From assembly GCA_963748215.1 (NCBI GenBank), contig CAVVHS010000006.1, forward strand, positions 288,001 through 352,000: a stretch of DNA of 64,000 bases, in the 5' to 3' direction. The stretch is from an uncultured Gammaproteobacteria bacterium (GTDB lineage: Bacteria > Pseudomonadota > Gammaproteobacteria > UBA9214). Every line of letters starts with the position of its first letter. The first letter of the stretch is position 1. The translations under genes were made by a program, and so were the position numbers. Positions 1-64,000 of the stretch are shown here, piece after piece. The notes under the pieces were generated by a model that saw only the letters and a list, made by a program, of their open reading frames with translations, searched no databases and was not told the origin of the DNA.

Positions 1-728
1 TAGGGTGTGCCGTCCGGGAGCGCAACCTCCACCCGTGCCTCGGATGAACCTGCACCACCCTGCAGTTCACGCAGCTCGCTCACCGAAAGACTGAAGTTCA
101 CATACACCGGGTCGATCTGCTCGATGGCGGTCAGCCAGGTCGCCTCGCCCTGGCCGACCAGGGCACCTTCGGTCACCTGCGAGCGCCCGGCACGCCCGGC
201 GATCGGAGCAGTGACGGTGGCGTAGCCCAGGTCGAGCTGCGCGCTTTCCACGTCGGCCTGGGCCTGCTTGACGGCGGCCGCCGTGCTGCGCTCGCTGGCC
301 AGCGCGTTGTCCAGGTCCTGGGTCGAGATCAGCTGTTTCTCCGCTAGCTCGCGGTAGCGCTTGGCGGTGGCGGCGGCATTGGTAGCATCGGCGCGTGCCC
401 TGGCCAGCGCTGCCTCGTGGGCATGCAGTGCCGCCTCCAGCGGGGCGGGGTCGATGCGGTACAGCACCGCGTTCTGTGCGACATCGGTGCCTTCCCGGTA
501 GACACGCTCGAGGATGATGCCCGCCACCCGCGCGCGCACCTGTGCGACCCGGGTCGGCGCCAGCCGGCCGACGAGTTCGCGGATCAGCGGCACCGACTCG
601 GGATGGACCTCGAGGACCGCGACTTCCGCCGGCGGCGGTGCCGCGGGGGGCTGTGACGAGGTCTGGTCGCAGGCAGCCAGCAGCAGGCACAGGCCAGGCA
701 ACAGGGAGGATAACCGGTGTTGTTTCAT
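1..728 (-). CDS. RND efflux periplasmic adaptor (AcrA/MexA-like) lipoprotein, 3' end beyond the window edge
   Basis: Manual translation from ATG 728: MKQHRLSSLLPGLCLLLAAC (lipobox)...VRARVAGII...YREG..V....LYRIDP...ATVTAPIAGRAG...VTEGALVGQG...IDPVYVNFS. No stop before position 1, so absent from the ORF track. Confidence 0.9.
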   Translation of the reverse strand, partial: MKQHRLSSLLPGLCLLLAACDQTSSQPPAAPPPAEVAVLEVHPESVPLIRELVGRLAPTRVAQVRARVAGIILERVYREGTDVAQNAVLYRIDPAPLEAALHAHEAALARARADATNAAATAKRYRELAEKQLISTQDLDNALASERSTAAAVKQAQADVESAQLDLGYATVTAPIAGRAGRSQVTEGALVGQGEATWLTAIEQIDPVYVNFSLSVSELRELQGGAGSSEARVEVALPDGTP

Positions 729-825
729 GAGGATCCTTCTCTGCGCTGCTTATGCCCGTCGACGGATGATGGATTGTAGTCCACCTGTTGCGATACTTCA
801 GATAAAGTGTGACATCCGGCGAATA

Positions 826-1879
826 TTAAAATACGACGGTTTCCCCGTGCCTGGGTACCAGGAACACGTCGTCGGGCAGCTGTTGCTCCCGCAAGGCCTG
901 CCGCAGCCGCCGCGGCGGTTCATCCAGCGGTTCGTCGGTGAGGATGTAGGTGCCCCAGTGAATGGCGATCGGATTGCACGGCCCTGATGTCCTGATGTAC
1001 GTTCACCGCCTCTTCCGGGTTGAGGTGCTTGCTTTTCATGAACCAGCGCGGTTCATAGGCGCCGATGGGGATGGCCGCCAGGTCGAAGGGTCCCAGACGC
1101 TCGCCGATCTCCCGGAACATGGGCTGGTAATAACCGGAATCGCCGCAAAAAAAGAAATTGAACGTTGGTGAGCGGATGGCCCAGCCGGCCCACAGGGTGG
1201 TGTTGGTCGCGAACGGCGTACGTTTGCTCCAGTGCTGGGCGGGCACGGCGGTCAGGCTGATGCCTGGCTGCCGGTACGATTCCCACCAGTCCAGTTCCAC
1301 CACCCGCGTGATGCCAAGATCCCGCAGCCAGGCCCCGAGTTTCAACGGCACGACAAAGGTCGTCAGCTCGCCCCCGGGCCGCTGGAACAGGCCGCGGATG
1401 GAAGCCGCATCCAGCGAGTCATAGTGATCGTGGGAAATCACCACGTAATCGATGGCCGGCAGGTCTGCCAGGCTGATGCCCGGTGCCACCACCCGCTGCG
1501 GGCCTGCCCATTGCACGGGCGAGGCGCGCTGTGAGAACTGCGGGTCGGTAAGGATATTAAAGCCATCCATTTGCACCAGCAGGGTCGCGTGACCGATCCA
1601 GGTTGCGGTGGTAGCGGAGCGGTTGTGCCGGAGAAAGGCAATGTCCGGTTCGGCGCGCGGGAAATCATAGGCATCGCGTTCGGGAATCGTCTTGCCCAGC
1701 CGTTGCCAGCGCCATTTCAGGAAATCCAGCAGGCCGGTGGTTTCCCGTTCCTGGGGATTGATAAAACCGTTTTCCGTGTGATGCGGCTTGCCGGCCTGCA
1801 GGGGCTGGGCGGCACAGGCCGTGACGGCCAGTATTGCCACTGTGAAAACAACCGTGTGCAAATATCCTGTAGTTATCAT
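826..1879 (-). CDS. MBL-fold metallo-hydrolase (RomA/NAPE-PLD-like), apparent frameshift(s) near 940-980
   Basis: Motifs TWIGHAT, LTDP, ISHDHYD, PAQHWS, GDSGY, IPIGAYEPRWFM. The expected tail (IHWGT..LTDEPLDEPP...HGETVVF*) continues in other frames to TAA at 826-828. Confidence 0.85.
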
Positions 1880-2008
1880 TCCGTTTCACACTCTTTTCAT
1901 GCCTGATGCAGACCACCAGTATGATTCAATTCAGGGTGGGTTTGAATCCTTTGCTGATGAGGCGACGTGGTGCGGGTTTGCGTCAGCAATTCACGGCGAT
2001 TAAGTTTT

Positions 2009-2112
2009 CGTTCACTGTAACAAAAGAGTGACAGAAACCGGCCGTCAGTGCGTGCCTTTGCGTGCAGACATTACCTGCTTTGTTTACGAAATGATGCGTC
2101 GTGATTTGTGAC
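2009..2112. repeat. Non-coding element, copy A (similar to 12602-12695); possible recombinase-binding or element-end sequence
   Basis: CGTTCACTGTAACAAAAGAGTGACAGAAACCGG...GCTTTGTTTACGAA...ATTTGT aligns with CGTTCGCGGTGTGACAAAAGTGTGACAAGAAATCGG...GCTTTGTTTGCGAA...ATTTGT. Confidence 0.5.
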
Positions 2113-2238
2113 AAAGAATGCTGGAGTCGTCCAGACTGCCTGGCAGTATTGTTCAGTTCGCTAACGGGTGAGTGCTTTTGTTTTCTTCATGTCGGTAACG
2201 TGCTGGTCGATCATCGTCCCTGCTTCGATCCTGCCAGG

Positions 2239-3603
2239 CTACGGGACATGCTTTTCCAGCAGGAGGCGTTCTTGCTGTGTAATCTCTTGCAACCGGTTGC
2301 GCTGCTGTATGGGTACCCGGTCAAGGTCCATCACGTGCTCGCTATAGGACGCGGTCGCATCGAGCGCAGTATCGATGCACCGGGTGATCTTTTCGCTCGT
2401 CAGGCCAAAGGCCTCGCCCAGATCCACATAGAAGGCCCCGTGATCTGCATATCCGGACGGGTCAAACGGGATCGCGCTGACCAGGTTATGGCGTGGCCAG
2501 GCCCGCATGGGCGCCGGGTCATAGACCGGTGCCAGCCGGCAGTCAGGCAGCCCGCCCAGCAGCGATATATTATCCAGGTGCAGGTCGCCGTTCCCGGTCA
2601 GCAGCGCCATCAGGAACCGGCGGTACAGCTGTTCTCCCGTATCGTCTTCCAGTGCGGCAACCTGACCCAGTCGTTCAATGACATCACCCAGTTCGTTCAG
2701 CAGAATATCGCCGGTCTCGCGGAAGCGGTGATTGCCGGTCGCAATCACCGAGAACAGGGACTCCATCGGTATCGGCTTGCCATCCACCCGGTCAAAGCGC
2801 TCGACCGCCAGGAAATGCAGCCCGTCATCGTCGTAGCGATGCCAGGCCGGCACCTCGAAGCCGGCCTCGCGATGGATGTCCAGGCACAGGGCTTCAAGGT
2901 CCAGCAGGCCGGTATATTCCGGGGGCTCGATTTTCAGCACGACATCGCTATTATCCCTTGTCCCGGGCGGATAAAAATCGGGTTCACCGCTGCCTGGCAC
3001 CATCGATACCAGCAGCTTCGGGATCATGCCGCCTACCGATGGCGTTGGCCCGAGTGTCTCCTCGATCAGTTGTGCATCGAAGTCGATGTTTTCATCCAGC
3101 ACATCGTGTTTGAGCATGCGCCAGAGCTGGGAGCGACGGCTGGAGGGCCTGGCGGTCGCAACGGCCTCGCGAGGATCGGTAGCGGTGAGATACCAGTGCT
3201 CGGCAACGATGTCGTCCGGGAACACGTCGATGTGCCCGATACCGCCATGCCCGCCCAGCATGAGTAATTGCCATTCCGTCTCCATGCCGGGTGGTGGTTC
3301 CTTTCCCGACCGGGCGCGCAGCATATCGAGGTAATGCCGGCGCTGCAGGTTGCGCGGATTATTGCCGGGTATCAGGCTTAGCAAGCGGGGAAACACCGGT
3401 ATCCGTTCGCTGACGGGGTAGGTGACGGTGTCGGTTCCCCAGATGGCACCGTCGCCCAGCAGGCAGAATCCCGGGCGGCCGAAGGTGAGGTATTCCCTCG
3501 TGTAGGTAAAGGCGGCCTGCTCACCGGATAACACCAGGTGGCCCATTTTCTCGGGCACCCCGGACAGTCGGGTCCAGATCACGGCATGCAGGTCGCGCGC
3601 CAT
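2239..3603 (-). CDS. HipA-family kinase toxin
   Basis: N-terminal couple domain (MGHLVL...AAFTYTREYL), P-loop SVGGMIPKL, LAVERFDR, catalytic GNGDLHLDN and LAPVYD motifs. Confidence 0.88.
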   Translation of the reverse strand: MARDLHAVIWTRLSGVPEKMGHLVLSGEQAAFTYTREYLTFGRPGFCLLGDGAIWGTDTVTYPVSERIPVFPRLLSLIPGNNPRNLQRRHYLDMLRARSGKEPPPGMETEWQLLMLGGHGGIGHIDVFPDDIVAEHWYLTATDPREAVATARPSSRRSQLWRMLKHDVLDENIDFDAQLIEETLGPTPSVGGMIPKLLVSMVPGSGEPDFYPPGTRDNSDVVLKIEPPEYTGLLDLEALCLDIHREAGFEVPAWHRYDDDGLHFLAVERFDRVDGKPIPMESLFSVIATGNHRFRETGDILLNELGDVIERLGQVAALEDDTGEQLYRRFLMALLTGNGDLHLDNISLLGGLPDCRLAPVYDPAPMRAWPRHNLVSAIPFDPSGYADHGAFYVDLGEAFGLTSEKITRCIDTALDATASYSEHVMDLDRVPIQQRNRLQEITQQERLLLEKHVP

Positions 3604-3605
3604 AC

Positions 3606-3890
3606 CTAGTCCTCCCTGTCTTCCGGGTCACCGGCAGTGCGGAAGAAGGCGCCGGCCTTGATAGCCTCGGCAGCTTTTTCTTTGGAGCGACGCGGAACGA
3701 GCGCCAGTTCGAGATCCAGTTGTGCAGCGAGTTCCTCCAGCGTGGAGGCGCGAATATCCCCGCGGCGTTTGGCCTTGCTCAAGCCCACGGCCGTCAGGCC
3801 GGCCAGCTCCGCCAGCCTGGCCTGGGTCAGGCCACGGGTCCTGGCCGCAGCAACCAGCTGATTGATCAAGGTCTTGATCTGCTCGGACAT
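3606..3890 (-). CDS. HipB/Xre-like HTH antitoxin
   Basis: ARTRGLTQARLAELAGLTAVGLSKAKRRG...STLEELA HTH pattern; ends 2 bp upstream of the HipA gene. ATG 3890 chosen as start. Confidence 0.85.
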   Translation of the reverse strand: MSEQIKTLINQLVAAARTRGLTQARLAELAGLTAVGLSKAKRRGDIRASTLEELAAQLDLELALVPRRSKEKAAEAIKAGAFFRTAGDPEDRED

Positions 3891-3905
3891 GGACCGGCTC
3901 AAATA

Positions 3906-3972
3906 TTAAACTATCGTTAAACTTATCGGTTCTGGATGGCCAAAAGTATAGCAAAATTAAACGAATGTATAA
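3906..3972. promoter_or_regulatory. Two candidate autoregulatory operators upstream of the hipB-like gene
   Basis: Imperfect palindromes TTAAAC-TATC-GTTAAA (3906-3921) and TTAAAC-GAAT-GTATAA (3957-3972) in an AT-rich promoter region. Confidence 0.45.
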
Positions 3973-4151
3973 CACTTTATTGTGTTATGCGGGGCGGGGG
4001 GTGGATTCACCCCCGGCGCCAGGAGGTAATGGTGGCGGGGCAGAGGTGTATTGCTGGCGCTGTCCGTCCAGCGCCCCGCTGGCAGGTGTGCGATGGATTC
4101 CCGGTCTGCCACCCGCACCGAATGCTGATCATTTTGTTCGCCCGACCCGGA

Positions 4152-4607
4152 CTCGATGAGAAGATTCAGTCGGGCGAGTCGACGTTGCAGCAACGGGAGT
4201 ACCGGCAAGAGTCACTGGAGCGAATGCGGCAGAGTTCCTCGCGACTGGTTGCCGTGGATGCGGGGACGGATGCAGCTGTGTTGCGGGAGCGCTATCCGGA
4301 TACCACGCGTTACCTGATCAGCAGTGCCGGGATTCATCTATGGATTGCGCCTGCGCCGTCGCCACAGGAAAACAGTGACCGTCCGCAGGTAAGAGGAACC
4401 TTGCAGCTTCTCGTTGACCGGATACATGTGCCCCTGCAACAGCGCGCAGCCCTGCAAACCGCGCTCGGCGGAGACGTGTGGAATCGTGCGCAGCGTGCCG
4501 AAGATGCCGTGAAGCTGCCGCGTTACAGCGTGCTACTGAACGTCGGTGCGCGCCATGAGCCCTGGCTGGCGCATATCAAGTCGCTGGATGCCGCGGCCAC
4601 GAATTGA
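4152..4607 (+). pseudogene. C-terminal part of a DUF4824-like protein, 5' truncated
   Basis: SRLVAVDAGTDAAVLRERYPD..RY, IHVP and PRYSV.L.VGARHEPW resemble the DUF4824 C-terminus. The upstream in-frame sequence does not look protein-like and has no convincing start. Confidence 0.55.
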
Positions 4608-4965
4608 TTCCTGCTGCAGGGGGTTGTTCCATGGCAGTCACTTCGTCGGCTGCGGGCCGCGACTTGATCCCGGTCACCTGATGTGAAAGAAGAGTGACCA
4701 AAGGGCGACATTTGCATTGGCGTTGCAAAGTCGTGTGCAACCGGAATTTATATATCAGCCGATTGCCGCCTTGCGGCCGGCGAGTGACTGCGCTCGACCT
4801 TGGCCGGAAGACAAGCGCCACAGATAGAAGGTCTGAAAGGTGGGCGAACCCGGACGTTAATATCATCCAGTCTGGCCGGTTTATTCAGTCGTAAACGCTT
4901 GTTCGGTAGACAATCCGGTGAACTGCACCGAGTTGCAGCTGCTTCCCGTTATGGCATAGCCGGCA

Positions 4966-5460
4966 TTAGCCACTGCGACCGTTCTTCTCCAGGGTAGCGA
5001 CCACGTCCTGGAACATTTCCCTGTTGTGCTCACTGAGATCCATCAGCGCACGGTGACTATCAATCAGGGTGCGCGCCAGGGTCTCCCTGTCGGCGTTCTC
5101 CTGTGGCACCTCCCTTGATACACCTGCCTCCAGGCCGGTATCCTCGACGATATCAAAAACTTCATCCAGGGCCATGCTGGTCAGTACGGAATTGATGTCA
5201 GCGCGGTTCGACACGACGGTAACTCGCGGGCCGCGGAGTCCCCGCATCCGGTTGGCGATACGGGCGAGCAGGCCGAGATTGGTGCTGTCGATGCTGTCGG
5301 TTTCTGTGAGATCGATGATAAAGCCTGCCGGGGTCGGTCCGGCAAAAATCCCTTCCAGAAAGCGTTCGAGGGAGGGACTCAGGGTATAGCGGATATCCCC
5401 GATAAAACGCAGCACATGAACGTCATCGTGGCGGGCATGCAGGACGTTGCCGTTATCCAT
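4966..5460 (-). CDS. STAS-domain anti-anti-sigma factor (RssC-like)
   Basis: VLRFIGDIRY, IIDLTETDSIDSTNLGLLA, C-terminal SHRALMDLSEHNREMFQDVV; overlaps the RssB-like gene. Confidence 0.85.
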   Translation of the reverse strand: MDNGNVLHARHDDVHVLRFIGDIRYTLSPSLERFLEGIFAGPTPAGFIIDLTETDSIDSTNLGLLARIANRMRGLRGPRVTVVSNRADINSVLTSMALDEVFDIVEDTGLEAGVSREVPQENADRETLARTLIDSHRALMDLSEHNREMFQDVVATLEKNGRSG

Positions 5461-6652
5461 CGTCTCGACGCCTGCTGATCACCAGGAAGGCAATGTCATC
5501 CGGCAGGTGCTTGTCTGCCAGGACATCGAGGCCGGCTGTCAACTCATCCAGATCCAGTTCCGTCGCTTGCGTACCCGATAGCAGGGCAGCGTATCTTTTC
5601 AGCATGGTGTCTTCGGGCATCAATTCCAGAATCCCGTCAGATACCAGTACCAGTACGCATTCCGCCGGCAGGTCGCACTGCGTGACCCTGTATTCCGCGT
5701 CTTCAAAAAGTCCGAGCGGCCGTCCCGGGCATACGAGTGTCCGGACCTCACGCCCGTCGTATAGTAGCGGGTAGGGGAATTGCCCCCCGTTGCAGTAACG
5801 CAGGGTGTGCTGCTCCAGGTCAATGACCCCGAAGAACAGGGTGAGGTGCTGATCCAGGTTCTGGCGGCACATATCACGGTTGAGACGCTGCAGGGTTCGC
5901 TGCGGGTGCAGTATAGTATCGTCACCCGACTGCCATAACGCATCACGGTACTGGATCACCAGTGTTCTGATCATCACGGTCACGAACGCCGAGGCCGCGC
6001 CATGACCGGAGACATCCGCCATGTAGAAGCCGAAATGTCCGGCATCGATGGGGAAGTAGTCGACAAAGTCCCCGCTGAGATACATGGACGGGTACAGGCG
6101 CCGCCGGAAGGTGTAGCTGTCGAAGCTGATGTTGTCTTCCGGCAGTAACTGGAACTGGATCTTGCGCCCGGCCTCTTCATCGTCCTGGAGCTGCTCCAGG
6201 GTGTGGGTCAGCTCCCGGTTCAGCTTTTCCAGGTGTTCACGGTATTCCCGGTTCTGGCGCAGAAGTTCCGCATGCACGATTACCCGTTGTACAGCGCTTT
6301 CCAGCACCGCCATATCTTGAATGGGCTTGGTGACATAGTCCCAGGCGCCGCGCTTGAGTGCCTGTATGGCGTCATTGAGCAGGCTGACACCGGAGACCAC
6401 GATCACCGGCGTCTCCGGTGATTCGGCGGTGATGGTGGACAGGACCTCCAGGCCATCCATGCCCGGCAGGCGCAGGTCGCATAACACCACATCCGGGCGT
6501 TCACGCCGGAAAACCTCCAGGCCGGTGGGGCCGTCGATGGCTTCCAGCATGGTAAAGCCGCTGTCCTCGAGGTAGGCGACAATACCGTTGCGGACTGGCG
6601 GTTCGTCCTCGATAGTGAGGATTCTGGCTGGTGCGGTCATCGTGTTGTCCAT
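5453..6652 (-). CDS. Receiver + PP2C/SpoIIE phosphatase (Pseudomonas RssB-like)
   Basis: REC domain (IEDE, CDLRLPGMDG, YVTKP); PP2C motifs LSGDFVDYF, MADVSGHG, VSDGILE, PDDIA. Confidence 0.9.
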   Translation of the reverse strand: MDNTMTAPARILTIEDEPPVRNGIVAYLEDSGFTMLEAIDGPTGLEVFRRERPDVVLCDLRLPGMDGLEVLSTITAESPETPVIVVSGVSLLNDAIQALKRGAWDYVTKPIQDMAVLESAVQRVIVHAELLRQNREYREHLEKLNRELTHTLEQLQDDEEAGRKIQFQLLPEDNISFDSYTFRRRLYPSMYLSGDFVDYFPIDAGHFGFYMADVSGHGAASAFVTVMIRTLVIQYRDALWQSGDDTILHPQRTLQRLNRDMCRQNLDQHLTLFFGVIDLEQHTLRYCNGGQFPYPLLYDGREVRTLVCPGRPLGLFEDAEYRVTQCDLPAECVLVLVSDGILELMPEDTMLKRYAALLSGTQATELDLDELTAGLDVLADKHLPDDIAFLVISRRRDDG

Positions 6653-6655
6653 AAG

Positions 6656-7036
6656 CTAGACCCTGCCGATTGCCAGCGCTGCTACCGTTTTTGACAGCGA
6701 TGTCATGTCTATCACCGGTTTGGCGAAAAACAGCCTTTCGTCAATTCCCATTGCGCGCAGATCATCCGGGATGCTGTACTCTGCCGAACCGGTATGGATG
6801 ATGAATTTCAGGTGGGGGCAAATTTCATGCAGGGCACGAATCGTGGTGTCGCCGTTCATGCCGGGTAGCCGCAGATCCATGATGCACACATCGAAGCTGC
6901 AATCATTGCGTGCGATGTCAACGGCCTCTTCACCGGAACTCGCGCTGATCACCTGCATGCCCTCATCCTCCAGAAAGACGCACAGTCCGGTGACGATAGA
7001 CGGTTCATCATCCACTATCAGTACCCGTGGACTCAT
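6656..7036 (-). CDS. Single-domain response regulator receiver
   Basis: LIVDDE, IMDLRLPGMNG, HTG, AKP motifs; overlaps the kinase stop codon. Confidence 0.9.
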   Translation of the reverse strand: MSPRVLIVDDEPSIVTGLCVFLEDEGMQVISASSGEEAVDIARNDCSFDVCIMDLRLPGMNGDTTIRALHEICPHLKFIIHTGSAEYSIPDDLRAMGIDERLFFAKPVIDMTSLSKTVAALAIGRV

Positions 7037-10000
7037 GAAGGGGGCCTCCCCTGCAACGGCAGGCGAATGGTAAAACAGGTACCTTTCCCGGGGGTCGAAG
7101 AGACGTCTATCGTGCCCTTGTGCTGGTCGGTAATGATGAAATAGGACACGGAGAGTCCCAGGCCGGTTCCCACTCCCACCGCCTTGGTGGTAAAGAATGG
7201 TTCAAATACACGGCGCTGCGTCTGCTTGTCAATGCCGGGACCGTTGTCCTTCACCTCGATGCGTCCGTATTCGCCCTCCCTGCGGGTACGCAGGATAATA
7301 CGGTGCGGGCGGGGAGTGCCACCCTCGGCCATGGCCTGGGCGGCATTCTTGACCAGGTTGAGCAGCACTTGTTCGATTTCCGTATGGTCGCAAACCAGGG
7401 TTTCGAGTTCCGGGTCCAAGTCATGCACGATCTCGACCTGCTTGAAATCATACTTTTTCTTTAGATCGTAGTCGCTGGCAGCCAGGCGCACCACGGTATC
7501 CAGCATGTCCTCGACACGTGCCGGCTGGAAGTCGGTGGTGGTGCTGCGACTGTAGGCCAGCATATCGGCAACGATATGACTGGCGCGGCTGGCGGACTGC
7601 TGGATGGTGTTCACGAATTCGAGGATGCCTCGTTCATCCAGATAACGATACACCCGTTCCAGGTCAACACCCAGTGCCTCGGCGGTACGCCGATTGGGTT
7701 CCAGGTCGGGCGAGAGCCGGCGCAGGATGTTCTGGCTGCTTTGCAACACGCCGCTCAGGGGGTTGTTGATCTCGTGCGCCATCCCGGCGGCAAGCCCGCC
7801 TACGGACATCATCTTTTCCGTCTGCACCATCATCTGCTCGATACGCACCCGGCTGGTGATGTCATCGATCCGGATCACTGCGCCGGCCGACCCGTCTGCC
7901 AGCAAGGGGTAGACCATGACATCAGCATACTGTGGCTCACCGTTCTTTTCCGTTATCAGTCGTTCCATTCGCAGCGGGGTATGTGTGCGGATCGCTTCCC
8001 GCATATTATTGAATTGCGATTCGAGCTCGGGGAACAGCTTTCTGAACGACTGGCCGATGGCACTGTCGGTCGGCACGCCGGTGGCCGATTCGGCACTCTG
8101 GTTCCATTCGGTGACCCGGCCTTTCTTGTCCACTCCGACCAGTACCGAGGGCATGGAATCGATAATGTTTTTGAGATAGGTACGCATGCGCTGCAACTCC
8201 CGGTCGCTGCGTATACGCTCGGAAATGTCGACAATGGCGCTCAGGATGAGCAGTTCCTGGCCCGTTTCGACCGGACTGAGGCCGACCTCGATGGGAAACT
8301 CGCTGCCGTCCTTGCGCAGGCCGAACAGGTTACGCCCCAGCCCCATAGGGCGGGCGCGATGTTCGGTCTTGAAGCTCTTGACGTGATCCGGGTGGTTCTC
8401 ACGATGGCGTTCGGGTATCAGCAACTCAACGGGTTTTCCCAGCATCTCGTCCCGCTGGTAGCCGAAGTATTTTTCCGTCTGTGAATTAACCAGCATAATC
8501 CGGCTTTCCGAGTCCACCATGACGATGGCATTGGGCGCCGATTCGACGACCAGCCGGAACATCCTCTCCGCGTGTTCGCGCTGGCTGGTATCCTCGACTT
8601 CTCCTACCAGCATCCGCGGATTGCCGTGCGCATCCCGCACCAGACCGGCACGTGCCCGCCCGGTGATGATGACACCGTCACGCCGGATATAGCGTTTCTC
8701 CTGTTCATAGCTGTCGATGTCACCGCGAGCCAGGGCCTGAAATCCTGTCCTGGTTTCGTCCCGGTCATCGGGATGGGTGATGTCCTCGATAGTCATGCGG
8801 GTGAGTTCATCGGCTGTATAGCCAAGAATATTGCAGAAGGCCGGATTGACGCTGAGCAGACGGCCATCCAGCTCGGATGTCACTATGCCAATAGGGGCGT
8901 TTTGCAGCGTCAGGCGCAGTTGTTCCTCGCGCTCCCTGAGTTGCTCCTGTGCCTGCTGCCGTACCGTGATGTCCTCGCCGGAACTCAATGTCGCGGATAT
9001 GTTGCCCTCATCGTCATACAGGATGGTGTTGTGCCAGGCTATCAGCCGTTCCTCGCCACTGTGGGTCACAACGGGATTCTGGTAGTACTCGAGGAGTTCA
9101 CCCTCCTGTGTCATCAGCTTCATGAATATTTTCCTGATTTCCTCCCTGACATCAGCCGGTATGTAATTGTCAAACCAGTTCTTGCCAATGATGTCCGATT
9201 CATTGGCGCCCAGCAAATCACAGCCTTTCCTGTTGATCAGGCTGATCCGCTGATCGGCGTCAATAACCATCATGATGACGCCGGCGACATCGAGATAGCG
9301 CTGTGCCTTGTTTCTTTCCAGCATGAGGGCCTGTTCAGTCTGCTGGCGGTAGATCTCGCTGCCGACCCATTGGCTCATCAGCCGGAGGATTTCCACGTCG
9401 GCGGCCGTAAAGCGGCTATTGCGCGGATGCGGGCTGGAAAAGTTGAGGGTTCCGTAGACCTCGCTGCCAGCGACCACCGGTATCCCGAGGTAGGTTTCCA
9501 GTTTGAATTCACGGTAGCAGGGGTGAGTCTTCCAGTCCGAGTGCGCGGCATGCTCAAAGCCGATGGGACCGTTGGCCCTGAGCGTTTCACGGCAGTAGGT
9601 ATTGCCAAGCTCAAGCACGGTGCCCGGGACGATGGATTCGTCGGGGGAGATGGCCTGAACGACCTCGTACTGGTCCTCATGGACATGGGCGAGTATCCCG
9701 ATCGGCAACTTGAACTGCCTGCAGCCGTTTTCAATCAATGCCCTGACCCTGTCATGGAACGGCAGGTTGTGCGCCGAGGTGATTTCATGCAGCGCGCGCA
9801 GTGCGTCCTCGGTTTGCCCGCGCTCGGATATTTCTTTTTTCAGTGCCCGTTCTGCCCGGTGTCGTTCATTTATCTCCGATTCCAGCTGGGTGTTGATGGT
9901 TGATAATTGCTGGGTGCGGCTGGCGACGCGTTTTTCAAGCTGGTCACGGGATTCGCGCAGCGCCTGCTCAGCGCTGCTGCGCCGCCGCTCTGCCTGCCTG

Positions 10001-10827
10001 ATCAGCACGGCCATGATGCTGCTGAACAGCATAAACACCATCAAGATCGTGATTGCCTTGCGTCGCAGCGATCTTTTGTTTACGGCAAACAGATTGGCGG
10101 CAGGCAAATCGGCAAGCGTCCACAGGCTTCCTTCGACATCGGTCGAGAAAGCGATGCGTGACAACTCCTCCGGGCTCAGGGTGGTTTTACCCTGCAGATC
10201 TGAACGTGTGCCATCGGCGGTAACTTCAATAAGGCCCGGCTTGTCACGGTGCAGCAGGATGAGTTGGTGGTCGTGCAACTGGCTGTTGGCAAGGATACGT
10301 GCCAGGAGCGCCGGATCGAGGCTGATAAAGAAAATCCCCCGGTCTCCGGCTGTACTCCGCCAGTTGGACATGATGTCAAAGTGATAGCCAAGCGGGTTGG
10401 GATGGATGAAAACCTTTTGATCGTCCCCGGCGGCGAACTGATTGATGTCAGCCTGGCACAGGTCGGCGACCTTGCCCTCGAGATCATCCAGCAGCACCTC
10501 TCCCCGATCATTGGTGATGGTATAGGCGAAAAAGTCGGGAAAATGCCGTTTGACCCTGTCGGTAAACTGCTCCTGTAGTGCTTCATCCGCCTGGTTCCGG
10601 GACAGTTTGCCGATGGTCTCGCCTTCCTCTTCGGCAAACAGGTCTACACGCCGGCGGACCTCCCTGATATAGATTTCAATGATACTGGCCGCACCCCGGG
10701 TGGATTGCTCCATCTGGACCTGCTGGCTGTTCAGGTAACCTACCTGGCTCCTGTCCACATAACCGAACAGGAAAAAGCCGATCAGGAACAGCGTAACAAT
10801 GATCAGAATCCAGGTGTAATTCTTCAT
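7033..10827 (-). CDS. Membrane sensor histidine kinase (periplasmic Cache-like domain, GAF, four PAS domains, HisKA, HATPase)
   Basis: Two TM segments; GAF (NTYC...YLGIPV...YGTLNF); PAS/PAC repeats; AHEINNPL H-box; NLVKNA, DNGPGI, FEPFFTTK, GTGLGL. Confidence 0.92.
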   Translation of the reverse strand: MKNYTWILIIVTLFLIGFFLFGYVDRSQVGYLNSQQVQMEQSTRGAASIIEIYIREVRRRVDLFAEEEGETIGKLSRNQADEALQEQFTDRVKRHFPDFFAYTITNDRGEVLLDDLEGKVADLCQADINQFAAGDDQKVFIHPNPLGYHFDIMSNWRSTAGDRGIFFISLDPALLARILANSQLHDHQLILLHRDKPGLIEVTADGTRSDLQGKTTLSPEELSRIAFSTDVEGSLWTLADLPAANLFAVNKRSLRRKAITILMVFMLFSSIMAVLIRQAERRRSSAEQALRESRDQLEKRVASRTQQLSTINTQLESEINERHRAERALKKEISERGQTEDALRALHEITSAHNLPFHDRVRALIENGCRQFKLPIGILAHVHEDQYEVVQAISPDESIVPGTVLELGNTYCRETLRANGPIGFEHAAHSDWKTHPCYREFKLETYLGIPVVAGSEVYGTLNFSSPHPRNSRFTAADVEILRLMSQWVGSEIYRQQTEQALMLERNKAQRYLDVAGVIMMVIDADQRISLINRKGCDLLGANESDIIGKNWFDNYIPADVREEIRKIFMKLMTQEGELLEYYQNPVVTHSGEERLIAWHNTILYDDEGNISATLSSGEDITVRQQAQEQLREREEQLRLTLQNAPIGIVTSELDGRLLSVNPAFCNILGYTADELTRMTIEDITHPDDRDETRTGFQALARGDIDSYEQEKRYIRRDGVIITGRARAGLVRDAHGNPRMLVGEVEDTSQREHAERMFRLVVESAPNAIVMVDSESRIMLVNSQTEKYFGYQRDEMLGKPVELLIPERHRENHPDHVKSFKTEHRARPMGLGRNLFGLRKDGSEFPIEVGLSPVETGQELLILSAIVDISERIRSDRELQRMRTYLKNIIDSMPSVLVGVDKKGRVTEWNQSAESATGVPTDSAIGQSFRKLFPELESQFNNMREAIRTHTPLRMERLITEKNGEPQYADVMVYPLLADGSAGAVIRIDDITSRVRIEQMMVQTEKMMSVGGLAAGMAHEINNPLSGVLQSSQNILRRLSPDLEPNRRTAEALGVDLERVYRYLDERGILEFVNTIQQSASRASHIVADMLAYSRSTTTDFQPARVEDMLDTVVRLAASDYDLKKKYDFKQVEIVHDLDPELETLVCDHTEIEQVLLNLVKNAAQAMAEGGTPRPHRIILRTRREGEYGRIEVKDNGPGIDKQTQRRVFEPFFTTKAVGVGTGLGLSVSYFIITDQHKGTIDVSSTPGKGTCFTIRLPLQGRPPS

Positions 10828-11736
10828 CGTAAGATTGCAGTCGCTTCAGATGTGATGACGCTGTAACACTTTATAATTGTAATGGAATTCTGATGAGTAT
10901 AGCTATTGTCAGAAGTGTTTGGCCCATGAGTTGGCTTTTTTGGCTGCAAGCTGTCATGGCCTTGTTCTGAAGAAGTGATGATGGACTTGCAGGATTATCG
11001 GCCCTCGGGATGCATCCCGGTTTAGAAAACACTGCTGTTTAGTCCTGTTTTCTGATGTCCCGGGTATCTGCGCGCTCCCCTGACAGTATGCATTCAGCTG
11101 CTGTGATCTGTTGTCTGTCGAACGCGGATGCCATTGCTTTTCCCCGAGTGACCTGTAAACGCTGTACTGACCAGCGCAGACCGGGCCGGTATCTGCCCTG
11201 TACAGGGTAGACTGACATCCAATAGCTCAAAATTGCCTGTTTTGCGGGTTTACCGGGGCGGCGCCAACCGCCGGCGACCTTTCTGATCATCGGTGTGGGC
11301 GGTGTGGACAGCATGGCTGCCTGAACAGACAGACGGAAACACTCGAGTGCAATATTCTCGATTTATCCCTGGGGGCTGATCAACATATAACACCGCGGTC
11401 ATCAACGCTGGATATACATCTGCAATTACAGGGTATACAGGAAGGTTTCATCTGCTATACATAAATCTGGTTCTCTACAAACGCTGTTAATGGTACTCAA
11501 TAGACAGATAGCCAGGTCTGTTACGACATGTACACCGGGCAACAGTTCATAAAGCGTCGTTTCGGGGTAAGGTTTGTGACTGCAATCGCATCACGAAGCA
11601 TCCGGCCCGTCAACTTGCCATGGCACGTTTCACCTGCTTATACAGTCACTCGAAGGGTGGCTTTGTATATCACAACAATCAGGCCGTATTGCTAGCGAAT
11701 GCCTGCTGCTTACCGGGAAACAAGGGAGGAGTGACC

Positions 11737-12066
11737 ATGACGATATCCGGCCGAGTACACACTGTTGCAGACAACGGGTCTTTGACGATCAGGATCAGCG
11801 GCCCATTGGATCTGTTGCTGACCCTGGCGTTGCGAGAATCCTGCCATGATACCGGTGCAGCCTACCATCGCTATATCGTGGACTTCCAGCAAGTTAGCGT
11901 TGTTCGTGATTCCGGGTTTGCGCTGCTGCTCATGCTGAAGCGCTGGGCAAACCAGGCCGACGCCACGTTGTATGCGATCAATGGTAACAGGGAGTTGATG
12001 CACCGCTGCTTGACGCTGGGTATTCGATTGGCCAGACGAGATGCCGGCAGAGTGTCAGCCTGCTGA
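11737..12066 (+). CDS. Small STAS-domain protein
   Basis: RBS GGAGGA then ATG 11737; LTIRISGPLD...YIVDFQQVSVVRDSGFALLLML STAS pattern. Confidence 0.7.
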   Translation: MTISGRVHTVADNGSLTIRISGPLDLLLTLALRESCHDTGAAYHRYIVDFQQVSVVRDSGFALLLMLKRWANQADATLYAINGNRELMHRCLTLGIRLARRDAGRVSAC

Positions 12067-12457
12067 CGCTAACAGCTGTGGTTTTTGGCCGAATTACAAC
12101 ATTCTCCAAGCAAGTCCGGGTTAGTAGATGCCCTTGCTGAAGCCGGAAAGCAGAAAGAATTAGTCTGAGTACATACACACGGCCATACATGGAGATTCGA
12201 TAGACCTGTTCGATACGGAGGGTTGCCAGCATAGCAATGTGTTTTTGCGCCTGGTGTAAACAGGCTCATGGCGTTAGTGCCGCAAGGTACCTTCTCAGCG
12301 CGAGGGTGAAGCTTGCAGAAGATCCGCAAGCATCGCGGTTAATTGAACCAGCTGCGGGTATCCTCCCTTGGTTGGATTCCGGTTTGGATCCCGAGACCCC
12401 TGCATGAATGAGGCCCCCGAAGGAGCCTCTAAAATATTATGAAATTATTCATATATT

Positions 12458-12502
12458 TGGTGGGCGATACTGGGATTGAACCAGTCACCCCAGCCGTGTG
12501 AA
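12458..12502 (-). repeat. Duplicated 3' 45 bp of tRNA-Val (att site)
   Basis: TGGTGGGCGATACTGGGATTGAACCAGTCACCCCAGCCGTGTGAA matches 18376-18420 at 43/45 positions. Confidence 0.92.
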
Positions 12503-12601
12503 TCGTTGTCAGGCCCGTTCTGTTTCGGGGTGTTGCAAAATATCACAAGCAATATGAATCACGTAGCCTGTTGCGCGGTATGGCCGGATTACGCGGGATT
12601 G

Positions 12602-12695
12602 CGTTCGCGGTGTGACAAAAGTGTGACAAGAAATCGGTCTGTGGAATGACCCAATGAGCGGCTTTGTTTGCGAACAAACCTCGACGATATTTGTC
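12602..12695. repeat. Non-coding element, copy B, with an 11-bp-spaced GTGTGACA direct repeat
   Basis: GTGTGACAAAAGTGTGACA core; similar to 2009-2112. Confidence 0.5.
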
Positions 12696-12784
12696 GCTGT
12701 GTTTATGTGAGGAAAGGGTGTAGCAACCAATTCGTATTACGCAGGTGAAGGATGGAAATAATCCGGAATGGTGCTCTCTATCTG

Positions 12785-14201
12785 TTATTCCCTGTGCTGC
12801 CCCGGTTTCAGTTCATTCCACATCCAGCGGCTGTCATAGGGAGTTTGTCCCTGACTTGCGGCGCGACGCAGTTCGTTGTTCTCCAGGTGTTTCAGCCACT
12901 CGAAGACCTGTTCACGGCCCTTTTTGCTGCGGGCGCATTGCCGCGGGTCTTGTCGCCAAGCGCAGGAACCGGTTCATCCAGTACCCAGCGGTAGTGTTGG
13001 TCCAGGGTGTGCTGGATGATTTCGGCAGCGATCTCGGGGGCGATGCTGTCAGCCGGTTCCCGTTGATCAGTGTCCTGTCGTTCCGTGTCACGTTCCTCCA
13101 GCAATTGCTCGGGCGTCTGCAGCGAAATCAGGGCCGGGCCGATGAGACCCTGCAGGAGTGACTCCAGCACAGCCTGTCCGCGCTGTGCCCGTTCTGAGGA
13201 GTTGGTGACAAGCTTCAGGACTCCGGGTGTCAATTCCAGTATGCCGCTGAGCGGGAGCTGGCCGTTTCTCAGAGATTCTATGGCCATGCGGTTGCGTGGC
13301 TTGCCGGGTGCAATATCTGTCTCCGGCAGCCAGCTCCAGGTATGCCCATCCGGGCTGTCGCGTTCCCAGTCGGCTGCATCATCGAGTCGACGTGCTATTT
13401 CATCAAGGTGTTCGGCAAGAAACGGAAAGCGGGTCTCGCAAAATACCAGCGCCTCGCCGTCGCGGTTGACCAGTTCCGGTAGCGGTTGCTGCAGGCGTTC
13501 CGGGGTATCCATGACCCAGATGCCGGTGAAGGCAGGGCAGGCATCCTGCAGAAAGCGTTTCTCCAGATCTTCCTGTGATAACATCTGCTCCACGGTTTCC
13601 TTGTCAGCCAGTCGTGCGAGCTTTTTATCGAATCGTTTGCGTGAGTCTGCCAGCACCTTGAGCAGTTTCCGTGAGGCTTCCCGGGGATACGGCAGGATGC
13701 TGCCGGAAAAACCAGTCTTGTCATTCACGCTCAGTATGCGGGCCGCGATGTGGTCCCATCTGGTCATGCCTTGGGTGCCCATGTGTTCATGGACACGGAT
13801 CGTTGCGCCACCACGGACCTGGTCGCGCAGATCGCAGTGCTGGCCAGGAGAGACTTCGACTACTTCATAGAGGGAAAGTACGGAATCGCACAGTTGTTGC
13901 AGGTAACGGCGACCGGGAACGCTCTCACGCCAACCGCGGCGCTGCAGATAGTCATCGATGAGGTTACGTTCAACCGGTAGACGACGGCTGATAAAGTCCT
14001 CGAATATCACACCAAACAGCATGCCCCCGAAGCCGTGTTCCTCCAACTCCTGAATGAGCACTTCCTGTGTGATGTCAGTGCGATCGCACACGGAGCGAGA
14101 TGGGCGTCGAACACAGCTGCCTGTTCCTCTGACCACTCAGGCCGCTTCGCCCAGTTCATGATATTGCGGATGGCCTTGTCAGTTTCGCTGCGCTTTCCCA
14201 T
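12785..14201 (-). pseudogene. Conserved hypothetical protein with a C-terminal Xre/MbcA/ParS-C-like (DUF2384-like) segment; two frameshifts (~14095, ~12945)
   Basis: Reads across three frames: MGKRSETDKAIRNIMNW...HLAP / VCDRTD...LSLYEVVEV.PG...LRD... / QHYRWVLDEPVPALGDKT / RQCARSKKGREQVFEWLKHLEN...WMWNELK; TAA at 12785-12787. Confidence 0.6.
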
Positions 14202-14498
14202 GCACGGTATTCTATGCATGGAAGAATGGAGTGGACAGGGCGAGTGTACGTTGTAGATGCGATCGATTTCGGACCTTTAAATACGGCACATATAATCATG
14301 GACTTAAGGGCGGGAGTCGACCTTAAGTTGCCGTTTAGTCGATGGTTATATAAACAGTGCCTTAAAGAGAAAGAACAACCCAATGTGACATGCTTGACAT
14401 GCCCAGCGGGGTTATTTCTGGCTAACATTACTCAATCACTACCCGGTAATCCAGCCAGAAAGACCCGCTCACAATGAAGAGATGAGGTGAATTAAGAC

Positions 14499-16946
14499 AT
14501 GGATTGGATCAAGGAGAAAATGTATCAGGACCGGCTCCGACGCGAGAGAATACCTCAGCACGGGCAGGCTGTTGTACCAGTTCATCCTCAGGAGGCGAAT
14601 TCGAAGGTGGCTCGCGGTCGATGTTCTCAGTTTCTATCCACTAACCAGAAGCTAGCCTGGCTGATGCTTGGTGTGGTTTCCGGTGCAATGTTCGTCATCG
14701 TGGTTTGGTGGTCTGAATCGAACGACTTGGGAGTTGGTGCAGGAATCAAGGGGATGTTAAGTAGTTTGACGGAGCATCGACTGTCTGGCGAGCTACCGGC
14801 ACAACCTTTCACGACAGAAGAAACCAGAGGGGATCTCAAACAGGGTGCCATATCCCGGCTAGAAGTACTGCCGCCCACGGCAGCTGGTATGGGGGACGTC
14901 GGTACTTCGGCGGGCAAGGATATAGACAAGTCCATGAATACTACGAACAGTACACTCCTTGCAAAATCAGACAACCTTCCTGTTACTGCCGAAGTTCAGC
15001 CACATGAAACAATAAGTGATACTGGCCCAGCAATGAGTGAAGTGCCATCCGCGGATGACACCATAATGCGCGTGCAGAAATTGGCTGAGTCCGGAGATGC
15101 CAAGGCACAAAACATCCTCGGAATGATGTACGCCACCGGCAATGGCGTGCCGAAGAATGCTGCCAAGGCAGCAGAGTGGTATCTGAAGGCGGCGGCGCAG
15201 GGAGATGCCAAGGCACAGTACAACCTCGGAATAATGTATGCCATCGGCGATGGTGTGCCGATTGACCCTGGTAAAGCCATGGATTGGCTTCAGAAGGCGG
15301 CCGAGCAGGGAGATGTCAGCGCACAATTTAAACTCGGCGTGATGTACAGAAGCGGCGAAGGCGTGCCGAAGGATGCTGCCAAGGCAGCCGAGTGGTTCAA
15401 GAAGGCGGCGGCGCAGGGAAGTGTCAATGCACAAACCATTCTAGGAATAATGTATGCCACCGGCGAAGGCCTGCCGAAGGATAGCGCCAAGGCAGCAGAG
15501 TGGGATCAGAAGTCGGCGGCGCAGGGAGATGCCAAGGTACAGAACAACCTCGGGGTGATGTATGCCACTGGCGATGGTGTACCGATGGACCCTGGTAAAG
15601 CCATGGATTGGCTTCAGAAGGCGGCCGAGCAGGGAGATGCCAGCGCACAATTCAACCTAGGCGTGATGTACAGAAGCGGCGACGGTGTGCCGAAGGATGC
15701 TGCCAAGGCAGCCGAGTGGTTCAAGAAGTCGGCGGCGCAGGGAGATGCCAGCGCACAATTCAACCTAGGAGCGATGTACGCCACCGGCGAAGGCGTGCCG
15801 AAGGATGCTGCCAAGGCAGCAGAGTGGTATCAGAAGTCGGCGGCGCAGGGAGATGCCAGCGCACAATTCAACCTAGGAGCGATGTACGCCACCGGCGAAG
15901 GCGTGCCGAAGGATGCCGCCAAGGCAGCAGAGTGGTATCAGAAGTCGGCGGCGCAGGGAAATACCAAGGCACAGAACAACCTCGGGGTGATGTATGCCAC
16001 TGTCGATGGTGTACCGATGGACCCTGGTAAAGCCATGGAATGGCTTCAGAAGGCGGCGGAGCAGGGAGATGCCAGTGCACAATTTAAACTCGGCGTGATG
16101 TACAGAAGCGGCGACGGTGTGCCGAAGGATGCTGCCAAGGCAGCCGAGTGGTTCAAGAAGGCGGCGGCGCAGGGAAATGTCAATGCACAATTCAACCTCT
16201 GGGTGATGCATAGAGCCGGCGAAGGCGTGCCGAAGGATGCCGCTGAAGCCATGGAATGGCTTCAGAAGGCAGCGGCACAGGGACATGCCAATGCACAATT
16301 CAACCTCGGGGAGATGTATGCCACTGGTGATGGTGTGCCGATGGACCCTGGTAAAGCCATGGAATGGCTTCAGAAGGCAGCGGCGCGGGGAGATGCCAAG
16401 GCACAGAACAACCTCGGAATAATGTATGCCACTGGCGATGGTGTGCCGATGGACCCTGCTAATGCCATGAAATGGCTTCAGCAGTCGGCGATGCAGGGAT
16501 ATTCAAACGCACAATTCAACCTAGGCGTGATGTACGCCACAGGCGAAGGCGTGCCGAAGAATGCTGCAAAGGCAATAGAGTGGTATCAGAAGTCGGCGGA
16601 GCAGGGAGATGTCAGCGCACAATTTAAACTCGGAGTGATGTACAGAAGCGGCGAAGGAATGCCGAAGAATGCCGTCAAGGCAGCAGAGTGGTTCAAGAAG
16701 GCGGCGGCGCAAGGAGATGCCGATGCACAATTCAACCTCGGGGTGATGTACAACACGGGCGAAGGCGTGTCGAAGGATTTGATATTAGCTTATGCATGGT
16801 TGACTCTGGCTGCGGCACAGGATGTTAAGAATGCATCAAAAACACGTGACATGCTCGAATTGAATTCAGTCCAGCGTATAGAGGCGGAGCGTATGTCATC
16901 TAATTGGACTACTGGGCAAGTGCTACAGCGGGATGGCGTGCCATAA
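14499..16946 (+). CDS. Membrane-anchored Sel1-like repeat protein (16 repeats)
   Basis: TM segment near residues 52-70, a low-complexity linker, then 36-aa units G.A.AQ.NLG.MY..G.GVP.D..KA.EW..KAA.Q. Confidence 0.92.
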   Translation: MDWIKEKMYQDRLRRERIPQHGQAVVPVHPQEANSKVARGRCSQFLSTNQKLAWLMLGVVSGAMFVIVVWWSESNDLGVGAGIKGMLSSLTEHRLSGELPAQPFTTEETRGDLKQGAISRLEVLPPTAAGMGDVGTSAGKDIDKSMNTTNSTLLAKSDNLPVTAEVQPHETISDTGPAMSEVPSADDTIMRVQKLAESGDAKAQNILGMMYATGNGVPKNAAKAAEWYLKAAAQGDAKAQYNLGIMYAIGDGVPIDPGKAMDWLQKAAEQGDVSAQFKLGVMYRSGEGVPKDAAKAAEWFKKAAAQGSVNAQTILGIMYATGEGLPKDSAKAAEWDQKSAAQGDAKVQNNLGVMYATGDGVPMDPGKAMDWLQKAAEQGDASAQFNLGVMYRSGDGVPKDAAKAAEWFKKSAAQGDASAQFNLGAMYATGEGVPKDAAKAAEWYQKSAAQGDASAQFNLGAMYATGEGVPKDAAKAAEWYQKSAAQGNTKAQNNLGVMYATVDGVPMDPGKAMEWLQKAAEQGDASAQFKLGVMYRSGDGVPKDAAKAAEWFKKAAAQGNVNAQFNLWVMHRAGEGVPKDAAEAMEWLQKAAAQGHANAQFNLGEMYATGDGVPMDPGKAMEWLQKAAARGDAKAQNNLGIMYATGDGVPMDPANAMKWLQQSAMQGYSNAQFNLGVMYATGEGVPKNAAKAIEWYQKSAEQGDVSAQFKLGVMYRSGEGMPKNAVKAAEWFKKAAAQGDADAQFNLGVMYNTGEGVSKDLILAYAWLTLAAAQDVKNASKTRDMLELNSVQRIEAERMSSNWTTGQVLQRDGVP
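15093..16820 (+). repeat. 16 x 108-bp tandem coding repeat
   Basis: Units start every 108 bp from 15093; units 7 and 8 (15741, 15849) differ by one nucleotide. Confidence 0.92.
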
Positions 16947-17138
16947 GCGAACACTAACACCTTGTGGATGGCGAATTCCTATTCGTCTCGAGATTCCGGC
17001 TTAAACTGGACACGGGGTGTTTACGATTTTTCAACAGTGAACTTTGAAGTGTTCCACTGAGCGTCTAAAATATTTACTCGAAACCAGCCAAAACGACGGC
17101 TTGTTGACCTAAAATCGCGCTAATTCAGACGCGGCAAA

Positions 17139-17909
17139 GGATTTTACCCCGACTTCACGGACACATTCATATAGGCTGATAATGTGCCTGGAGGTGTGTC
17201 ATGTCAAAGCGCAGGAACAAGATGGAGCCATGGCATTCCTGGGCCTGGGTAAGGCGCGGGACGAAGAGATGGCACAGCTCAAGTTCGAGCTGGCACGGGT
17301 AAAAAAGGAACGGGATTTTTTTGCAAGAAGCGGCAGTGTTCTTCGCGAAAGCGTCGAAATGAGATACCGAATGATCCAACGTTGTCGCGATGCCTTTCAC
17401 GATTCGGTTGATGTGTCGCTGCTTGAAGGTCTCACCGGGTGGCTTCGGGCTGGCGAGATCGACCGCTGAGTGCCAGGGCCAAAGACAATCAGCGCCTGCT
17501 GGGTCGTATCCGTTCGTTGCATACAGACAGTGACGGTGTGCTGGGCAGCCCGCGTATCTGGGATGACCTGGTGGCAACGCGAAGATCGCGCACCGGTCAT
17601 CTTGCACTCGTGTCGCGGTTGTCAGTTCACCAGGGGCGAGTATCAGCGCTTCCTGAAAGGCCATAACCTGGTCTGCAGCATGAGTGCCGTGGGCAGTTGC
17701 GCTATCAATGCGGCCATAGAAGGGTTCTTTGGCATGTTGAAACGGGAGCGCGTTAACCGCCGGATTTACCGAACACGGGCCGAGGCCAGGGCTGATGTCT
17801 TTGACTACATCGAACGTTTCCACAACCCGAGAAGGAGGCGGAGACTTGAAACGGTTAAACAGAAGGAATTACTCTTAACTCAACCGTCCATGGAAACGGG
17901 GTAAAACCC
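17139..17909 (+). mobile_element. Internally deleted IS3-family element
   Basis: Terminal inverted repeats GGATTTTACCCC... and ...GGGGTAAAACCC; orfA tail (ELARVKKERDF) and orfB fragments (GSPRIW; LHSCRGCQF, SMSAVGSC..NAAIEGFFGMLKRE, IERFHNPRRR). Only ~770 bp. Confidence 0.85.
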
Positions 17910-18021
17910 GAGCCACCGAGGAGGCATCAAGGTTTCATCGTGCGACCTTGATACTAAACCGGGGCTGTCGGCGATCCGACCGAGGGAAACCGGGAATTGT
18001 CGGGGGAGGGTGCGATCTGAT

Positions 18022-18051
18022 AAAAAACGGCGCCACGGAGAGAGACGCCGT
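18022..18051 (-). terminator. Intrinsic terminator, minus strand
   Basis: ACGGCGTC-loop-GGCGCCGT 8-bp stem followed by a T run on the minus strand. Confidence 0.55.
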
Positions 18052-18375
18052 AATTCCATCTGTTGGCACATTGGGGGAAAGACTGCGCCAACGCTTGTCA
18101 TGGACAGGTATACGGTACTCGGTTGCCGGATCGCGACTCCATAGGCAGCAGGTCAGTGGAGGGTAAAATTAAGTGATCGTTCTGGCCATCCTGCGGGGTG
18201 GCTTTGCTCGCCCTGGATGCGATCTGGCATATCGGGAGAGGGTGCAATCCTTCCTTGTTTAAGGCAGAAAACACTGTTCCGTTAACAGGATGAAAATGCC
18301 GGAAATGAATATCCGTACTAGTACCCGTACAACCTTGAAAACTTGTAGTTATACTGCGTAAGCCATTGAAAAATA

Positions 18376-18450
18376 TGGTGGGCGATACTGGGATTGAACC
18401 AGTGACCCCTGCCGTGTGAAGGCAGTGCTCTCCCGCTGAGCTAATCGCCC
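18376..18450 (-). tRNA. tRNA-Val (anticodon CAC)
   Basis: GGGCGATTAGCTCAGCGGGAGAGCACTGCCTTCACACGGCAGGGGTCACTGGTTCAATCCCAGTATCGCCCACCA forms a cloverleaf with anticodon arm CTGCC-TTCACAC-GGCAG and encoded CCA. Confidence 0.97.
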
Positions 18451-18609
18451 GTATCAATGCGAGCCAATAGGGTATTGGTTTAGTCAGGCTCGGTCAATCA
18501 TCGGCAGGCTCAGGCAGCATCCGGCTTGCGCAGCCGGCCGCTCTCGCGTCCCAATTTGCGCAGACTTTCCTGTAACATGCGGGCGACAGTAATCCTGCTT
18601 CCGAATGCC

Positions 18610-19332
18610 ATGCGCCACAGCCAGTTGACAACAGAAACGCGCAGCGATGCACGCCAGTGCCTGCGACGCTGCGTGCTGTTCTCAAAGCTGCCCGATGCGC
18701 AGTTCGAGCGCATCCTGGAGCATACCCGCGCAGTAGCGCTCGACGAGGGCGATGTGCTGTTCGAGCAGCACCAGCCGGCGAAGGAGGTCTTCCTGTTGCG
18801 CAGCGGACAGGTGAAACTTGCGCTGGTGTCTCCCGAGGGCCATGAGAAGGTCATCGACCTGATCTCGCCCGGCGGTACGTTTGCCGAGGCCATCATGTTT
18901 TCCGGTACCCGTGTCTACCCGGTCACGGCCACGGCGCTGGTCAGCAGCAGCGTCTGGGGGGTCAACGCGGGGACCTACGAGGACATCCTGCGGGTATCGA
19001 CCGATGCCTGTTTCGCGGTGCTGGCACAGATGAGCCGGCGCCTGCACTGGCAGATCGCCGAGATCGACCGCCTGACCCTGCACAATGCCGCCTTCCGGGT
19101 GATCGCCTATCTGCTGGACCAGGTGCCCAGCACCGACCTGGACGCCAGCGTGATCCACCTGGATACGCCCAAGCATGTCATTGCCTCGCGCCTGTCCATC
19201 ACGCCGGAGACCCTGTCGCGTACCTTCGCCAGGCTGGGCCGGGACGGTTACCTGCAGATCGAGGACAACTCGGTGCGCATCCAGGACATCGAGAAACTGC
19301 GTACCTACATACGCAACGGCGGTGTCGTCTAG
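18610..19332 (+). CDS. Crp/Fnr-family regulator, DNR/NnrR-like
   Basis: cNMP-like domain (LFEQ...SGQVKL...EKVI...FAEA), HTH IASRLSITPETLSR; no FNR N-terminal Cys cluster; sits next to nor/nir genes. Confidence 0.85.
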   Translation: MRHSQLTTETRSDARQCLRRCVLFSKLPDAQFERILEHTRAVALDEGDVLFEQHQPAKEVFLLRSGQVKLALVSPEGHEKVIDLISPGGTFAEAIMFSGTRVYPVTATALVSSSVWGVNAGTYEDILRVSTDACFAVLAQMSRRLHWQIAEIDRLTLHNAAFRVIAYLLDQVPSTDLDASVIHLDTPKHVIASRLSITPETLSRTFARLGRDGYLQIEDNSVRIQDIEKLRTYIRNGGVV

Positions 19333-19447
19333 GGCATCTCTGATTAATTCGTCATGCCGGCGAAGGCCGGCATCCAGGTCATTGAAAACAGTGGATCCCG
19401 GCATGCGCCGGGATGACGATGAGTGAAATAAATCAGAGGTTCCCTAG
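19329..19447. mobile_element. MITE-like element (CTAG-flanked terminal inverted repeats) enclosing an RPE/REP-like palindrome
   Basis: CTAGGGCATCTCTGATTAATT ... AAATAAATCAGAGGTTCCCTAG inverted repeats; inner GTCATGCCGGCGAAGGCCGGCATCCA ... TGGATCCCGGCATGCGCCGGGATGAC. Confidence 0.7.
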
Positions 19448-19547
19448 ATGAGAATGATTACGAGAGTAATGAACCGGAAGTTGGCGATCTGTATTTAAAG
19501 TGTTTCGCTGACGACCACCACACAGTCGCCAGCATCACATCGCCAGG

Positions 19548-20522
19548 TTATGAGGATGTCCGGCTTCTGGTGGGCGTGACCAGATGGTTGAGATTGACCA
19601 GGGACAGTAAGAGCATTGCACCGATGCCGTTGTGAGCTGTCACCAGGAGCAGGGGCAGTTCGGCGAGTACTGCTGAAATACCCAATGCCGCCTGTAAAAC
19701 CAGAAAGCCGAGTATGCTCACAGCCGTGTTGCGCAGGCGGTCCTGTTTCCAGGCCCGGATGGCCAGCCATCCAAGGTACAGAAGAGTCAACATGGCGCCA
19801 AACCGGTGTGCCATGTGTACGGTTCTCTGTAAGCTGCCGGTAACAATCCTGCCCTGCTCATCGACGTCAAGCCTGTCGAACAGGTTGAATCCCTGCATGA
19901 GGTTGGTGAAAGACGCCCAGTCGCCGTTGCAGCCGGGCAGCACCGAGCAGGACGGTCCGGCAAAATCGGCACTGACCACGGCACCCAGGGCAATCTGTCC
20001 GGCCACGACCAGCAGGCCCAGTCGTGCCCAGGGTCTTAGGGTCGATGCTGCGTCGTCAGCGGTGTCTATGGTTTCCACCGAACGCTGGCCAATCCACCAC
20101 AGCAGAGCGAGCATCGTCATGCCGCCGAAAAGGTTGCCGAACGTGACGGCGGGTATGTCCGGTGACGGTGTGCTGTAACCCAGTACCGACAGAAACACAG
20201 TCAGGGCAAAGACTGACAGTGGCGCGACAAGGCCAACACCGGTCGGGCGACGTCCACGCAGGGCCAGGAGCGTGATAGCCAGAATAATCACGCCCAGCAG
20301 GCTGGCCGTGAACCGGTGAACCGCACCTGCCGTGGTGCGAGGTACCAGTCCATGATCCCGGGTCGCGGGCAGCTGTCCGAAACAGCCCGGCCAGTCTTCG
20401 CAACCGAGGCCAATGCTTTCAAGACGCAGGTAGGCGCTCAACAGGACAGCCGCCAGTGTCAGTACCAGTGCCACAAACACAAGCAAGGTGAAAAGGCTGC
20501 CGGATGGTGTCCTGTCATTCAT
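19548..20522 (-). CDS. COX15/CtaA-family membrane protein (divergent heme A synthase paralogue)
   Basis: GLGCEDWPGC, VHRF, second Cys pair CSVLPGC, HMAHRFGA, VTAHNG; about 8 TM segments. Confidence 0.8.
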   Translation of the reverse strand: MNDRTPSGSLFTLLVFVALVLTLAAVLLSAYLRLESIGLGCEDWPGCFGQLPATRDHGLVPRTTAGAVHRFTASLLGVIILAITLLALRGRRPTGVGLVAPLSVFALTVFLSVLGYSTPSPDIPAVTFGNLFGGMTMLALLWWIGQRSVETIDTADDAASTLRPWARLGLLVVAGQIALGAVVSADFAGPSCSVLPGCNGDWASFTNLMQGFNLFDRLDVDEQGRIVTGSLQRTVHMAHRFGAMLTLLYLGWLAIRAWKQDRLRNTAVSILGFLVLQAALGISAVLAELPLLLVTAHNGIGAMLLLSLVNLNHLVTPTRSRTSS

Positions 20523-20721
20523 GGGCCGGGCTTCGTCGCTGTGGGAGTGCCGCAATTAAAAGGGGCTGCGGGCACGAGATGCCAGTTATTACACTGGCTG
20601 GATGAAATTGTCAAAAAGCAGGCTGGTAGTTTTATTTTCCAATCGTTATAGTCTCTTATAGCGCGAAAGGCAGTGTTTTTTCACCTGTCGGTTTTCCTTC
20701 GATTGGGTAGTCAATGTGGTG

Positions 20722-22095
20722 ATGCATGAAGAATACGTTCTAGACGTACCGGCTGGCAACCGTCGTCAGCTGGGCAAAGGCTGGCTGTGGCTGGGGATAA
20801 TGGCGTTGCTGGGTTCGGGTCTGTTTTCCCTGCTGCTGGTGCTGTCACGTACACCCTACATTCAGGACAGCATTCCATGGATTGATTTTTTCCATACGGC
20901 ACTGGTTGTCCACGTGGACCTGTCGGTGCTGGTGTGGTTTCTGGCGTTTGGCGGCGTACTGTGGACCCTGAATTCCACCCCGCGTTTCCTGTTTCTCGGC
21001 TGGGCAGCGCTGCTGCTGGCCGGACTGGGCGCCGCGCTCATGATCGTGGTGCCGTTCCTCGGTCCGGGTAATCCGCTGATGAGCAATTATATCCCGGTGT
21101 TGCAGACCCCGCTCTTTAGCGTGGCATTGCTGGGGTTTGGCTTCGGAATAACCTTGCTGGTCTTGCGTGGCATGATCGCCAACCCGCTGGTTGGTTTGCG
21201 CATGGAAGGCGCGGGCGCATTACGCTTCGGTTTGAATACCGCTGCCGTGTCGGCCGTTATGGCGGTGTTCGCCTTTACCTGGTCGTATCTGGCGATACCC
21301 GACACTATCACGGGTAACTCCTATTTCGAGCTGCTGTTCTGGGGTGGCGGCCATATGCTGCAATTCACCTACACCCTGCTTATGCTGGTGGCCTGGCTCT
21401 GGCTGGCATCCGCCTCCGGCGTGCACCTGCCGCTGAGTCCCCGGGTGGTATTGGTTTTGTTTGTGTTCGGGCTGGTGGCCGTGTTTATGGCGCCGCTGAT
21501 TTACTATGCCCATCCGGTTCTCTCGGCTGAACATATCAAGCTGTTTACCTGGCTCATGGCCTATGGTGGCAGCCTGGCGCCCGTGCCACTGGGGCTGGCG
21601 GTCTTTTACGGCCTGTTGCGCAGCGCCTCCGCATCCGCATTGCAGCTTCCCTTGCGCTCGGCCCTGTGGTGCTCGATGATCCTGTTCGGAATCGGCGGTG
21701 GTATCGGTTTTATGATCCAGGACAGCAATGTCACCATCCCCGCGCACTATCATGGCTCCATCGTGGGCGTCACACTGGCCTTCATGGGTTTGACATATCA
21801 TCTCTTGCCGCGCCTGGGATACGCCAGGCCGAACATGAGGTGGGCCGCCCTGCAGCCTTACGTGTATGGCGGCGGCCAGCTGTTGCATGTTCTGGGGTTG
21901 GCGTGGTCGGGCGGCTACGGCGTGCAGCGGAAAGTGGCAGGTACGGAGCAGGGTCTTGATGGCCTGGAAAAGATTATAGCGATGGGGTTGATGGGCTTCG
22001 GCGGGCTGGTTGCCATCATCGGCGGTCTTGTTTTCCTGGTGGTGGTACTGGCTGCCATGACCAGGAGTCCACAGCCACAGCAGGGCGCGACTTGA
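20722..22095 (+). CDS. Heme-copper oxidase subunit I-like protein lacking the CuB His-His pair
   Basis: About 12 hydrophobic segments; VVHVDLS, WGGGHMLQF, IPAHYHG, GVQRK motifs; no HH in the helix VII region. Confidence 0.75.
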   Translation: MHEEYVLDVPAGNRRQLGKGWLWLGIMALLGSGLFSLLLVLSRTPYIQDSIPWIDFFHTALVVHVDLSVLVWFLAFGGVLWTLNSTPRFLFLGWAALLLAGLGAALMIVVPFLGPGNPLMSNYIPVLQTPLFSVALLGFGFGITLLVLRGMIANPLVGLRMEGAGALRFGLNTAAVSAVMAVFAFTWSYLAIPDTITGNSYFELLFWGGGHMLQFTYTLLMLVAWLWLASASGVHLPLSPRVVLVLFVFGLVAVFMAPLIYYAHPVLSAEHIKLFTWLMAYGGSLAPVPLGLAVFYGLLRSASASALQLPLRSALWCSMILFGIGGGIGFMIQDSNVTIPAHYHGSIVGVTLAFMGLTYHLLPRLGYARPNMRWAALQPYVYGGGQLLHVLGLAWSGGYGVQRKVAGTEQGLDGLEKIIAMGLMGFGGLVAIIGGLVFLVVVLAAMTRSPQPQQGAT

Positions 22096-22487
22096 TGCGT
22101 CCAGGGGTAAATGGGGCATCAAGGAATCTGCCGGGTAGCGGGCGGGCAGGGTTTGCCGCGCTCGCACTGCCGCTTGTCTTCATACTGGCCGGAGTGCCAC
22201 CGAGCGAAGCGAATCTCCCGGGCCCGCAAACATCACCAGCCCTGCGCAGCTCACCAACGGTGACTGAAGCCGGCGCGAATATCACTGGCGCTGTGGCAGG
22301 GGTGACCGCGCCTGCCGCCGGCGCTTCGGTAACGAAGTTTCCCGATCCGGTGGCGGAACAAACGCCAGTCGATGACGAACGCAAGGATTTGACGGTGTTC
22401 TTTTCCATCGGTGCGATTCTTGACGTGCTGCTGGTGGCGGCCTTCCTGATCTGGGCCGTCGGGCAGTGGCGCAAGGCGAATAAATAG
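22095..22487 (+). CDS. Small hypothetical membrane protein
   Basis: Fills the gap between the HCO-like and SCO genes; N-terminal hydrophobic stretch, Pro/Ala-rich linker, C-terminal TM + QWRK. Confidence 0.5.
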   Translation: MRPGVNGASRNLPGSGRAGFAALALPLVFILAGVPPSEANLPGPQTSPALRSSPTVTEAGANITGAVAGVTAPAAGASVTKFPDPVAEQTPVDDERKDLTVFFSIGAILDVLLVAAFLIWAVGQWRKANK

Positions 22488-22500
22488 GAGCTTGAGACCG

Positions 22501-23136
22501 ATGTCTGAAACTACACCCAGGCCTTACGGAACACTGTTGCTTTTCGTTTTCTTTTGTCTGCTGCTGGCAGCGGTTTACTACTGGATGCTGCCTGGCAAGA
22601 CGGTTCCGGATGAACTCCAGGGTGTGCTCCGTCCCGAGCCGGTGCCATTGCAGGCGTTCGAACTGGTCGATCAATACCGGCAGCCTTTTGATCTGGAACG
22701 CCTGAAAGGGAAGTGGAGTCTTGTTTTTTTCGGCTATACCTTTTGCCCTGACATCTGTCCGACGACACTCTCAACCCTGAGCGGGGTGATCAAGCGACTG
22801 CAAGCCGATCCGCAGGGACTTGCCGGCACACAGGTCGTATTCGTTACCGTGGATCCACGGCGCGACACCCCGGATGTCATTGAAAGCTATCTGAAGTACT
22901 TCAATGATACCTTCCAGGGTGTCACCGGCCCGCAGCAGGATATCGACGGCCTGGCCCGGCAGTTTGGCGCAGGTTACGTAACCGAGCCGGAAACCGTGGT
23001 TGGACAATACCTGGTCAGCCACACCAGTTCGATTTTCCTGGTCGATCCGCGCGGACGCCTGCTCGCTGCATTTTCCCCGCCGCATGACCCCGGCACCATT
23101 GCCGATCAGTTCCGGCAGATTCGCTCACTTTTCTGA
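22501..23136 (+). CDS. SCO1/SenC copper chaperone
   Basis: FFGYTFCPDICP, VTVDPRRDTP, YLVSHTSSIFLVDP. Confidence 0.93.
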   Translation: MSETTPRPYGTLLLFVFFCLLLAAVYYWMLPGKTVPDELQGVLRPEPVPLQAFELVDQYRQPFDLERLKGKWSLVFFGYTFCPDICPTTLSTLSGVIKRLQADPQGLAGTQVVFVTVDPRRDTPDVIESYLKYFNDTFQGVTGPQQDIDGLARQFGAGYVTEPETVVGQYLVSHTSSIFLVDPRGRLLAAFSPPHDPGTIADQFRQIRSLF

Positions 23137-23546
23137 TGGGCGTACTCCCCGGCAAATTCATCCTCGCGGTTTTCATGGTGCTGGCCATACTGGCTGGATG
23201 CGGCCAGGAGGTTGCATACACACCGGCTGAACTGGGTGCATTTATTGACGAGTTGAAGGCAGATGGCGTGGACGGGTCGTTGTTTATACGGGCGCCTCTC
23301 AACGAGGACATGGACTACATCGCAGAATATACAATAGCAAGGTATGCAAGTACGCGTGTCATTTCCTTCTTCAAATTCAAGGATGCTGAAAAGGCTGAGG
23401 CGGGTCTGCGGGAGGCCTTGAAGAATGACAAATTGTCCGGACAGGCTAGCAATGCGTCATTTGTCATGGCAGCGACATTTTACCCCCCGGATGACGAGGC
23501 GGTAGCGAAGATAAAAGCGCGGTTTCTTGTGCACAAATTTGACTGA
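23136..23546 (+). CDS. Hypothetical lipoprotein
   Basis: Lipobox LAGC; start and stop overlap with both neighbours (TGATG). Confidence 0.65.
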   Translation: MGVLPGKFILAVFMVLAILAGCGQEVAYTPAELGAFIDELKADGVDGSLFIRAPLNEDMDYIAEYTIARYASTRVISFFKFKDAEKAEAGLREALKNDKLSGQASNASFVMAATFYPPDDEAVAKIKARFLVHKFD

Positions 23547-24307
23547 TGAAAAAGACCCGCGTTCTGCTTGTGCTGCTGGTCCTGTGCATTGCAGTTGTCG
23601 GTCTCTTACACCTGGTGACGCCGCAGCTCGATGCGGTGCAGGAGTGGGAATCGCGTAAACCCCGTTTCCAGCAGGCGGCAGACCATGCCGAGCCCCTGGT
23701 CAGGGCCATCACCGCGTACGCGTCCGCCTTCGGCCATCCACCATCGGCACTCGTCGACCTCATACCAGACTATATTGAAAAACTGCCCGCCACGGGGCTG
23801 CAGGAATGCCGCAGCTTCGAATACCGTTCTCTCATGCACAAGCAGGGCTCGATCGTGTGGTATGACCTGGGTTCAAGGCAGGGCGAGCCGTATTCCGGGG
23901 CGAGCCGGTACAGCGTTGGTGATCCGGATCACACCATCCTGGTGTTTGTGCTGGATGCGAAGGAACAAATCGCCAGCGCCCTGATCGACCGGATGCCGAA
24001 AGGCCGCGAGCCGCTGGATTTTGATCCGGAACGCTGGAAGGCCGCCGCAAACCGCATCGAGATGGCGCTGGCGCTGGCAGATACCTACAGACTGTATGGC
24101 ATGCCCAGAGACGTGTTCGAGGGTCTGCTTGGGGCTCCCGATGGCAGTCGGTCTGTGCACGGCACTCCCTGGGAATTGCGTATCAATTGCCCGACCGGTC
24201 TGCTGAACCACGATAGCTTTGTTTACTGGCCCACCGGGGAGTATCCGGAGCATCTGTATGGGGGGGTTACCGAGTCCGTTGGCAGATGGGTCTATGTCCA
24301 CAGCTGA
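23546..24307 (+). CDS. Hypothetical exported or membrane-anchored protein
   Basis: N-terminal TM; AITAY....GHPPSALVDLIPDYI resembles pseudopilin-like helix-loop segments; coupled to the upstream gene. Confidence 0.6.
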   Translation: MKKTRVLLVLLVLCIAVVGLLHLVTPQLDAVQEWESRKPRFQQAADHAEPLVRAITAYASAFGHPPSALVDLIPDYIEKLPATGLQECRSFEYRSLMHKQGSIVWYDLGSRQGEPYSGASRYSVGDPDHTILVFVLDAKEQIASALIDRMPKGREPLDFDPERWKAAANRIEMALALADTYRLYGMPRDVFEGLLGAPDGSRSVHGTPWELRINCPTGLLNHDSFVYWPTGEYPEHLYGGVTESVGRWVYVHS

Positions 24308-24434
24308 ATTTCCATCCCTGGCGTGGAACGATTTCTGGCGGCCGATATGCTAGCATTAACGCTGCGCAAAGTTGCAGGGTGCCGTCTGAAAATGCGCTTC
24401 GGCATCCGCACAGAATCAATGTCGGAGGTCCGCC

Positions 24435-24887
24435 ATGTTCGGTTTCAAGAGTTCTTCTGCCAGGGATAGCTCGCATTGCCTGCTGAAGGAGGTGGGTATA
24501 GCCGAGATCAACAAGCAGCACCTGCGCCTGGCGAGTTATGCCGTGGAGTTCAGCATGATCGTGGACGAGTTGTCCGGCAGGGAAGTCACCAACCAGGACT
24601 GGCGTCGAATCGACGCGCTGTTCAGCAAGATCATGCGCTACGTAGCGACACATTTCACGGAGGAAGAGGCGTTAATGCGCGAATACGGCTACCCGGACTA
24701 TGCCGCGCACAAGAAACTCCATGACAAGTTCTCCGCGGAGATGATAAAACTGCAGGCGGACATCAATAACCGGAATATCAAGTTCAAGAAGAAAATGAGC
24801 AGCCTGCTCTGGGACTGGCTGTATCACCACATCAACGAAATCGATTATCAGTACCGGGATTTCTTCCTGAGCAAGGGACTCAGCTGA
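24435..24887 (+). CDS. Single-domain bacteriohemerythrin
   Basis: Di-iron ligands: QH, HFTEEE, HKKLH, WLYHHINEID; RBS GGAGG. Confidence 0.9.
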   Translation: MFGFKSSSARDSSHCLLKEVGIAEINKQHLRLASYAVEFSMIVDELSGREVTNQDWRRIDALFSKIMRYVATHFTEEEALMREYGYPDYAAHKKLHDKFSAEMIKLQADINNRNIKFKKKMSSLLWDWLYHHINEIDYQYRDFFLSKGLS

Positions 24888-24895
24888 ATTATCGC

Positions 24896-25930
24896 TTATT
24901 TCGTGCCGGCGGCCAGGTATTCACGCAAGCCGTCCAGTGATTCGACCGGCCTGGAACTGTCTCCCGATACATAAACACCGTCATGGAATGACGCCATGAG
25001 CGGCGTGTTTTCCGTATCCGCGTTCATGACTATATAAAGAGCGCCGCTGTTGCCATCGCTATCGTTGAAACGGATTTCGACACATGATGCGGCGGACGCT
25101 TTTCCGCTGACCCCGGGCCGCATGTCGCAGGTGGTCAGTGCGTCCGGCCATATCACCATGCTGCGGGATGGCAGCGTGGACTCAAGCCAGTCCACCAGGC
25201 TGACATCACGCAAGCCCTGTTCAAGTGACGACGCGGACAGTGAGCGGACGATATCCGGTACCAGTCTCTGCCCGTCAGTATTGAGTGCCACTGTATCCAC
25301 ATGCCACACGGCGCCATTATTCCTGGTTTGAACGCGCAGCCGTTCCACACCCTTGAAGGTCTTTGACCTGGCCGTGAAGCTGACCTGGCCTGGGCCGGTT
25401 ACGCTGACCTGTTCATAGCGTGGCGCGCGGTCATCCTCGAAATCAAGATCGCGGCAATCCACCGGTCCGTTGGGCGCACAGGAATCCGGCTTCTCCACCG
25501 CATCGATCATCGATGCCGGCAAACGGCCCGGGTCCCAGCTGATAAAATGTCCACAGGCATCGAAGCTGATATTGAATGCACTGGTTTTCGCAACCAGGGT
25601 GTGGTTGTCCAGCACTTCATAATCGTCCTTCACGATGGAGGCGGCTTCCCTTGCACTCGTGTTGTCCTGGCCAGCCACAGCTCCCAGCATGCGCCATCCG
25701 GCATCCTGCCGGTCGTTTGCAGAAAAATCCGCGGTATTTTCCGACTGGCACATCACCACGGCATACTCGCCCAGATAATTAAAAGGGATATTGCGGTAGT
25801 AGCGCACAACCTTCAGCCTGATTTGCGGCCCTTGATAAAATTCATACTCATCCAGCCGTTGATTGGGTTCGCCGCAGGCAAGCAGCGTGAAAAGAAATAT
25901 TAAGACAAAACAGCAGGCAAGCTTCTTCAT
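24896..25930 (-). CDS. Hypothetical lipoprotein
   Basis: MKKLACCFVLIFLFTLLAC signal peptide/lipobox from ATG 25930; overlaps the SirB2 stop codon. Confidence 0.6.
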   Translation of the reverse strand: MKKLACCFVLIFLFTLLACGEPNQRLDEYEFYQGPQIRLKVVRYYRNIPFNYLGEYAVVMCQSENTADFSANDRQDAGWRMLGAVAGQDNTSAREAASIVKDDYEVLDNHTLVAKTSAFNISFDACGHFISWDPGRLPASMIDAVEKPDSCAPNGPVDCRDLDFEDDRAPRYEQVSVTGPGQVSFTARSKTFKGVERLRVQTRNNGAVWHVDTVALNTDGQRLVPDIVRSLSASSLEQGLRDVSLVDWLESTLPSRSMVIWPDALTTCDMRPGVSGKASAASCVEIRFNDSDGNSGALYIVMNADTENTPLMASFHDGVYVSGDSSRPVESLDGLREYLAAGTK

Positions 25931-26316
25931 GAGACGAGCAGGGGATGTTTTGTCAGCGCCACGGCGACGATATACATGAAGCAGAGCTGTGCGGCAATCC
26001 AGCTGCCTACGCGAACTCTCCTTGTTTTGCCATATGTCAGGGCCAGCATGCCAAGACCGATATAGAAAACCAGGACCACGACCTTGGTCGTCAGCCAGGC
26101 GTGGACAAAGGGGTACTGCCGGATGGTGACAGACAGAACGATGGCACTTGCGAGCAGTATCGTATCGATCACCGGCGGCAGGCGCCGGGTCCACTTGCGC
26201 TGCAACAGGTCCGAGTCAATGATCATCCATATGCCGCGGATAAAGAACAGCATGAAGGTGATGATCACGCAGGAAACGTGTACATATTTTGCTGTCAGTA
26301 ACGCAGTGCCGGTCAT
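25927..26316 (-). CDS. SirB2-family membrane protein
   Basis: KYVHVSCV, LPPVIDTILLASAI, WLTTKV...YIGLGMLAL, TKHP. Confidence 0.85.
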   Translation of the reverse strand: MTGTALLTAKYVHVSCVIITFMLFFIRGIWMIIDSDLLQRKWTRRLPPVIDTILLASAIVLSVTIRQYPFVHAWLTTKVVVLVFYIGLGMLALTYGKTRRVRVGSWIAAQLCFMYIVAVALTKHPLLVS

Positions 26317-26391
26317 ATGTTCCCTGTTTTGAGCGGTGTGATACCCTTTGACTGCTGTTGAAAACGGTTCGGACTGTATCGGGTGCTGAAA

Positions 26392-26637
26392 ATGGAAATA
26401 ATCTATTACACAATCGCCGCCATATTCCTGTATCTCGTCTCAGACCGGATTCTCAACCTGATCGAGATCAGGCGCGGCGCACGTTTCGAAAACCGTTCGC
26501 TGGTGTTTTTTGTGATCATCATGGTGCTGTCGGTAGTCCTGTTCAACCTGATCCAGCATTTTCGTCCGGCCGCGGAGTCACCTGTGTCCACGCAGGACGA
26601 CCAGGCCGGACACGAAGCAGGGATGCTGCAGCAGTAA
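26392..26637 (+). CDS. Small two-TM membrane protein
   Basis: MEIIYYTIAAIFLYLVSDRIL..IE.RRG.RFENRSLVFFVII; clean two-TM pattern. Confidence 0.65.
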   Translation: MEIIYYTIAAIFLYLVSDRILNLIEIRRGARFENRSLVFFVIIMVLSVVLFNLIQHFRPAAESPVSTQDDQAGHEAGMLQQ

Positions 26638-26644
26638 CACATCT

Positions 26645-27148
26645 TTACTGATAGAAGAACTTGCCGGTTTCAGAGTCGAAATTGACGACCAGCAGCTGTG
26701 CCGGTTTCAGGGATACCGTTCGCTCGTCGGTATGTGTGTGGCCCTGCACATGCACACTGTCGTTCATTCCCACGGTCAACTTGTGTTCACCAGCCGGTAC
26801 TTTGGCGCTGACGTAGACATCGATTCCGAGGTCATTGTACAAGCCCGGTGGATGGAAAACTTTCCCGATGATTGGCTTGTCGTCCAGCAACAGGTCCACG
26901 GTGACGGGTGAACGTTCACGCGGACAGTCCACAGGAGCGCGCATATTGGGTGGCAGCCTGGCCAGTTCCTCCTGGGAAAGCGTGTGGCATTCCTCAATCC
27001 GCACTCCGGCGTGGGAAAATGCCATCGTGATGACTGCCTGGTCGGGTGTCAGATGGGTGTAAGCCGGCGCGGCCGAGAAGTACCATACCAGGAGCATGAA
27101 GACACCGTAGTTCACGGCCTGTAAGGGATAGCGCAGGAAAAAAGGCAC
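26645..27148 (-). CDS. Membrane-anchored periplasmic protein with a Cys pair, partner of the cytochrome b fusion
   Basis: GTG 27148 lies 4 bp after the upstream stop; TM anchor, FSHAG, ECHTLS...RLPPNMRAPVDCPRERSP, beta-rich C-terminus. Confidence 0.7.
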   Translation of the reverse strand: MPFFLRYPLQAVNYGVFMLLVWYFSAAPAYTHLTPDQAVITMAFSHAGVRIEECHTLSQEELARLPPNMRAPVDCPRERSPVTVDLLLDDKPIIGKVFHPPGLYNDLGIDVYVSAKVPAGEHKLTVGMNDSVHVQGHTHTDERTVSLKPAQLLVVNFDSETGKFFYQ

Positions 27149-27152
27149 TCCG

Positions 27153-28718
27153 CTACTCCCGCTGCTGCGCGGCGATGGTGTCAGCCACGTCGTTCCCCAG
27201 CGTGGCAATGTGGCGCTGAAAATCGTCAAGATGACGACGCAGTTTTGCCCCGTCGGTTGCGGCGGCACGAAATATGGTGATGCGCTCACGTCTGGCGCGT
27301 GTTCGCAGCACCGGCTTGCGTCTGCCCTCGAAACGCTGCTCCATCCAGGTATTTCCCAGACGGAAGAAGCAGTCACCGCTGCGGCATCCTGTAATGAAGA
27401 CCCCGTCCGCACCCTTTGCCTGTGCGTATTCAACGAGAGTGGGCGGGATCATTCCGGTGCAGAACAGGCTCAGCACGGCGACATTGTCTGACTGCAGTCC
27501 TGTGACGTCGATGGCATTGTCACAACCGAATACCATAATCCGGGTATCGCCCTTGAGTTCTGCCAGCGCCGATTCAGTCTGCGTCCGGATTTCGTCGATC
27601 GCGAACTGGGGCATATCGATGCCGGTTTCCAGTGTGCTTGCTGCTTGCCGGAAAGGATTGGATGAGTGACAGGAGCCGACACAGATGCCGCAGGCGCCGC
27701 ACTGGGCAGGGTTGACAACGACCTCGTTTTTCCAGCGGGCCCCGTCACTGCGCGCACGTACCGTGATGGCGTCGAACGGACAGTCTTCGGCGCATTGGCC
27801 ACAGCCATTGCACTGATCGAGATGCACCACCGCCACAGGCCCGGTTTTTCTGGGCGGCAGCCAGGGCATGATCATCAGCAGCAGGGTGACGCTGGTCGTC
27901 AGTAGCCAGACCTGATCTGCCGGCCACCTGTCGAGCAGGGGGTAGACATTGAGATAGAACCAGTCGAGTTTCAGTACCGCTGGCACCCTGGAGAGGTCCG
28001 CAGGTGCATGGCTGGTCGCCGGTACCAGCAGCGACAGTACGAGCAGCGCCAGTAAACTGCCCACCGCCAGACCCCGGGGGGCACTGATCTCGACATGGGA
28101 GAGCCGCTTGACATGAAGCCAGATGACAACGGCCAGTAATATCGGCTGTCCCAGCAGGTGCAGGAAGCCCATCAGGGTGAACAAGCGGTCTGTGAGCTGT
28201 CCCGTGAGGAAATCACGCGCCATGGAACCCGTCACCACCGGCAGTGAATCCATTAGCTGGGAGGAGAGGGTCGCAACATACAGCCCCAGTTCATCCCATA
28301 CGAGCCAGTAACCGGTAATACCCAGGGTGATAACGAACCACAGGGCTGGCACCCCGGTGACCCAGGACCACCAGCGGAAGCCATGATAGCGGCCGAGGGC
28401 GAACTCGCGGAACATATGCAGCAGAATGGTGACCACGGCGGCATCCGAGGCATAGCGATGCAGGCTGCGCATAATGCCGCCCGCATACCATTGCTTGTGG
28501 GTTATGGCCTCCACCGAGGTATAGGCACCGACAATGCTGGTGTCGAAAAAGATGAACAGGTAAAGGCCGCTGATGAGTACGACCCAGAAGAAGAAGAACG
28601 TGAGTGTGCCCAGGTGATAGAGGGGGTTCCAGACCGGCCCGAAAGATATGTTGAACCAGTCCTCGAGCAGGAGATAACTGCGCTTGATGGGATTAACGCG
28701 TGCGTTCACGGATGACAT
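27153..28718 (-). CDS. Cytochrome b/b6-like domain fused to a 2x[4Fe-4S] ferredoxin and an MvhD/FlpD-type [2Fe-2S] domain
   Basis: Heme His in RSLHRY, LLHMFR, FLHLL, WLHVK; ITGYWLVWD; LDWFY (PEWY-like); CNGCGQCAEDCP and CGACGICVGSCH; VFGC, LFCTG, GADGVFITGCRSGDC. Confidence 0.85.
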   Translation of the reverse strand: MSSVNARVNPIKRSYLLLEDWFNISFGPVWNPLYHLGTLTFFFFWVVLISGLYLFIFFDTSIVGAYTSVEAITHKQWYAGGIMRSLHRYASDAAVVTILLHMFREFALGRYHGFRWWSWVTGVPALWFVITLGITGYWLVWDELGLYVATLSSQLMDSLPVVTGSMARDFLTGQLTDRLFTLMGFLHLLGQPILLAVVIWLHVKRLSHVEISAPRGLAVGSLLALLVLSLLVPATSHAPADLSRVPAVLKLDWFYLNVYPLLDRWPADQVWLLTTSVTLLLMIMPWLPPRKTGPVAVVHLDQCNGCGQCAEDCPFDAITVRARSDGARWKNEVVVNPAQCGACGICVGSCHSSNPFRQAASTLETGIDMPQFAIDEIRTQTESALAELKGDTRIMVFGCDNAIDVTGLQSDNVAVLSLFCTGMIPPTLVEYAQAKGADGVFITGCRSGDCFFRLGNTWMEQRFEGRRKPVLRTRARRERITIFRAAATDGAKLRRHLDDFQRHIATLGNDVADTIAAQQRE

Positions 28719-28817
28719 CTCCCGGGTTTCACCGGTGTGTGCGAATCAGTCTGCCCACGCACCAGGCATGCCGGTGGCTGTGCCGAAAAAGCATACTCAT
28801 CGCCGGATACATCATCC

Positions 28818-28831
28818 TTGATATTTCTCAA
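28818..28831. promoter_or_regulatory. FNR/DNR box upstream of the cytochrome b-FeS fusion
   Basis: TTGATATTTCTCAA, one mismatch to TTGAT-N4-ATCAA, 100 bp upstream of ATG 28718. Confidence 0.65.
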
Positions 28832-29679
28832 GTGCGTGCGGAGTCCCGGCCCTGCCTGAATTCGCGTACCAGGAGAAAGATGCCGGTAAGTATAATGGAA
28901 GCCCCGATAGCCATGCCAATAAACAGGGAATAGTCGAAATAGTAGGCATCGCGCACCGGGTCGTAGCTGGTACAGAACAGGTTCACCTTGTCCAGCAGTC
29001 CGGCGAGCAGGCCCTGATTCGGCTTGGGTCGTCCGAACACGAGTTCCTTGAGGGGTTCTACCAGTAACGGTGTATCGAATACCTCTCCGTACACCTGCCG
29101 GTAGACGCGACCCTCGGCGTCGATCACCGTGGTCTGCGTGATATGGTCGAACCCGCTGGGTGAAGAATAAAACTCAAACCCCAATTCCTTGCTCAGGACA
29201 TTGACGGTATCCGGGCTGGCGCTGAGCAGGTACCAGCCGCGGTCATCGATACCCTGCTTTTTGGCGAACTGGATCATGGCCTGCGGGCTGTCGTTGTAGG
29301 CATCGAAACCGAGCACGGCAACGTTGAAGCTGTCTTCACCCAGGGCCTTGCGTGCCTTCTCGACTACCCCGGCGAGATGGCGTGTGGTCATGGGGCAGAT
29401 CTGGGCGCAGCTGGTATAGATCAGGCTCAATACCAGCGGCTTGCCGCGCAGTTCGTGCATGGGCAGGGCGCGACCTTTGTCGTCGGTCAGGGAGTGATTG
29501 CCGAGCACCTGGCCGATGGCGTCCTGGCTCTTCTGAAGGGCTTCCTTGTAGCGAAATTCCTTGACCGGGTCCAGCGGCAGATTTCCTCTCGCCGATCCGT
29601 ATGCTGCCTGGGCTACGCAAAAAAATGCGCAACACATAACAGCGAGTAGCAGGACGGGAGACCGGGACGCATACCGCAT
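28828..29679 (-). CDS. SCO-family protein with C-terminal extension and TM anchor
   Basis: SLIYTSCAQICP, GFDHITQ, then LFCTSYDP...YSLFIG TM. Confidence 0.85.
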   Translation of the reverse strand: MRYASRSPVLLLAVMCCAFFCVAQAAYGSARGNLPLDPVKEFRYKEALQKSQDAIGQVLGNHSLTDDKGRALPMHELRGKPLVLSLIYTSCAQICPMTTRHLAGVVEKARKALGEDSFNVAVLGFDAYNDSPQAMIQFAKKQGIDDRGWYLLSASPDTVNVLSKELGFEFYSSPSGFDHITQTTVIDAEGRVYRQVYGEVFDTPLLVEPLKELVFGRPKPNQGLLAGLLDKVNLFCTSYDPVRDAYYFDYSLFIGMAIGASIILTGIFLLVREFRQGRDSART

Positions 29680-29718
29680 GTTCGAGTGCCTCAAGGGCGA
29701 ATAACGCAGCACACGTTA

Positions 29719-30630
29719 TCAGCCAATCAGCTGGGCGTCGAGTACGGCAAATACCAGTAGCACAATTAATTGAACCAGTGAGGCGAAAAAGGCACGCATG
29801 CCGTTCCCCGGGGAGGTGTCCTGCACCAGTAGCAGGCTACGGTAGATAAAATATCCGCCCCCGAGCAGGGCGCCGGCCAGGTACAGCCAGCCGAGGCCAA
29901 AGAAAAACGGCAGGATGGAGGTGCCCACCAGCAGTAGCGTGTGAGCCAGCACCACTTTGGCTGCTGTTGCATTGCCCACCTGCACCGGCAACATGGGCAC
30001 GCCGACGGCCTCGTAGTCCTTGTGCCGCGCGATGGCCAGGCTCCAGAAATGCGGAGGGGTCCAGAGGAACAGCACCATGGCCAGTATCAGGGGGACTGGT
30101 CCCAGGCCGGGATCGACCACGGCCGCGCCGGCGAGCACGGCAAAGCTGCCCGAGGCGCCACCGATCACAATGTTCATCGATGTGCGGCGTTTCAGCCATA
30201 CGGTATAGACGACGGCATAAAAGAACGCGCCCAGAAAGATATACAGGGCAGCCATGCCGTTGAGCAACCACCCGGCCATGCCCACGCCGACCAGCAGCAT
30301 GGCGCCGATCAACAGCAGCCACCAGCGTTCATGCGCAAAGGCGCCGGTCACGAAGGGGCGGTCAGCGGTGCGGCGCATGCGCGCATCGATGTCGGTCTCG
30401 TAATACTGGTTGAATGCGCCTGCACTGCTGGCCGCCAGCAGTACGGTGGCGGCCAGAACCAGCACCTGCCCGGGAGCTACCGGATGCCCGGGTGTCACGA
30501 CCAGGGCCACCACAGAGGTGAGAGCCATGACGATACCGATGCGCAGCTTGAAGAGATTGGACAACTGATTAAGCAGCGCCGGCCAGTCAAATGGCTGTGT
30601 TAATGCAGCATTTACAGAGACTCTTGGCAT
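29719..30630 (-). CDS. ctaB: Protoheme IX farnesyltransferase (heme O synthase)
   Basis: FNQYYETDIDARMRRTADRP, YTVWLKRRT, FLWTPPHFWSLA, DY..VGVPMLP. Confidence 0.95.
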   Translation of the reverse strand: MPRVSVNAALTQPFDWPALLNQLSNLFKLRIGIVMALTSVVALVVTPGHPVAPGQVLVLAATVLLAASSAGAFNQYYETDIDARMRRTADRPFVTGAFAHERWWLLLIGAMLLVGVGMAGWLLNGMAALYIFLGAFFYAVVYTVWLKRRTSMNIVIGGASGSFAVLAGAAVVDPGLGPVPLILAMVLFLWTPPHFWSLAIARHKDYEAVGVPMLPVQVGNATAAKVVLAHTLLLVGTSILPFFFGLGWLYLAGALLGGGYFIYRSLLLVQDTSPGNGMRAFFASLVQLIVLLVFAVLDAQLIG

Positions 30631-30688
30631 AATCGTGTACCCGTAAAGTCAATGCGGGGCGAGGTGATACCCCCGCCCCGCACGGGCG

Positions 30689-32413
30689 CTAGCTGAGCGG
30701 CCAGACTGAGGCCAGATACTTCCAGTTGATGAAATAATACACAACGAAGGAGACCAGCAGCACCATCGCCAGCGCAAAGGTGCCGGGAGCTTCAAAACCG
30801 GCTGAACGGTGCTCCCCGAGAGGCTCCGCCATGGGCAGCACGGCAGGCTGCGCCGTGTAGTTACCGGACGACAGCGGTATGCCGAAGCTCTGCAGGAAAC
30901 CGGCTGACGGATCCAGTTGCTTGCCGAACACCAGGGAGCCGACCGTGATGAGCAGGTAGGCGCCGCCGCCGATAACGGCAAGCACCGCTCCCATGCCGGC
31001 GATACCCATCAGGGTGTAGGCCATGCCCGAGTACTCGAAACTCAGCGCAGCACCGGTGAAGTCCATGTCCCAATGACGCCGGGACACACCGAGGGTGCCG
31101 GCACCCAGCATGAACAGGATCAGGATGGTCATACCTGCCCCGAACAGGTAGGGCTGCCACTTGGCCAGTGTGGGCAGAATCATCTGGCGCCGGAACAAAA
31201 CGGGGATCAGGAAAAATGTCAGACCCATGAACGTCAGGGTGGTGCCGACCGCCACCGTGGCGTGGAAGTGGGCCGGGACATAGATGGTGTTATGGATGAT
31301 CAGGTTGATCTGTTCCGTACCCATCACAACACCCGTAATGCCACCGATAAACCCGAAAATGATAATCGAGATAAAGGTGGAGGAGAATACCGGGTTGCCC
31401 CAGGGCGCCTTGCGCAGCCATTCGAACAGGCCGTGCGTATAGCCTTTCTGGCGCTGGGCGACTTCCATGGAGCCCGGTACCGTCAGGCCATGGATCATGC
31501 TGGCCAGGACCGCGAGATACATGGCATAACTGGTGTTGAAGATCTTCCACTCGGCGCTGATACCCGGGTCCACCAGGATGTGATGGGCGCAGGCGAGTTG
31601 CAGGAACAGGATGTAGAGCAGAAATGCGGTGCGGCTCACTTTCTCCGACATGGGGCGTGCACCGAATACCAGGCCAGCGACCAGGTACCATACCGACACA
31701 TGCGCGACGACGTTGATCTGCTGGGAGGAATGGCCCATGCCCCACCAGATGAGGCGGTACATCTCCGCATCGATGTTCGCAATATAGCCGATCGACCACA
31801 GGAAGGTGGGGATCAGGATGATGGCGCCGCTGGCGATGGTGAATACGGCGATAATGGCGGCGGTCATGGCGCCGAAGGTGACCAGCGGTATGGAACCCTC
31901 ATAGGTGCGTTCGTTCCTGGCAGTAACCAGGGTACCGAAAAACACGAAGCAACCGATCAGGGCGCCGACCGCAAACAGGATCAGTCCCAGGTAGAAATGC
32001 GGTGCTGCCTGCATCGGAACATAGGAGGTCATCATGACGCTCGAACTGCCCTGGAAAATGGCCACGTTGGTCGTAATCGCACCGATCAGCATCAGCGCAA
32101 AGCCCAGCCAGGCCCAGCGCGGTGTCGCCAGCCTGCACCTCAGCAGGGTCGAGGATGCAAAATAGAGAATCGCGATTTCGAAGAAAATGATCCAGAAGAT
32201 CAGTGCGTCGATGCCATGTGCCGTGAGGAACATGTAGAACTGATCAGCAGGCAGCAGGTGCACCGCCGGCCAGCGTGTCAGTGCCACACCGAGCGCCAGC
32301 ACGCCGGCCACCAGCAGGGAGACGGCGGCGGCGACTGCGTTGGCCTTCATCAGGCTTTCAGCTTGCTTGTCGAAATACAGGCCCGTGTCGGGGCAGAGTC
32401 TAAAGTTTGCCAT
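30689..32413 (-). CDS. Heme-copper oxidoreductase subunit I, eNOR-type nitric oxide reductase
   Basis: All six His present (LTAHG, GHSSQQIN, AHH, PAHFH); Gln rather than Tyr at His+4; B-family-like architecture; located in a nir cluster with a DNR box. Confidence 0.8.
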   Translation of the reverse strand: MANFRLCPDTGLYFDKQAESLMKANAVAAAVSLLVAGVLALGVALTRWPAVHLLPADQFYMFLTAHGIDALIFWIIFFEIAILYFASSTLLRCRLATPRWAWLGFALMLIGAITTNVAIFQGSSSVMMTSYVPMQAAPHFYLGLILFAVGALIGCFVFFGTLVTARNERTYEGSIPLVTFGAMTAAIIAVFTIASGAIILIPTFLWSIGYIANIDAEMYRLIWWGMGHSSQQINVVAHVSVWYLVAGLVFGARPMSEKVSRTAFLLYILFLQLACAHHILVDPGISAEWKIFNTSYAMYLAVLASMIHGLTVPGSMEVAQRQKGYTHGLFEWLRKAPWGNPVFSSTFISIIIFGFIGGITGVVMGTEQINLIIHNTIYVPAHFHATVAVGTTLTFMGLTFFLIPVLFRRQMILPTLAKWQPYLFGAGMTILILFMLGAGTLGVSRRHWDMDFTGAALSFEYSGMAYTLMGIAGMGAVLAVIGGGAYLLITVGSLVFGKQLDPSAGFLQSFGIPLSSGNYTAQPAVLPMAEPLGEHRSAGFEAPGTFALAMVLLVSFVVYYFINWKYLASVWPLS

Positions 32414-32419
32414 GCCTCA

Positions 32420-32962
32420 TCACTCCTTCACGTAAATTCTGCCGAGCATGGTATGGTGACCAATGCCGCAGAATTCGTTACAGACCACGCCGTACTCACC
32501 GGCGACATCAGGGGTTATCGTCAGCACCATTTCATAGCCGGGAACCACCTGCATATTGATGTTGACGGGCTGCAGGGAGAACCCGTGCTGCCAGTCCATG
32601 GAGGAGAGGTGCAGTCGGTAGCTCTTGTCTTTCTCCAGTTCCAGGATCGGCCACCATTGCCACAAACGCCCCAGCATATAGATGTCGCTGCCAGCCGGCG
32701 GATGCACAACCGGGATCTTCTGCTCGGTTTCGGTACGGACAGTATACTGGTCGATCATGTCCTGGACCTTGGCGCCGAATTGGGCTGGCGTGGTCCGGTA
32801 GGCTTCGCTGGAGAGGTTCTGTTTTCCGTACACATGCCAGTACGGCATCATGAAAAACATGATCAGACACCAGATCAGCGCAATGCCGATCCAGACGATT
32901 TCCTCGCGGCCAACGGGTACCTTCCACCAGATGCGCTGTGCGGGCGGTAAATAAGAAGTCAT
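32420..32962 (-). CDS. Subunit II with CuA centre (eNOR/ba3-type)
   Basis: Single TM; DWQHGF and CNEFCGIGHHTM CuA ligands. Confidence 0.9.
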   Translation of the reverse strand: MTSYLPPAQRIWWKVPVGREEIVWIGIALIWCLIMFFMMPYWHVYGKQNLSSEAYRTTPAQFGAKVQDMIDQYTVRTETEQKIPVVHPPAGSDIYMLGRLWQWWPILELEKDKSYRLHLSSMDWQHGFSLQPVNINMQVVPGYEMVLTITPDVAGEYGVVCNEFCGIGHHTMLGRIYVKE

Positions 32963-32989
32963 GGCTGTGTGATCCTCCCTGGGTATCGA

Positions 32990-33157
32990 CTATTGAGCGA
33001 TGGGCAAGCTGAGGATTTCCATGATCCCCCAGATGATGTAGAAAACCGTAGGCATTGCGACACCGATGAAAAGCAGCAGGAACGGGTTTTCCAGCAGGGA
33101 CTGCATTGCCGGGATGCGTTCGTCTTCGTTACTGGGGTTGTTACCTGGATCAGCCAT
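32990..33157 (-). CDS. Small single-TM subunit (IIa-like)
   Basis: RBS AAGGAGA; 55 aa IPAMQSLLENPFLLLFIG...IIWGIMEI, directly upstream of subunit II. Confidence 0.75.
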   Translation of the reverse strand: MADPGNNPSNEDERIPAMQSLLENPFLLLFIGVAMPTVFYIIWGIMEILSLPIAQ

Positions 33158-33248
33158 GGTTTTCTCCTTCGGGAACGCCTGTGTTACGGACAATCAGTTC
33201 ACATGTGACCAATTGCCGCAATCATCTTGAATAACTGGCAAACCATCC

Positions 33249-33262
33249 TTGATATAAGTCAA
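33249..33262. promoter_or_regulatory. FNR/DNR box upstream of the eNOR operon
   Basis: TTGATATAAGTCAA, one mismatch to consensus. Confidence 0.7.
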
Positions 33263-33641
33263 GGCAGCCAATTTAGTTCCAATGCCCGCACTGGTTCTGC
33301 ATTGTTCAAAACCGGTAATGCCGCTGACCTGGCAAACCGTGTGTGCCGGGCATCTGCTGGCTGTAGTGCCGGTTCAGGCTGTCTGCCCCGCGCGTGGCTG
33401 CATGAGCCCGTTATATCCCGTCTTGTTTCCGGTCGCCGGTCGCGACAGTGATCTGCGTGATGGTCGAACCCGCTGGGTGAAACGTCGATTAATCAACATC
33501 TTTATCATGTTACATGGATGTATTAATGAAGAACGTGCCGGCAGGAACTATCCTGTGCGTTACTTATCCAATCCGTTCACTACCGGTTGTCAGTTCAGGT
33601 GGTGAGCTGATTACGGGTGAATGATACGGGAGAACAGCGTC

Positions 33642-34595
33642 ATGGATTTGTCAGTCAAGGAAAACATCTATCTGCAACGGGAACAACTCGCAGGCCTGCT
33701 GCACGCGCCGCTGGCGCATCTGGCCGAGAAATGTGCGCCGGCCTGGGATGACCGCCAGCAGCTCAATGACGTACTCATGGACGGTTTCGCCAGCATTCCG
33801 CATTGCAACTACCTGTACTGCCTCAATACCAGCGGTGTGCAGGTCTCTGACAACATCGGGCAGCATGGCGTGAGGACCGATTATTTCGGCCGCGACCGTT
33901 CGCAGCGCCCCTACATGAAAGAAGCGGTACCGGTGTGGGGCTTTCTGCTCTCGGACGCCTACATCAGTCTGTCCGAGAATCGGCCCTCACTCACGGCCCT
34001 GGGGGTCGTGCACGACGGTTCCGGTACCCTCGGCTACGTAGGGGCCGATTTCGACCTGCGCAACCTGCCGGCGACACCGAAGCTCTACGAGGAATCCGCG
34101 ATCTGGCGCCAGATCAAGGGTGATCCGGCCATTCGCGGTGCGGTGTTCCAGCAACACCGCATCGAGAGCCCCATGGATCGCAATTTCGAGCAGACGCTGT
34201 CCATCCTGGAGGAATTGCTGACCCAGCGTGGTGTCTTCCAGTGCCAGATTCACTTTTCAAGCAGCCAGATCACCCTCTGGACGGCCGACGACCCGTTCCG
34301 CTACCGGATTCTTGATCACGAGGCCCTGAGCGACCCGGACATCTGCCTGGTCTATCCGCCGCGTGCCTATCCGCCGGATGCGGTCATTCCGCAGGACACC
34401 ATCGCGCGCATTCTGGAGACGCTTCAACCACTGCGCATGACCGACGAGAACCTCTACCTGCGCATGTCCTCGATCAACATCTTCAACGGCATGATCAGCC
34501 TGACGTTCTCCTGTGATGGTTCGCACTATATGCGCTACGACGAGTTCCTCGTCAAGAACACCGCCTTCTGGTTCGGCACCGCCGCCTGCGCCTGA
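33642..34595 (+). CDS. Soluble protein with a PDC/Cache-like sensor domain and no recognisable output domain
   Basis: LYCLNTSGVQVSDNI...GRDRSQRPY...LSDAYIS...RPSLTA...GYVGADF; no TM segments. Confidence 0.65.
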   Translation: MDLSVKENIYLQREQLAGLLHAPLAHLAEKCAPAWDDRQQLNDVLMDGFASIPHCNYLYCLNTSGVQVSDNIGQHGVRTDYFGRDRSQRPYMKEAVPVWGFLLSDAYISLSENRPSLTALGVVHDGSGTLGYVGADFDLRNLPATPKLYEESAIWRQIKGDPAIRGAVFQQHRIESPMDRNFEQTLSILEELLTQRGVFQCQIHFSSSQITLWTADDPFRYRILDHEALSDPDICLVYPPRAYPPDAVIPQDTIARILETLQPLRMTDENLYLRMSSINIFNGMISLTFSCDGSHYMRYDEFLVKNTAFWFGTAACA

Positions 34596-34681
34596 CAGGC
34601 TACCGGCGCATTCAAAAGCACCTGTAGATACAAGGAGCGGACCGCGTCCGCGATCCTTTCATAGCCTGCACGGACGGGTTA

Positions 34682-36262
34682 TCAGTGACTGGTGCCTTCG
34701 GAACGCGTGATCTTGTTGTAGACGTTGTACTTGCCGACCGGTTTCTTCATCGGGATGCGCTTGACCTCTTCCAGTGTGTCGGCGTCGTAGACCACGATGG
34801 CGCCATCCATCTCCCAGATGCTCAGCAGCGCGTACTTGCCGTCACGGGTGAATTCGACATGGGCCGCGGTCTTGCCGGGGGCAGGACGCAGGGTTCTGAC
34901 GATCTCGAGCGTCTGCTTGTCGATGACATGTACGGCGTCCTTGTCCGGGCCGGAAAAGACATCGACCCAGGCATAGCGCGAGTTTTCATGGCTGCGCATG
35001 AAAAAGCCCGGGCCGAGCGTTTTGATCTTCTTCACCGTCTTCCAGTCTTTCATGTCGATGACAGTCACCACGCTTTCTTTCAGGTTCGGCGTGGCGAGCA
35101 CGGTCGTGTCACCATAGGGCCAGGTGATGCCCGATCCGAGGTGTGGCATACCGGTCAGTTCCACGTCGGCGATCTTGCGCCCGACAATCAGGTTCACTAC
35201 CTGGCCATTGTTGCTGTTGCGGGCTGCACCGATCAGGTGCTGGTAGGACGGGTCAAAAAAGAAGTCATCCAGGTAGTCGTCCAGCTCGATGCGCCGCACC
35301 GGGAAGCGGCCGGTCTCGGCCAGGCCCTCACCCATGCGGTAATCGTGCACCAGGCCGCGGTACACCGGCGGCGGGTTGTCGCTGTAGTTGATTTCCCAGA
35401 CTTCCTGCAGGTCCTTGAGTGCGACGATGAAACTTTCCCGTGGCGGGGCGGTGTAGACCGCACTGACCCGCGAGCCCTGGCCGGAATCGTCCTGTACGGG
35501 GATCACCCTGATCAGGCTCAGATCGCGGGCATCCAGCACGACCAGCGTATGAGGCAGGTAGTTGCCGACCATCACGAAACGGTCATCAGCGGATACCGCG
35601 GCGTTGCGCGTGTTGATGCCGGCACGGATCTCGGCGATGGTCTCCAGCCGGTACATGTCGAACTTGCTGATCCAGCCGTCGCGCGAGGCGAAATACACAT
35701 AGCGTCCGGTGGCTGAGTATTTGGGGCCACCATGCAGCGCATAGCGTGACTTGAAGCGGTGAATCGGTTCCAGCTTGTCGCCGTCCAGTACCGAGACATG
35801 GTGATCGCCGGCCTCGACCACCAGGAACAGGTTGAGCGGATCGGCGCTATAGACCGGCTTGAGATCCGCCGCCGCGGCTGCCAGCAGCTCCGGCTTGTGA
35901 ATAACGTGGCTCGCACGGATTTCTGCCTCGCCCCACACGGGCATTGTCGCAGGACTGGAGTAGATATAGGTGACGAGGGCATCGATCTGCTGTGCATCGA
36001 GTTTGCCGGCGAAGGCAGGCATCTGGGTCGCCGGCAGGCCACCGGCGATGACCGTGGCCGCGTTGTCCTTGCGCAGGCGCTGCAGGTTGTCCGGCAGCAG
36101 TGCCGGTCCCGTGCCGCCGAGGCGATCGGCGCCGTGGCAGCCGGCACAGTGTGCGTTGTAGAGTGTTGCGGCATCCGGTTCGGCAGCGCTGGCATGGTTG
36201 AGGAGTACGGTGCAGACACCTGCAATTAACCAATTCAAGCGTACTTGTGCTGGACGTCCCAT
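34682..36262 (-). CDS. nirN: Dihydro-heme d1 dehydrogenase NirN
   Basis: CAGCH cytochrome c domain plus d1 propeller (LHGGPKY, MPHLGSG, GKYNV). Confidence 0.9.
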   Translation of the reverse strand: MGRPAQVRLNWLIAGVCTVLLNHASAAEPDAATLYNAHCAGCHGADRLGGTGPALLPDNLQRLRKDNAATVIAGGLPATQMPAFAGKLDAQQIDALVTYIYSSPATMPVWGEAEIRASHVIHKPELLAAAAADLKPVYSADPLNLFLVVEAGDHHVSVLDGDKLEPIHRFKSRYALHGGPKYSATGRYVYFASRDGWISKFDMYRLETIAEIRAGINTRNAAVSADDRFVMVGNYLPHTLVVLDARDLSLIRVIPVQDDSGQGSRVSAVYTAPPRESFIVALKDLQEVWEINYSDNPPPVYRGLVHDYRMGEGLAETGRFPVRRIELDDYLDDFFFDPSYQHLIGAARNSNNGQVVNLIVGRKIADVELTGMPHLGSGITWPYGDTTVLATPNLKESVVTVIDMKDWKTVKKIKTLGPGFFMRSHENSRYAWVDVFSGPDKDAVHVIDKQTLEIVRTLRPAPGKTAAHVEFTRDGKYALLSIWEMDGAIVVYDADTLEEVKRIPMKKPVGKYNVYNKITRSEGTSH

Positions 36263-36294
36263 AATTTACCTGGATGCTGCGTAGGAGTGTTACT

Positions 36295-36358
36295 GGTGCG
36301 CAAAGCGCACCCTACAACTTTATCTCAATTCCATTTCGTAGGGTGCGCTCAGCGCACC
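36295..36358. repeat. GTAG-family REP doublet
   Basis: GGTGCGCAAAGCGCACCCTAC (36295-36315) and the inverted copy GTAGGGTGCGCTCAGCGCACC (36338-36358). Confidence 0.75.
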
Positions 36359-36365
36359 GCCATGT

Positions 36366-37583
36366 TCAGCTCGCACGCCGTATGGTGCGTACCTGCAATG
36401 CCATGGGTTCCGGTTTTGCGTCAGCGTAATCCGCCGGGTCGATGTCCAGTTCCCGGTCATCCAGGTAGCAGGCCGGATCCTCCCACCACGGGTCGCCGGT
36501 CATCTGGAAGGCGCGCACGCGGGTGTTGCCGCCGCACACCGCCCGGTAGCCGCACACACCGCAGCGTCCGCGCAAGGGCCGCGGCGAGGCCTTGAGGCCC
36601 GCCATCAGCGGGTCGCGGGTGTCGACCCAGATTTCGGAGAACGGCCGTTCCCTGACATTGCCCAGGTTGTAGTTCCACCAGAAGGTGTCCGGGTGCACGT
36701 TGCCCAGGTTGTCGATATTGGCGATGTTGACACCGGAGGAATTGCCGCCCCAGTTCACCAGCCGTTTGTGCAGCTCGGCATGACGTTCCGGCAGGTGGCG
36801 CGCCACCCAGTGCAGCAGGTAGACCGCATCGGCGTCGTTGTTGCCGGTGACGAACTCGCGCTTGCCGCCGGCCTGCACATCGGTCCAGCAGGCGTCGAAC
36901 AGCTGGTCCATGACCTGCCGGGTGGTGCTGTGGATGACATCGGAGGCGCGATGCCGGTTGCCGCGGCCGCCGTAGTTCAGGTGTGATACGTACAGCTTGT
37001 CGACACCTTCCGCGTCCATCAGGCGCAGGATGTCCGGCAGCTCATGGGCGGTGTCCTGTGTCGGGGTGAAGCGCATGCCGACCTTGATGCCGGCGTCGCG
37101 GCACAGGCGAATGGCGGCCAGCGAGGCGTCGAATGCCCCCTGTTTCTGCCGGAAGCGGTCGTGCGTGGCGCGCATGCCGTCGAGGCTGATGCCGACATAG
37201 TCGTAACCGATGGATGCGATGCGTTCGATGTTGTCCGCGTCGATCAGCGTGCCGTTGCTGGACAGGCCGACGTAGAAGCCCATGGCCCTGGCGCGCGCCG
37301 AGATATCATAGATATCCGGGCGCAGCAGCGGTTCGCCGCCCGACAGGATCAGCACCGGCACACCGAAGCGCTTGAGGTCGTCCATGACCGCGTAAATCTC
37401 GGTCGTCGATAATTCACCGGGAAAATCGATATCCGCGGAAATCGAATAGCAATGCTTGCAGGTCAGGTTGCAGCGCCGGATCAGGTTCCAGATCACCACC
37501 GGGCCGGACGGCTGGCGCGCCGCCGGAATGGTATCGGGCGGCGGTTGCGACAGCAGTTGCATGTAATGCGAGATGCGGAACAT
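36366..37583 (-). CDS. nirJ: Heme d1 biosynthesis radical SAM protein
   Basis: MFRISHYM start, WNLIRRCNLTCKHCY, SPASM Cys cluster. Confidence 0.95.
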   Translation of the reverse strand: MFRISHYMQLLSQPPPDTIPAARQPSGPVVIWNLIRRCNLTCKHCYSISADIDFPGELSTTEIYAVMDDLKRFGVPVLILSGGEPLLRPDIYDISARARAMGFYVGLSSNGTLIDADNIERIASIGYDYVGISLDGMRATHDRFRQKQGAFDASLAAIRLCRDAGIKVGMRFTPTQDTAHELPDILRLMDAEGVDKLYVSHLNYGGRGNRHRASDVIHSTTRQVMDQLFDACWTDVQAGGKREFVTGNNDADAVYLLHWVARHLPERHAELHKRLVNWGGNSSGVNIANIDNLGNVHPDTFWWNYNLGNVRERPFSEIWVDTRDPLMAGLKASPRPLRGRCGVCGYRAVCGGNTRVRAFQMTGDPWWEDPACYLDDRELDIDPADYADAKPEPMALQVRTIRRAS

Positions 37584-37584
37584 A

Positions 37585-38094
37585 TCAGCCTCCCAGCCGC
37601 AGGCCGGTTTTTTTCAGGATACGGCTGCTGAACAGGATATCATGGCCGCGCTGCCGCGCGCCGAGCACGCCGGCGATCCGCTCCACCAGCGCGGCCACCT
37701 CGGGCCGGCTGTGGCCGTGCACCATGGCGAACAGGTTGTAGGGCCAGTCCGGCAGTACCCGCGGGCGGTGGTAGCAATGGCTGACGAAATCGAGCCTGCC
37801 GACTTCCGGGCCGACCGCACCGATGAACTCGTCCGGGATGTCCCACACCGTCATGCCGTTCGCCGTATAACCCAGGCGGTAATGGTTGGGTACGGCACCG
37901 ATGCGGCGGATGCGGCCATCGGCCAGCATGGCGTTGATGCGCTCCATTACCCGTTCGGGCGTGACGCCGAGTTCGGCCGCAAGCCAGTGATAGGGGCGGG
38001 CGTCCAGCGGTAACCCGGTCTGCGTGGCCAGCACCAGGCGCCGGTCCAGGTCTGGCAGTGACTCTGTCGCGCATGCTGCCTTGCCGGTCGTCAT
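37585..38094 (-). CDS. nirH: Siroheme decarboxylase subunit NirH
   Basis: IGAVPNHYRLGYTANGMTVW, VSHCYHRPR, WPYNLFAMVHG, ILKKTGLRL. Confidence 0.9.
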   Translation of the reverse strand: MTTGKAACATESLPDLDRRLVLATQTGLPLDARPYHWLAAELGVTPERVMERINAMLADGRIRRIGAVPNHYRLGYTANGMTVWDIPDEFIGAVGPEVGRLDFVSHCYHRPRVLPDWPYNLFAMVHGHSRPEVAALVERIAGVLGARQRGHDILFSSRILKKTGLRLGG

Positions 38095-38097
38095 GCA

Positions 38098-38541
38098 CTA
38101 AACCTCGAAATGCAGGCCGACATAGAACTCCTCCAGCTTCGGCAGGTTCAGGACCGCCAGTCCGGTGACCTGTTCGATACGCTCGATGGCCGACTGCAAT
38201 GCCGCCGGTGTTTCCGTGGCCAGCACGAACCACATGTTCATGTGATGATCGCGCTGGTAGTTGTGTGCGACCTCCGGCAAGGCATTGACTGTATTCGCCA
38301 CGGCCTCGAAACGTTCCTGCGGAACATGCATCGCGCACAGGCTGAGCGCGCCACCCATCTGCTCGGCATGAAACAGCGGGCCGAAGCGCGTCAGCAGGCC
38401 ATCATCCAGCATGCAGCCGATGCGCGTGATGAGCTCGCTTTCCGTGCTGCCCAGCCGATCGGCAACCTCGAGGAAGGGCTGCTCGCAGACCGGGAAGCCG
38501 CCTTGCAGTTCGTTGATGATGCGGCGGTCCAGTGCGTCCAT
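38098..38541 (-). CDS. nirG: Siroheme decarboxylase subunit NirG
   Basis: MDALDRRIINELQGGFP, RFGPLF, VAHNYQRDH, EEFYVGL; start at ATG 38541. Confidence 0.9.
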   Translation of the reverse strand: MDALDRRIINELQGGFPVCEQPFLEVADRLGSTESELITRIGCMLDDGLLTRFGPLFHAEQMGGALSLCAMHVPQERFEAVANTVNALPEVAHNYQRDHHMNMWFVLATETPAALQSAIERIEQVTGLAVLNLPKLEEFYVGLHFEV

Positions 38542-39530
38542 CAGCCCGCTATCCGGTAATGTGCGCCGCGCTGCCTGAAGCGCCGGCCGCTGAACAGTAT
38601 TTCGTGCGGGGTGTCGCCCAGACCGAGCGCAGTGGTCATGCGTTCGATGCACGCCAGCACCTCGTCGCGGTCCTGGCCGTGCACCATGCAGAACAGGTTG
38701 TAGCGCCAGCCGGGCAGGCGGCGCGGCCGCTGGTAACAGAGCGTGACGCAATCCTGGTCGCCCAGTTGCCGGCCGATCCGGTCGACCTGGTCATCCGCCA
38801 CGTCCCACACCACCATGGCGTTGGCGCGGTAGCCGAGTTCGTGGTGGCGCACGACCACGCCCAGGCGCTTGATGATGCCGCGCTCGAGCAGGCTGCGCAG
38901 CTGCTCGATGACCCCGGACTCGGTACAGCCAATGCGCTCGGCGATTGCCTGGTAGGGCCGTGATACCAGCGGCAGGCCGCCCTGGATCGCCTCGATCAGG
39001 TCCTCGGCGCTGCCGGCCGTGTCTGCCACGGGATGTGTCCCGGTGTTTGCCGTGTCACGGTCAACCGTCATGTTTGCCACACGGTCAAACCGCAGATGGA
39101 AACCGAGGTCGATGTGATAGTCCCGGACCAGCGGCAGCGACATGACATCAAGGCCGCTCTGCTGCCGGATGGCGTCGAGAGTGGCCGCGATGCCCTCCTG
39201 ATTCGGCGCCGTGAGCACGAACCACAGGTTGAAACGGTGTTCGCGCTCGTAGTTGTGGTTGACCTGGGGGAAACCGTTCACGAGCGCCGCGATCCGTTCC
39301 AGTTGCGCGGCGGGCACCGCCATCGCCGCCAGGGTGCTGGCGCCGATGGTGTTGGGCCGGAACACCGCGCCAACGCGGCTCACCACGCCCTGTACCTGCA
39401 GGTCATGCAGGTGGTCGAGCAGGGTGGCGGTGCAGGTGTCCAGCTCCCGCGCGATGTGGTCGAACGGTTGCGGATCGAGCGGGAATTCCCTCTGGTAGTC
39501 GTTCAGCAGGCGCTGGGTCAAAGGCGTCAT
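38541..39530 (-). CDS. nirDL: Fused siroheme decarboxylase NirD-NirL
   Basis: Two AsnC-like halves: VNHNYEREH and VTLCYQRPR...FRQRGA. Confidence 0.88.
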   Translation of the reverse strand: MTPLTQRLLNDYQREFPLDPQPFDHIARELDTCTATLLDHLHDLQVQGVVSRVGAVFRPNTIGASTLAAMAVPAAQLERIAALVNGFPQVNHNYEREHRFNLWFVLTAPNQEGIAATLDAIRQQSGLDVMSLPLVRDYHIDLGFHLRFDRVANMTVDRDTANTGTHPVADTAGSAEDLIEAIQGGLPLVSRPYQAIAERIGCTESGVIEQLRSLLERGIIKRLGVVVRHHELGYRANAMVVWDVADDQVDRIGRQLGDQDCVTLCYQRPRRLPGWRYNLFCMVHGQDRDEVLACIERMTTALGLGDTPHEILFSGRRFRQRGAHYRIAG

Positions 39531-39532
39531 GG

Positions 39533-40696
39533 CTACAACCCGATACGGTGGGCGCGGTCGGTGAAGAAAATCCCGCTCGGCTTGACGGCGGGCAGCGTTG
39601 CCGTTTTCTCCAGGCTGGCGGTGTCGTAGACATCGATACGGTCCTCGTCGCGCACCGACAACCAGAGCTTCTCGCCGCGCGGCGTGAATTCCATGTGCAG
39701 CACCGCCTTGCCGGGTTTCAGGGTCTTGATGATGTCGTGCGACTCGACGTCGATGACCTGCACGGTGTCATTGTCCGGGTGGGCGAAATTGACCCACACC
39801 TGGCGGCCGTCGGGGCGGGCCATGACGAACACCGGCTGGCCGTGTACCTCGATGGCGGCCTGCTGCTGCCAGTTGTCAGTGTCCACCACCAGCACCCTGT
39901 GCTGGCCGACGGCGGGGACGAAGGCGAGACGTCCGGCCATCGCCCAGCCTTCGAGATGCGGCATCTTGTAGACGGGTAACTTTTCATCATGTGCCGCGTA
40001 GCCCTCGAGGATGCGGCGTACGCCGCGTTCCGGGTGCCACAGGTCGAGCAGGGCCATGCTGTCGTCGCCGAACAGGCCGGCGATGTAGTAGCGGCCATCC
40101 GGGGTGATCAGTGCGTCGTAGGGCGCGCGCCCGATGTTCTCGAAGCGGGTCAGCTGCGGCTTGCGCGGCTCGGCCATGTCGGCGATCCAGATCTGGTCCG
40201 CGTCGTACAGGCTGAACACGAAACGGTTGCCGGGGGCGTCGACCAGGCCGATGACCTTGGAAAATTTTCCGGGGGCGTATTCGGCAGGGATGTCGGCGAC
40301 CGGCTCGAGCGTGGCGGCGTCGAAGACGCGCACGCCGCCCGGTTCGTAATTCGATACAGCGACCAGGCGGCCGTCCTGCGAGATCGCACCGCCGATGCTG
40401 TTACCGGCTTGCAGGATGCGCTTGTCGATGCGGCCGGCCAGCAGGTCGACCCGGGTGAGGCCACCGTCGCGGCCGAACACGTAGGCATAGCGGGCATCGC
40501 GCGAGAACACCACGGAGGCATGCGACAGGTCGCCGAGTCCGTCGATCTCCGCCAGCCGGGTATCGGTACTGTGTTCGACCACCAGCAGCTGGCCCGTGGC
40601 GCGCTCGATAACCACGCCGAGGTCGCCGGTGCCGCGCAACTCCGCGAGCAGCGGCAGGCTGAGCAACAGTGTGCCGATCAGCAGCAGTGCCCTCAT
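39533..40696 (-). CDS. nirF: Heme d1 biosynthesis protein NirF
   Basis: LRGTGDLGVVIER, GDLSHAS, YKMPHLEGW, PSGIFFT. Confidence 0.95.
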   Translation of the reverse strand: MRALLLIGTLLLSLPLLAELRGTGDLGVVIERATGQLLVVEHSTDTRLAEIDGLGDLSHASVVFSRDARYAYVFGRDGGLTRVDLLAGRIDKRILQAGNSIGGAISQDGRLVAVSNYEPGGVRVFDAATLEPVADIPAEYAPGKFSKVIGLVDAPGNRFVFSLYDADQIWIADMAEPRKPQLTRFENIGRAPYDALITPDGRYYIAGLFGDDSMALLDLWHPERGVRRILEGYAAHDEKLPVYKMPHLEGWAMAGRLAFVPAVGQHRVLVVDTDNWQQQAAIEVHGQPVFVMARPDGRQVWVNFAHPDNDTVQVIDVESHDIIKTLKPGKAVLHMEFTPRGEKLWLSVRDEDRIDVYDTASLEKTATLPAVKPSGIFFTDRAHRIGL

Positions 40697-41013
40697 GGTG
40701 TTTGTCCCGCCTCCATCAGGGTGTCCACCAGCCAGGCGATGTCGTCCTCGCCGAGCAGGGTTTTCCAGGGCGGCATGGGGGTACCGGCGCGGCCGTCGCG
40801 GATGGTGGCGACCAGTAACTCGCGCGGTTTGCCGGCCAGCGCCTGCGCGGTCAATGCCGGTCCCAGGCCGCCGGTCAGGCGCATGCCATGACAGGAGCCG
40901 CAGTCCTGATGCAGCAGGTTTTGCAGTTCCCGTGCACGTTCTGCCGACAGGGGTGCGGCAGCTGCCGGCAGGCAGGGCAGGATGGCCAGCAGCAGAACCG
41001 GCAGGCTACGCAT
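40693..41013 (-). CDS. nirC: Cytochrome c55X NirC
   Basis: QDCGSCHGMRLTGGLGP, GTPMPPW. Confidence 0.92.
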   Translation of the reverse strand: MRSLPVLLLAILPCLPAAAAPLSAERARELQNLLHQDCGSCHGMRLTGGLGPALTAQALAGKPRELLVATIRDGRAGTPMPPWKTLLGEDDIAWLVDTLMEAGQTP

Positions 41014-41785
41014 ATTGCAGCTCGGCTTCATCCGCGTCTGGCTGCACAGTGCCCAGTTCGGCGGCCAGCGCGACCACGTCGCCGATCACCAGCAGGGCAG
41101 GGGATTCGATGTTGCCATCGGCCGCCGTTGTCTCCAGCTGGCCAATGGTCGTAATGAAATTGCGTTGTCGCGGCGTGGTGCCGCGCTCGATGATGGCTGC
41201 CGGGGTGCTGCTGTCGCGCCCGGCGGCCAGCAGTTTGGCCACGATCAGGCCCAGGTTGGACAGGCCCATGTAGATGACCAGGGTCTGGTCGCGGTCGGCC
41301 AGGGTGCGGCTGTCGATGATGAGTTCATGGTCGTCACGGCGATGACCGGTAATGAAGCGTACACCGCTGGCCAGTCCACGGTGGGTCAGCGGGATGCCGG
41401 CATAGGCCGCGCAGGCCTGGCCGGCGGTAATGCCGGGCACGACCTCGAAGTCGATGCCCGCCCGTACCAGGGCCAGTGCCTCCTCGCCGCCGCGGCCGAA
41501 GATATACGGGTCGCCGCCCTTGAGGCGCACGATGGTCTTGCGGGCATCGGCCTGTTCGATGAGCAGGGTGTTGATTTCCGACTGGCTCAGGGTATGGTGA
41601 CAGGTCGCCTTGCCGACGTAGATGCGGTCGGCGTGTGGCGGGATCAGGCGCTGTATTTCGCCCGATATCAGCCGGTCGTAGATGACGGTGTCGGCCTGTT
41701 GCAACAGGCGCAGGGCCTTGACGGTCAGCAGGTCGGGATCACCGGGACCGGCCCCGACGAGATAGATCCTGGCGTGTTGAGACAT
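41006..41785 (-). CDS. nirE: Uroporphyrinogen-III C-methyltransferase
   Basis: YLVGAGPGDPDLLT, RLKGGDPYIFGRGGEE; lies within the nir operon. Confidence 0.9.
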   Translation of the reverse strand: MSQHARIYLVGAGPGDPDLLTVKALRLLQQADTVIYDRLISGEIQRLIPPHADRIYVGKATCHHTLSQSEINTLLIEQADARKTIVRLKGGDPYIFGRGGEEALALVRAGIDFEVVPGITAGQACAAYAGIPLTHRGLASGVRFITGHRRDDHELIIDSRTLADRDQTLVIYMGLSNLGLIVAKLLAAGRDSSTPAAIIERGTTPRQRNFITTIGQLETTAADGNIESPALLVIGDVVALAAELGTVQPDADEAELQYA

Positions 41786-41813
41786 GGTTGTCAGGCTCCC
41801 CGGGATGAGGGGG

Positions 41814-41848
41814 CGGGCATGGAAAACCGATACGATCTTCCATGCCCG
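41814..41848 (-). terminator. Stem-loop just downstream of nirS
   Basis: CGGGCATGGAA...TTCCATGCCCG 11-bp stem, no strong U-tract. Confidence 0.5.
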
Positions 41849-41860
41849 GCACCACCGCGT

Positions 41861-43638
<1,778 letters not shown>

Positions 43639-43662
43639 TCACGATTACTTGCCCGGGTATCC

Positions 43663-43676
43663 TTGATTTATATCAA
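43663..43676. promoter_or_regulatory. FNR/DNR box upstream of nirS
   Basis: Perfect TTGATTTATATCAA. Confidence 0.88.
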
Positions 43677-43690
43677 GGGCTAACCGTGCA

Positions 43691-45286
43691 TCAGATTTCT
43701 GTTGAATTTACAGCCGTTTCCGCTGCCCTGATCCGGTCCAGCGCCGCCTTGCTCTTCTCCCGCCGGATGCGTTTTTCCGAAAGTGGCGGGCACTGGTGAT
43801 CATCCCAGTAGGTCACCTGGCAATCCAGGCAGTAATGACACTCGTTGGGATTGATCTCGCCGGTCGGTCTGATGGCCTGCACCTCGCACTGTCTGGCGCA
43901 GATCTGGCATGGCCGGCCGCACTCCTTGCGCCGCCGCAGCCATTGAAAGATGCGCAGCGGGGCCGGTATCGCCAGGGCGGCTCCCAGCGGGCACAGGTAT
44001 TTGCAGAAAAACTTGCGATAGAAAATCCCGATCACCAGCAGGCCAAGGGCATAGGCCAGGAAGATGCCCTCCCGGTTGAAGTGCAGCACGATCGCCGTCT
44101 TGAACGGCTCCACCTCGGCGGCCCTGGCCGCGTAGCCGATGGACTGCAGGGACAGGCCGAACAGGCCAATGAAGATGACATACTTCACTGCCGTCAACCG
44201 CTCGTGCACGACGTCCGGGAATTCGAGCGCCGGGATTTTCAGGCGCTGGGCAAGTTGATGGATCAGTTCCTGCAGGGCACCAAAGGGACACAGCCAGCCG
44301 CAATACACGCCACGACCCCACAGCAGCAGGGTGAGGGCCACGTAGCCCCAGAGAATGAATATCAGCGGATCGACGAGGAACGATTCCCAGGTGAACTGGT
44401 GCAGGATGGCGGTGATGAAGGTCAGCACATGAATGACCGACAGCTGGGCCAGGGTGTACCAGCCGATGAAGAACAGGGTAAACAGCAGGTAACCGGTGCG
44501 CACGACCCTGAGCAGTCGCGGACGGCGGGTCAGCCAGTCCTGAAACAGCAGGATCAGGGTGAGCACGCCAAGCGCAAGGCACAGGACCACGATCTGCCAC
44601 CAGCGCGCCTGCCAGACCGACACCCAGAAGGGTTCCGTTTTCTCGCCCAGCCACCAGACCGGTGGTGCCGCTGCCTGTCCGGGCTGTTGCAGGCCAGCTT
44701 CGACATTCGCAGGGCCGGTGCCGGCCGGTATGCCGCGTGATTCGGCCACCTTCTTGATCGCCTTCATGACCGTCGCATTCATCACCATCGCGGTAATGGT
44801 GGCGCCGGAAATGCTATCGACGGTGACATAGCCTTCGCGCTCTGCGCCGCCGAGTTTGACGCGTTCCAGCACCGATACCCCACGGTACTGGTCGACATAC
44901 TGTCTCAGGTCCTGTTCGGAAACACCCACGACAAGAATGGGCTCGGAATGCTCCAGGATATGCAGGCCGGCGATATGGCCCGTCAGGTCGAGTCCGACCA
45001 GCAGGGTGATCGGTTTCCCGGAATAGGCCGGTATCGGCGCGATATCGGTGGTGCGGATGACATAACCCAGCAGCTGTTCACCCACATATACCGGGGCAGC
45101 CAGCGGGTCTCCGGCGAATTCCCCGACACTGTCCGCTTGCGGAAAATAGCGTTTTGCCAGATCGAACACCGGCTCGGCAGCAACCGTGCTGAACATGGCG
45201 GTCAGCAGTACCAGCGCAGCAAGGCGGCCGAGCCAGCCGCGTCGCAAGGTGTGCGTGTTGCTGTGCCCGGGTATGCGAGACTCCAT
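43691..45286 (-). CDS. nirI: NosR/NirI-family FMN/FeS membrane protein
   Basis: AYSGKP, HSEPI, SGATIT (FMN Thr), CGWLCPFG, CKYLCPLG, CGRPCQIC, CHYCLDC; directly upstream of nirS. Confidence 0.8.
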   Translation of the reverse strand: MESRIPGHSNTHTLRRGWLGRLAALVLLTAMFSTVAAEPVFDLAKRYFPQADSVGEFAGDPLAAPVYVGEQLLGYVIRTTDIAPIPAYSGKPITLLVGLDLTGHIAGLHILEHSEPILVVGVSEQDLRQYVDQYRGVSVLERVKLGGAEREGYVTVDSISGATITAMVMNATVMKAIKKVAESRGIPAGTGPANVEAGLQQPGQAAAPPVWWLGEKTEPFWVSVWQARWWQIVVLCLALGVLTLILLFQDWLTRRPRLLRVVRTGYLLFTLFFIGWYTLAQLSVIHVLTFITAILHQFTWESFLVDPLIFILWGYVALTLLLWGRGVYCGWLCPFGALQELIHQLAQRLKIPALEFPDVVHERLTAVKYVIFIGLFGLSLQSIGYAARAAEVEPFKTAIVLHFNREGIFLAYALGLLVIGIFYRKFFCKYLCPLGAALAIPAPLRIFQWLRRRKECGRPCQICARQCEVQAIRPTGEINPNECHYCLDCQVTYWDDHQCPPLSEKRIRREKSKAALDRIRAAETAVNSTEI

Positions 45287-45319
45287 GCGCGCATTATCGG
45301 TGCCTGCCGGCGCCGGGCC

Positions 45320-45333
45320 TTGATCTTCATCAA
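45320..45333. promoter_or_regulatory. FNR/DNR box upstream of the nirI-like gene
   Basis: Perfect TTGATCTTCATCAA. Confidence 0.85.
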
Positions 45334-45575
45334 TGCAGGATGACCGGGAACGGTAACCGGTAAGCAGGGTGTGCGGGTTTATCAGGTACGCATCCGGCGT
45401 AAGGGAATGGCTGCCGGCACCGGGCGTTTGCAGCCATGCCGCGGCGTTCAGGGAAACGGCCTGCGGGTAAACGGATCATGGCCGGAGGAATGACCGGCAG
45501 GGCCGATTAGGGTTGTGAACAACTGTCCGGAACGACAGGCCGGATCTGGCAGCTGCCAATACGCGCGGCAGGGCG

Positions 45576-46478
45576 TCACAGGTCTGTCGCCGGGACCAGG
45601 GTGGACTCCAGCCGGCGCCGGTATTTGCCGGGCTTGAGGTGATACAGTGCGCGGGCAATGCGCATGGCCTTCGACAGGAGAGCAATCCGGCGACTCTCGA
45701 TCAGGGCATGCAGCAGTTCGCGGCGCACCCGGTCCGGGCACAGGTCCGGATGTGTTGCGAGTGTCTCTTCCAGCACGGCCAGGTCATGATCCTTGCCCAG
45801 GGTGTCTTCGAGCCGGTGAAAATCTTTGATCGCGGATTTCAGCTCGGCCCCGTTCCACGCGTCCAGCATGTGCAGCTGATAGTACTGATACTTCGCCTGC
45901 CTGCGCAGGGCATGTCCATTGCCGGTGTCGGGTGATGCCTCCATCCGGGCGAGCGCGCGCCGACCGCGCCGGTAGCAGTCCGCAATGCCGGCAAGCATGT
46001 TCCTGCTGTCGATGCGTTCGAAATCCGTTTGCCCGGCCACCGCCAGGATCTCCGCCAGCTGTGTCTGCAGGATCGCCGGGTCTGGTGCGACGACCGCGGC
46101 ACCGGCATGTTTTTCCGGGCTGTGGCTAAGGGCCTCGTGCACCGCTGCCAGGGCCTGTTCATGGAGCACGGGTGCGAAGTGACGGTCGATGTGTTCGAGG
46201 GTATCAAGCATCACCTTTTGGTCACGCAGCGTGGCAAGCTGGCGGGCGAAGTCACGAATGTTCCTGTTAAGGATACGAAAAGTGTCGTCTTCCAGTGCCG
46301 GCCGTATCATTCTCAGCAAGGCACGCAGCTTTTTGCATGTCTTGCGCATTTCGTGGATATTGTCGTCAGTTATGGCCGACGGAACAATCAGGCGCTCGCC
46401 GATACCGCCCAGCAGGCCTGTCAGGATGCGGCGGGAGCCTGTGGCTGGCGATTCGATGGCAGGACTATGGTATTGCAT
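45576..46478 (-). CDS. CHAD-domain protein
   Basis: IHEMRKTCKKLRALL, LRDQKV, HALRRQAK, LGKDHDL. Confidence 0.85.
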   Translation of the reverse strand: MQYHSPAIESPATGSRRILTGLLGGIGERLIVPSAITDDNIHEMRKTCKKLRALLRMIRPALEDDTFRILNRNIRDFARQLATLRDQKVMLDTLEHIDRHFAPVLHEQALAAVHEALSHSPEKHAGAAVVAPDPAILQTQLAEILAVAGQTDFERIDSRNMLAGIADCYRRGRRALARMEASPDTGNGHALRRQAKYQYYQLHMLDAWNGAELKSAIKDFHRLEDTLGKDHDLAVLEETLATHPDLCPDRVRRELLHALIESRRIALLSKAMRIARALYHLKPGKYRRRLESTLVPATDL

Positions 46479-46675
46479 GATTTTTCATCCAGTATCCTAT
46501 TTGCCATAATAACGACGGCATGGCAAGGCGCCGTTTTTGCTGAAAATCAATAAATATGCGGTGATTGGCCGATATGGCGGGCATTGGCCCGTATTTCGGG
46601 CTTCTGCCGGGTGCCTCGGCCTGCGGATCGGGGATTGCAGTGCGCCAGTGAGCGGTTACACGAACGGAGGAATCG

Positions 46676-47512
46676 ATGGCCAAGAACATGAAGGAACAAC
46701 GCAGGAAAAAAGCGAAAACCATGGCGCAGTCGGCCGACCGGCACAAATTGTACGAACAGTCGGTGCAGGATCCGGCGCTGGAGTGCAAATTCATCCGCAA
46801 GACCTTTCGCAAGCTGCGCGACCGGCCACCCCGTTTGCTCAGGGAGGACTTCTGTGGCACCGCCGCGGTGTGCTGCGAGTGGGCCCGGCACAGCGACAAG
46901 AACACCGCCATCGGCGTGGATATCGATGCGGACGTGCTGGAATGGGGTCGCCAGCACAACCTGTCGCGGCTCAAGCCGGATGACCGCGTGCGGGTGCGAC
47001 TGATGCAGGAAGATGTCCGCACGGTGCAGACGCCGGAACCCTCCGACGTCATCCTGGCCATGAATTTCAGTTACATGTTTTTCAAGACCCGCGAGAAGCT
47101 GGGCGGTTATTTTCGCGCCGTGCGCGAGGGGCTTGCCGACGACGGGGTGTTTTTCATGGATGCCTTCGGCGGTTACGAGGCCTTTCAGGAAATCAGGGAA
47201 AAGACCCGCCACAAGCACTTCGACTATATCTGGGAACACGCAAGCTACAACCCGATCAACGGCGACATGACCTGTCACATCCACTTCCGCTTTCCGGATG
47301 GCTCGAAGCTGAAAAAGGCCTTCACCTATACCTGGCGCCTGTGGACGTTGCCGGAACTCCAGGAGTTGCTGATCGAGGCCGGCTTCGCGCGGGTAACCGT
47401 GTACTGGGAAGAGGTGGACGAGAAAACGGGTGATGGCACGGGCGTGTATTCACCGGCCACCGTCGGCGCAGCTGACCCCGGCTGGGTATGTTTCATCGTC
47501 GCCGAAAAATGA
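46676..47512 (+). CDS. Class I SAM-dependent methyltransferase
   Basis: LYEQSVQ, LREDFCGTA, GVDID, AMNFSY, YTWRLWTLPE. Confidence 0.85.
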   Translation: MAKNMKEQRRKKAKTMAQSADRHKLYEQSVQDPALECKFIRKTFRKLRDRPPRLLREDFCGTAAVCCEWARHSDKNTAIGVDIDADVLEWGRQHNLSRLKPDDRVRVRLMQEDVRTVQTPEPSDVILAMNFSYMFFKTREKLGGYFRAVREGLADDGVFFMDAFGGYEAFQEIREKTRHKHFDYIWEHASYNPINGDMTCHIHFRFPDGSKLKKAFTYTWRLWTLPELQELLIEAGFARVTVYWEEVDEKTGDGTGVYSPATVGAADPGWVCFIVAEK

Positions 47513-47737
47513 GTGATCGATTGCATACATACGGGTAAAACCGGGGTACTGCACCCCGGGCAGAAGGGGGCGGAATCCTGGCTCCGTCAGCACAGGCCGT
47601 GTTGAATGCTCAAAGACGAGTAAATCTGATCACTGGAAACTCAAAACATCAGAATCATTGAAAAGGGCGAGTATTCATTCCATGTGTTATCCCTCATTCA
47701 AGACGTCTGTCTGCGCCGCCGGCTGATTTCTGCCGTT

Positions 47738-48208
47738 ATGCCGCTGGAGATCGAGCGCAAGTTCCTGGTTGATGCCGCGGCCTGGCAACGACCTGCCACG
47801 GGTACACGCTACCGGCAGGGTTATCTTTCCACCGAGCCGGCGTGCAGCGTGCGTGTCAGGCTGGCGGGCGAGCAGGCCTGGCTGACCATCAAGGGCGAAA
47901 CCGTCGGCATCACGCGCGTCGAATACGAGTACCCCATCCCCGCGGTCGATGCCGGCGAGCTGCTCGACCATTTGTGCAAGCGGCCGCTGATAGAGAAAAC
48001 GCGCTACCGCATCGATGTCTCGGGACTGCTCTGGGAAGTGGACGAGTTCCACGGGGCGAATGAAGGGCTGGTGATTGCCGAGGTCGAACTGGCCGACGAG
48101 CACCAGCATGTCGAGTTGCCCGCCTGGGCAGGCCGCGAAGTGACCGGTGATCCGCGCTACTACAACGTCAGCCTGGTCAGGAATCCGTTCACCCAATGGC
48201 CAGATTGA
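47738..48208 (+). CDS. CYTH-domain protein
   Basis: EIERKFLV, QGYL, VRVR, EYEY, EKTRY, WEVDEF, AEVEL, EVTGDPRYYN. Confidence 0.92.
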   Translation: MPLEIERKFLVDAAAWQRPATGTRYRQGYLSTEPACSVRVRLAGEQAWLTIKGETVGITRVEYEYPIPAVDAGELLDHLCKRPLIEKTRYRIDVSGLLWEVDEFHGANEGLVIAEVELADEHQHVELPAWAGREVTGDPRYYNVSLVRNPFTQWPD

Positions 48209-48345
48209 CGTGGCAATATGAGCCGGTAATCTGTCCGCTTTGTCATTAATTTTTATCTGTTTTTAAACATCCTCTGGTAGAATGGCGCCCCTTAAGCAGC
48301 ACGGGGCCGCGCCGATGAGTCATTGTCGAAAAAGGAATCAATTGT

Positions 48346-49623
48346 ATGCCTGAACTCAGTACAGCGAAAATAGGAATTATCGGTCTGGGCTATGTGGGTC
48401 TGCCGCTGGCCGTTGAGTTTGGCAAGCAGTACCCTACGATCGGGCTGGATATCAAGCAGGACCGGGTTGATGAACTTCTCAAGGGTGTGGATTCCACCCA
48501 TGAGGTAACGGAGGCCGAGATCGCCGAAGCCAGGCAGCTCACCTTCTCCAGCCAGCCGGACGACCTGGCTGACTGTAACGTTTATATCGTCACTGTGCCT
48601 ACTCCGGTCGACAAGCATAATCGCCCGGATCTGTCTTACTTGCAGAATTCAAGCAAGATGGTCGGCGCAATGCTGAAAACCGGTGACGTGGTCATTTACG
48701 AGTCGACTGTATTTCCCGGTGCCACAGAGGAAGTATGCGTCCCCGTGCTTGAATCGATATCGGGCATGGTCTTCAACAAGGACTTCTTTGCGGGTTACAG
48801 TCCGGAACGTATCAATCCCGGCGACAAGGAACACCGCGTCAGTAATATCCTCAAGGTAACTTCCGGCTCGACGCCCGGGACGGCGGATTTCGTCGATGCG
48901 CTTTACCGCAGTATTATCCTGGCAGGTACCCACCGCGCCAGCAGCCTGAAGGTGGCCGAGGCATCCAAGATTATCGAGAATACGCAGCGTGACCTGAATA
49001 TTGCCCTCGTCAACGAACTGGCCATGATTTGCAACCAGCTGGGCATCGATACCCTTGAAGTGCTGGAAGCGGCAGGTACCAAGTGGAACTTTCTGCCCTT
49101 CAGGCCGGGACTTGTTGGCGGCCACTGCATTGGTGTTGATCCCTATTACCTGACCCACAAGGCACAGGAAGTCAAATATCACCCTGCTGTGATTCTCGCC
49201 GCACGCAGGCTGAACGATGACATGGGGCGCTACATTGCGGAACAGGTTGTCAGATTGATGATGAATCGCAAGATCCAGGTCTCGGGTTCGCGTGCGCTGG
49301 TTATGGGTTTGACCTTCAAGGAAAATTGCCCTGATCTGCGCAATTCAAGAGCGATCGACGTTGTCCGCGAGTTGCTGCGTTACAATGTGGTTGTTGATAT
49401 ATATGACCCCTGCGTCACCCCTGAGAGTGTCCGCAAGGAGTACGCCCTCGACATGATAACCGAGCCGGGTGAGGGAAATTACGATGCCGTGATCATTGCC
49501 GTCGGTCACGATCAGTTTCGCGATATCGGTGCCGGCAAGCTGCGAGCCTTATGCAAGCCGGACGGGGTGCTTTATGATGTCAAGGGCCTGCTGCCTGCGG
49601 AAGCCGTGGATGCACGTTTGTAG
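48346..49623 (+). CDS. UDP-N-acetyl-hexosamine dehydrogenase (TviB/WbpO-like)
   Basis: GLGYVGLP, YESTVFPG, SPERINPG, GLVGGHCIGVDPYYL, FKENCPDLRN. Confidence 0.92.
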   Translation: MPELSTAKIGIIGLGYVGLPLAVEFGKQYPTIGLDIKQDRVDELLKGVDSTHEVTEAEIAEARQLTFSSQPDDLADCNVYIVTVPTPVDKHNRPDLSYLQNSSKMVGAMLKTGDVVIYESTVFPGATEEVCVPVLESISGMVFNKDFFAGYSPERINPGDKEHRVSNILKVTSGSTPGTADFVDALYRSIILAGTHRASSLKVAEASKIIENTQRDLNIALVNELAMICNQLGIDTLEVLEAAGTKWNFLPFRPGLVGGHCIGVDPYYLTHKAQEVKYHPAVILAARRLNDDMGRYIAEQVVRLMMNRKIQVSGSRALVMGLTFKENCPDLRNSRAIDVVRELLRYNVVVDIYDPCVTPESVRKEYALDMITEPGEGNYDAVIIAVGHDQFRDIGAGKLRALCKPDGVLYDVKGLLPAEAVDARL

Positions 49624-49683
49624 CGGGCTTGATACATCCAGCTGACAATTCCTGAAGATTATTAACCCTGAAAATTATTGACA

Positions 49684-50691
49684 ATGAAAGTATTGATAAC
49701 CGGTTCGGCAGGTTTTATCGGTTCTGCGCTGGCCTTGCGTCTGCTGGAACGCGGCGATGAGGTGGTCGGGATCGATAACCTCAACGATTACTATGATGTT
49801 GACTTGAAGAAAGCGCGACTTGCGCGAACCCTGGAATACGCTGGCTACACCGATATTCGCCTCGATCTGGAGAGCAGGGAAGGCATGGCGGATGTGTTCA
49901 GGACACATCGGCCCGAGCGGGTTGTGAACCTGGCGGCACAGGCAGGCGTGCGTTATTCACTGGAGAATCCGCTGGCCTATGTCGATACCAACCTGCTCGG
50001 CTTCGCCAATATTCTCGAAGGTTGCCGGCATAATGGAGTGGAACACCTGGTTTACGCTTCCAGCAGCTCCGTGTATGGAGCGAATACCAACATGCCGTTC
50101 TCGGTGCATGACAATGTCGATCATCCTGTCAGCCTTTATGCCGCTACCAAGAAGGCTAACGAACTGATGGCGCATACCTACAGCCATCTCTACCGGATCC
50201 CTGTGACCGGGTTGCGTTTCTTTACTGTGTACGGACCCTGGGGCAGGCCGGACATGGCGTATTTCAGCTTCACCCGCAACATACTCGCAGGCAAACCAAT
50301 CAACGTATTCAATAACGGTAACCATAGCCGTGATTTCACCTATATCGATGACATTACTGAAGGTGTTATTCGTGTACTCGACCGGGTGCCGGAACCAAAC
50401 CCCGACTGGTCCGGTGACAATCCGGATTCTGCATCGAGTACTGCACCGTACCGGCTGTACAATATCGGGAATAATGAACCCGTAGCGCTTATGCACTACA
50501 TCGAGGTCCTGGAAGAATGCCTGGGGAAAAAGGCCGAAAAAATCATGCTGCCGATGCAGCCTGGTGACGTCCAGGCGACCTATGCGGACATCGACGATCT
50601 GGTGCGCGATATCGGCTACAAGCCGGATATGACAGTCGAGCAGGGCCTGGCCAATTTCGTCAAGTGGTACCGTGAGTTCTACCAGGCCTGA
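49684..50691 (+). CDS. NAD-dependent epimerase (UDP-glucuronate 4-epimerase-like)
   Basis: [38 protein letters not shown]. Confidence 0.93.
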
Positions 50692-50787
50692 ACGGCGCGT
50701 AAAACCCTATAGAATGGAGGAGATAACCATTGTAACTTATTGTTAAAATGGATCTATTGCAATCAATTTTACAGGGTAATCGGGGGC

Positions 50788-51105
50788 ATGGACATGCAGG
50801 AAAACAGTTGCGGCAGGGAACCCTTCGCATTGCGCGTGATCGGCGACAGCATGACGCCCGAATTCGCCGACGGCTGCATTATCATCATCGACCCGGAAGG
50901 AGTGATCAGTGACGGCTCCTATGTCATGGCGCGCCACGGCGATTCCTATATCTTCCGTCAGCTGGTGTATGGCGAGGGCAGCTATTTTCTCAAGGCGCTG
51001 CAGGCAGGTCATGAGGTGATCGAGCTGCCGGACCTCAAGGACATCGAGGGCGTGGTGACCCAGCAGGGCGCACGCCGCCGCAAGGATCGCAAGCTGTATC
51101 CCTGA
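50788..51105 (+). CDS. Stand-alone S24/LexA-like peptidase-fold protein
   Basis: FALRVIGDSMTPEFADGCIIIIDP; no HTH; the Lys position reads FRQL. Confidence 0.75.
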   Translation: MDMQENSCGREPFALRVIGDSMTPEFADGCIIIIDPEGVISDGSYVMARHGDSYIFRQLVYGEGSYFLKALQAGHEVIELPDLKDIEGVVTQQGARRRKDRKLYP

Positions 51106-51119
51106 TTCCGCGGCGCGGC

Positions 51120-51590
51120 TTACCTGGCTGAGGGATCGAGCTGGTCAGGGCGCAGGCGGGTGGTGAAGAATTCATCGGCGTCCTCGATCGGCACCATTTT
51201 ACCGGCCGCGTTCACCAGCGGCAGTTCGTAGTCGTTCCAGCCACGCAGTCCCGTCTTCATCGAGCTGACCTTGCGGTAACCGAGCAGTTGCATGGTATGG
51301 GCTGCGAGCGCGCTGCGATTGCCGGAACGGCACACCACCACCACATCCAGATCCCGCGCCTCGACCAGGCCCCGGATGGTGTCCTCGTAATTGTATTCGC
51401 ACGCCGCTTCGAGTATGCCGCGCGGGACATGCAGCGATTCCTCGATGTGCATAGCGGCGAACTCGTCCGCCTCGCGCACATCGAGGATCAGCGGCCTGCT
51501 GCCACCGCCAAGCAGGTCGGCGACATCCCAGGGGTAGACCTCGGTGATATCCGGCAGACAGGCGGCGATCAGGTCGGTAAAACGCTTCAA
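51120..51590 (-). CDS. Rhodanese-domain sulfurtransferase
   Basis: ILDVRE..EF, HVPRGILE, active-site loop CRSGNRS, GLRGW. Confidence 0.9.
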   Translation of the reverse strand: MKRFTDLIAACLPDITEVYPWDVADLLGGGSRPLILDVREADEFAAMHIEESLHVPRGILEAACEYNYEDTIRGLVEARDLDVVVVCRSGNRSALAAHTMQLLGYRKVSSMKTGLRGWNDYELPLVNAAGKMVPIEDADEFFTTRLRPDQLDPSAR

Positions 51591-51602
51591 GAAATTACCT
51601 GC

Positions 51603-52277
51603 TCAGCTGCTATCTTCGCTGTCGTGGTTGCGTCCTGTGCGCATGCCCTGTTCGACTGCGATGACCGCGGCCTCGACCCGCGAGTGCACACCGAGCTTGC
51701 GCAGGATGGACTTGACGTGCAGCTTGACCGTACCGTCCGAAATACCGAGGTTGCGTGCGATGACCTTGTTGCTCTGGCCTTCGGCCAGCAGTGCCAGTAT
51801 CTCTGACTCGCGTGGCGTCAGCTTGGCGAACGGGCTTTCGTCGGGCGGGCTGATGCTTTCGCCCTGCACCACGCGGGCCAGTACCGGCGCCAGGTCGGGC
51901 GCCACCACCGTCTTGCCGGCCACGATGTCACGCAATGCCAGCACCAGCTGGTCGGGTTCCATGTCCTTCAGCAGGTAGCCCTGCGCACCGCTGCGCAGCG
52001 ATTCGACCAGGTCGCGCTCGTCGCTGCTGGTGGTGAGCATGGCAACCGGGTTCTTGAAGCCGCTCTTGCGCAGCTGGCGCAGCACCTCCATGCCATCCAT
52101 TTCCGGCATGCGCATGTCAAGCAGCACGACATCTGGCTTGAGCTCGTTGGCCAGGCGCAGTCCTTCCTGGCCGCTGCCGACTGCCGCGAGTATGTTGATA
52201 TTGCGCCGGCTCAGCAGGCCCTCGAGGCCCTCGCGAAACAGGGTGTGATCGTCGACCAGCAGTATATTAAGGCTCAT
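51603..52277 (-). CDS. NarL/LuxR-family response regulator
   Basis: LVDDHTLFREG, DMRMP, LTPRE...SNKVIAR.L.ISDGTVKLHV. Confidence 0.93.
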   Translation of the reverse strand: MSLNILLVDDHTLFREGLEGLLSRRNINILAAVGSGQEGLRLANELKPDVVLLDMRMPEMDGMEVLRQLRKSGFKNPVAMLTTSSDERDLVESLRSGAQGYLLKDMEPDQLVLALRDIVAGKTVVAPDLAPVLARVVQGESISPPDESPFAKLTPRESEILALLAEGQSNKVIARNLGISDGTVKLHVKSILRKLGVHSRVEAAVIAVEQGMRTGRNHDSEDSS

Positions 52278-53830
52278 GATTTCGTACCGCCCGGCGTTGG
52301 ATTCCTGATTTCAAGGGTGACGCGCGTTCCTTCACCGGGTTCACTTTCGATGCGCAGGTCGCCGCCGATCTTGCTGGCGCGCTCGCGCATGATAGTCAGG
52401 CCGACGTGTTCGCCCGGCGATCCGTATACCTGCTTGTTGATACCGATACCGTCATCCTCGATCAGGATATGGCAGAACTCGGTGTTGGCCCCACGGAGCA
52501 GTATACGCACGGTCTTGGCCTGGCTGTGCTTGCGTATGTTCCACAACGCCTCCTGTATTATACGCAGGATCTGCGTCTCGGTGTCCCTCGGAAAGGTACT
52601 GGCTGAACAGTCTTTCTGGATATAGGTCCGGATACGGGTCTCGTTGCGGAACTGGCTGACCATCTGCTCGATGGCCTCGACCAGGCCACGCTGGTAGGCC
52701 GGTGCGCGGAAGTTCGCGATCAGGCCGCGCAGCTCGGTATTGGCCTCGTCGAGACTGTTCTCGATCCGCTCGAGCTGTTGCCAGGTGGTGGATTCGTCGC
52801 CCTGGTGCAGGGTTTCGTCCAGCACGCGCACCTGGAAACGCAGACTGGCCAGCGTTTGCGCCAGCGAATCGTGCAGCTCGTGGGCAATACGTATGCGTTC
52901 CTCCCTGATCAGGTGCGCACGGTTCTCCTCGTCGTTGTAATACCGCTCGATGGCGACGCTGAGGTGGTGTGCCACACTGGTCAGCAGGGGCTTGATAGCC
53001 TCGGCCTGCTCGAGTAACTCCGTATCGAGGAACAGGTTGATCACACCGGTGATCCTGCCGCGATAGCGCATGGGGACCGAGACCAGCCCGATGCCTTCCT
53101 GTTCGAACAGGCGGCGGCCGGCGATTCGCTCGCACTTGTCGAGGTTCTGTTCGATCCAGATCTTGCCCTCGGTCGCGGCGCGTTCGTACAGGCAACGCCT
53201 GAATTCGTGCCGGTTGGGCAGCAGCAGATCATCGTCGATACCACTGCTGGCGCCGAGTTCGGTCTGTTGCTGGTTATGATCGACCCAGATGGCCGCGCCA
53301 TGCGCGCGCGTGATGCGCTTGACCGTGTACATAAAGCGCGTCAGCAGGTCATCGAGACTGTGTGCGGTATTGATGCTCGACACCACATCGTAGAGGATCT
53401 TGAGCGAGTCGGCCTCGAGGTCTGCCTTGTCCAGGGGGACGGGCTGCCGGCTGTTATCGGACGAGGTCATGCGTTTGCCGATGATATTCAGGTCTTCCGC
53501 CAGTTCGCTGAAGACGCGATCGGGCGGCGCGACAATCGGATCGGTATGCCGTCCGTCGCGCAGGCTCGCGGCCCAGGCCCTGATTTCGCGCAGCGGGTTG
53601 AGCAGGTTGTTTTGCACCAGCGTGGCGATCGACAGTATCAGCAGGAACCCCGATGCCGCCAGCATCGCGGCGAGCAGCATCCTGTTCTGGCCTTTCTCGA
53701 GCAACGGCAAGTCGATACTGAAGCAACCCACGGCTGCCGCGAGTATCAGCAGCAATAGCGCCAGGCGTGCGAACAGGCGGCGGCGTAACGTCGTGTCCTT
53801 GCCAGGGCCATGCGGGGTTCGCCTGTTCAT
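52274..53830 (-). CDS. NarX-like sensor kinase (HAMP, GAF, HisKA_3)
   Basis: Two TMs with a short loop, GAF domain, ERIRIAHELHDSLAQ, QEALWNIRKHS, DDGIG, HVGLTIMRERA. Confidence 0.9.
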   Translation of the reverse strand: MNRRTPHGPGKDTTLRRRLFARLALLLLILAAAVGCFSIDLPLLEKGQNRMLLAAMLAASGFLLILSIATLVQNNLLNPLREIRAWAASLRDGRHTDPIVAPPDRVFSELAEDLNIIGKRMTSSDNSRQPVPLDKADLEADSLKILYDVVSSINTAHSLDDLLTRFMYTVKRITRAHGAAIWVDHNQQQTELGASSGIDDDLLLPNRHEFRRCLYERAATEGKIWIEQNLDKCERIAGRRLFEQEGIGLVSVPMRYRGRITGVINLFLDTELLEQAEAIKPLLTSVAHHLSVAIERYYNDEENRAHLIREERIRIAHELHDSLAQTLASLRFQVRVLDETLHQGDESTTWQQLERIENSLDEANTELRGLIANFRAPAYQRGLVEAIEQMVSQFRNETRIRTYIQKDCSASTFPRDTETQILRIIQEALWNIRKHSQAKTVRILLRGANTEFCHILIEDDGIGINKQVYGSPGEHVGLTIMRERASKIGGDLRIESEPGEGTRVTLEIRNPTPGGTKS

Positions 53831-53872
53831 CCTGCGCTACGGGTGCGGCATACGGCAGGCAGGCGGCCCTGC

Positions 53873-54187
53873 CTATTTGCCGGGCCTGATGTAATTGACA
53901 TCATTCGGATTCAGGAAGATCAATTGCCAGCTGTCCGGTTCGATTTCCACGTAATCCACCGTCATGCCGTCAACCAGGATCTGGCTGGATTCGCCTATGA
54001 CGATATCGATGTCCTCGACACTGAGCCGGTGATCGCCATCCAGCCGGTTGTCGTCGAATCCCAGGCCGTAGTGAATGCTGCCGTCCGGATCGCGGCGAGC
54101 GGCGATGCGCAGCGCAAGGCCTTGCATATTGCCCTCCGCTGCGGCGGCGCGGATCTGTTCGGCGGCAGCCGGGGTGATGGTAATCAT
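53873..54187 (-). CDS. dsrR: Cys-less IscA-like protein DsrR
   Basis: MITITPAAA...LRIAA...YGLGFD...DYVE...IFLNPND, no Cys; directly after dsrN. Confidence 0.85.
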   Translation of the reverse strand: MITITPAAAEQIRAAAAEGNMQGLALRIAARRDPDGSIHYGLGFDDNRLDGDHRLSVEDIDIVIGESSQILVDGMTVDYVEIEPDSWQLIFLNPNDVNYIRPGK

Positions 54188-54230
54188 GATAACTCCTTGA
54201 TGTAGACGGGCATTATACCCGATGCGGGAT

Positions 54231-55604
54231 TCATTTGCCGTGCCTGCGGGTGGCGCGTACGAAGCCGACGAAGCGCCTGGCCCAATGGTGCTGACCGGTA
54301 TCGCGCATGTGGCTGTAGCAGGCGACCAGATTGTTGAGGATCAGCCCGTCGTGCCGGCTGTCAATCCCGGTGCCACGCACCACCTCGTAGGCATAGTCGA
54401 GGCCGGGTGGAACGTTTTCAAGGCTGGAGTAGTGGAACTCGTGTGCGGCGATGACACCGTCCGGGTGTGGTGCCGGCCAGGGTGACTTGCCGGTCTCGAG
54501 CAGCCGGACGTAACCGCGACCCTGCGGTCGTTCGTGCATGACCACGTCGCCCGGTATGGCGCCGACCATGTCGCAGCGTGCGCCATTCCAGCTCAGGCTG
54601 CGTGCGAGGTACATCAGGCCGCCGCACTCGGCATAGACAGGCAGACCGTTTGCAATGGCGTCCCTGATCCGGGCCCGCAGGGCGCTGTTCGCCTGCAGTT
54701 CCTGCATGCGGCTTTCGGGGAAGCCGCCGCCGATGAACAGGCCGTCGATGTCCGGCAGCTGTGCGTCGCGCAGGGTATCGATCGGCACCAGCTCCGCGCC
54801 GGCGCGCTGCAGGGCATCGAGGTCGTCCGGGTAGTAGAAACCGAAGGCGGCATCGCGGGCAATGCCGATGCGAACCGTATCGCCGCCGGCTTGCGCAGGC
54901 GGTACGGGATCGAAGGCGAGCGGTGTATTACCCGCCACCGCGAGCACCCGGTCCAGGTTGACCTGGGCGGCGATCAGCCGGCTGATATGGTCGATCTTGC
55001 CGCGTGCCGCGTTATCCTCGTTGCTCGGTATCAGTCCGAGGTGGCGTTCGACGATCTCCAGCTCCGCGGCGCGGTGCACGCCGCCGAGCACCGTCAGGTC
55101 GGTGTAGTGTTCGATGACCGCCCGCAGCTTGGCCTCGTGACGGCTGCCGCCGAGCTGGTTGAGAATCACGCCGGCGATACTGACTCGGGGATCGAATGCC
55201 TGGTAGCCGAGGATCAGGGGCGCGATACCGCGCGTCATGCCGCGCGCATCGAGTACCAGCACCACCGGAGTCTGCGTCAGCGTGGCCAGTGCGGCATTGC
55301 TGTTGCTGCCGTCCAGGTCGAGGCCGTCATACAGGCCCTTGTTGCCCTCGATCAGCGCGATATCGGCATCGGCCGAATAATGACCGACCGCGGTGAGGAT
55401 CTCCGCGTGGGTCATGCAATGGAAATCCAGGTTGTGGCAGGGTCGCCCGGCCGCCTGCCCGAGCCACATCGGGTCGATGTAGTCAGGTCCCTTCTTGAAG
55501 GGTTGTACGACGAGGCCGCGTGCCGCGAGCGCTGCACACAGACCGATAGTCACGGTGGTCTTGCCGGACGATTTATGGGCTGCCGAAATCAGCAGGCGGG
55601 ACAT
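54231..55604 (-). CDS. dsrN: Siroheme amidase DsrN (CbiA-like)
   Basis: SAAHKSSGKT, FKKGPDYIDP, ERHLGL, YAECGGLMYL, AHEFHYS. Confidence 0.9.
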   Translation of the reverse strand: MSRLLISAAHKSSGKTTVTIGLCAALAARGLVVQPFKKGPDYIDPMWLGQAAGRPCHNLDFHCMTHAEILTAVGHYSADADIALIEGNKGLYDGLDLDGSNSNAALATLTQTPVVLVLDARGMTRGIAPLILGYQAFDPRVSIAGVILNQLGGSRHEAKLRAVIEHYTDLTVLGGVHRAAELEIVERHLGLIPSNEDNAARGKIDHISRLIAAQVNLDRVLAVAGNTPLAFDPVPPAQAGGDTVRIGIARDAAFGFYYPDDLDALQRAGAELVPIDTLRDAQLPDIDGLFIGGGFPESRMQELQANSALRARIRDAIANGLPVYAECGGLMYLARSLSWNGARCDMVGAIPGDVVMHERPQGRGYVRLLETGKSPWPAPHPDGVIAAHEFHYSSLENVPPGLDYAYEVVRGTGIDSRHDGLILNNLVACYSHMRDTGQHHWARRFVGFVRATRRHGK

Positions 55605-55654
55605 GTTGTCAGCAGTCCCCGGGAGTGCTCCGCGTTGCCGGTCCTGGTGACGGC

Positions 55655-56869
55655 TCAGGCAGCATCCGCGGCAGCGTGATGGGGATCCACCTGGTCGTCG
55701 GCCAGGCTGACCGGCAGGAAGCGCAGGACGCGTGTGCCCACCACGGTGGCGGCGAGTGCCAGCGCGACGCCGCCGATGCCGAGCATGAACTCGGGCAGGC
55801 TGGGTTTATAGCTCGCGACGACGCCATCAAAGAAGGAACTGCTTACCTCCTTGCCGGGGAACAGTTCCATCGGATAGGCCTGGCCGCCGATGATGATGAC
55901 GTACATCTGGGCGAGTCCGCCAACGATGACCAGCAGGCAGGCAATGCCGATCCACAGCCGTGACTTGCCGGCCGGTCCGTACAGCAGGGCGAGTGGCAGC
56001 AGGCTGCCCAGGCCGATCTGCACAAACCAGAACAGTGTGGTGTAAATGCCGCCATCGAGCAGGATGAAACGTTCCACACCGTGGTTTTCCGTGATGTAGA
56101 GGTTGGTCAGGTGGTAGGCCAGTACGAAATACAGCACGCCGGCGATAAATACACCGAGCAGGTTTTTCAGGCGGAACAGGACGGCATCGCCGAGCGGGCG
56201 TTGCGACCAGTTGTACAGGCCCATCAGCACGAGGATGAAGATCGCCAGTCCGAACGAGAACGACATGACGATGAACATGGGCGCCATGATGGCGGCATCG
56301 TAGGCCTCGCGTGCAACGAGGAAGCCGAAGATGGAGCCGGTACCGGTGGTCAGGATCAGGCGCCAGATGAACGCAGACATGCCGGCGGGCCGGGTGAAGT
56401 CGTTCATCTTGCGCTCCATCATCATCCACAGGTACACGGCGACGATCGCCATGAAGCCGGTATAGAGCATGATGTTCCAGGCAAAGATGGACTTGAAGTT
56501 GTAATAGGTCATGGCCACGATCAGCCGGTCCGGATGACCGAGGTCGAGTACCAGCACGGCCAGGCCGCCGACCAGCAGGGTAATGGCGAGCAGGCCGGAC
56601 AGGCGCGCGAGCGGCTTGTACAGGGTCTTGCCGAACACCGAGCTGATGGATGCGACATTGAGTGCGCCGGAGGCGGCGACGATCAGGAACACGGCGAACA
56701 CGTGCGGCGTGCCCCAGACGACCTGGTTGTTCATGCCGGTGACCCAGTGTCCGTTGTGTTCCATGTAATACGCGGCACCCAGGCCGGCAAGTACGAATAC
56801 GCCGATCGCGGCAACCAGCATGTAGAACGGCCGGCCGCCATCGATTTCCCTGTAATCTAGTGGTTTCAT
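55655..56869 (-). CDS. dsrP: DsrP (NrfD-family membrane subunit)
   Basis: GHWVTGM..QVVWG, LDLGHPDRL, IIGGQAYP. Confidence 0.92.
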   Translation of the reverse strand: MKPLDYREIDGGRPFYMLVAAIGVFVLAGLGAAYYMEHNGHWVTGMNNQVVWGTPHVFAVFLIVAASGALNVASISSVFGKTLYKPLARLSGLLAITLLVGGLAVLVLDLGHPDRLIVAMTYYNFKSIFAWNIMLYTGFMAIVAVYLWMMMERKMNDFTRPAGMSAFIWRLILTTGTGSIFGFLVAREAYDAAIMAPMFIVMSFSFGLAIFILVLMGLYNWSQRPLGDAVLFRLKNLLGVFIAGVLYFVLAYHLTNLYITENHGVERFILLDGGIYTTLFWFVQIGLGSLLPLALLYGPAGKSRLWIGIACLLVIVGGLAQMYVIIIGGQAYPMELFPGKEVSSSFFDGVVASYKPSLPEFMLGIGGVALALAATVVGTRVLRFLPVSLADDQVDPHHAAADAA

Positions 56870-57615
56870 CAGATCCCCCGGTAACGTACGCCGGTATTAA
56901 GCTGCAAGTCGGCACGAATCTGCTGCGAACTGTGCTGCTTCAGTGCCCTGGAAATGTCGCTGGCCGGATCGTTCAGGTCGCCGAACACCATGGCATTATG
57001 GTTTTCGGCGGTGCAGGCCTCGACGCAGGCCGGTGTGCGGCCGCTGTCGACACGATGGACACAGAAGTTACAGGACTCGACGGTGCCCTTGCCGCGTGGT
57101 GTGTCCGGCAACTGGTCTGTCAGGTCTTCGTGAATGAAGGAGCGGGCCTTGTACGGGCAGGCCATCATGCAGTAGCGACAGCCGATACAGATGTGCTTGT
57201 CGACCAGCACGATGCCATCGGCACGCTTGAACGAAGCGCCGGTCGGGCAGACATCCACGCAGGGCGGATGCTCGCAGTGCTGGCACAGCAGGGGCAGTGT
57301 CTGGGCATGACCGGTCTGCTTGTCCTTGAGCTTGACCTTGCGTATCCATTGCGCGTCGGTTTCCGGCCGGTCGAAGCCGGTCAGGCCGTGTTCGTCATTG
57401 CAGGCCGTGACGCAGTCGTCACAGCCCTCGGCGCATTTGCCGGAGTCTATCAGCATGCCCCAGCGTACCGCACTGGTGACAGCCTCTTTGGCCGGTTTTG
57501 CATGACCGATTTCGTGCAGGAACAACCCCGGTACGACGGCCATGCCGGCCGCTGCCCTGGCAGTCCCGCTGAGGAAGCGGCGACGATAGGTGTCGATGCC
57601 TGTTTCTTCACTCAT
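56869..57615 (-). CDS. dsrO: DsrO (Tat-exported FeS protein)
   Basis: RRRFL Tat motif; CQHCEHPPCVDVCP, CIGCRYCMMACPY, CNFC...PACVEAC; start at ATG 57615. Confidence 0.93.
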   Translation of the reverse strand: MSEETGIDTYRRRFLSGTARAAAGMAVVPGLFLHEIGHAKPAKEAVTSAVRWGMLIDSGKCAEGCDDCVTACNDEHGLTGFDRPETDAQWIRKVKLKDKQTGHAQTLPLLCQHCEHPPCVDVCPTGASFKRADGIVLVDKHICIGCRYCMMACPYKARSFIHEDLTDQLPDTPRGKGTVESCNFCVHRVDSGRTPACVEACTAENHNAMVFGDLNDPASDISRALKQHSSQQIRADLQLNTGVRYRGI

Positions 57616-58063
57616 GAGCAATACCCTCTCTGGCCATGACATGCGGCTGGTCGGTGCTGCCGGCAGACACGGTCTGGCGCTGGCCGGGTTTGACCGGCCG
57701 GTCTGCGTGACACTGGAAACAGTCGATATGCACTGCCGCGTAGCTGTGGCAGCTATTGCAGAAATGCTCCTCGCTGCTGACGCGGGGTGCGTCAGGCGCA
57801 TCGCTGACATGGCATTTGATGCATTCCTTCAGGCTGTGGCGGCTGCCGCGAATGCCCTCGTGCACGGTTTCATCGCGCTCGTGCAGGATGTATTTCATGT
57901 GGTTCTTGCGCATGTCCGCGGTGGGTTCCACACAACCCTGGGCTTCGCTGAAGCGCGCCTGGGCCGCGGGTATCTCCGGGAGCAGGGAATCACCGGCCCG
58001 ACCTGGCACTGCAAGGCCGGCGGTGATTGCCATTAGCAGGATGATGAGACTGTGTTTCAGCAT
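57608..58063 (-). CDS. dsrJ: DsrJ triheme cytochrome c
   Basis: CVEP..MRKNHM, CIKCH, CNSCH, CFQCH. Confidence 0.92.
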   Translation of the reverse strand: MLKHSLIILLMAITAGLAVPGRAGDSLLPEIPAAQARFSEAQGCVEPTADMRKNHMKYILHERDETVHEGIRGSRHSLKECIKCHVSDAPDAPRVSSEEHFCNSCHSYAAVHIDCFQCHADRPVKPGQRQTVSAGSTDQPHVMAREGIAHE

Positions 58064-58094
58064 GACTGTGTCGTGTCCGCCATTTTGTATCCGG

Positions 58095-60065
58095 TTAGTG
58101 ATCGCCCATGGCCATATCGATATAGCCGGTGGGGCAGACGTCCGAGCAGATATGACAGCCGATGCACTTGTCATAGTCGGTATCGACGTAGCGGCCCATG
58201 GTCGCCTGGTCCTTCTTGACACGGAAGATGGCATCCTGCGGACAGTAGATCACGCAGTTGTCGCACTCGAAGCACATGCCGCAGCTCATGCAGCGCTCGG
58301 CCTCGCTGACGGCCTGCTCGGGAGTCAGGCCGATGCCGCGTTCCTCGAAATGCCCCAGCACTTCCTCGGCACTCGGCCCCTTGGCGGAACGCTTGTTGCG
58401 CGGGGTGAACGGGAAGTGGCCAAGGAACAGGCGATCGGAGGAAATGATTTCCGAGCTGGAGCGGTCCTCGTAGTTGTGAACCGCGAACTGGGCATGATCG
58501 GTACCACGCATGTCGCCCATTTCATCCGCCTTGAACGGGGCCGGCGCATGGTTGGTCTCCTGGAGTTTCTTGAGCAGCTCGAAGTGGTGCACGTCGACCT
58601 TCGGGCGCTTCTTCTGCTCTTTCTGCTTCAGGTAGTGATCGATGCTCTCGACGGCAATGGAGGCCTGACCGATGGCGGTGGTCAGCAGGTGCGGACGGAT
58701 GATATCGCCGGCGACGAAATGGCCCTTGCGGCCCGGGACCTGGTAGAAGGCATCGGCGTCGATCAGGCCGCGGCCGTTGTCCAGGGACTCGAGCCCCTGG
58801 GACAGGTCGCCGCCCTGGCCGATGGCGGAGACGATGAGATCGCATTCGACCTCGAATTCGGTGCCTTCAACCGGGTTCGGACGTCCGTCCTTCATCTCGC
58901 ACTTGGCCATCTTCAGGGCGCAGGCGCGGCCTTCGTCATTGACTACGACTTCGATCGGCATGACACCGTTCAGGATCGTGACACCTTCGCGCAGCGCGTC
59001 CTCGACCTCGTGTTCGGTGGCGGTCATTTCCTCGCGTTCGAACAGCGAGGTCAGTGTCACCTCGGCACCCTCGCGGGCGGCCGCAAAGGCCGAGTCATGT
59101 GCGACATATCCGCCAATGACCTGTTCCGGACGGACTTCCTTGTTGATCTTGCTGATCTTGCCGAGGCGGCGTGCGACGGACACGACGTCGATGGAGGTAT
59201 CACCGCCACCCACGCAGACCACCTTGTCGGCGGTGACCTGCAGGGTGCCCTTGTTGAAGGCTTCCAGGAAGGCAACGCCGGACACGCAGTTGGGCGCGTC
59301 GCTGTTGGGTACCGGCAGTTTCCGGCCCGATCTTGCAACCCATGGCCCAGAGAATGGCGTCGAATTCCTTTTCGATCTGCTCGATGCTGATGTCCTTGCC
59401 GACGCGGGTATTCATGCGCAGTTCGATGTCGCCCATGTCGACGATGCGCTGGCATTCATGGTTGAGCACGTCGCGCGGGGTACGGTAGCCGGGGATGCCG
59501 TAGCGCATCATGCCGCCGAGTTCCTCGTGATCGTCGAAGATGGTGCTGGCATGGCCGATGACGGCGCAGCTGGTAGGCGGCTGCCATGCCGGCCGGGCCG
59601 CCGCCGATGATGGCGATCTTTTTGCCGGTGAGCTTGGCGCGCTGCCTCGAAGGTGAATTTCTTCTCGAAGGCGGAGTCGCCGATGAACTGCTCGACGGCG
59701 TTGATACCGACGAAATCCTCGACATTGTTACGGTTGCAGCCGTCTTCACACGGCGCCGGGCAGACGCGGCCCATCATGGACGGGAACGGGTTGGCGTCGG
59801 TGGAGCGGCGGAACGCATATTCTTCCATGCTCATGTCACCGGTCGGCTTCTCGATGCCGCGCACGATCTGCAGCCAGCCACGGATGTCTTCGCCGGACGG
59901 GCAGCTGCCCTGGCAGGGCGGCGTGCGGTGCACATAGGTCGGGCACTTGTGGGACGTGTCTTCATTGAAGATGTCGTCACCGATACGCGAATAGGTGTAG
60001 TCGCCATCCTTGAACCGACGGAAAGAGAGCTTGTCTTTTGCCATGTCTTCTTTTGAAGTTGCCAT
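58095..60065 (-). CDS. dsrL: DsrL NAD(P)H:acceptor oxidoreductase; about three apparent indels (~59645, ~59558, ~59330)
   Basis: PPCQGSCP, GRVCPAPC, IIGGGPAG, YGIPGYR, GGGDTSID, CMSCGMCFECDNC, CIGCHICSDVCP across four ORF fragments. Confidence 0.92.
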
Positions 60066-60115
60066 GCCTGTTCTCCTGTTATCTGATCAGGTGTTACCTG
60101 AGCAAAACTCAAAAA

Positions 60116-61606
60116 TTACTGTTTGTTGCCGAGCACGATCGCGTTGCTGACCAGCTGGTGCACGCTGACGATGCTGTCCATCTTGAAGCCGTAGTAGGGC
60201 AGGACCTTGGCGAACTGGCTCTTGCAGATGGCACAGATTGCGGCCATGTGGGTCACGCCATGGTTTTCGACCACGTGCTTCAGGGCCTCCATGCGCGGCA
60301 GGGCGCCCTTGACGCGCAGTTCCATCAGGTCGTCGGTCAGCAGGCCGCCGCCACCGCCACAGCAGAAGGTGGCGTCGTGGATGGTGTCCTGCGGCATGTC
60401 GTAAAAGTGATTGCAGCTGGCCTTGATCACCTCGCGCGGCATGATGAACTGCCCGCCCGGCATCGGCCCCATGCGCGAGGCACGGGCGACGTTGCAGGAG
60501 TCGTGATAGGTCAGCACCATATCGTCATTGGCCGACTTGTCCAGCGTGATCGCGTTGCGCTGGATCAGGTCATAGGTGAATTCCAGATGTGCTGCGGTAC
60601 CGGGTATTTCGGATCGAGGAAATCGAACGGCCCGGCCAGGGTGTTCAGGAAGCTGTAGGCAACACGCCAGGCATGACCGCATTCACCGAAGACGATGCGC
60701 TTTACACCGAGATCGAGCGCGGCCTCGCGGATGCGCAGCGACACCTTGCGCATGTTCTCGTAGCTGCCGATGAACATGCCGAAGTTGGCGGCCTCGCTGG
60801 CATGCGAACTCAGCGTCCAGCTGATGCCGGCCTCGTGGAATACCTTGGCGTAGCCCATCAGGCCGTCGACGTGCGGCTCGGCGAAGAAGTCCGCCGACGG
60901 GGTCACCAGCAGTATGTCGGCGCCTTTCTCGTCCAGCGGCAGGCGCACCTTGACGCCGGTGTCGTCCTCGACGTCCTCTTCCAGGCCTTCCAGGGTGTCT
61001 GCCAGGGCCGGTTCCGGCAGGCCGAGGTTGTTGCCGATCTTGTAGACCTTGCCGATGATTTCGTTGCAGTACTTCTGGCCGACACCGACGGAATCCATGA
61101 TCTCGCGCGCTGCCATGGAGATTTCGGCGGTGTCGATGCCGTAGGGGCAGAACACCGAGCAGCGCCGGCACTGCGAACACTGGTGGAAGTAGCTGTACCA
61201 GTCGTCCAGCACTTCCTTGGTCAGGTCGGTCGCGCCAACCAGCTTGGGAAAATACTTGCCGGCGAAGGTGAAGTAACGGCGATAGACCTTGCGCAACAGA
61301 TCCTGGCGCGCAACCGGCATGTTTTTCGGATCGGTGGTGCCGAGGTAGTAGTGGCACTTGTCGGTGCAGGCGCCGCACTTGACGCAGGAGTCCAGGAATA
61401 CCTGCAGCGAGCGGTATTTGCCGTAGCAGCTCTTCCATCTTGTCGATGGCGACCTGCTGCCAGTTGTCGACCAGCTCGCCCGGGAAGCCCAGCTGCTGCT
61501 GGAACTCTTCCTTCGCCACAAACGGCTTGCTGTGCGCCATCACCCCTTCGTGAAGGGTCGGGATGACGGGATATTCTTTCAGCTCCGGTACTTCGAAATC
61601 AGCCAC
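60116..61606 (-). CDS. dsrK: DsrK; two apparent indels (~61425, ~60588)
   Basis: CVKCGACTDKCHY, CSQCRRCSVFCP, GECGHAWR, YHDSCN, CCGGGGG, CAICK. Confidence 0.93.
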
Positions 61607-61639
61607 GCTCTGCTCCTGGTACGATCGTTATGCCGGTGG

Positions 61640-62368
61640 TTATTTCTCGAGTTCTGCCGCCCACGGTGCCAGGTGGCGCTGTTCGCGCGGGTTGTCCACC
61701 TGGTTGCGCGTCGGGCTGAAGAATACACCCGGTGCATGCAGCAGTTTGCTGATCGGGAAGATGATCATCAGCGTGGCGACCAGCCCGAGATGCACCAGCA
61801 ACAGCGGATCTTCGGGAATGGGCTGCCAGTTGAAATACATCAGGCCCAGGAAAAAGGCCTTGAGCGACACGATGTCGGTGTGCGAAATGTAATCCATGCT
61901 CAATCCGGTCAGTGCAATACCCATCAGCAGTGCCAGCATCAGGTGATCGGACAGGGCGGAGATATAGCGCACCCGGTCCACCAGCACGCGGCGCGCCCAC
62001 AGGCCGGCCAGTCCGGCGACCATGGCGAAGGCGGCATACAGGCCGAACGGCTGGATGAGCTCGACCCAGGTCCAGACCGGGTTGGTGAAATAACGCAGGT
62101 GGCGTGCCAGCACCAGGAACATGCCGAAGTGAAACAGGTAGCCGAAAATCCAGATCCACTTGTTGGAACGGAACAGGCTCTCGAAGAACGCCACTTCCCG
62201 GAACATGCGCAGCACGACGCCCTGGCGCGTGACCGGTGCCGGGGTGGTCGGAATCTTCAAGGGTGCCGGTGTTTTTGCATACTTGCTGATCCTGTAGGCC
62301 AGGCCGCCGATCAGCAGGGCGGTGGCAACATAGAACAGAAGTGCATACACAATGGTCCAGAACGGCAT
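61640..62368 (-). CDS. dsrM: DsrM (NarI-like diheme b subunit)
   Basis: PAPLKIPTTPAP, FHFGM...RHLRY, VHL...SKLLHAPG. Confidence 0.95.
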   Translation of the reverse strand: MPFWTIVYALLFYVATALLIGGLAYRISKYAKTPAPLKIPTTPAPVTRQGVVLRMFREVAFFESLFRSNKWIWIFGYLFHFGMFLVLARHLRYFTNPVWTWVELIQPFGLYAAFAMVAGLAGLWARRVLVDRVRYISALSDHLMLALLMGIALTGLSMDYISHTDIVSLKAFFLGLMYFNWQPIPEDPLLLVHLGLVATLMIIFPISKLLHAPGVFFSPTRNQVDNPREQRHLAPWAAELEK

Positions 62369-62405
62369 GCTACCTGGCTCCTGTTAGGGTTGTAAGATTC
62401 AGAAG

Positions 62406-62431
62406 GGCTGCAGGGGATGTCCCCTGCAGCC
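62406..62431 (-). terminator. Strong stem-loop between dsrC and dsrM
   Basis: GGCTGCAGGGGA-TG-TCCCCTGCAGCC perfect inverted repeat. Confidence 0.65.
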
Positions 62432-62444
62432 TTCGGTTGTTGCG

Positions 62445-62780
62445 TCAGACGCAGCCGGTCGGCTTCGGCAGACCGGCGTACTTGCAGGCCTGCTTGGCGG
62501 GACCGTACGGGAACAGCTCGTACAGGTACTTGCTGTTGCCCTTGTCCTTGCCCAGCTTCTTGCCGATGGCCTTGGTCAGCACGCGAACGGCCGGGGCGAT
62601 CTGGTATTCCTCGTAGTATTCACGCAGGAAATTGATCACTTCCCAGTGGTTCTCGGTCAGCTCACAGTCGTCGAGCTTGGCCATGACATCCGCCACGTCC
62701 TTGTCCCATGTATTCAGGTCAGCCAGGTAACCTTCTTCGTCAGTTTCGTAAGTCTTGCCGTTCGCTTCAATTGTACCCAT
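62445..62780 (-). CDS. dsrC: Sulfur carrier DsrC
   Basis: TDEEGYL, HWEVI, LFPYGPAKQACKYAGLPKPTGCV (both Cys present). Confidence 0.97.
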   Translation of the reverse strand: MGTIEANGKTYETDEEGYLADLNTWDKDVADVMAKLDDCELTENHWEVINFLREYYEEYQIAPAVRVLTKAIGKKLGKDKGNSKYLYELFPYGPAKQACKYAGLPKPTGCV

Positions 62781-62824
62781 GTGAGGTCTCCTCGTTGGAT
62801 GACGCTAATCAAAAAAAATGAAAA

Positions 62825-63121
62825 TCAGAGCCAGGACTGTACCTTGTCGTTGGCTGTAACCAGATCGACGAACCCGCCGTAATCGATGACGTCGACGCCA
62901 TCCAGCAGCTTGTCTTCCGTGATGCCGCGCGCGGCCAGGTCCGGCCCGAGCACGGCGACCTTGAGGCCTTTCAGCAGGCTTGCCGCCTTGCCGTTTTTCA
63001 TCGCTCCGTAAATACCATCCTCGATGAGCAGCAACTGGTCGCCATCCTTCATGATGGTCGATGCCGTGTTCAGGCTGCCGGTGTCGTAGGGTGACTTGTT
63101 TACCAGGTGTAACATTGCCAT
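62825..63121 (-). CDS. dsrH: DsrH
   Basis: MLHLVNKSP, LLIEDGIY, DLAARG, IDYGGFVDL, VQSWL. Confidence 0.95.
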   Translation of the reverse strand: MAMLHLVNKSPYDTGSLNTASTIMKDGDQLLLIEDGIYGAMKNGKAASLLKGLKVAVLGPDLAARGITEDKLLDGVDVIDYGGFVDLVTANDKVQSWL

Positions 63122-63139
63122 TATTCCGGGCTCCCTGTA

Positions 63140-63550
63140 CTAGAAGTTGAACAGCACGTCTTGCTCGGCGAGCACGTCTGCCATTTCCGCGCGTGTGACC
63201 AGGCGGATGGAATCCTTTTCCGCGTAGTCCTCGTCCTCGTCTTCCCAGACCAGGTGTTGCAGGTCATCCAGGGTCAGGCCGCGTTCCTCGAGGGATTCCT
63301 TCTCGACGTAGATCTTGTTGACCTCGTAGTCACCCAGCGCGGCGTAGGTGGGCGAGAAGTTTTTCATGCCGATGCCCGCGGTGTCCTGGCCCTTGACGAG
63401 CTGGTACACACCGTCGTCCAGGAAGGCCATGCTGACGTCCTGTTCGAAGGCGGCGCCGATCAGTACCACTTCCAGCGATTCCCACGCATAGATCGTCCCG
63501 TAGGGCGCCCTGCGGTTGATGTACATCATTTTCTTGGATTCTTCAGACAT
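63140..63550 (-). CDS. dsrF: DsrF
   Basis: RRAPYGTIYAWESLE, FLDDGVYQL, ESLEERGL. Confidence 0.95.
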   Translation of the reverse strand: MSEESKKMMYINRRAPYGTIYAWESLEVVLIGAAFEQDVSMAFLDDGVYQLVKGQDTAGIGMKNFSPTYAALGDYEVNKIYVEKESLEERGLTLDDLQHLVWEDEDEDYAEKDSIRLVTRAEMADVLAEQDVLFNF

Positions 63551-63564
63551 TGCCGCTCTCCCGC

Positions 63565-63958
63565 TCAGTCGCCGAACACGACCAGTCGATCGCTCTGGAC
63601 GCCACCTTCGATCAGCTGACCCAGTCCGGAAATGCGGAAGCCGGGGGCGATGTTGGTTGCGTCCTTGCCGTTACGCTGCGCCTCGCCCTCGTCGACGATG
63701 CCGCGCCGCTGGGCGGCAGCCACGCACACCACCATGTCGATGTTGTGTGCCTGTCCCAGTTCACTCCAGCGCTTGACGATATTGCGATCGTCCTGCGGCG
63801 GTGTGGTCAGGCGCGTGCCGTTGTTGACGCCGTCGTGGTAGAAAAAGATACGAAAGATCTCGTGTCCCTTTTCCAATGGCCGCCTTGGCGAAAAAGTAGG
63901 CCGTGTCCGCGGCCTGGTGCTGGTAGGGCCCCTCGTTAACCTGGATTGTAAGCTTCAT
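63565..63958 (-). CDS. dsrE: DsrE; one apparent +1 indel (~63877)
   Basis: MKLTIQVNEGPYQH then FFYHDGV, VVCVAAAQRRG, ISGLGQL in a second frame. Confidence 0.93.
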
Positions 63959-63973
63959 TCACATACCCTCTGA

Positions 63974-64000
63974 TCAGAAACGGATATGGGTTGAAGCGTT
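63974..64000 (-). CDS. dsrB: C-terminal end of dissimilatory sulfite reductase beta subunit (partial)
   Basis: Last codons read NASTHIRF*, typical of oxidative-type DsrB; directly upstream of dsrE. Confidence 0.7.
   Translation of the reverse strand, partial: NASTHIRF

Follow-up and report, generated by a model that had tools for sequence, protein, structure and literature searches.

The HCO superfamily has so far been defined by its haem/CuB(FeB) centre. In a survey of the superfamily, gNOR, in which one active-site His is changed to Asp, was described as the first family to replace even one of the three histidines of this centre (PMC11214002). The eNOR of Rhodothermus marinus is a characterised enzyme (PMC11214002), and a Gln at the position of the cross-link Tyr has been given as a criterion for eNOR (PMC8756737). 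According to one preprint, the common eNOR operon contains eNOR II, eNOR I, a haem o synthase, sco1 and an 'eNOR scaffold protein' of unknown function, and its two cytochrome b genes were called 'rather unusual' (10.64898/2026.01.22.701106). Apart from that single sentence on a scaffold protein, neither an HCO family that lacks CuB nor an HCO-like gene in ResB/CcsA clusters is described in the literature covered by our search, to which the PNAS and bioRxiv supplements, where the family may be treated, did not belong.

The DNA analysed here (the window) is a stretch of 64,000 nucleotides from an uncultured gammaproteobacterium. It encodes an HCO subunit I-like protein, called HCOL, away from the operon of an eNOR. 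HCOL may well carry two haems and assist the maturation of haem cofactors, either by relaying electrons or by docking haem, rather than reduce O2 or NO. The genes concerned are the following:

18526..19332, + strand: regulator of the Crp/Fnr family, upstream of CtaA
19548..20555, - strand: CtaA (haem A synthase, COX15-CtaA; PF02628, E 1.8e-42)
20716..22095, + strand: HCOL, 459 aa from GTG 20716 or 457 aa from ATG 20722
22092..22487, + strand: 131-aa ORF overlapping the HCOL stop; its N-terminus resembles a signal and a hydrophobic helix lies at its C-terminal end
22492..23136, + strand: SCO1/SenC copper chaperone-type thioredoxin-fold protein (PF02630, E 3.7e-41)
23136..24307, + strand: two ORFs of no assigned family, 136 aa (lipoprotein-like signal) and 253 aa, kept in the closest relatives (L004, L005)
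24435..24887, + strand: hemerythrin-like protein, 150 aa (PF01814, E 1.2e-10), which recurs in eNOR neighbourhoods
26645..27148, - strand: p167, a membrane-anchored beta-sandwich (start GTG 27148; invariant C54 and C75), directly upstream of HCOL in relatives
27153..28718, - strand: CytbFeS, with cytochrome b, 2x[4Fe-4S] and MvhD/FlpD domains by Pfam
28828..29712, - strand: SCO-like protein of the eNOR operon, 294 aa, found in 64 of 80 loci
29719..30630, - strand: CtaB/CyoE-type haem O synthase (UbiA family; PF01040, E 1.3e-49)
30689..32413, - strand: eNOR subunit I, a B-family-like HCO with GHSSQQ (Gln at the Tyr position), AHH and HFH
32420..32962, - strand: eNOR subunit II, a COX2-like cupredoxin (PF00116, E 9.5e-5, 22.7 bits against a cut-off of 22)

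The ATG start of HCOL is preceded by GGGTAG and gives the commonest length among homologues; residue numbers below refer to the 459-aa form and are lower by 2 in the ATG-start form. CtaA, the only match to PF02628 in this genome, is divergent from HCOL across a 160-bp spacer. HCOL, the 131-aa ORF, the SCO gene and the two further ORFs lie on one strand with overlaps or tiny gaps, and the order HCOL-SCO recurs in loci L001, L003, L004 and L005. The 131-aa ORF is uncertain as a real gene because it is poorly conserved: it belongs to no Pfam family and had a tblastn match in one of 80 loci. The preliminary description of the locus had noted that no subunit II gene adjoins HCOL, which is correct for the window, where eNOR subunit II is the only COX2-like gene. 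For p167, no Pfam family and no Foldseek match at E<=0.001 were found, and VIA-align returned generic beta-sandwiches only (Z<=8.8); its interpretation as a degenerate subunit II, Cox11 or PCuAC gained no support from these comparisons, which gave no significant cupredoxin match. CytbFeS belongs to a cytochrome b type called 'PDWF-FeS' (PMC4122944).

Three contigs of 151 nt each from the RNA library of one estuary metatranscriptome run fall on HCOL or just downstream with 0-4 differences, a weak hint of expression from which nothing follows for the stretches left uncovered. Annotation pipelines label genes of this type 'cbb3-type cytochrome c oxidase subunit I', and such labels make terminal oxidases and NORs look more numerous in metagenomic surveys than they are.

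Fold, haem ligands and the former metal site

By fold and by the COX1 profile, HCOL belongs to subunit I of the HCO superfamily. PF00115 (COX1) covers residues 19-419 on profile positions 2-422 of 436, nearly the full length, at 42.6 bits (cut-off 34.8), and the AF2 model (pLDDT 94.0, pTM 0.94) has ba3 subunit I (4g7q_A) as its top Foldseek match (E 6e-9, TMq 0.74). Among PDB sequences, ba3 was reached with the family profile (E 4.1e-13 over 15-448), which was required, as phmmer with the single sequence gave no match there at E<=1. A match to PF02628 is absent from HCOL in the Pfam search, CtaA being a separate neighbouring gene.

The helix II His (VVH66VD), the helix VI His (GGGH213MLQF, with F217 and no Tyr at +4) and the helix X HxH (PAH344YH346) were already listed in the preliminary description, and all of them are conserved in a wider set. 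H66, H213, H344 and H346 are invariant among 16 close homologues and present in 119-122 of 122 sequences down to 31% identity (H66, H346 and H344 in 121, 119 and 120, respectively); with W209, R405 and K406 included, the range is 117-122 of 122. The profile alignment pairs H66, H346 and H344 with H72, H386 and H384 of ba3, and leaves the His pair and the Tyr of ba3 without counterpart. By this alignment, H66 and H346 are the predicted low-spin haem ligands, H344 is the predicted high-spin haem ligand and H213 corresponds to one His of the CuB/FeB site. Conservation of the ligands suggests that HCOL binds haem.

No HH dipeptide occurs anywhere in the protein, as had been stated, and I262-Y263 takes the position of the pair whether HCOL is aligned by profile to T. 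thermophilus ba3 or by MAFFT with nine sequences of eNOR subunit I. The His of YYAH266 is not conserved, with Y in 44, H in 13 and F in 13 of the 122 sequences. Since the pair is replaced and this His is variable, one of the three CuB/FeB histidines is retained in HCOL, and H213 is the sole survivor. The earlier claim that no binuclear site can form without the pair is reasonable but not absolute, given the His-to-Asp change in gNOR (PMC11214002).

The cross-link Tyr that marks the O2-reducing A, B and C families, and has migrated in the C family, is also lacking at the position that it has in ba3: Y237 of ba3 aligns with Q216, and the residue at +4 from H213 is F217. Q216 (121 of 122 sequences) aligns with the first Gln of eNOR GHSSQQ; the diagnostic position of eNOR is +4, which is F217 in HCOL. 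Along the putative proton path, eNOR H223, S289, H292 and T295 are replaced in the HCOL family by M, P/A/I, L/I and A (MAFFT alignment), and ba3 Y244, Y248, S309, T312 and T315 correspond to M223, W227, P289, L292 and A295. No proton path to the former metal site is conserved in the profile and MAFFT alignments. The full three-His site, the K-type proton path and the CuA-type subunit II alongside, which characterise eNOR, are thus all absent from HCOL. Having lost two CuB/FeB histidines, the Tyr and the polar proton-path residues, HCOL is not expected to reduce O2 or NO in the manner of an HCO.

A different use of the remaining haem pocket is possible, if rather unlikely. Freed of CuB/FeB, a five-coordinate haem could bind O2 or NO reached through the retained hydrophobic channel, which would make HCOL a gas carrier, scavenger or sensor (for example, bringing O2 to CtaA, which depends on it, in microoxic cells, or acting as a buffer for NO); in another version, H213, E205, Y263, Q388 and H391 would form a site with new catalysis. 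Y133 of ba3, which we take from the titles of its mutant structures to be an O2-channel residue, is kept with its YPP context as the invariant Y125-x-P127, and helix VI is rich in glycine (GGGH). Other polar residues that are invariant in, and specific to, the eNOR-type clade (N124, E205, Y263, Q388, H391) could constitute a new catalytic or metal site, a point against a role confined to haem maturation. However, the clade found with cytochrome c maturation genes has no obvious need for O2 or NO and lacks Q388, H391 and usually Y263, and the missing proton path to the site speaks against this reading as well.

Family size, descent and genomic contexts

Among 8000 candidates, 6737 matched HCOL, and the family comprises 1449 clusters at 50% identity. 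Of the 120 matches listed, 114 had 65-90% identity and six were incomplete forms matching 76-80% of HCOL. The size and conservation of the family rule out chance. Loss of two metal ligands and of the channel residues might be taken to indicate a functionless remnant of a duplicated eNOR subunit I, an explanation that we regard as very improbable. It is contradicted by an intact reading frame, by identities of 64-87% across orders and phyla-level labels, by some 25 positions near-invariant down to 31% identity, by the number of clusters and by synteny conserved in three distinct contexts. The family is under strong constraint and is not decaying; relaxed selection, which had been named as evidence that would count against the preliminary description, is clearly not observed.

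Searched with the HCOL family profile, the genome itself gave 141.8 bits for eNOR I, -6.5 for the A-type and -3.6 for the C-type subunit (the A-type subunit of L031 scored 4.1), while ba3 scored about 50 bits. R45, Q216, W227, T278, S320 and Q380 are common to HCOL and eNOR I. By profile score, eNOR subunit I is the nearest relative, and HCOL is a paralogue derived from it.

Context was examined in 80 genome loci with relatives of HCOL, among them loci of the isolates Noviherbaspirillum sp. ST 5-3, Piscinibacter caeni and Seongchinamella sediminis. The typical operon reads eNOR II-I-CtaB-SCO-CytbFeS-p167-HCOL-(CtaA). Of the 57 loci with at least 7 kb of upstream DNA, 52 had eNOR I ahead of HCOL on the same strand, with HCOL closing the operon; CytbFeS preceded HCOL by no more than 3.5 kb in 61 of 70 loci, and p167 was its direct upstream neighbour in 51 of 78. 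The window differs from this usual layout in that HCOL stands away from CytbFeS-p167, beside CtaA and SCO. The description of HCOL as heading an operon with a SCO gene therefore holds for the window but not for most relatives, in which it is the last gene of the eNOR operon.

The fixed order of CytbFeS, p167 and HCOL behind eNOR II-I in most loci raises the question of whether these three proteins are a membrane electron-transfer module. In such a module HCOL would be a haem wire without a role in maturation, and would feed eNOR from quinol or a cytoplasmic donor, or couple NO reduction to another redox reaction. We assign this alternative a low probability. Predicted fusions of cytochrome b with HCOL (P0121) and of cytochrome b, Fer4 and HCOL (P0271) are in its favour, as is an FNR-type box, judged by a consensus that we assume, about 100 bp upstream of CytbFeS (TTGATATTTCTCAA, 28818..28831, 1 mismatch). 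A second such box, by the same assumed consensus, lies upstream of eNOR II (33249..33262), and none occurs in the CtaA-HCOL spacer even when 2 mismatches are allowed. In the Ferrigenium preprint, the cytochrome b proteins are proposed to form a supercomplex with eNOR, and its mention of 'all four proteins' in the denitrifying proteome is taken to include the two cytochrome b proteins (10.64898/2026.01.22.701106). However, the cupredoxin subunit II already provides the electron entry of eNOR, HCOL is parted from CytbFeS-p167 in the window, and the gene also occurs without eNOR, CytbFeS and p167, in clusters of A-type oxidase, CtaA, CtaB and SURF1 and in ResB-CcsA operons.

The converse case, eNOR without HCOL, was met in 6 of 26 eNOR genomes of a 400-genome sample, in which four candidates were scored per genome, so that HCOL absences are soft; these six were rechecked at the locus. 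Their operons (eNOR II-I-(CtaB)-SCO-CytbFeS-p167-hemerythrin) retain CytbFeS-p167, which argues against an obligatory module with HCOL, and they equally show that HCOL is dispensable for some eNOR, a point against its being a maturation accessory. They also bear on gas binding: in all six, a 130-aa hemerythrin (PF01814, a diiron O2/NO-binding fold) directly follows p167, in the usual place of HCOL, and in L173 CtaA comes next. Of roughly 100 eNOR-type loci that contain HCOL, about 10 also have this type of hemerythrin. The displacement is not clean, since hemerythrin and HCOL stand together in several operons and in this window, and the six genomes span five genera. A further reason to consider gas binding is the unsolved question, raised in the preprint, of how O2-dependent haem A synthesis proceeds during anoxic growth (10.64898/2026.01.22.701106).

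Outside eNOR operons, HCOL often adjoins genes of haem synthesis, oxidases, oxidase assembly or cytochrome c maturation. Among 12 HCOL genomes without eNOR, eight have HCOL beside CtaA, CtaB, SURF1, SCO, an A-type oxidase or ResB/CcsA; in L031 the order is COX3-SCO-COX2-COX1(A)-CtaB-HCOL. A SURF1 gene is part of the HCOL cluster in L082, L132, L139 and L145. In 80 metagenome loci seeded from distant members of the family, CcsA was present in 27, ResB in 24 and a ResA-like thioredoxin in 23, and the clade with the CcsA context is monophyletic (support 0.94). Eight of these 80 were of the divergent SCO-CtaA<->HCOL type, five with CtaB next, three continuing to SURF1 and two to COX3-COX1-COX2. 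A predicted fusion of HCOL with UbiA was also found (P0255); like the cytochrome b fusions, it is a single predicted protein from metagenomes. The UbiA domain of P0255 is haem O synthase-like. TPR accompanied HCOL in 7 of 10 long forms scanned.

CtaA occurs within the HCOL locus in 39 of the 80 genome loci and is directly adjacent in 16. HCOL as a replacement for CtaA was rejected, since PF02628 is found in 48 of 50 HCOL genomes, and the two others are MAGs of 2.2-2.3 Mb without a completeness figure. A fusion of HCOL with CtaA was likewise rejected. Open frames of 780-930 aa were observed, but in L040 the stop codon of HCOL overlaps a CtaA start codon that is in another frame, and the genes are coupled rather than fused.

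A possible role in haem-cofactor maturation

The neighbours of HCOL in many genomes suggest that it helps in making or loading haem cofactors. In this genome, CtaB and the adjacent CtaA would supply haem O/A(s) for eNOR, and the A-type oxidase would probably also be served. Electrons may enter HCOL from CytbFeS, pass to the bis-His haem (H66/H346) and then reach a five-coordinate haem pocket formed by H344, with H213, E205 and Y263 on its distal side. From there, the pocket could relay electrons to haem-processing enzymes, so that the iron of haem stays ferrous for CtaB/CtaA or, in the clade found with cytochrome c maturation genes, for CcsBA; alternatively, it could be a transient dock for haem in transit. 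The direction of electron flow and any contact of HCOL with CtaA, CtaB or eNOR are inferred, and a complex prediction of HCOL with CtaA, which scored 0.00 in two runs, carries no weight either way.

Some points weigh against a maturation accessory. Redox enzymes, rather than chaperones that have to release haem, typically contain two stably bound and deeply buried haems, and HCOL is often but not always located with CtaA (39 of 80 loci, as above). Gene neighbourhood alone does not separate a maturation factor from a respiratory partner. The preliminary description had proposed a non-catalytic or neofunctionalised fold that acts as a haem-modifying or haem-delivering scaffold, a copper-handling factor or an electron shuttle for eNOR. 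In partial agreement with this, HCOL is an eNOR-derived paralogue and an accessory gene of eNOR clusters, with ties to haem O/A synthesis genes and, elsewhere, to cytochrome c maturation. Sequence alone does not choose between dock, relay and gas binding. For copper handling nothing specific emerged, the nearby SCO genes being equally explained by CuA assembly.

A more far-reaching proposal, which we consider improbable and offer tentatively, is that HCOL, reduced by CytbFeS, provides the redox or gas-handling function still missing from bacterial haem A synthesis, and that the family represents HCO-fold 'haem maturation reductases'. If so, haem A(s) for eNOR could be produced by CtaB/CtaA even where denitrifying cells are microoxic or nominally anoxic, and one unrecognised class would act in the haem O/A pathway as well as in System II cytochrome c biogenesis, for neither of which has the physiological haem reductant been identified. 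Operon settings in haem A synthesis, oxidase/NOR assembly and cytochrome c maturation touch on several questions: the reductant of, or O2 source for, bacterial haem A synthase, the supply of haem A(s) to eNOR in denitrification, and what keeps System II haem reduced. More generally, a large and strongly conserved family that does without two histidines and the proton path would show the HCO fold in a use that differs in kind.

Comparison with described systems

Surf1/Shy1, CbaX and CtaM take part in haem A delivery to oxidase, and CcmF of System I, itself a haem protein of the membrane, reduces haem or handles it in cytochrome c maturation. The role proposed for HCOL would resemble theirs by analogy only, as they are unrelated in sequence and fold. 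gNOR shares with HCOL an altered set of active-site histidines; gNOR keeps its metal site and subunit II, whereas HCOL drops two histidines and has no conserved acidic replacement there.

In the preprint, the 'eNOR scaffold protein' is named in a single sentence that gives neither an analysis of its sequence nor a family or a function (10.64898/2026.01.22.701106). From its operon list and from the gene order in the Ca. F. bremense locus L071, where SCO is followed by CytbFeS, p167, HCOL and CytbFeS, this protein is very probably HCOL, or else p167. The cytochrome b genes found unusual in that text (10.64898/2026.01.22.701106) contrast with the regular presence of CytbFeS upstream of HCOL reported above.

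The best solved match in both structure and sequence is ba3 (4g7q, 1ehk and others), at about 17% identity. Its H72/H386, H384, CuB ligand H233, W229 and RR pair all have counterparts in HCOL, whereas H282/H283, Y237 and the K-path analogue (Y244, Y248, S309, T312, T315) have none. Compared with eNOR I, HCOL is about 115 aa shorter, has I/Y in place of HH and hydrophobic residues in place of the putative proton path, lacks a cupredoxin partner of its own, and also occurs in operons without any eNOR. The two nevertheless have in common the 12-helix HCO fold, the putative haem ligands H66/H346 and H344, the residues H213, W209, R45, W227, T278, S320 and Q380, a Gln next to where the cross-link Tyr would stand (Q216 in HCOL) and, in most genomes, the operon itself.

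The HCOL gene and its conservation

HCOL, a haem-copper oxidase (HCO) subunit I-like protein, is a paralogue of eNOR subunit I that keeps both haem pockets and is under strong constraint, but has lost the greater part of its second metal site, along with the putative proton path. The genes concerned are:

19548..20555 (-), CtaA, haem A synthase
20716..22095 (+), HCOL
26645..27148 (-), p167, a membrane-anchored beta-sandwich protein
27153..28718 (-), CytbFeS, a cytochrome b/FeS protein
30689..32413 (-), eNOR subunit I
32420..32962 (-), eNOR subunit II

The HCOL reading frame is intact (GTG start, 459 aa, the form used here for residue numbering); the ATG at 20722, which the preliminary description took as the start, is preceded by GGGTAG and gives 457 aa, the usual length of homologues. 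All the haem-ligand motifs reported there were recovered (VVH66VD, GGGH213MLQF with F217 at +4, and PAH344YH346) and, as it had stated, the sequence contains no HH.

Pfam COX1 matched weakly over nearly the complete protein (42.6 bits, cut-off 34.8). NCBIfam gave no match, nor did phmmer with HCOL alone against PDB sequences. A word-indexed search returned 6737 proteins at E<=0.001 (8000 candidates scored); among the 120 matches listed, 114 were near full length (65-90% identity) and the other 6 were incomplete forms (76-80% of the query covered, 82-88% identity). Gammaproteobacteria, Thiogranum, Acidiferrobacterales, Bacteroidota and Methylomirabilis are among the source labels, and named matches are annotated as 'cbb3-type cytochrome c oxidase subunit I'. 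When the 50%-identity representatives were searched exhaustively, 1449 matched at E<=0.001, and 613 reached E<=1e-30. Of the 150 representatives listed, 121 have a length of 420-500 aa; in their alignment with HCOL, 24 residues each occurred in at least 111 of the 122 sequences: W23, R45, H66, W74, N124, Y125, P127, E205, F208, W209, G212, H213, Q216, W227, T278, M281, S320, H344, Y345, H346, Q380, G387, R405 and K406. The signature of decay that had been proposed as a refutation was looked for, and the number of homologues and their residue conservation are its opposite; that HCOL is a decaying duplicate is thus barely credible.

Gene neighbourhoods within and outside eNOR operons

Loci of the best 80 of 596 HCOL relatives, on one-genome-per-species contigs, were compared with the window's proteins by tblastn. 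The prevailing same-strand order is eNOR II - eNOR I - (CtaB, haem O synthase) - SCO - CytbFeS - p167 - HCOL - (second CytbFeS or CtaA). eNOR I lies upstream of HCOL in 52 of the 57 loci whose upstream DNA reaches 7 kb or more, CytbFeS at most 3.5 kb upstream in 61/70, and p167 directly upstream in 51/78, with a second CytbFeS between p167 and HCOL in about 14 other loci. CtaA occurs in 39 of the 80 loci and directly adjoins HCOL in 16. Two CytbFeS paralogues are found in many operons, the additional copy standing either between p167 and HCOL or behind HCOL (L016, L018, L019, L024, L030, L040, L045, L047, L054, L058, L062, L065, L076 and the Gallionellaceae loci); one paralogue also has FAD- and NADH-binding domains, according to the portion covered of a Ferrigenium preprint (10.64898/2026.01.22.701106).

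The window and its closest relatives (L001-L005) have HCOL in another place: CtaA is divergent from it and SCO follows, and CytbFeS-p167 (28718..26645, -) remain behind the window's eNOR operon, 4.5 kb from HCOL. This CtaA is the only one in a genome with four COX1-type genes. Because a FastTree tree rooted on eNOR I groups the window's HCOL, with weak support, with those of eNOR-type loci, next to L001, L002 and L004, the CtaA-HCOL-SCO arrangement is likely a secondary rearrangement. Two short overlapping ORFs (17182-17904, +) lie between a Sel1-repeat gene and the Crp/CtaA/HCOL block; by eye, their translations look to us like an IS3-type transposase remnant split in two, and this putative remnant may be relevant to the separation of HCOL from the eNOR operon. 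An 815-aa product (14499-16946, +) consists almost entirely of Sel1-like repeats (AAQGDAxAQxNLGxMY...), as judged from its translation only.

Across 400 class-level genomes at least 90% complete (thresholds: HCOL, >=280 bits; eNOR I, E<=1e-60), HCOL was found in 32, eNOR I in 26 and both in 20. In the 12 HCOL genomes without eNOR, the gene stands beside haem or oxidase maturation genes in 8; 3 were uninformative and 1 contig was too short.

Table. Neighbours of HCOL in genomes without eNOR
CtaA divergent from HCOL: L084, L086, L090, L091
SURF1-x-CtaB: L082
A-type COX2-COX1-SCO: L083
ResB/CcsA/thioredoxin/TPR: L088, L092

A MAG labelled Nitrospirae (L031:4899-11356) holds an A-type caa3 operon ordered COX3-SCO-COX2(cyt c)-COX1(A, 481 bits)-CtaB-HCOL. 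It is the sole case with HCOL at the position expected for CtaA, which was not found anywhere in the 2.2-Mb assembly.

Distant HCOL members fused to TPR, used as seeds in a metagenome scan, led to 80 loci of three classes. The first is of eNOR type (p167 in 26 loci, CytbFeS in 28). The second, SCO<-CtaA<-->HCOL, comprises 8 loci, with CtaB next in 5, SURF1 in 3, and COX3, COX1(A) and COX2 present in 2; four short loci contained HCOL and CtaB only. The third is multihaem cytochrome c - ResB - CcsA - HCOL(-TPR) - ResA-like thioredoxin (CcsA 27, ResB 24), and the HCOLs in CcsA context make up a single clade (26 plus 3 unclassified; support 0.94). The HCOL family is not confined to eNOR, and its members sit in three kinds of neighbourhood for haem-cofactor maturation.

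Partner proteins and proposed role

CytbFeS combines cytochrome b, two [4Fe-4S] and MvhD/FlpD domains and is of the 'PDWF-FeS' cytochrome b clade, as described in the part covered of Kao and Hunte 2014 (PMC4122944). For p167, the ORF as called (262 aa) starts too early: the conserved product is 167 aa long and begins at GTG 27148, 5 bases past the CytbFeS stop. Present in 72/80 related loci, it comprises a single helix and a beta-sandwich, and its C54 and C75 are invariant; it matched no Pfam or other known family and gave no specific fold match in structure searches.

All six HCOL-less eNOR genomes (L173-L178) have the order eNOR II-I-(CtaB)-SCO-CytbFeS-p167, with a 130-aa hemerythrin directly next, at the usual place of HCOL (e.g., L173:3425-3814, L176:5814-6206); in L173, CtaA and a HemN-like radical-SAM gene follow. 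Since the same type also occurs inside about 10 HCOL-containing loci, this hemerythrin is an optional member of the eNOR module, enriched where HCOL is missing. The window's nearby hemerythrin (24435-24887; 150 aa) is a different one. The pattern in the HCOL-less operons keeps a gas-binding role for HCOL in play as a rival; that HCOL is a haem protein which binds gas or has acquired a new catalytic function we regard as unlikely.

Among 10 long HCOL representatives scanned with Pfam, one is a predicted cytochrome b + HCOL fusion (P0121), one a predicted HCOL + UbiA fusion (P0255), seven carry a C-terminal TPR and one had no Pfam match. A search of longer proteins added P0271, a predicted cytochrome b + Fer4 + HCOL protein (1011 aa, 58% identical). 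In some organisms, then, HCOL is predicted to be fused to cytochrome b/FeS, UbiA or TPR. Apparent HCOL-CtaA fusions were rejected as overlapping genes in different frames.

We give an even chance to the reading that HCOL is no reductase but binds two haems and either relays electrons or docks haem. It would do so for CtaB/CtaA in the window's genome, and for CcsBA in others. A single complex prediction, pairing HCOL with CtaA, gave no verdict either way. That HCOL is purely a respiratory wire for eNOR we also consider improbable.

We take TTGAT-N4-ATCAA to be the FNR-type box consensus. One-mismatch boxes lie upstream of CytbFeS (28818-28831) and eNOR II (33249-33262), and perfect ones upstream of a cytochrome c/partial-d1 gene (box 43663-43676; gene 42511-43599) and an FMN_bind/Fer4_5 gene (box 45320-45333; gene 43691-45286); if as many as 2 mismatches are allowed, the window has 35, against 17.3 expected. 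The 42511-43599 (-) product (362 aa) combines a cytochrome c domain with a match to no more than the first ~95 positions of the cytochrome d1 profile (PF02239 2-95/368), and is a fragment or else the product of a truncated NirS/NirN-like gene; it adjoins a full nirS/nirF/nirDLGH/nirJ set.

HCOL and known haem-copper enzymes

In the portion covered of Murali et al. 2024 (PMC11214002), gNOR is presented as the first HCO family replacing an active-site His, and the only related remark is that many eNOR operons contain CtaA. The 'eNOR scaffold protein' in the covered part of a 2026 preprint (10.64898/2026.01.22.701106) is probably the same gene as HCOL; beyond these two sources, our literature search found nothing further on the family. 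The derived CtaA-HCOL-SCO arrangement is new from the window, and the co-occurrence counts and the hemerythrin pattern in HCOL-less operons are new from its study.

A family profile built from 66 HCOL sequences matches T. thermophilus ba3 subunit I end to end (E 4.1e-13, ~50 bits). With ba3 numbering obtained from the V236L mutant chain (offset of 7), H66, H213, H344 and H346 align with ba3 H72, H233, H384 and H386, W209 with W229, and R405-K406 with the Arg pair; I262-Y263 lie opposite H282-H283, and Q216 opposite Y237. The ba3 K-path analogue residues Y244, Y248, S309, T312 and T315 align with M223, W227, P289, L292 and A295. The AF2 model is confident (pLDDT 94.0, pTM 0.94) and most resembles ba3 chains (E 6e-9, TMq 0.74), with cbb3, bo3 and aa3 next.

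The nearest relative is eNOR subunit I: the profile scores 141.8 bits against the window's own, versus -6.5 and -3.6 against the same genome's A-type and C-type and 4.1 against the L031 A-type. Assignment of 30689..32413 to eNOR, from its GHSSQQ/AHH/HFH motifs and ba3 match (E 1.5e-39), fits the Gln criterion that defines eNOR in the part covered of PMC8756737. When nine eNOR I sequences were included in an alignment by MAFFT, their HH fell on HCOL 262-263. R45, Q216, W227, T278, S320 and Q380 are common to both proteins, whereas eNOR H223, S289, H292 and T295, taken as the proton path because they align with the ba3 K-path region, are substituted in HCOL.
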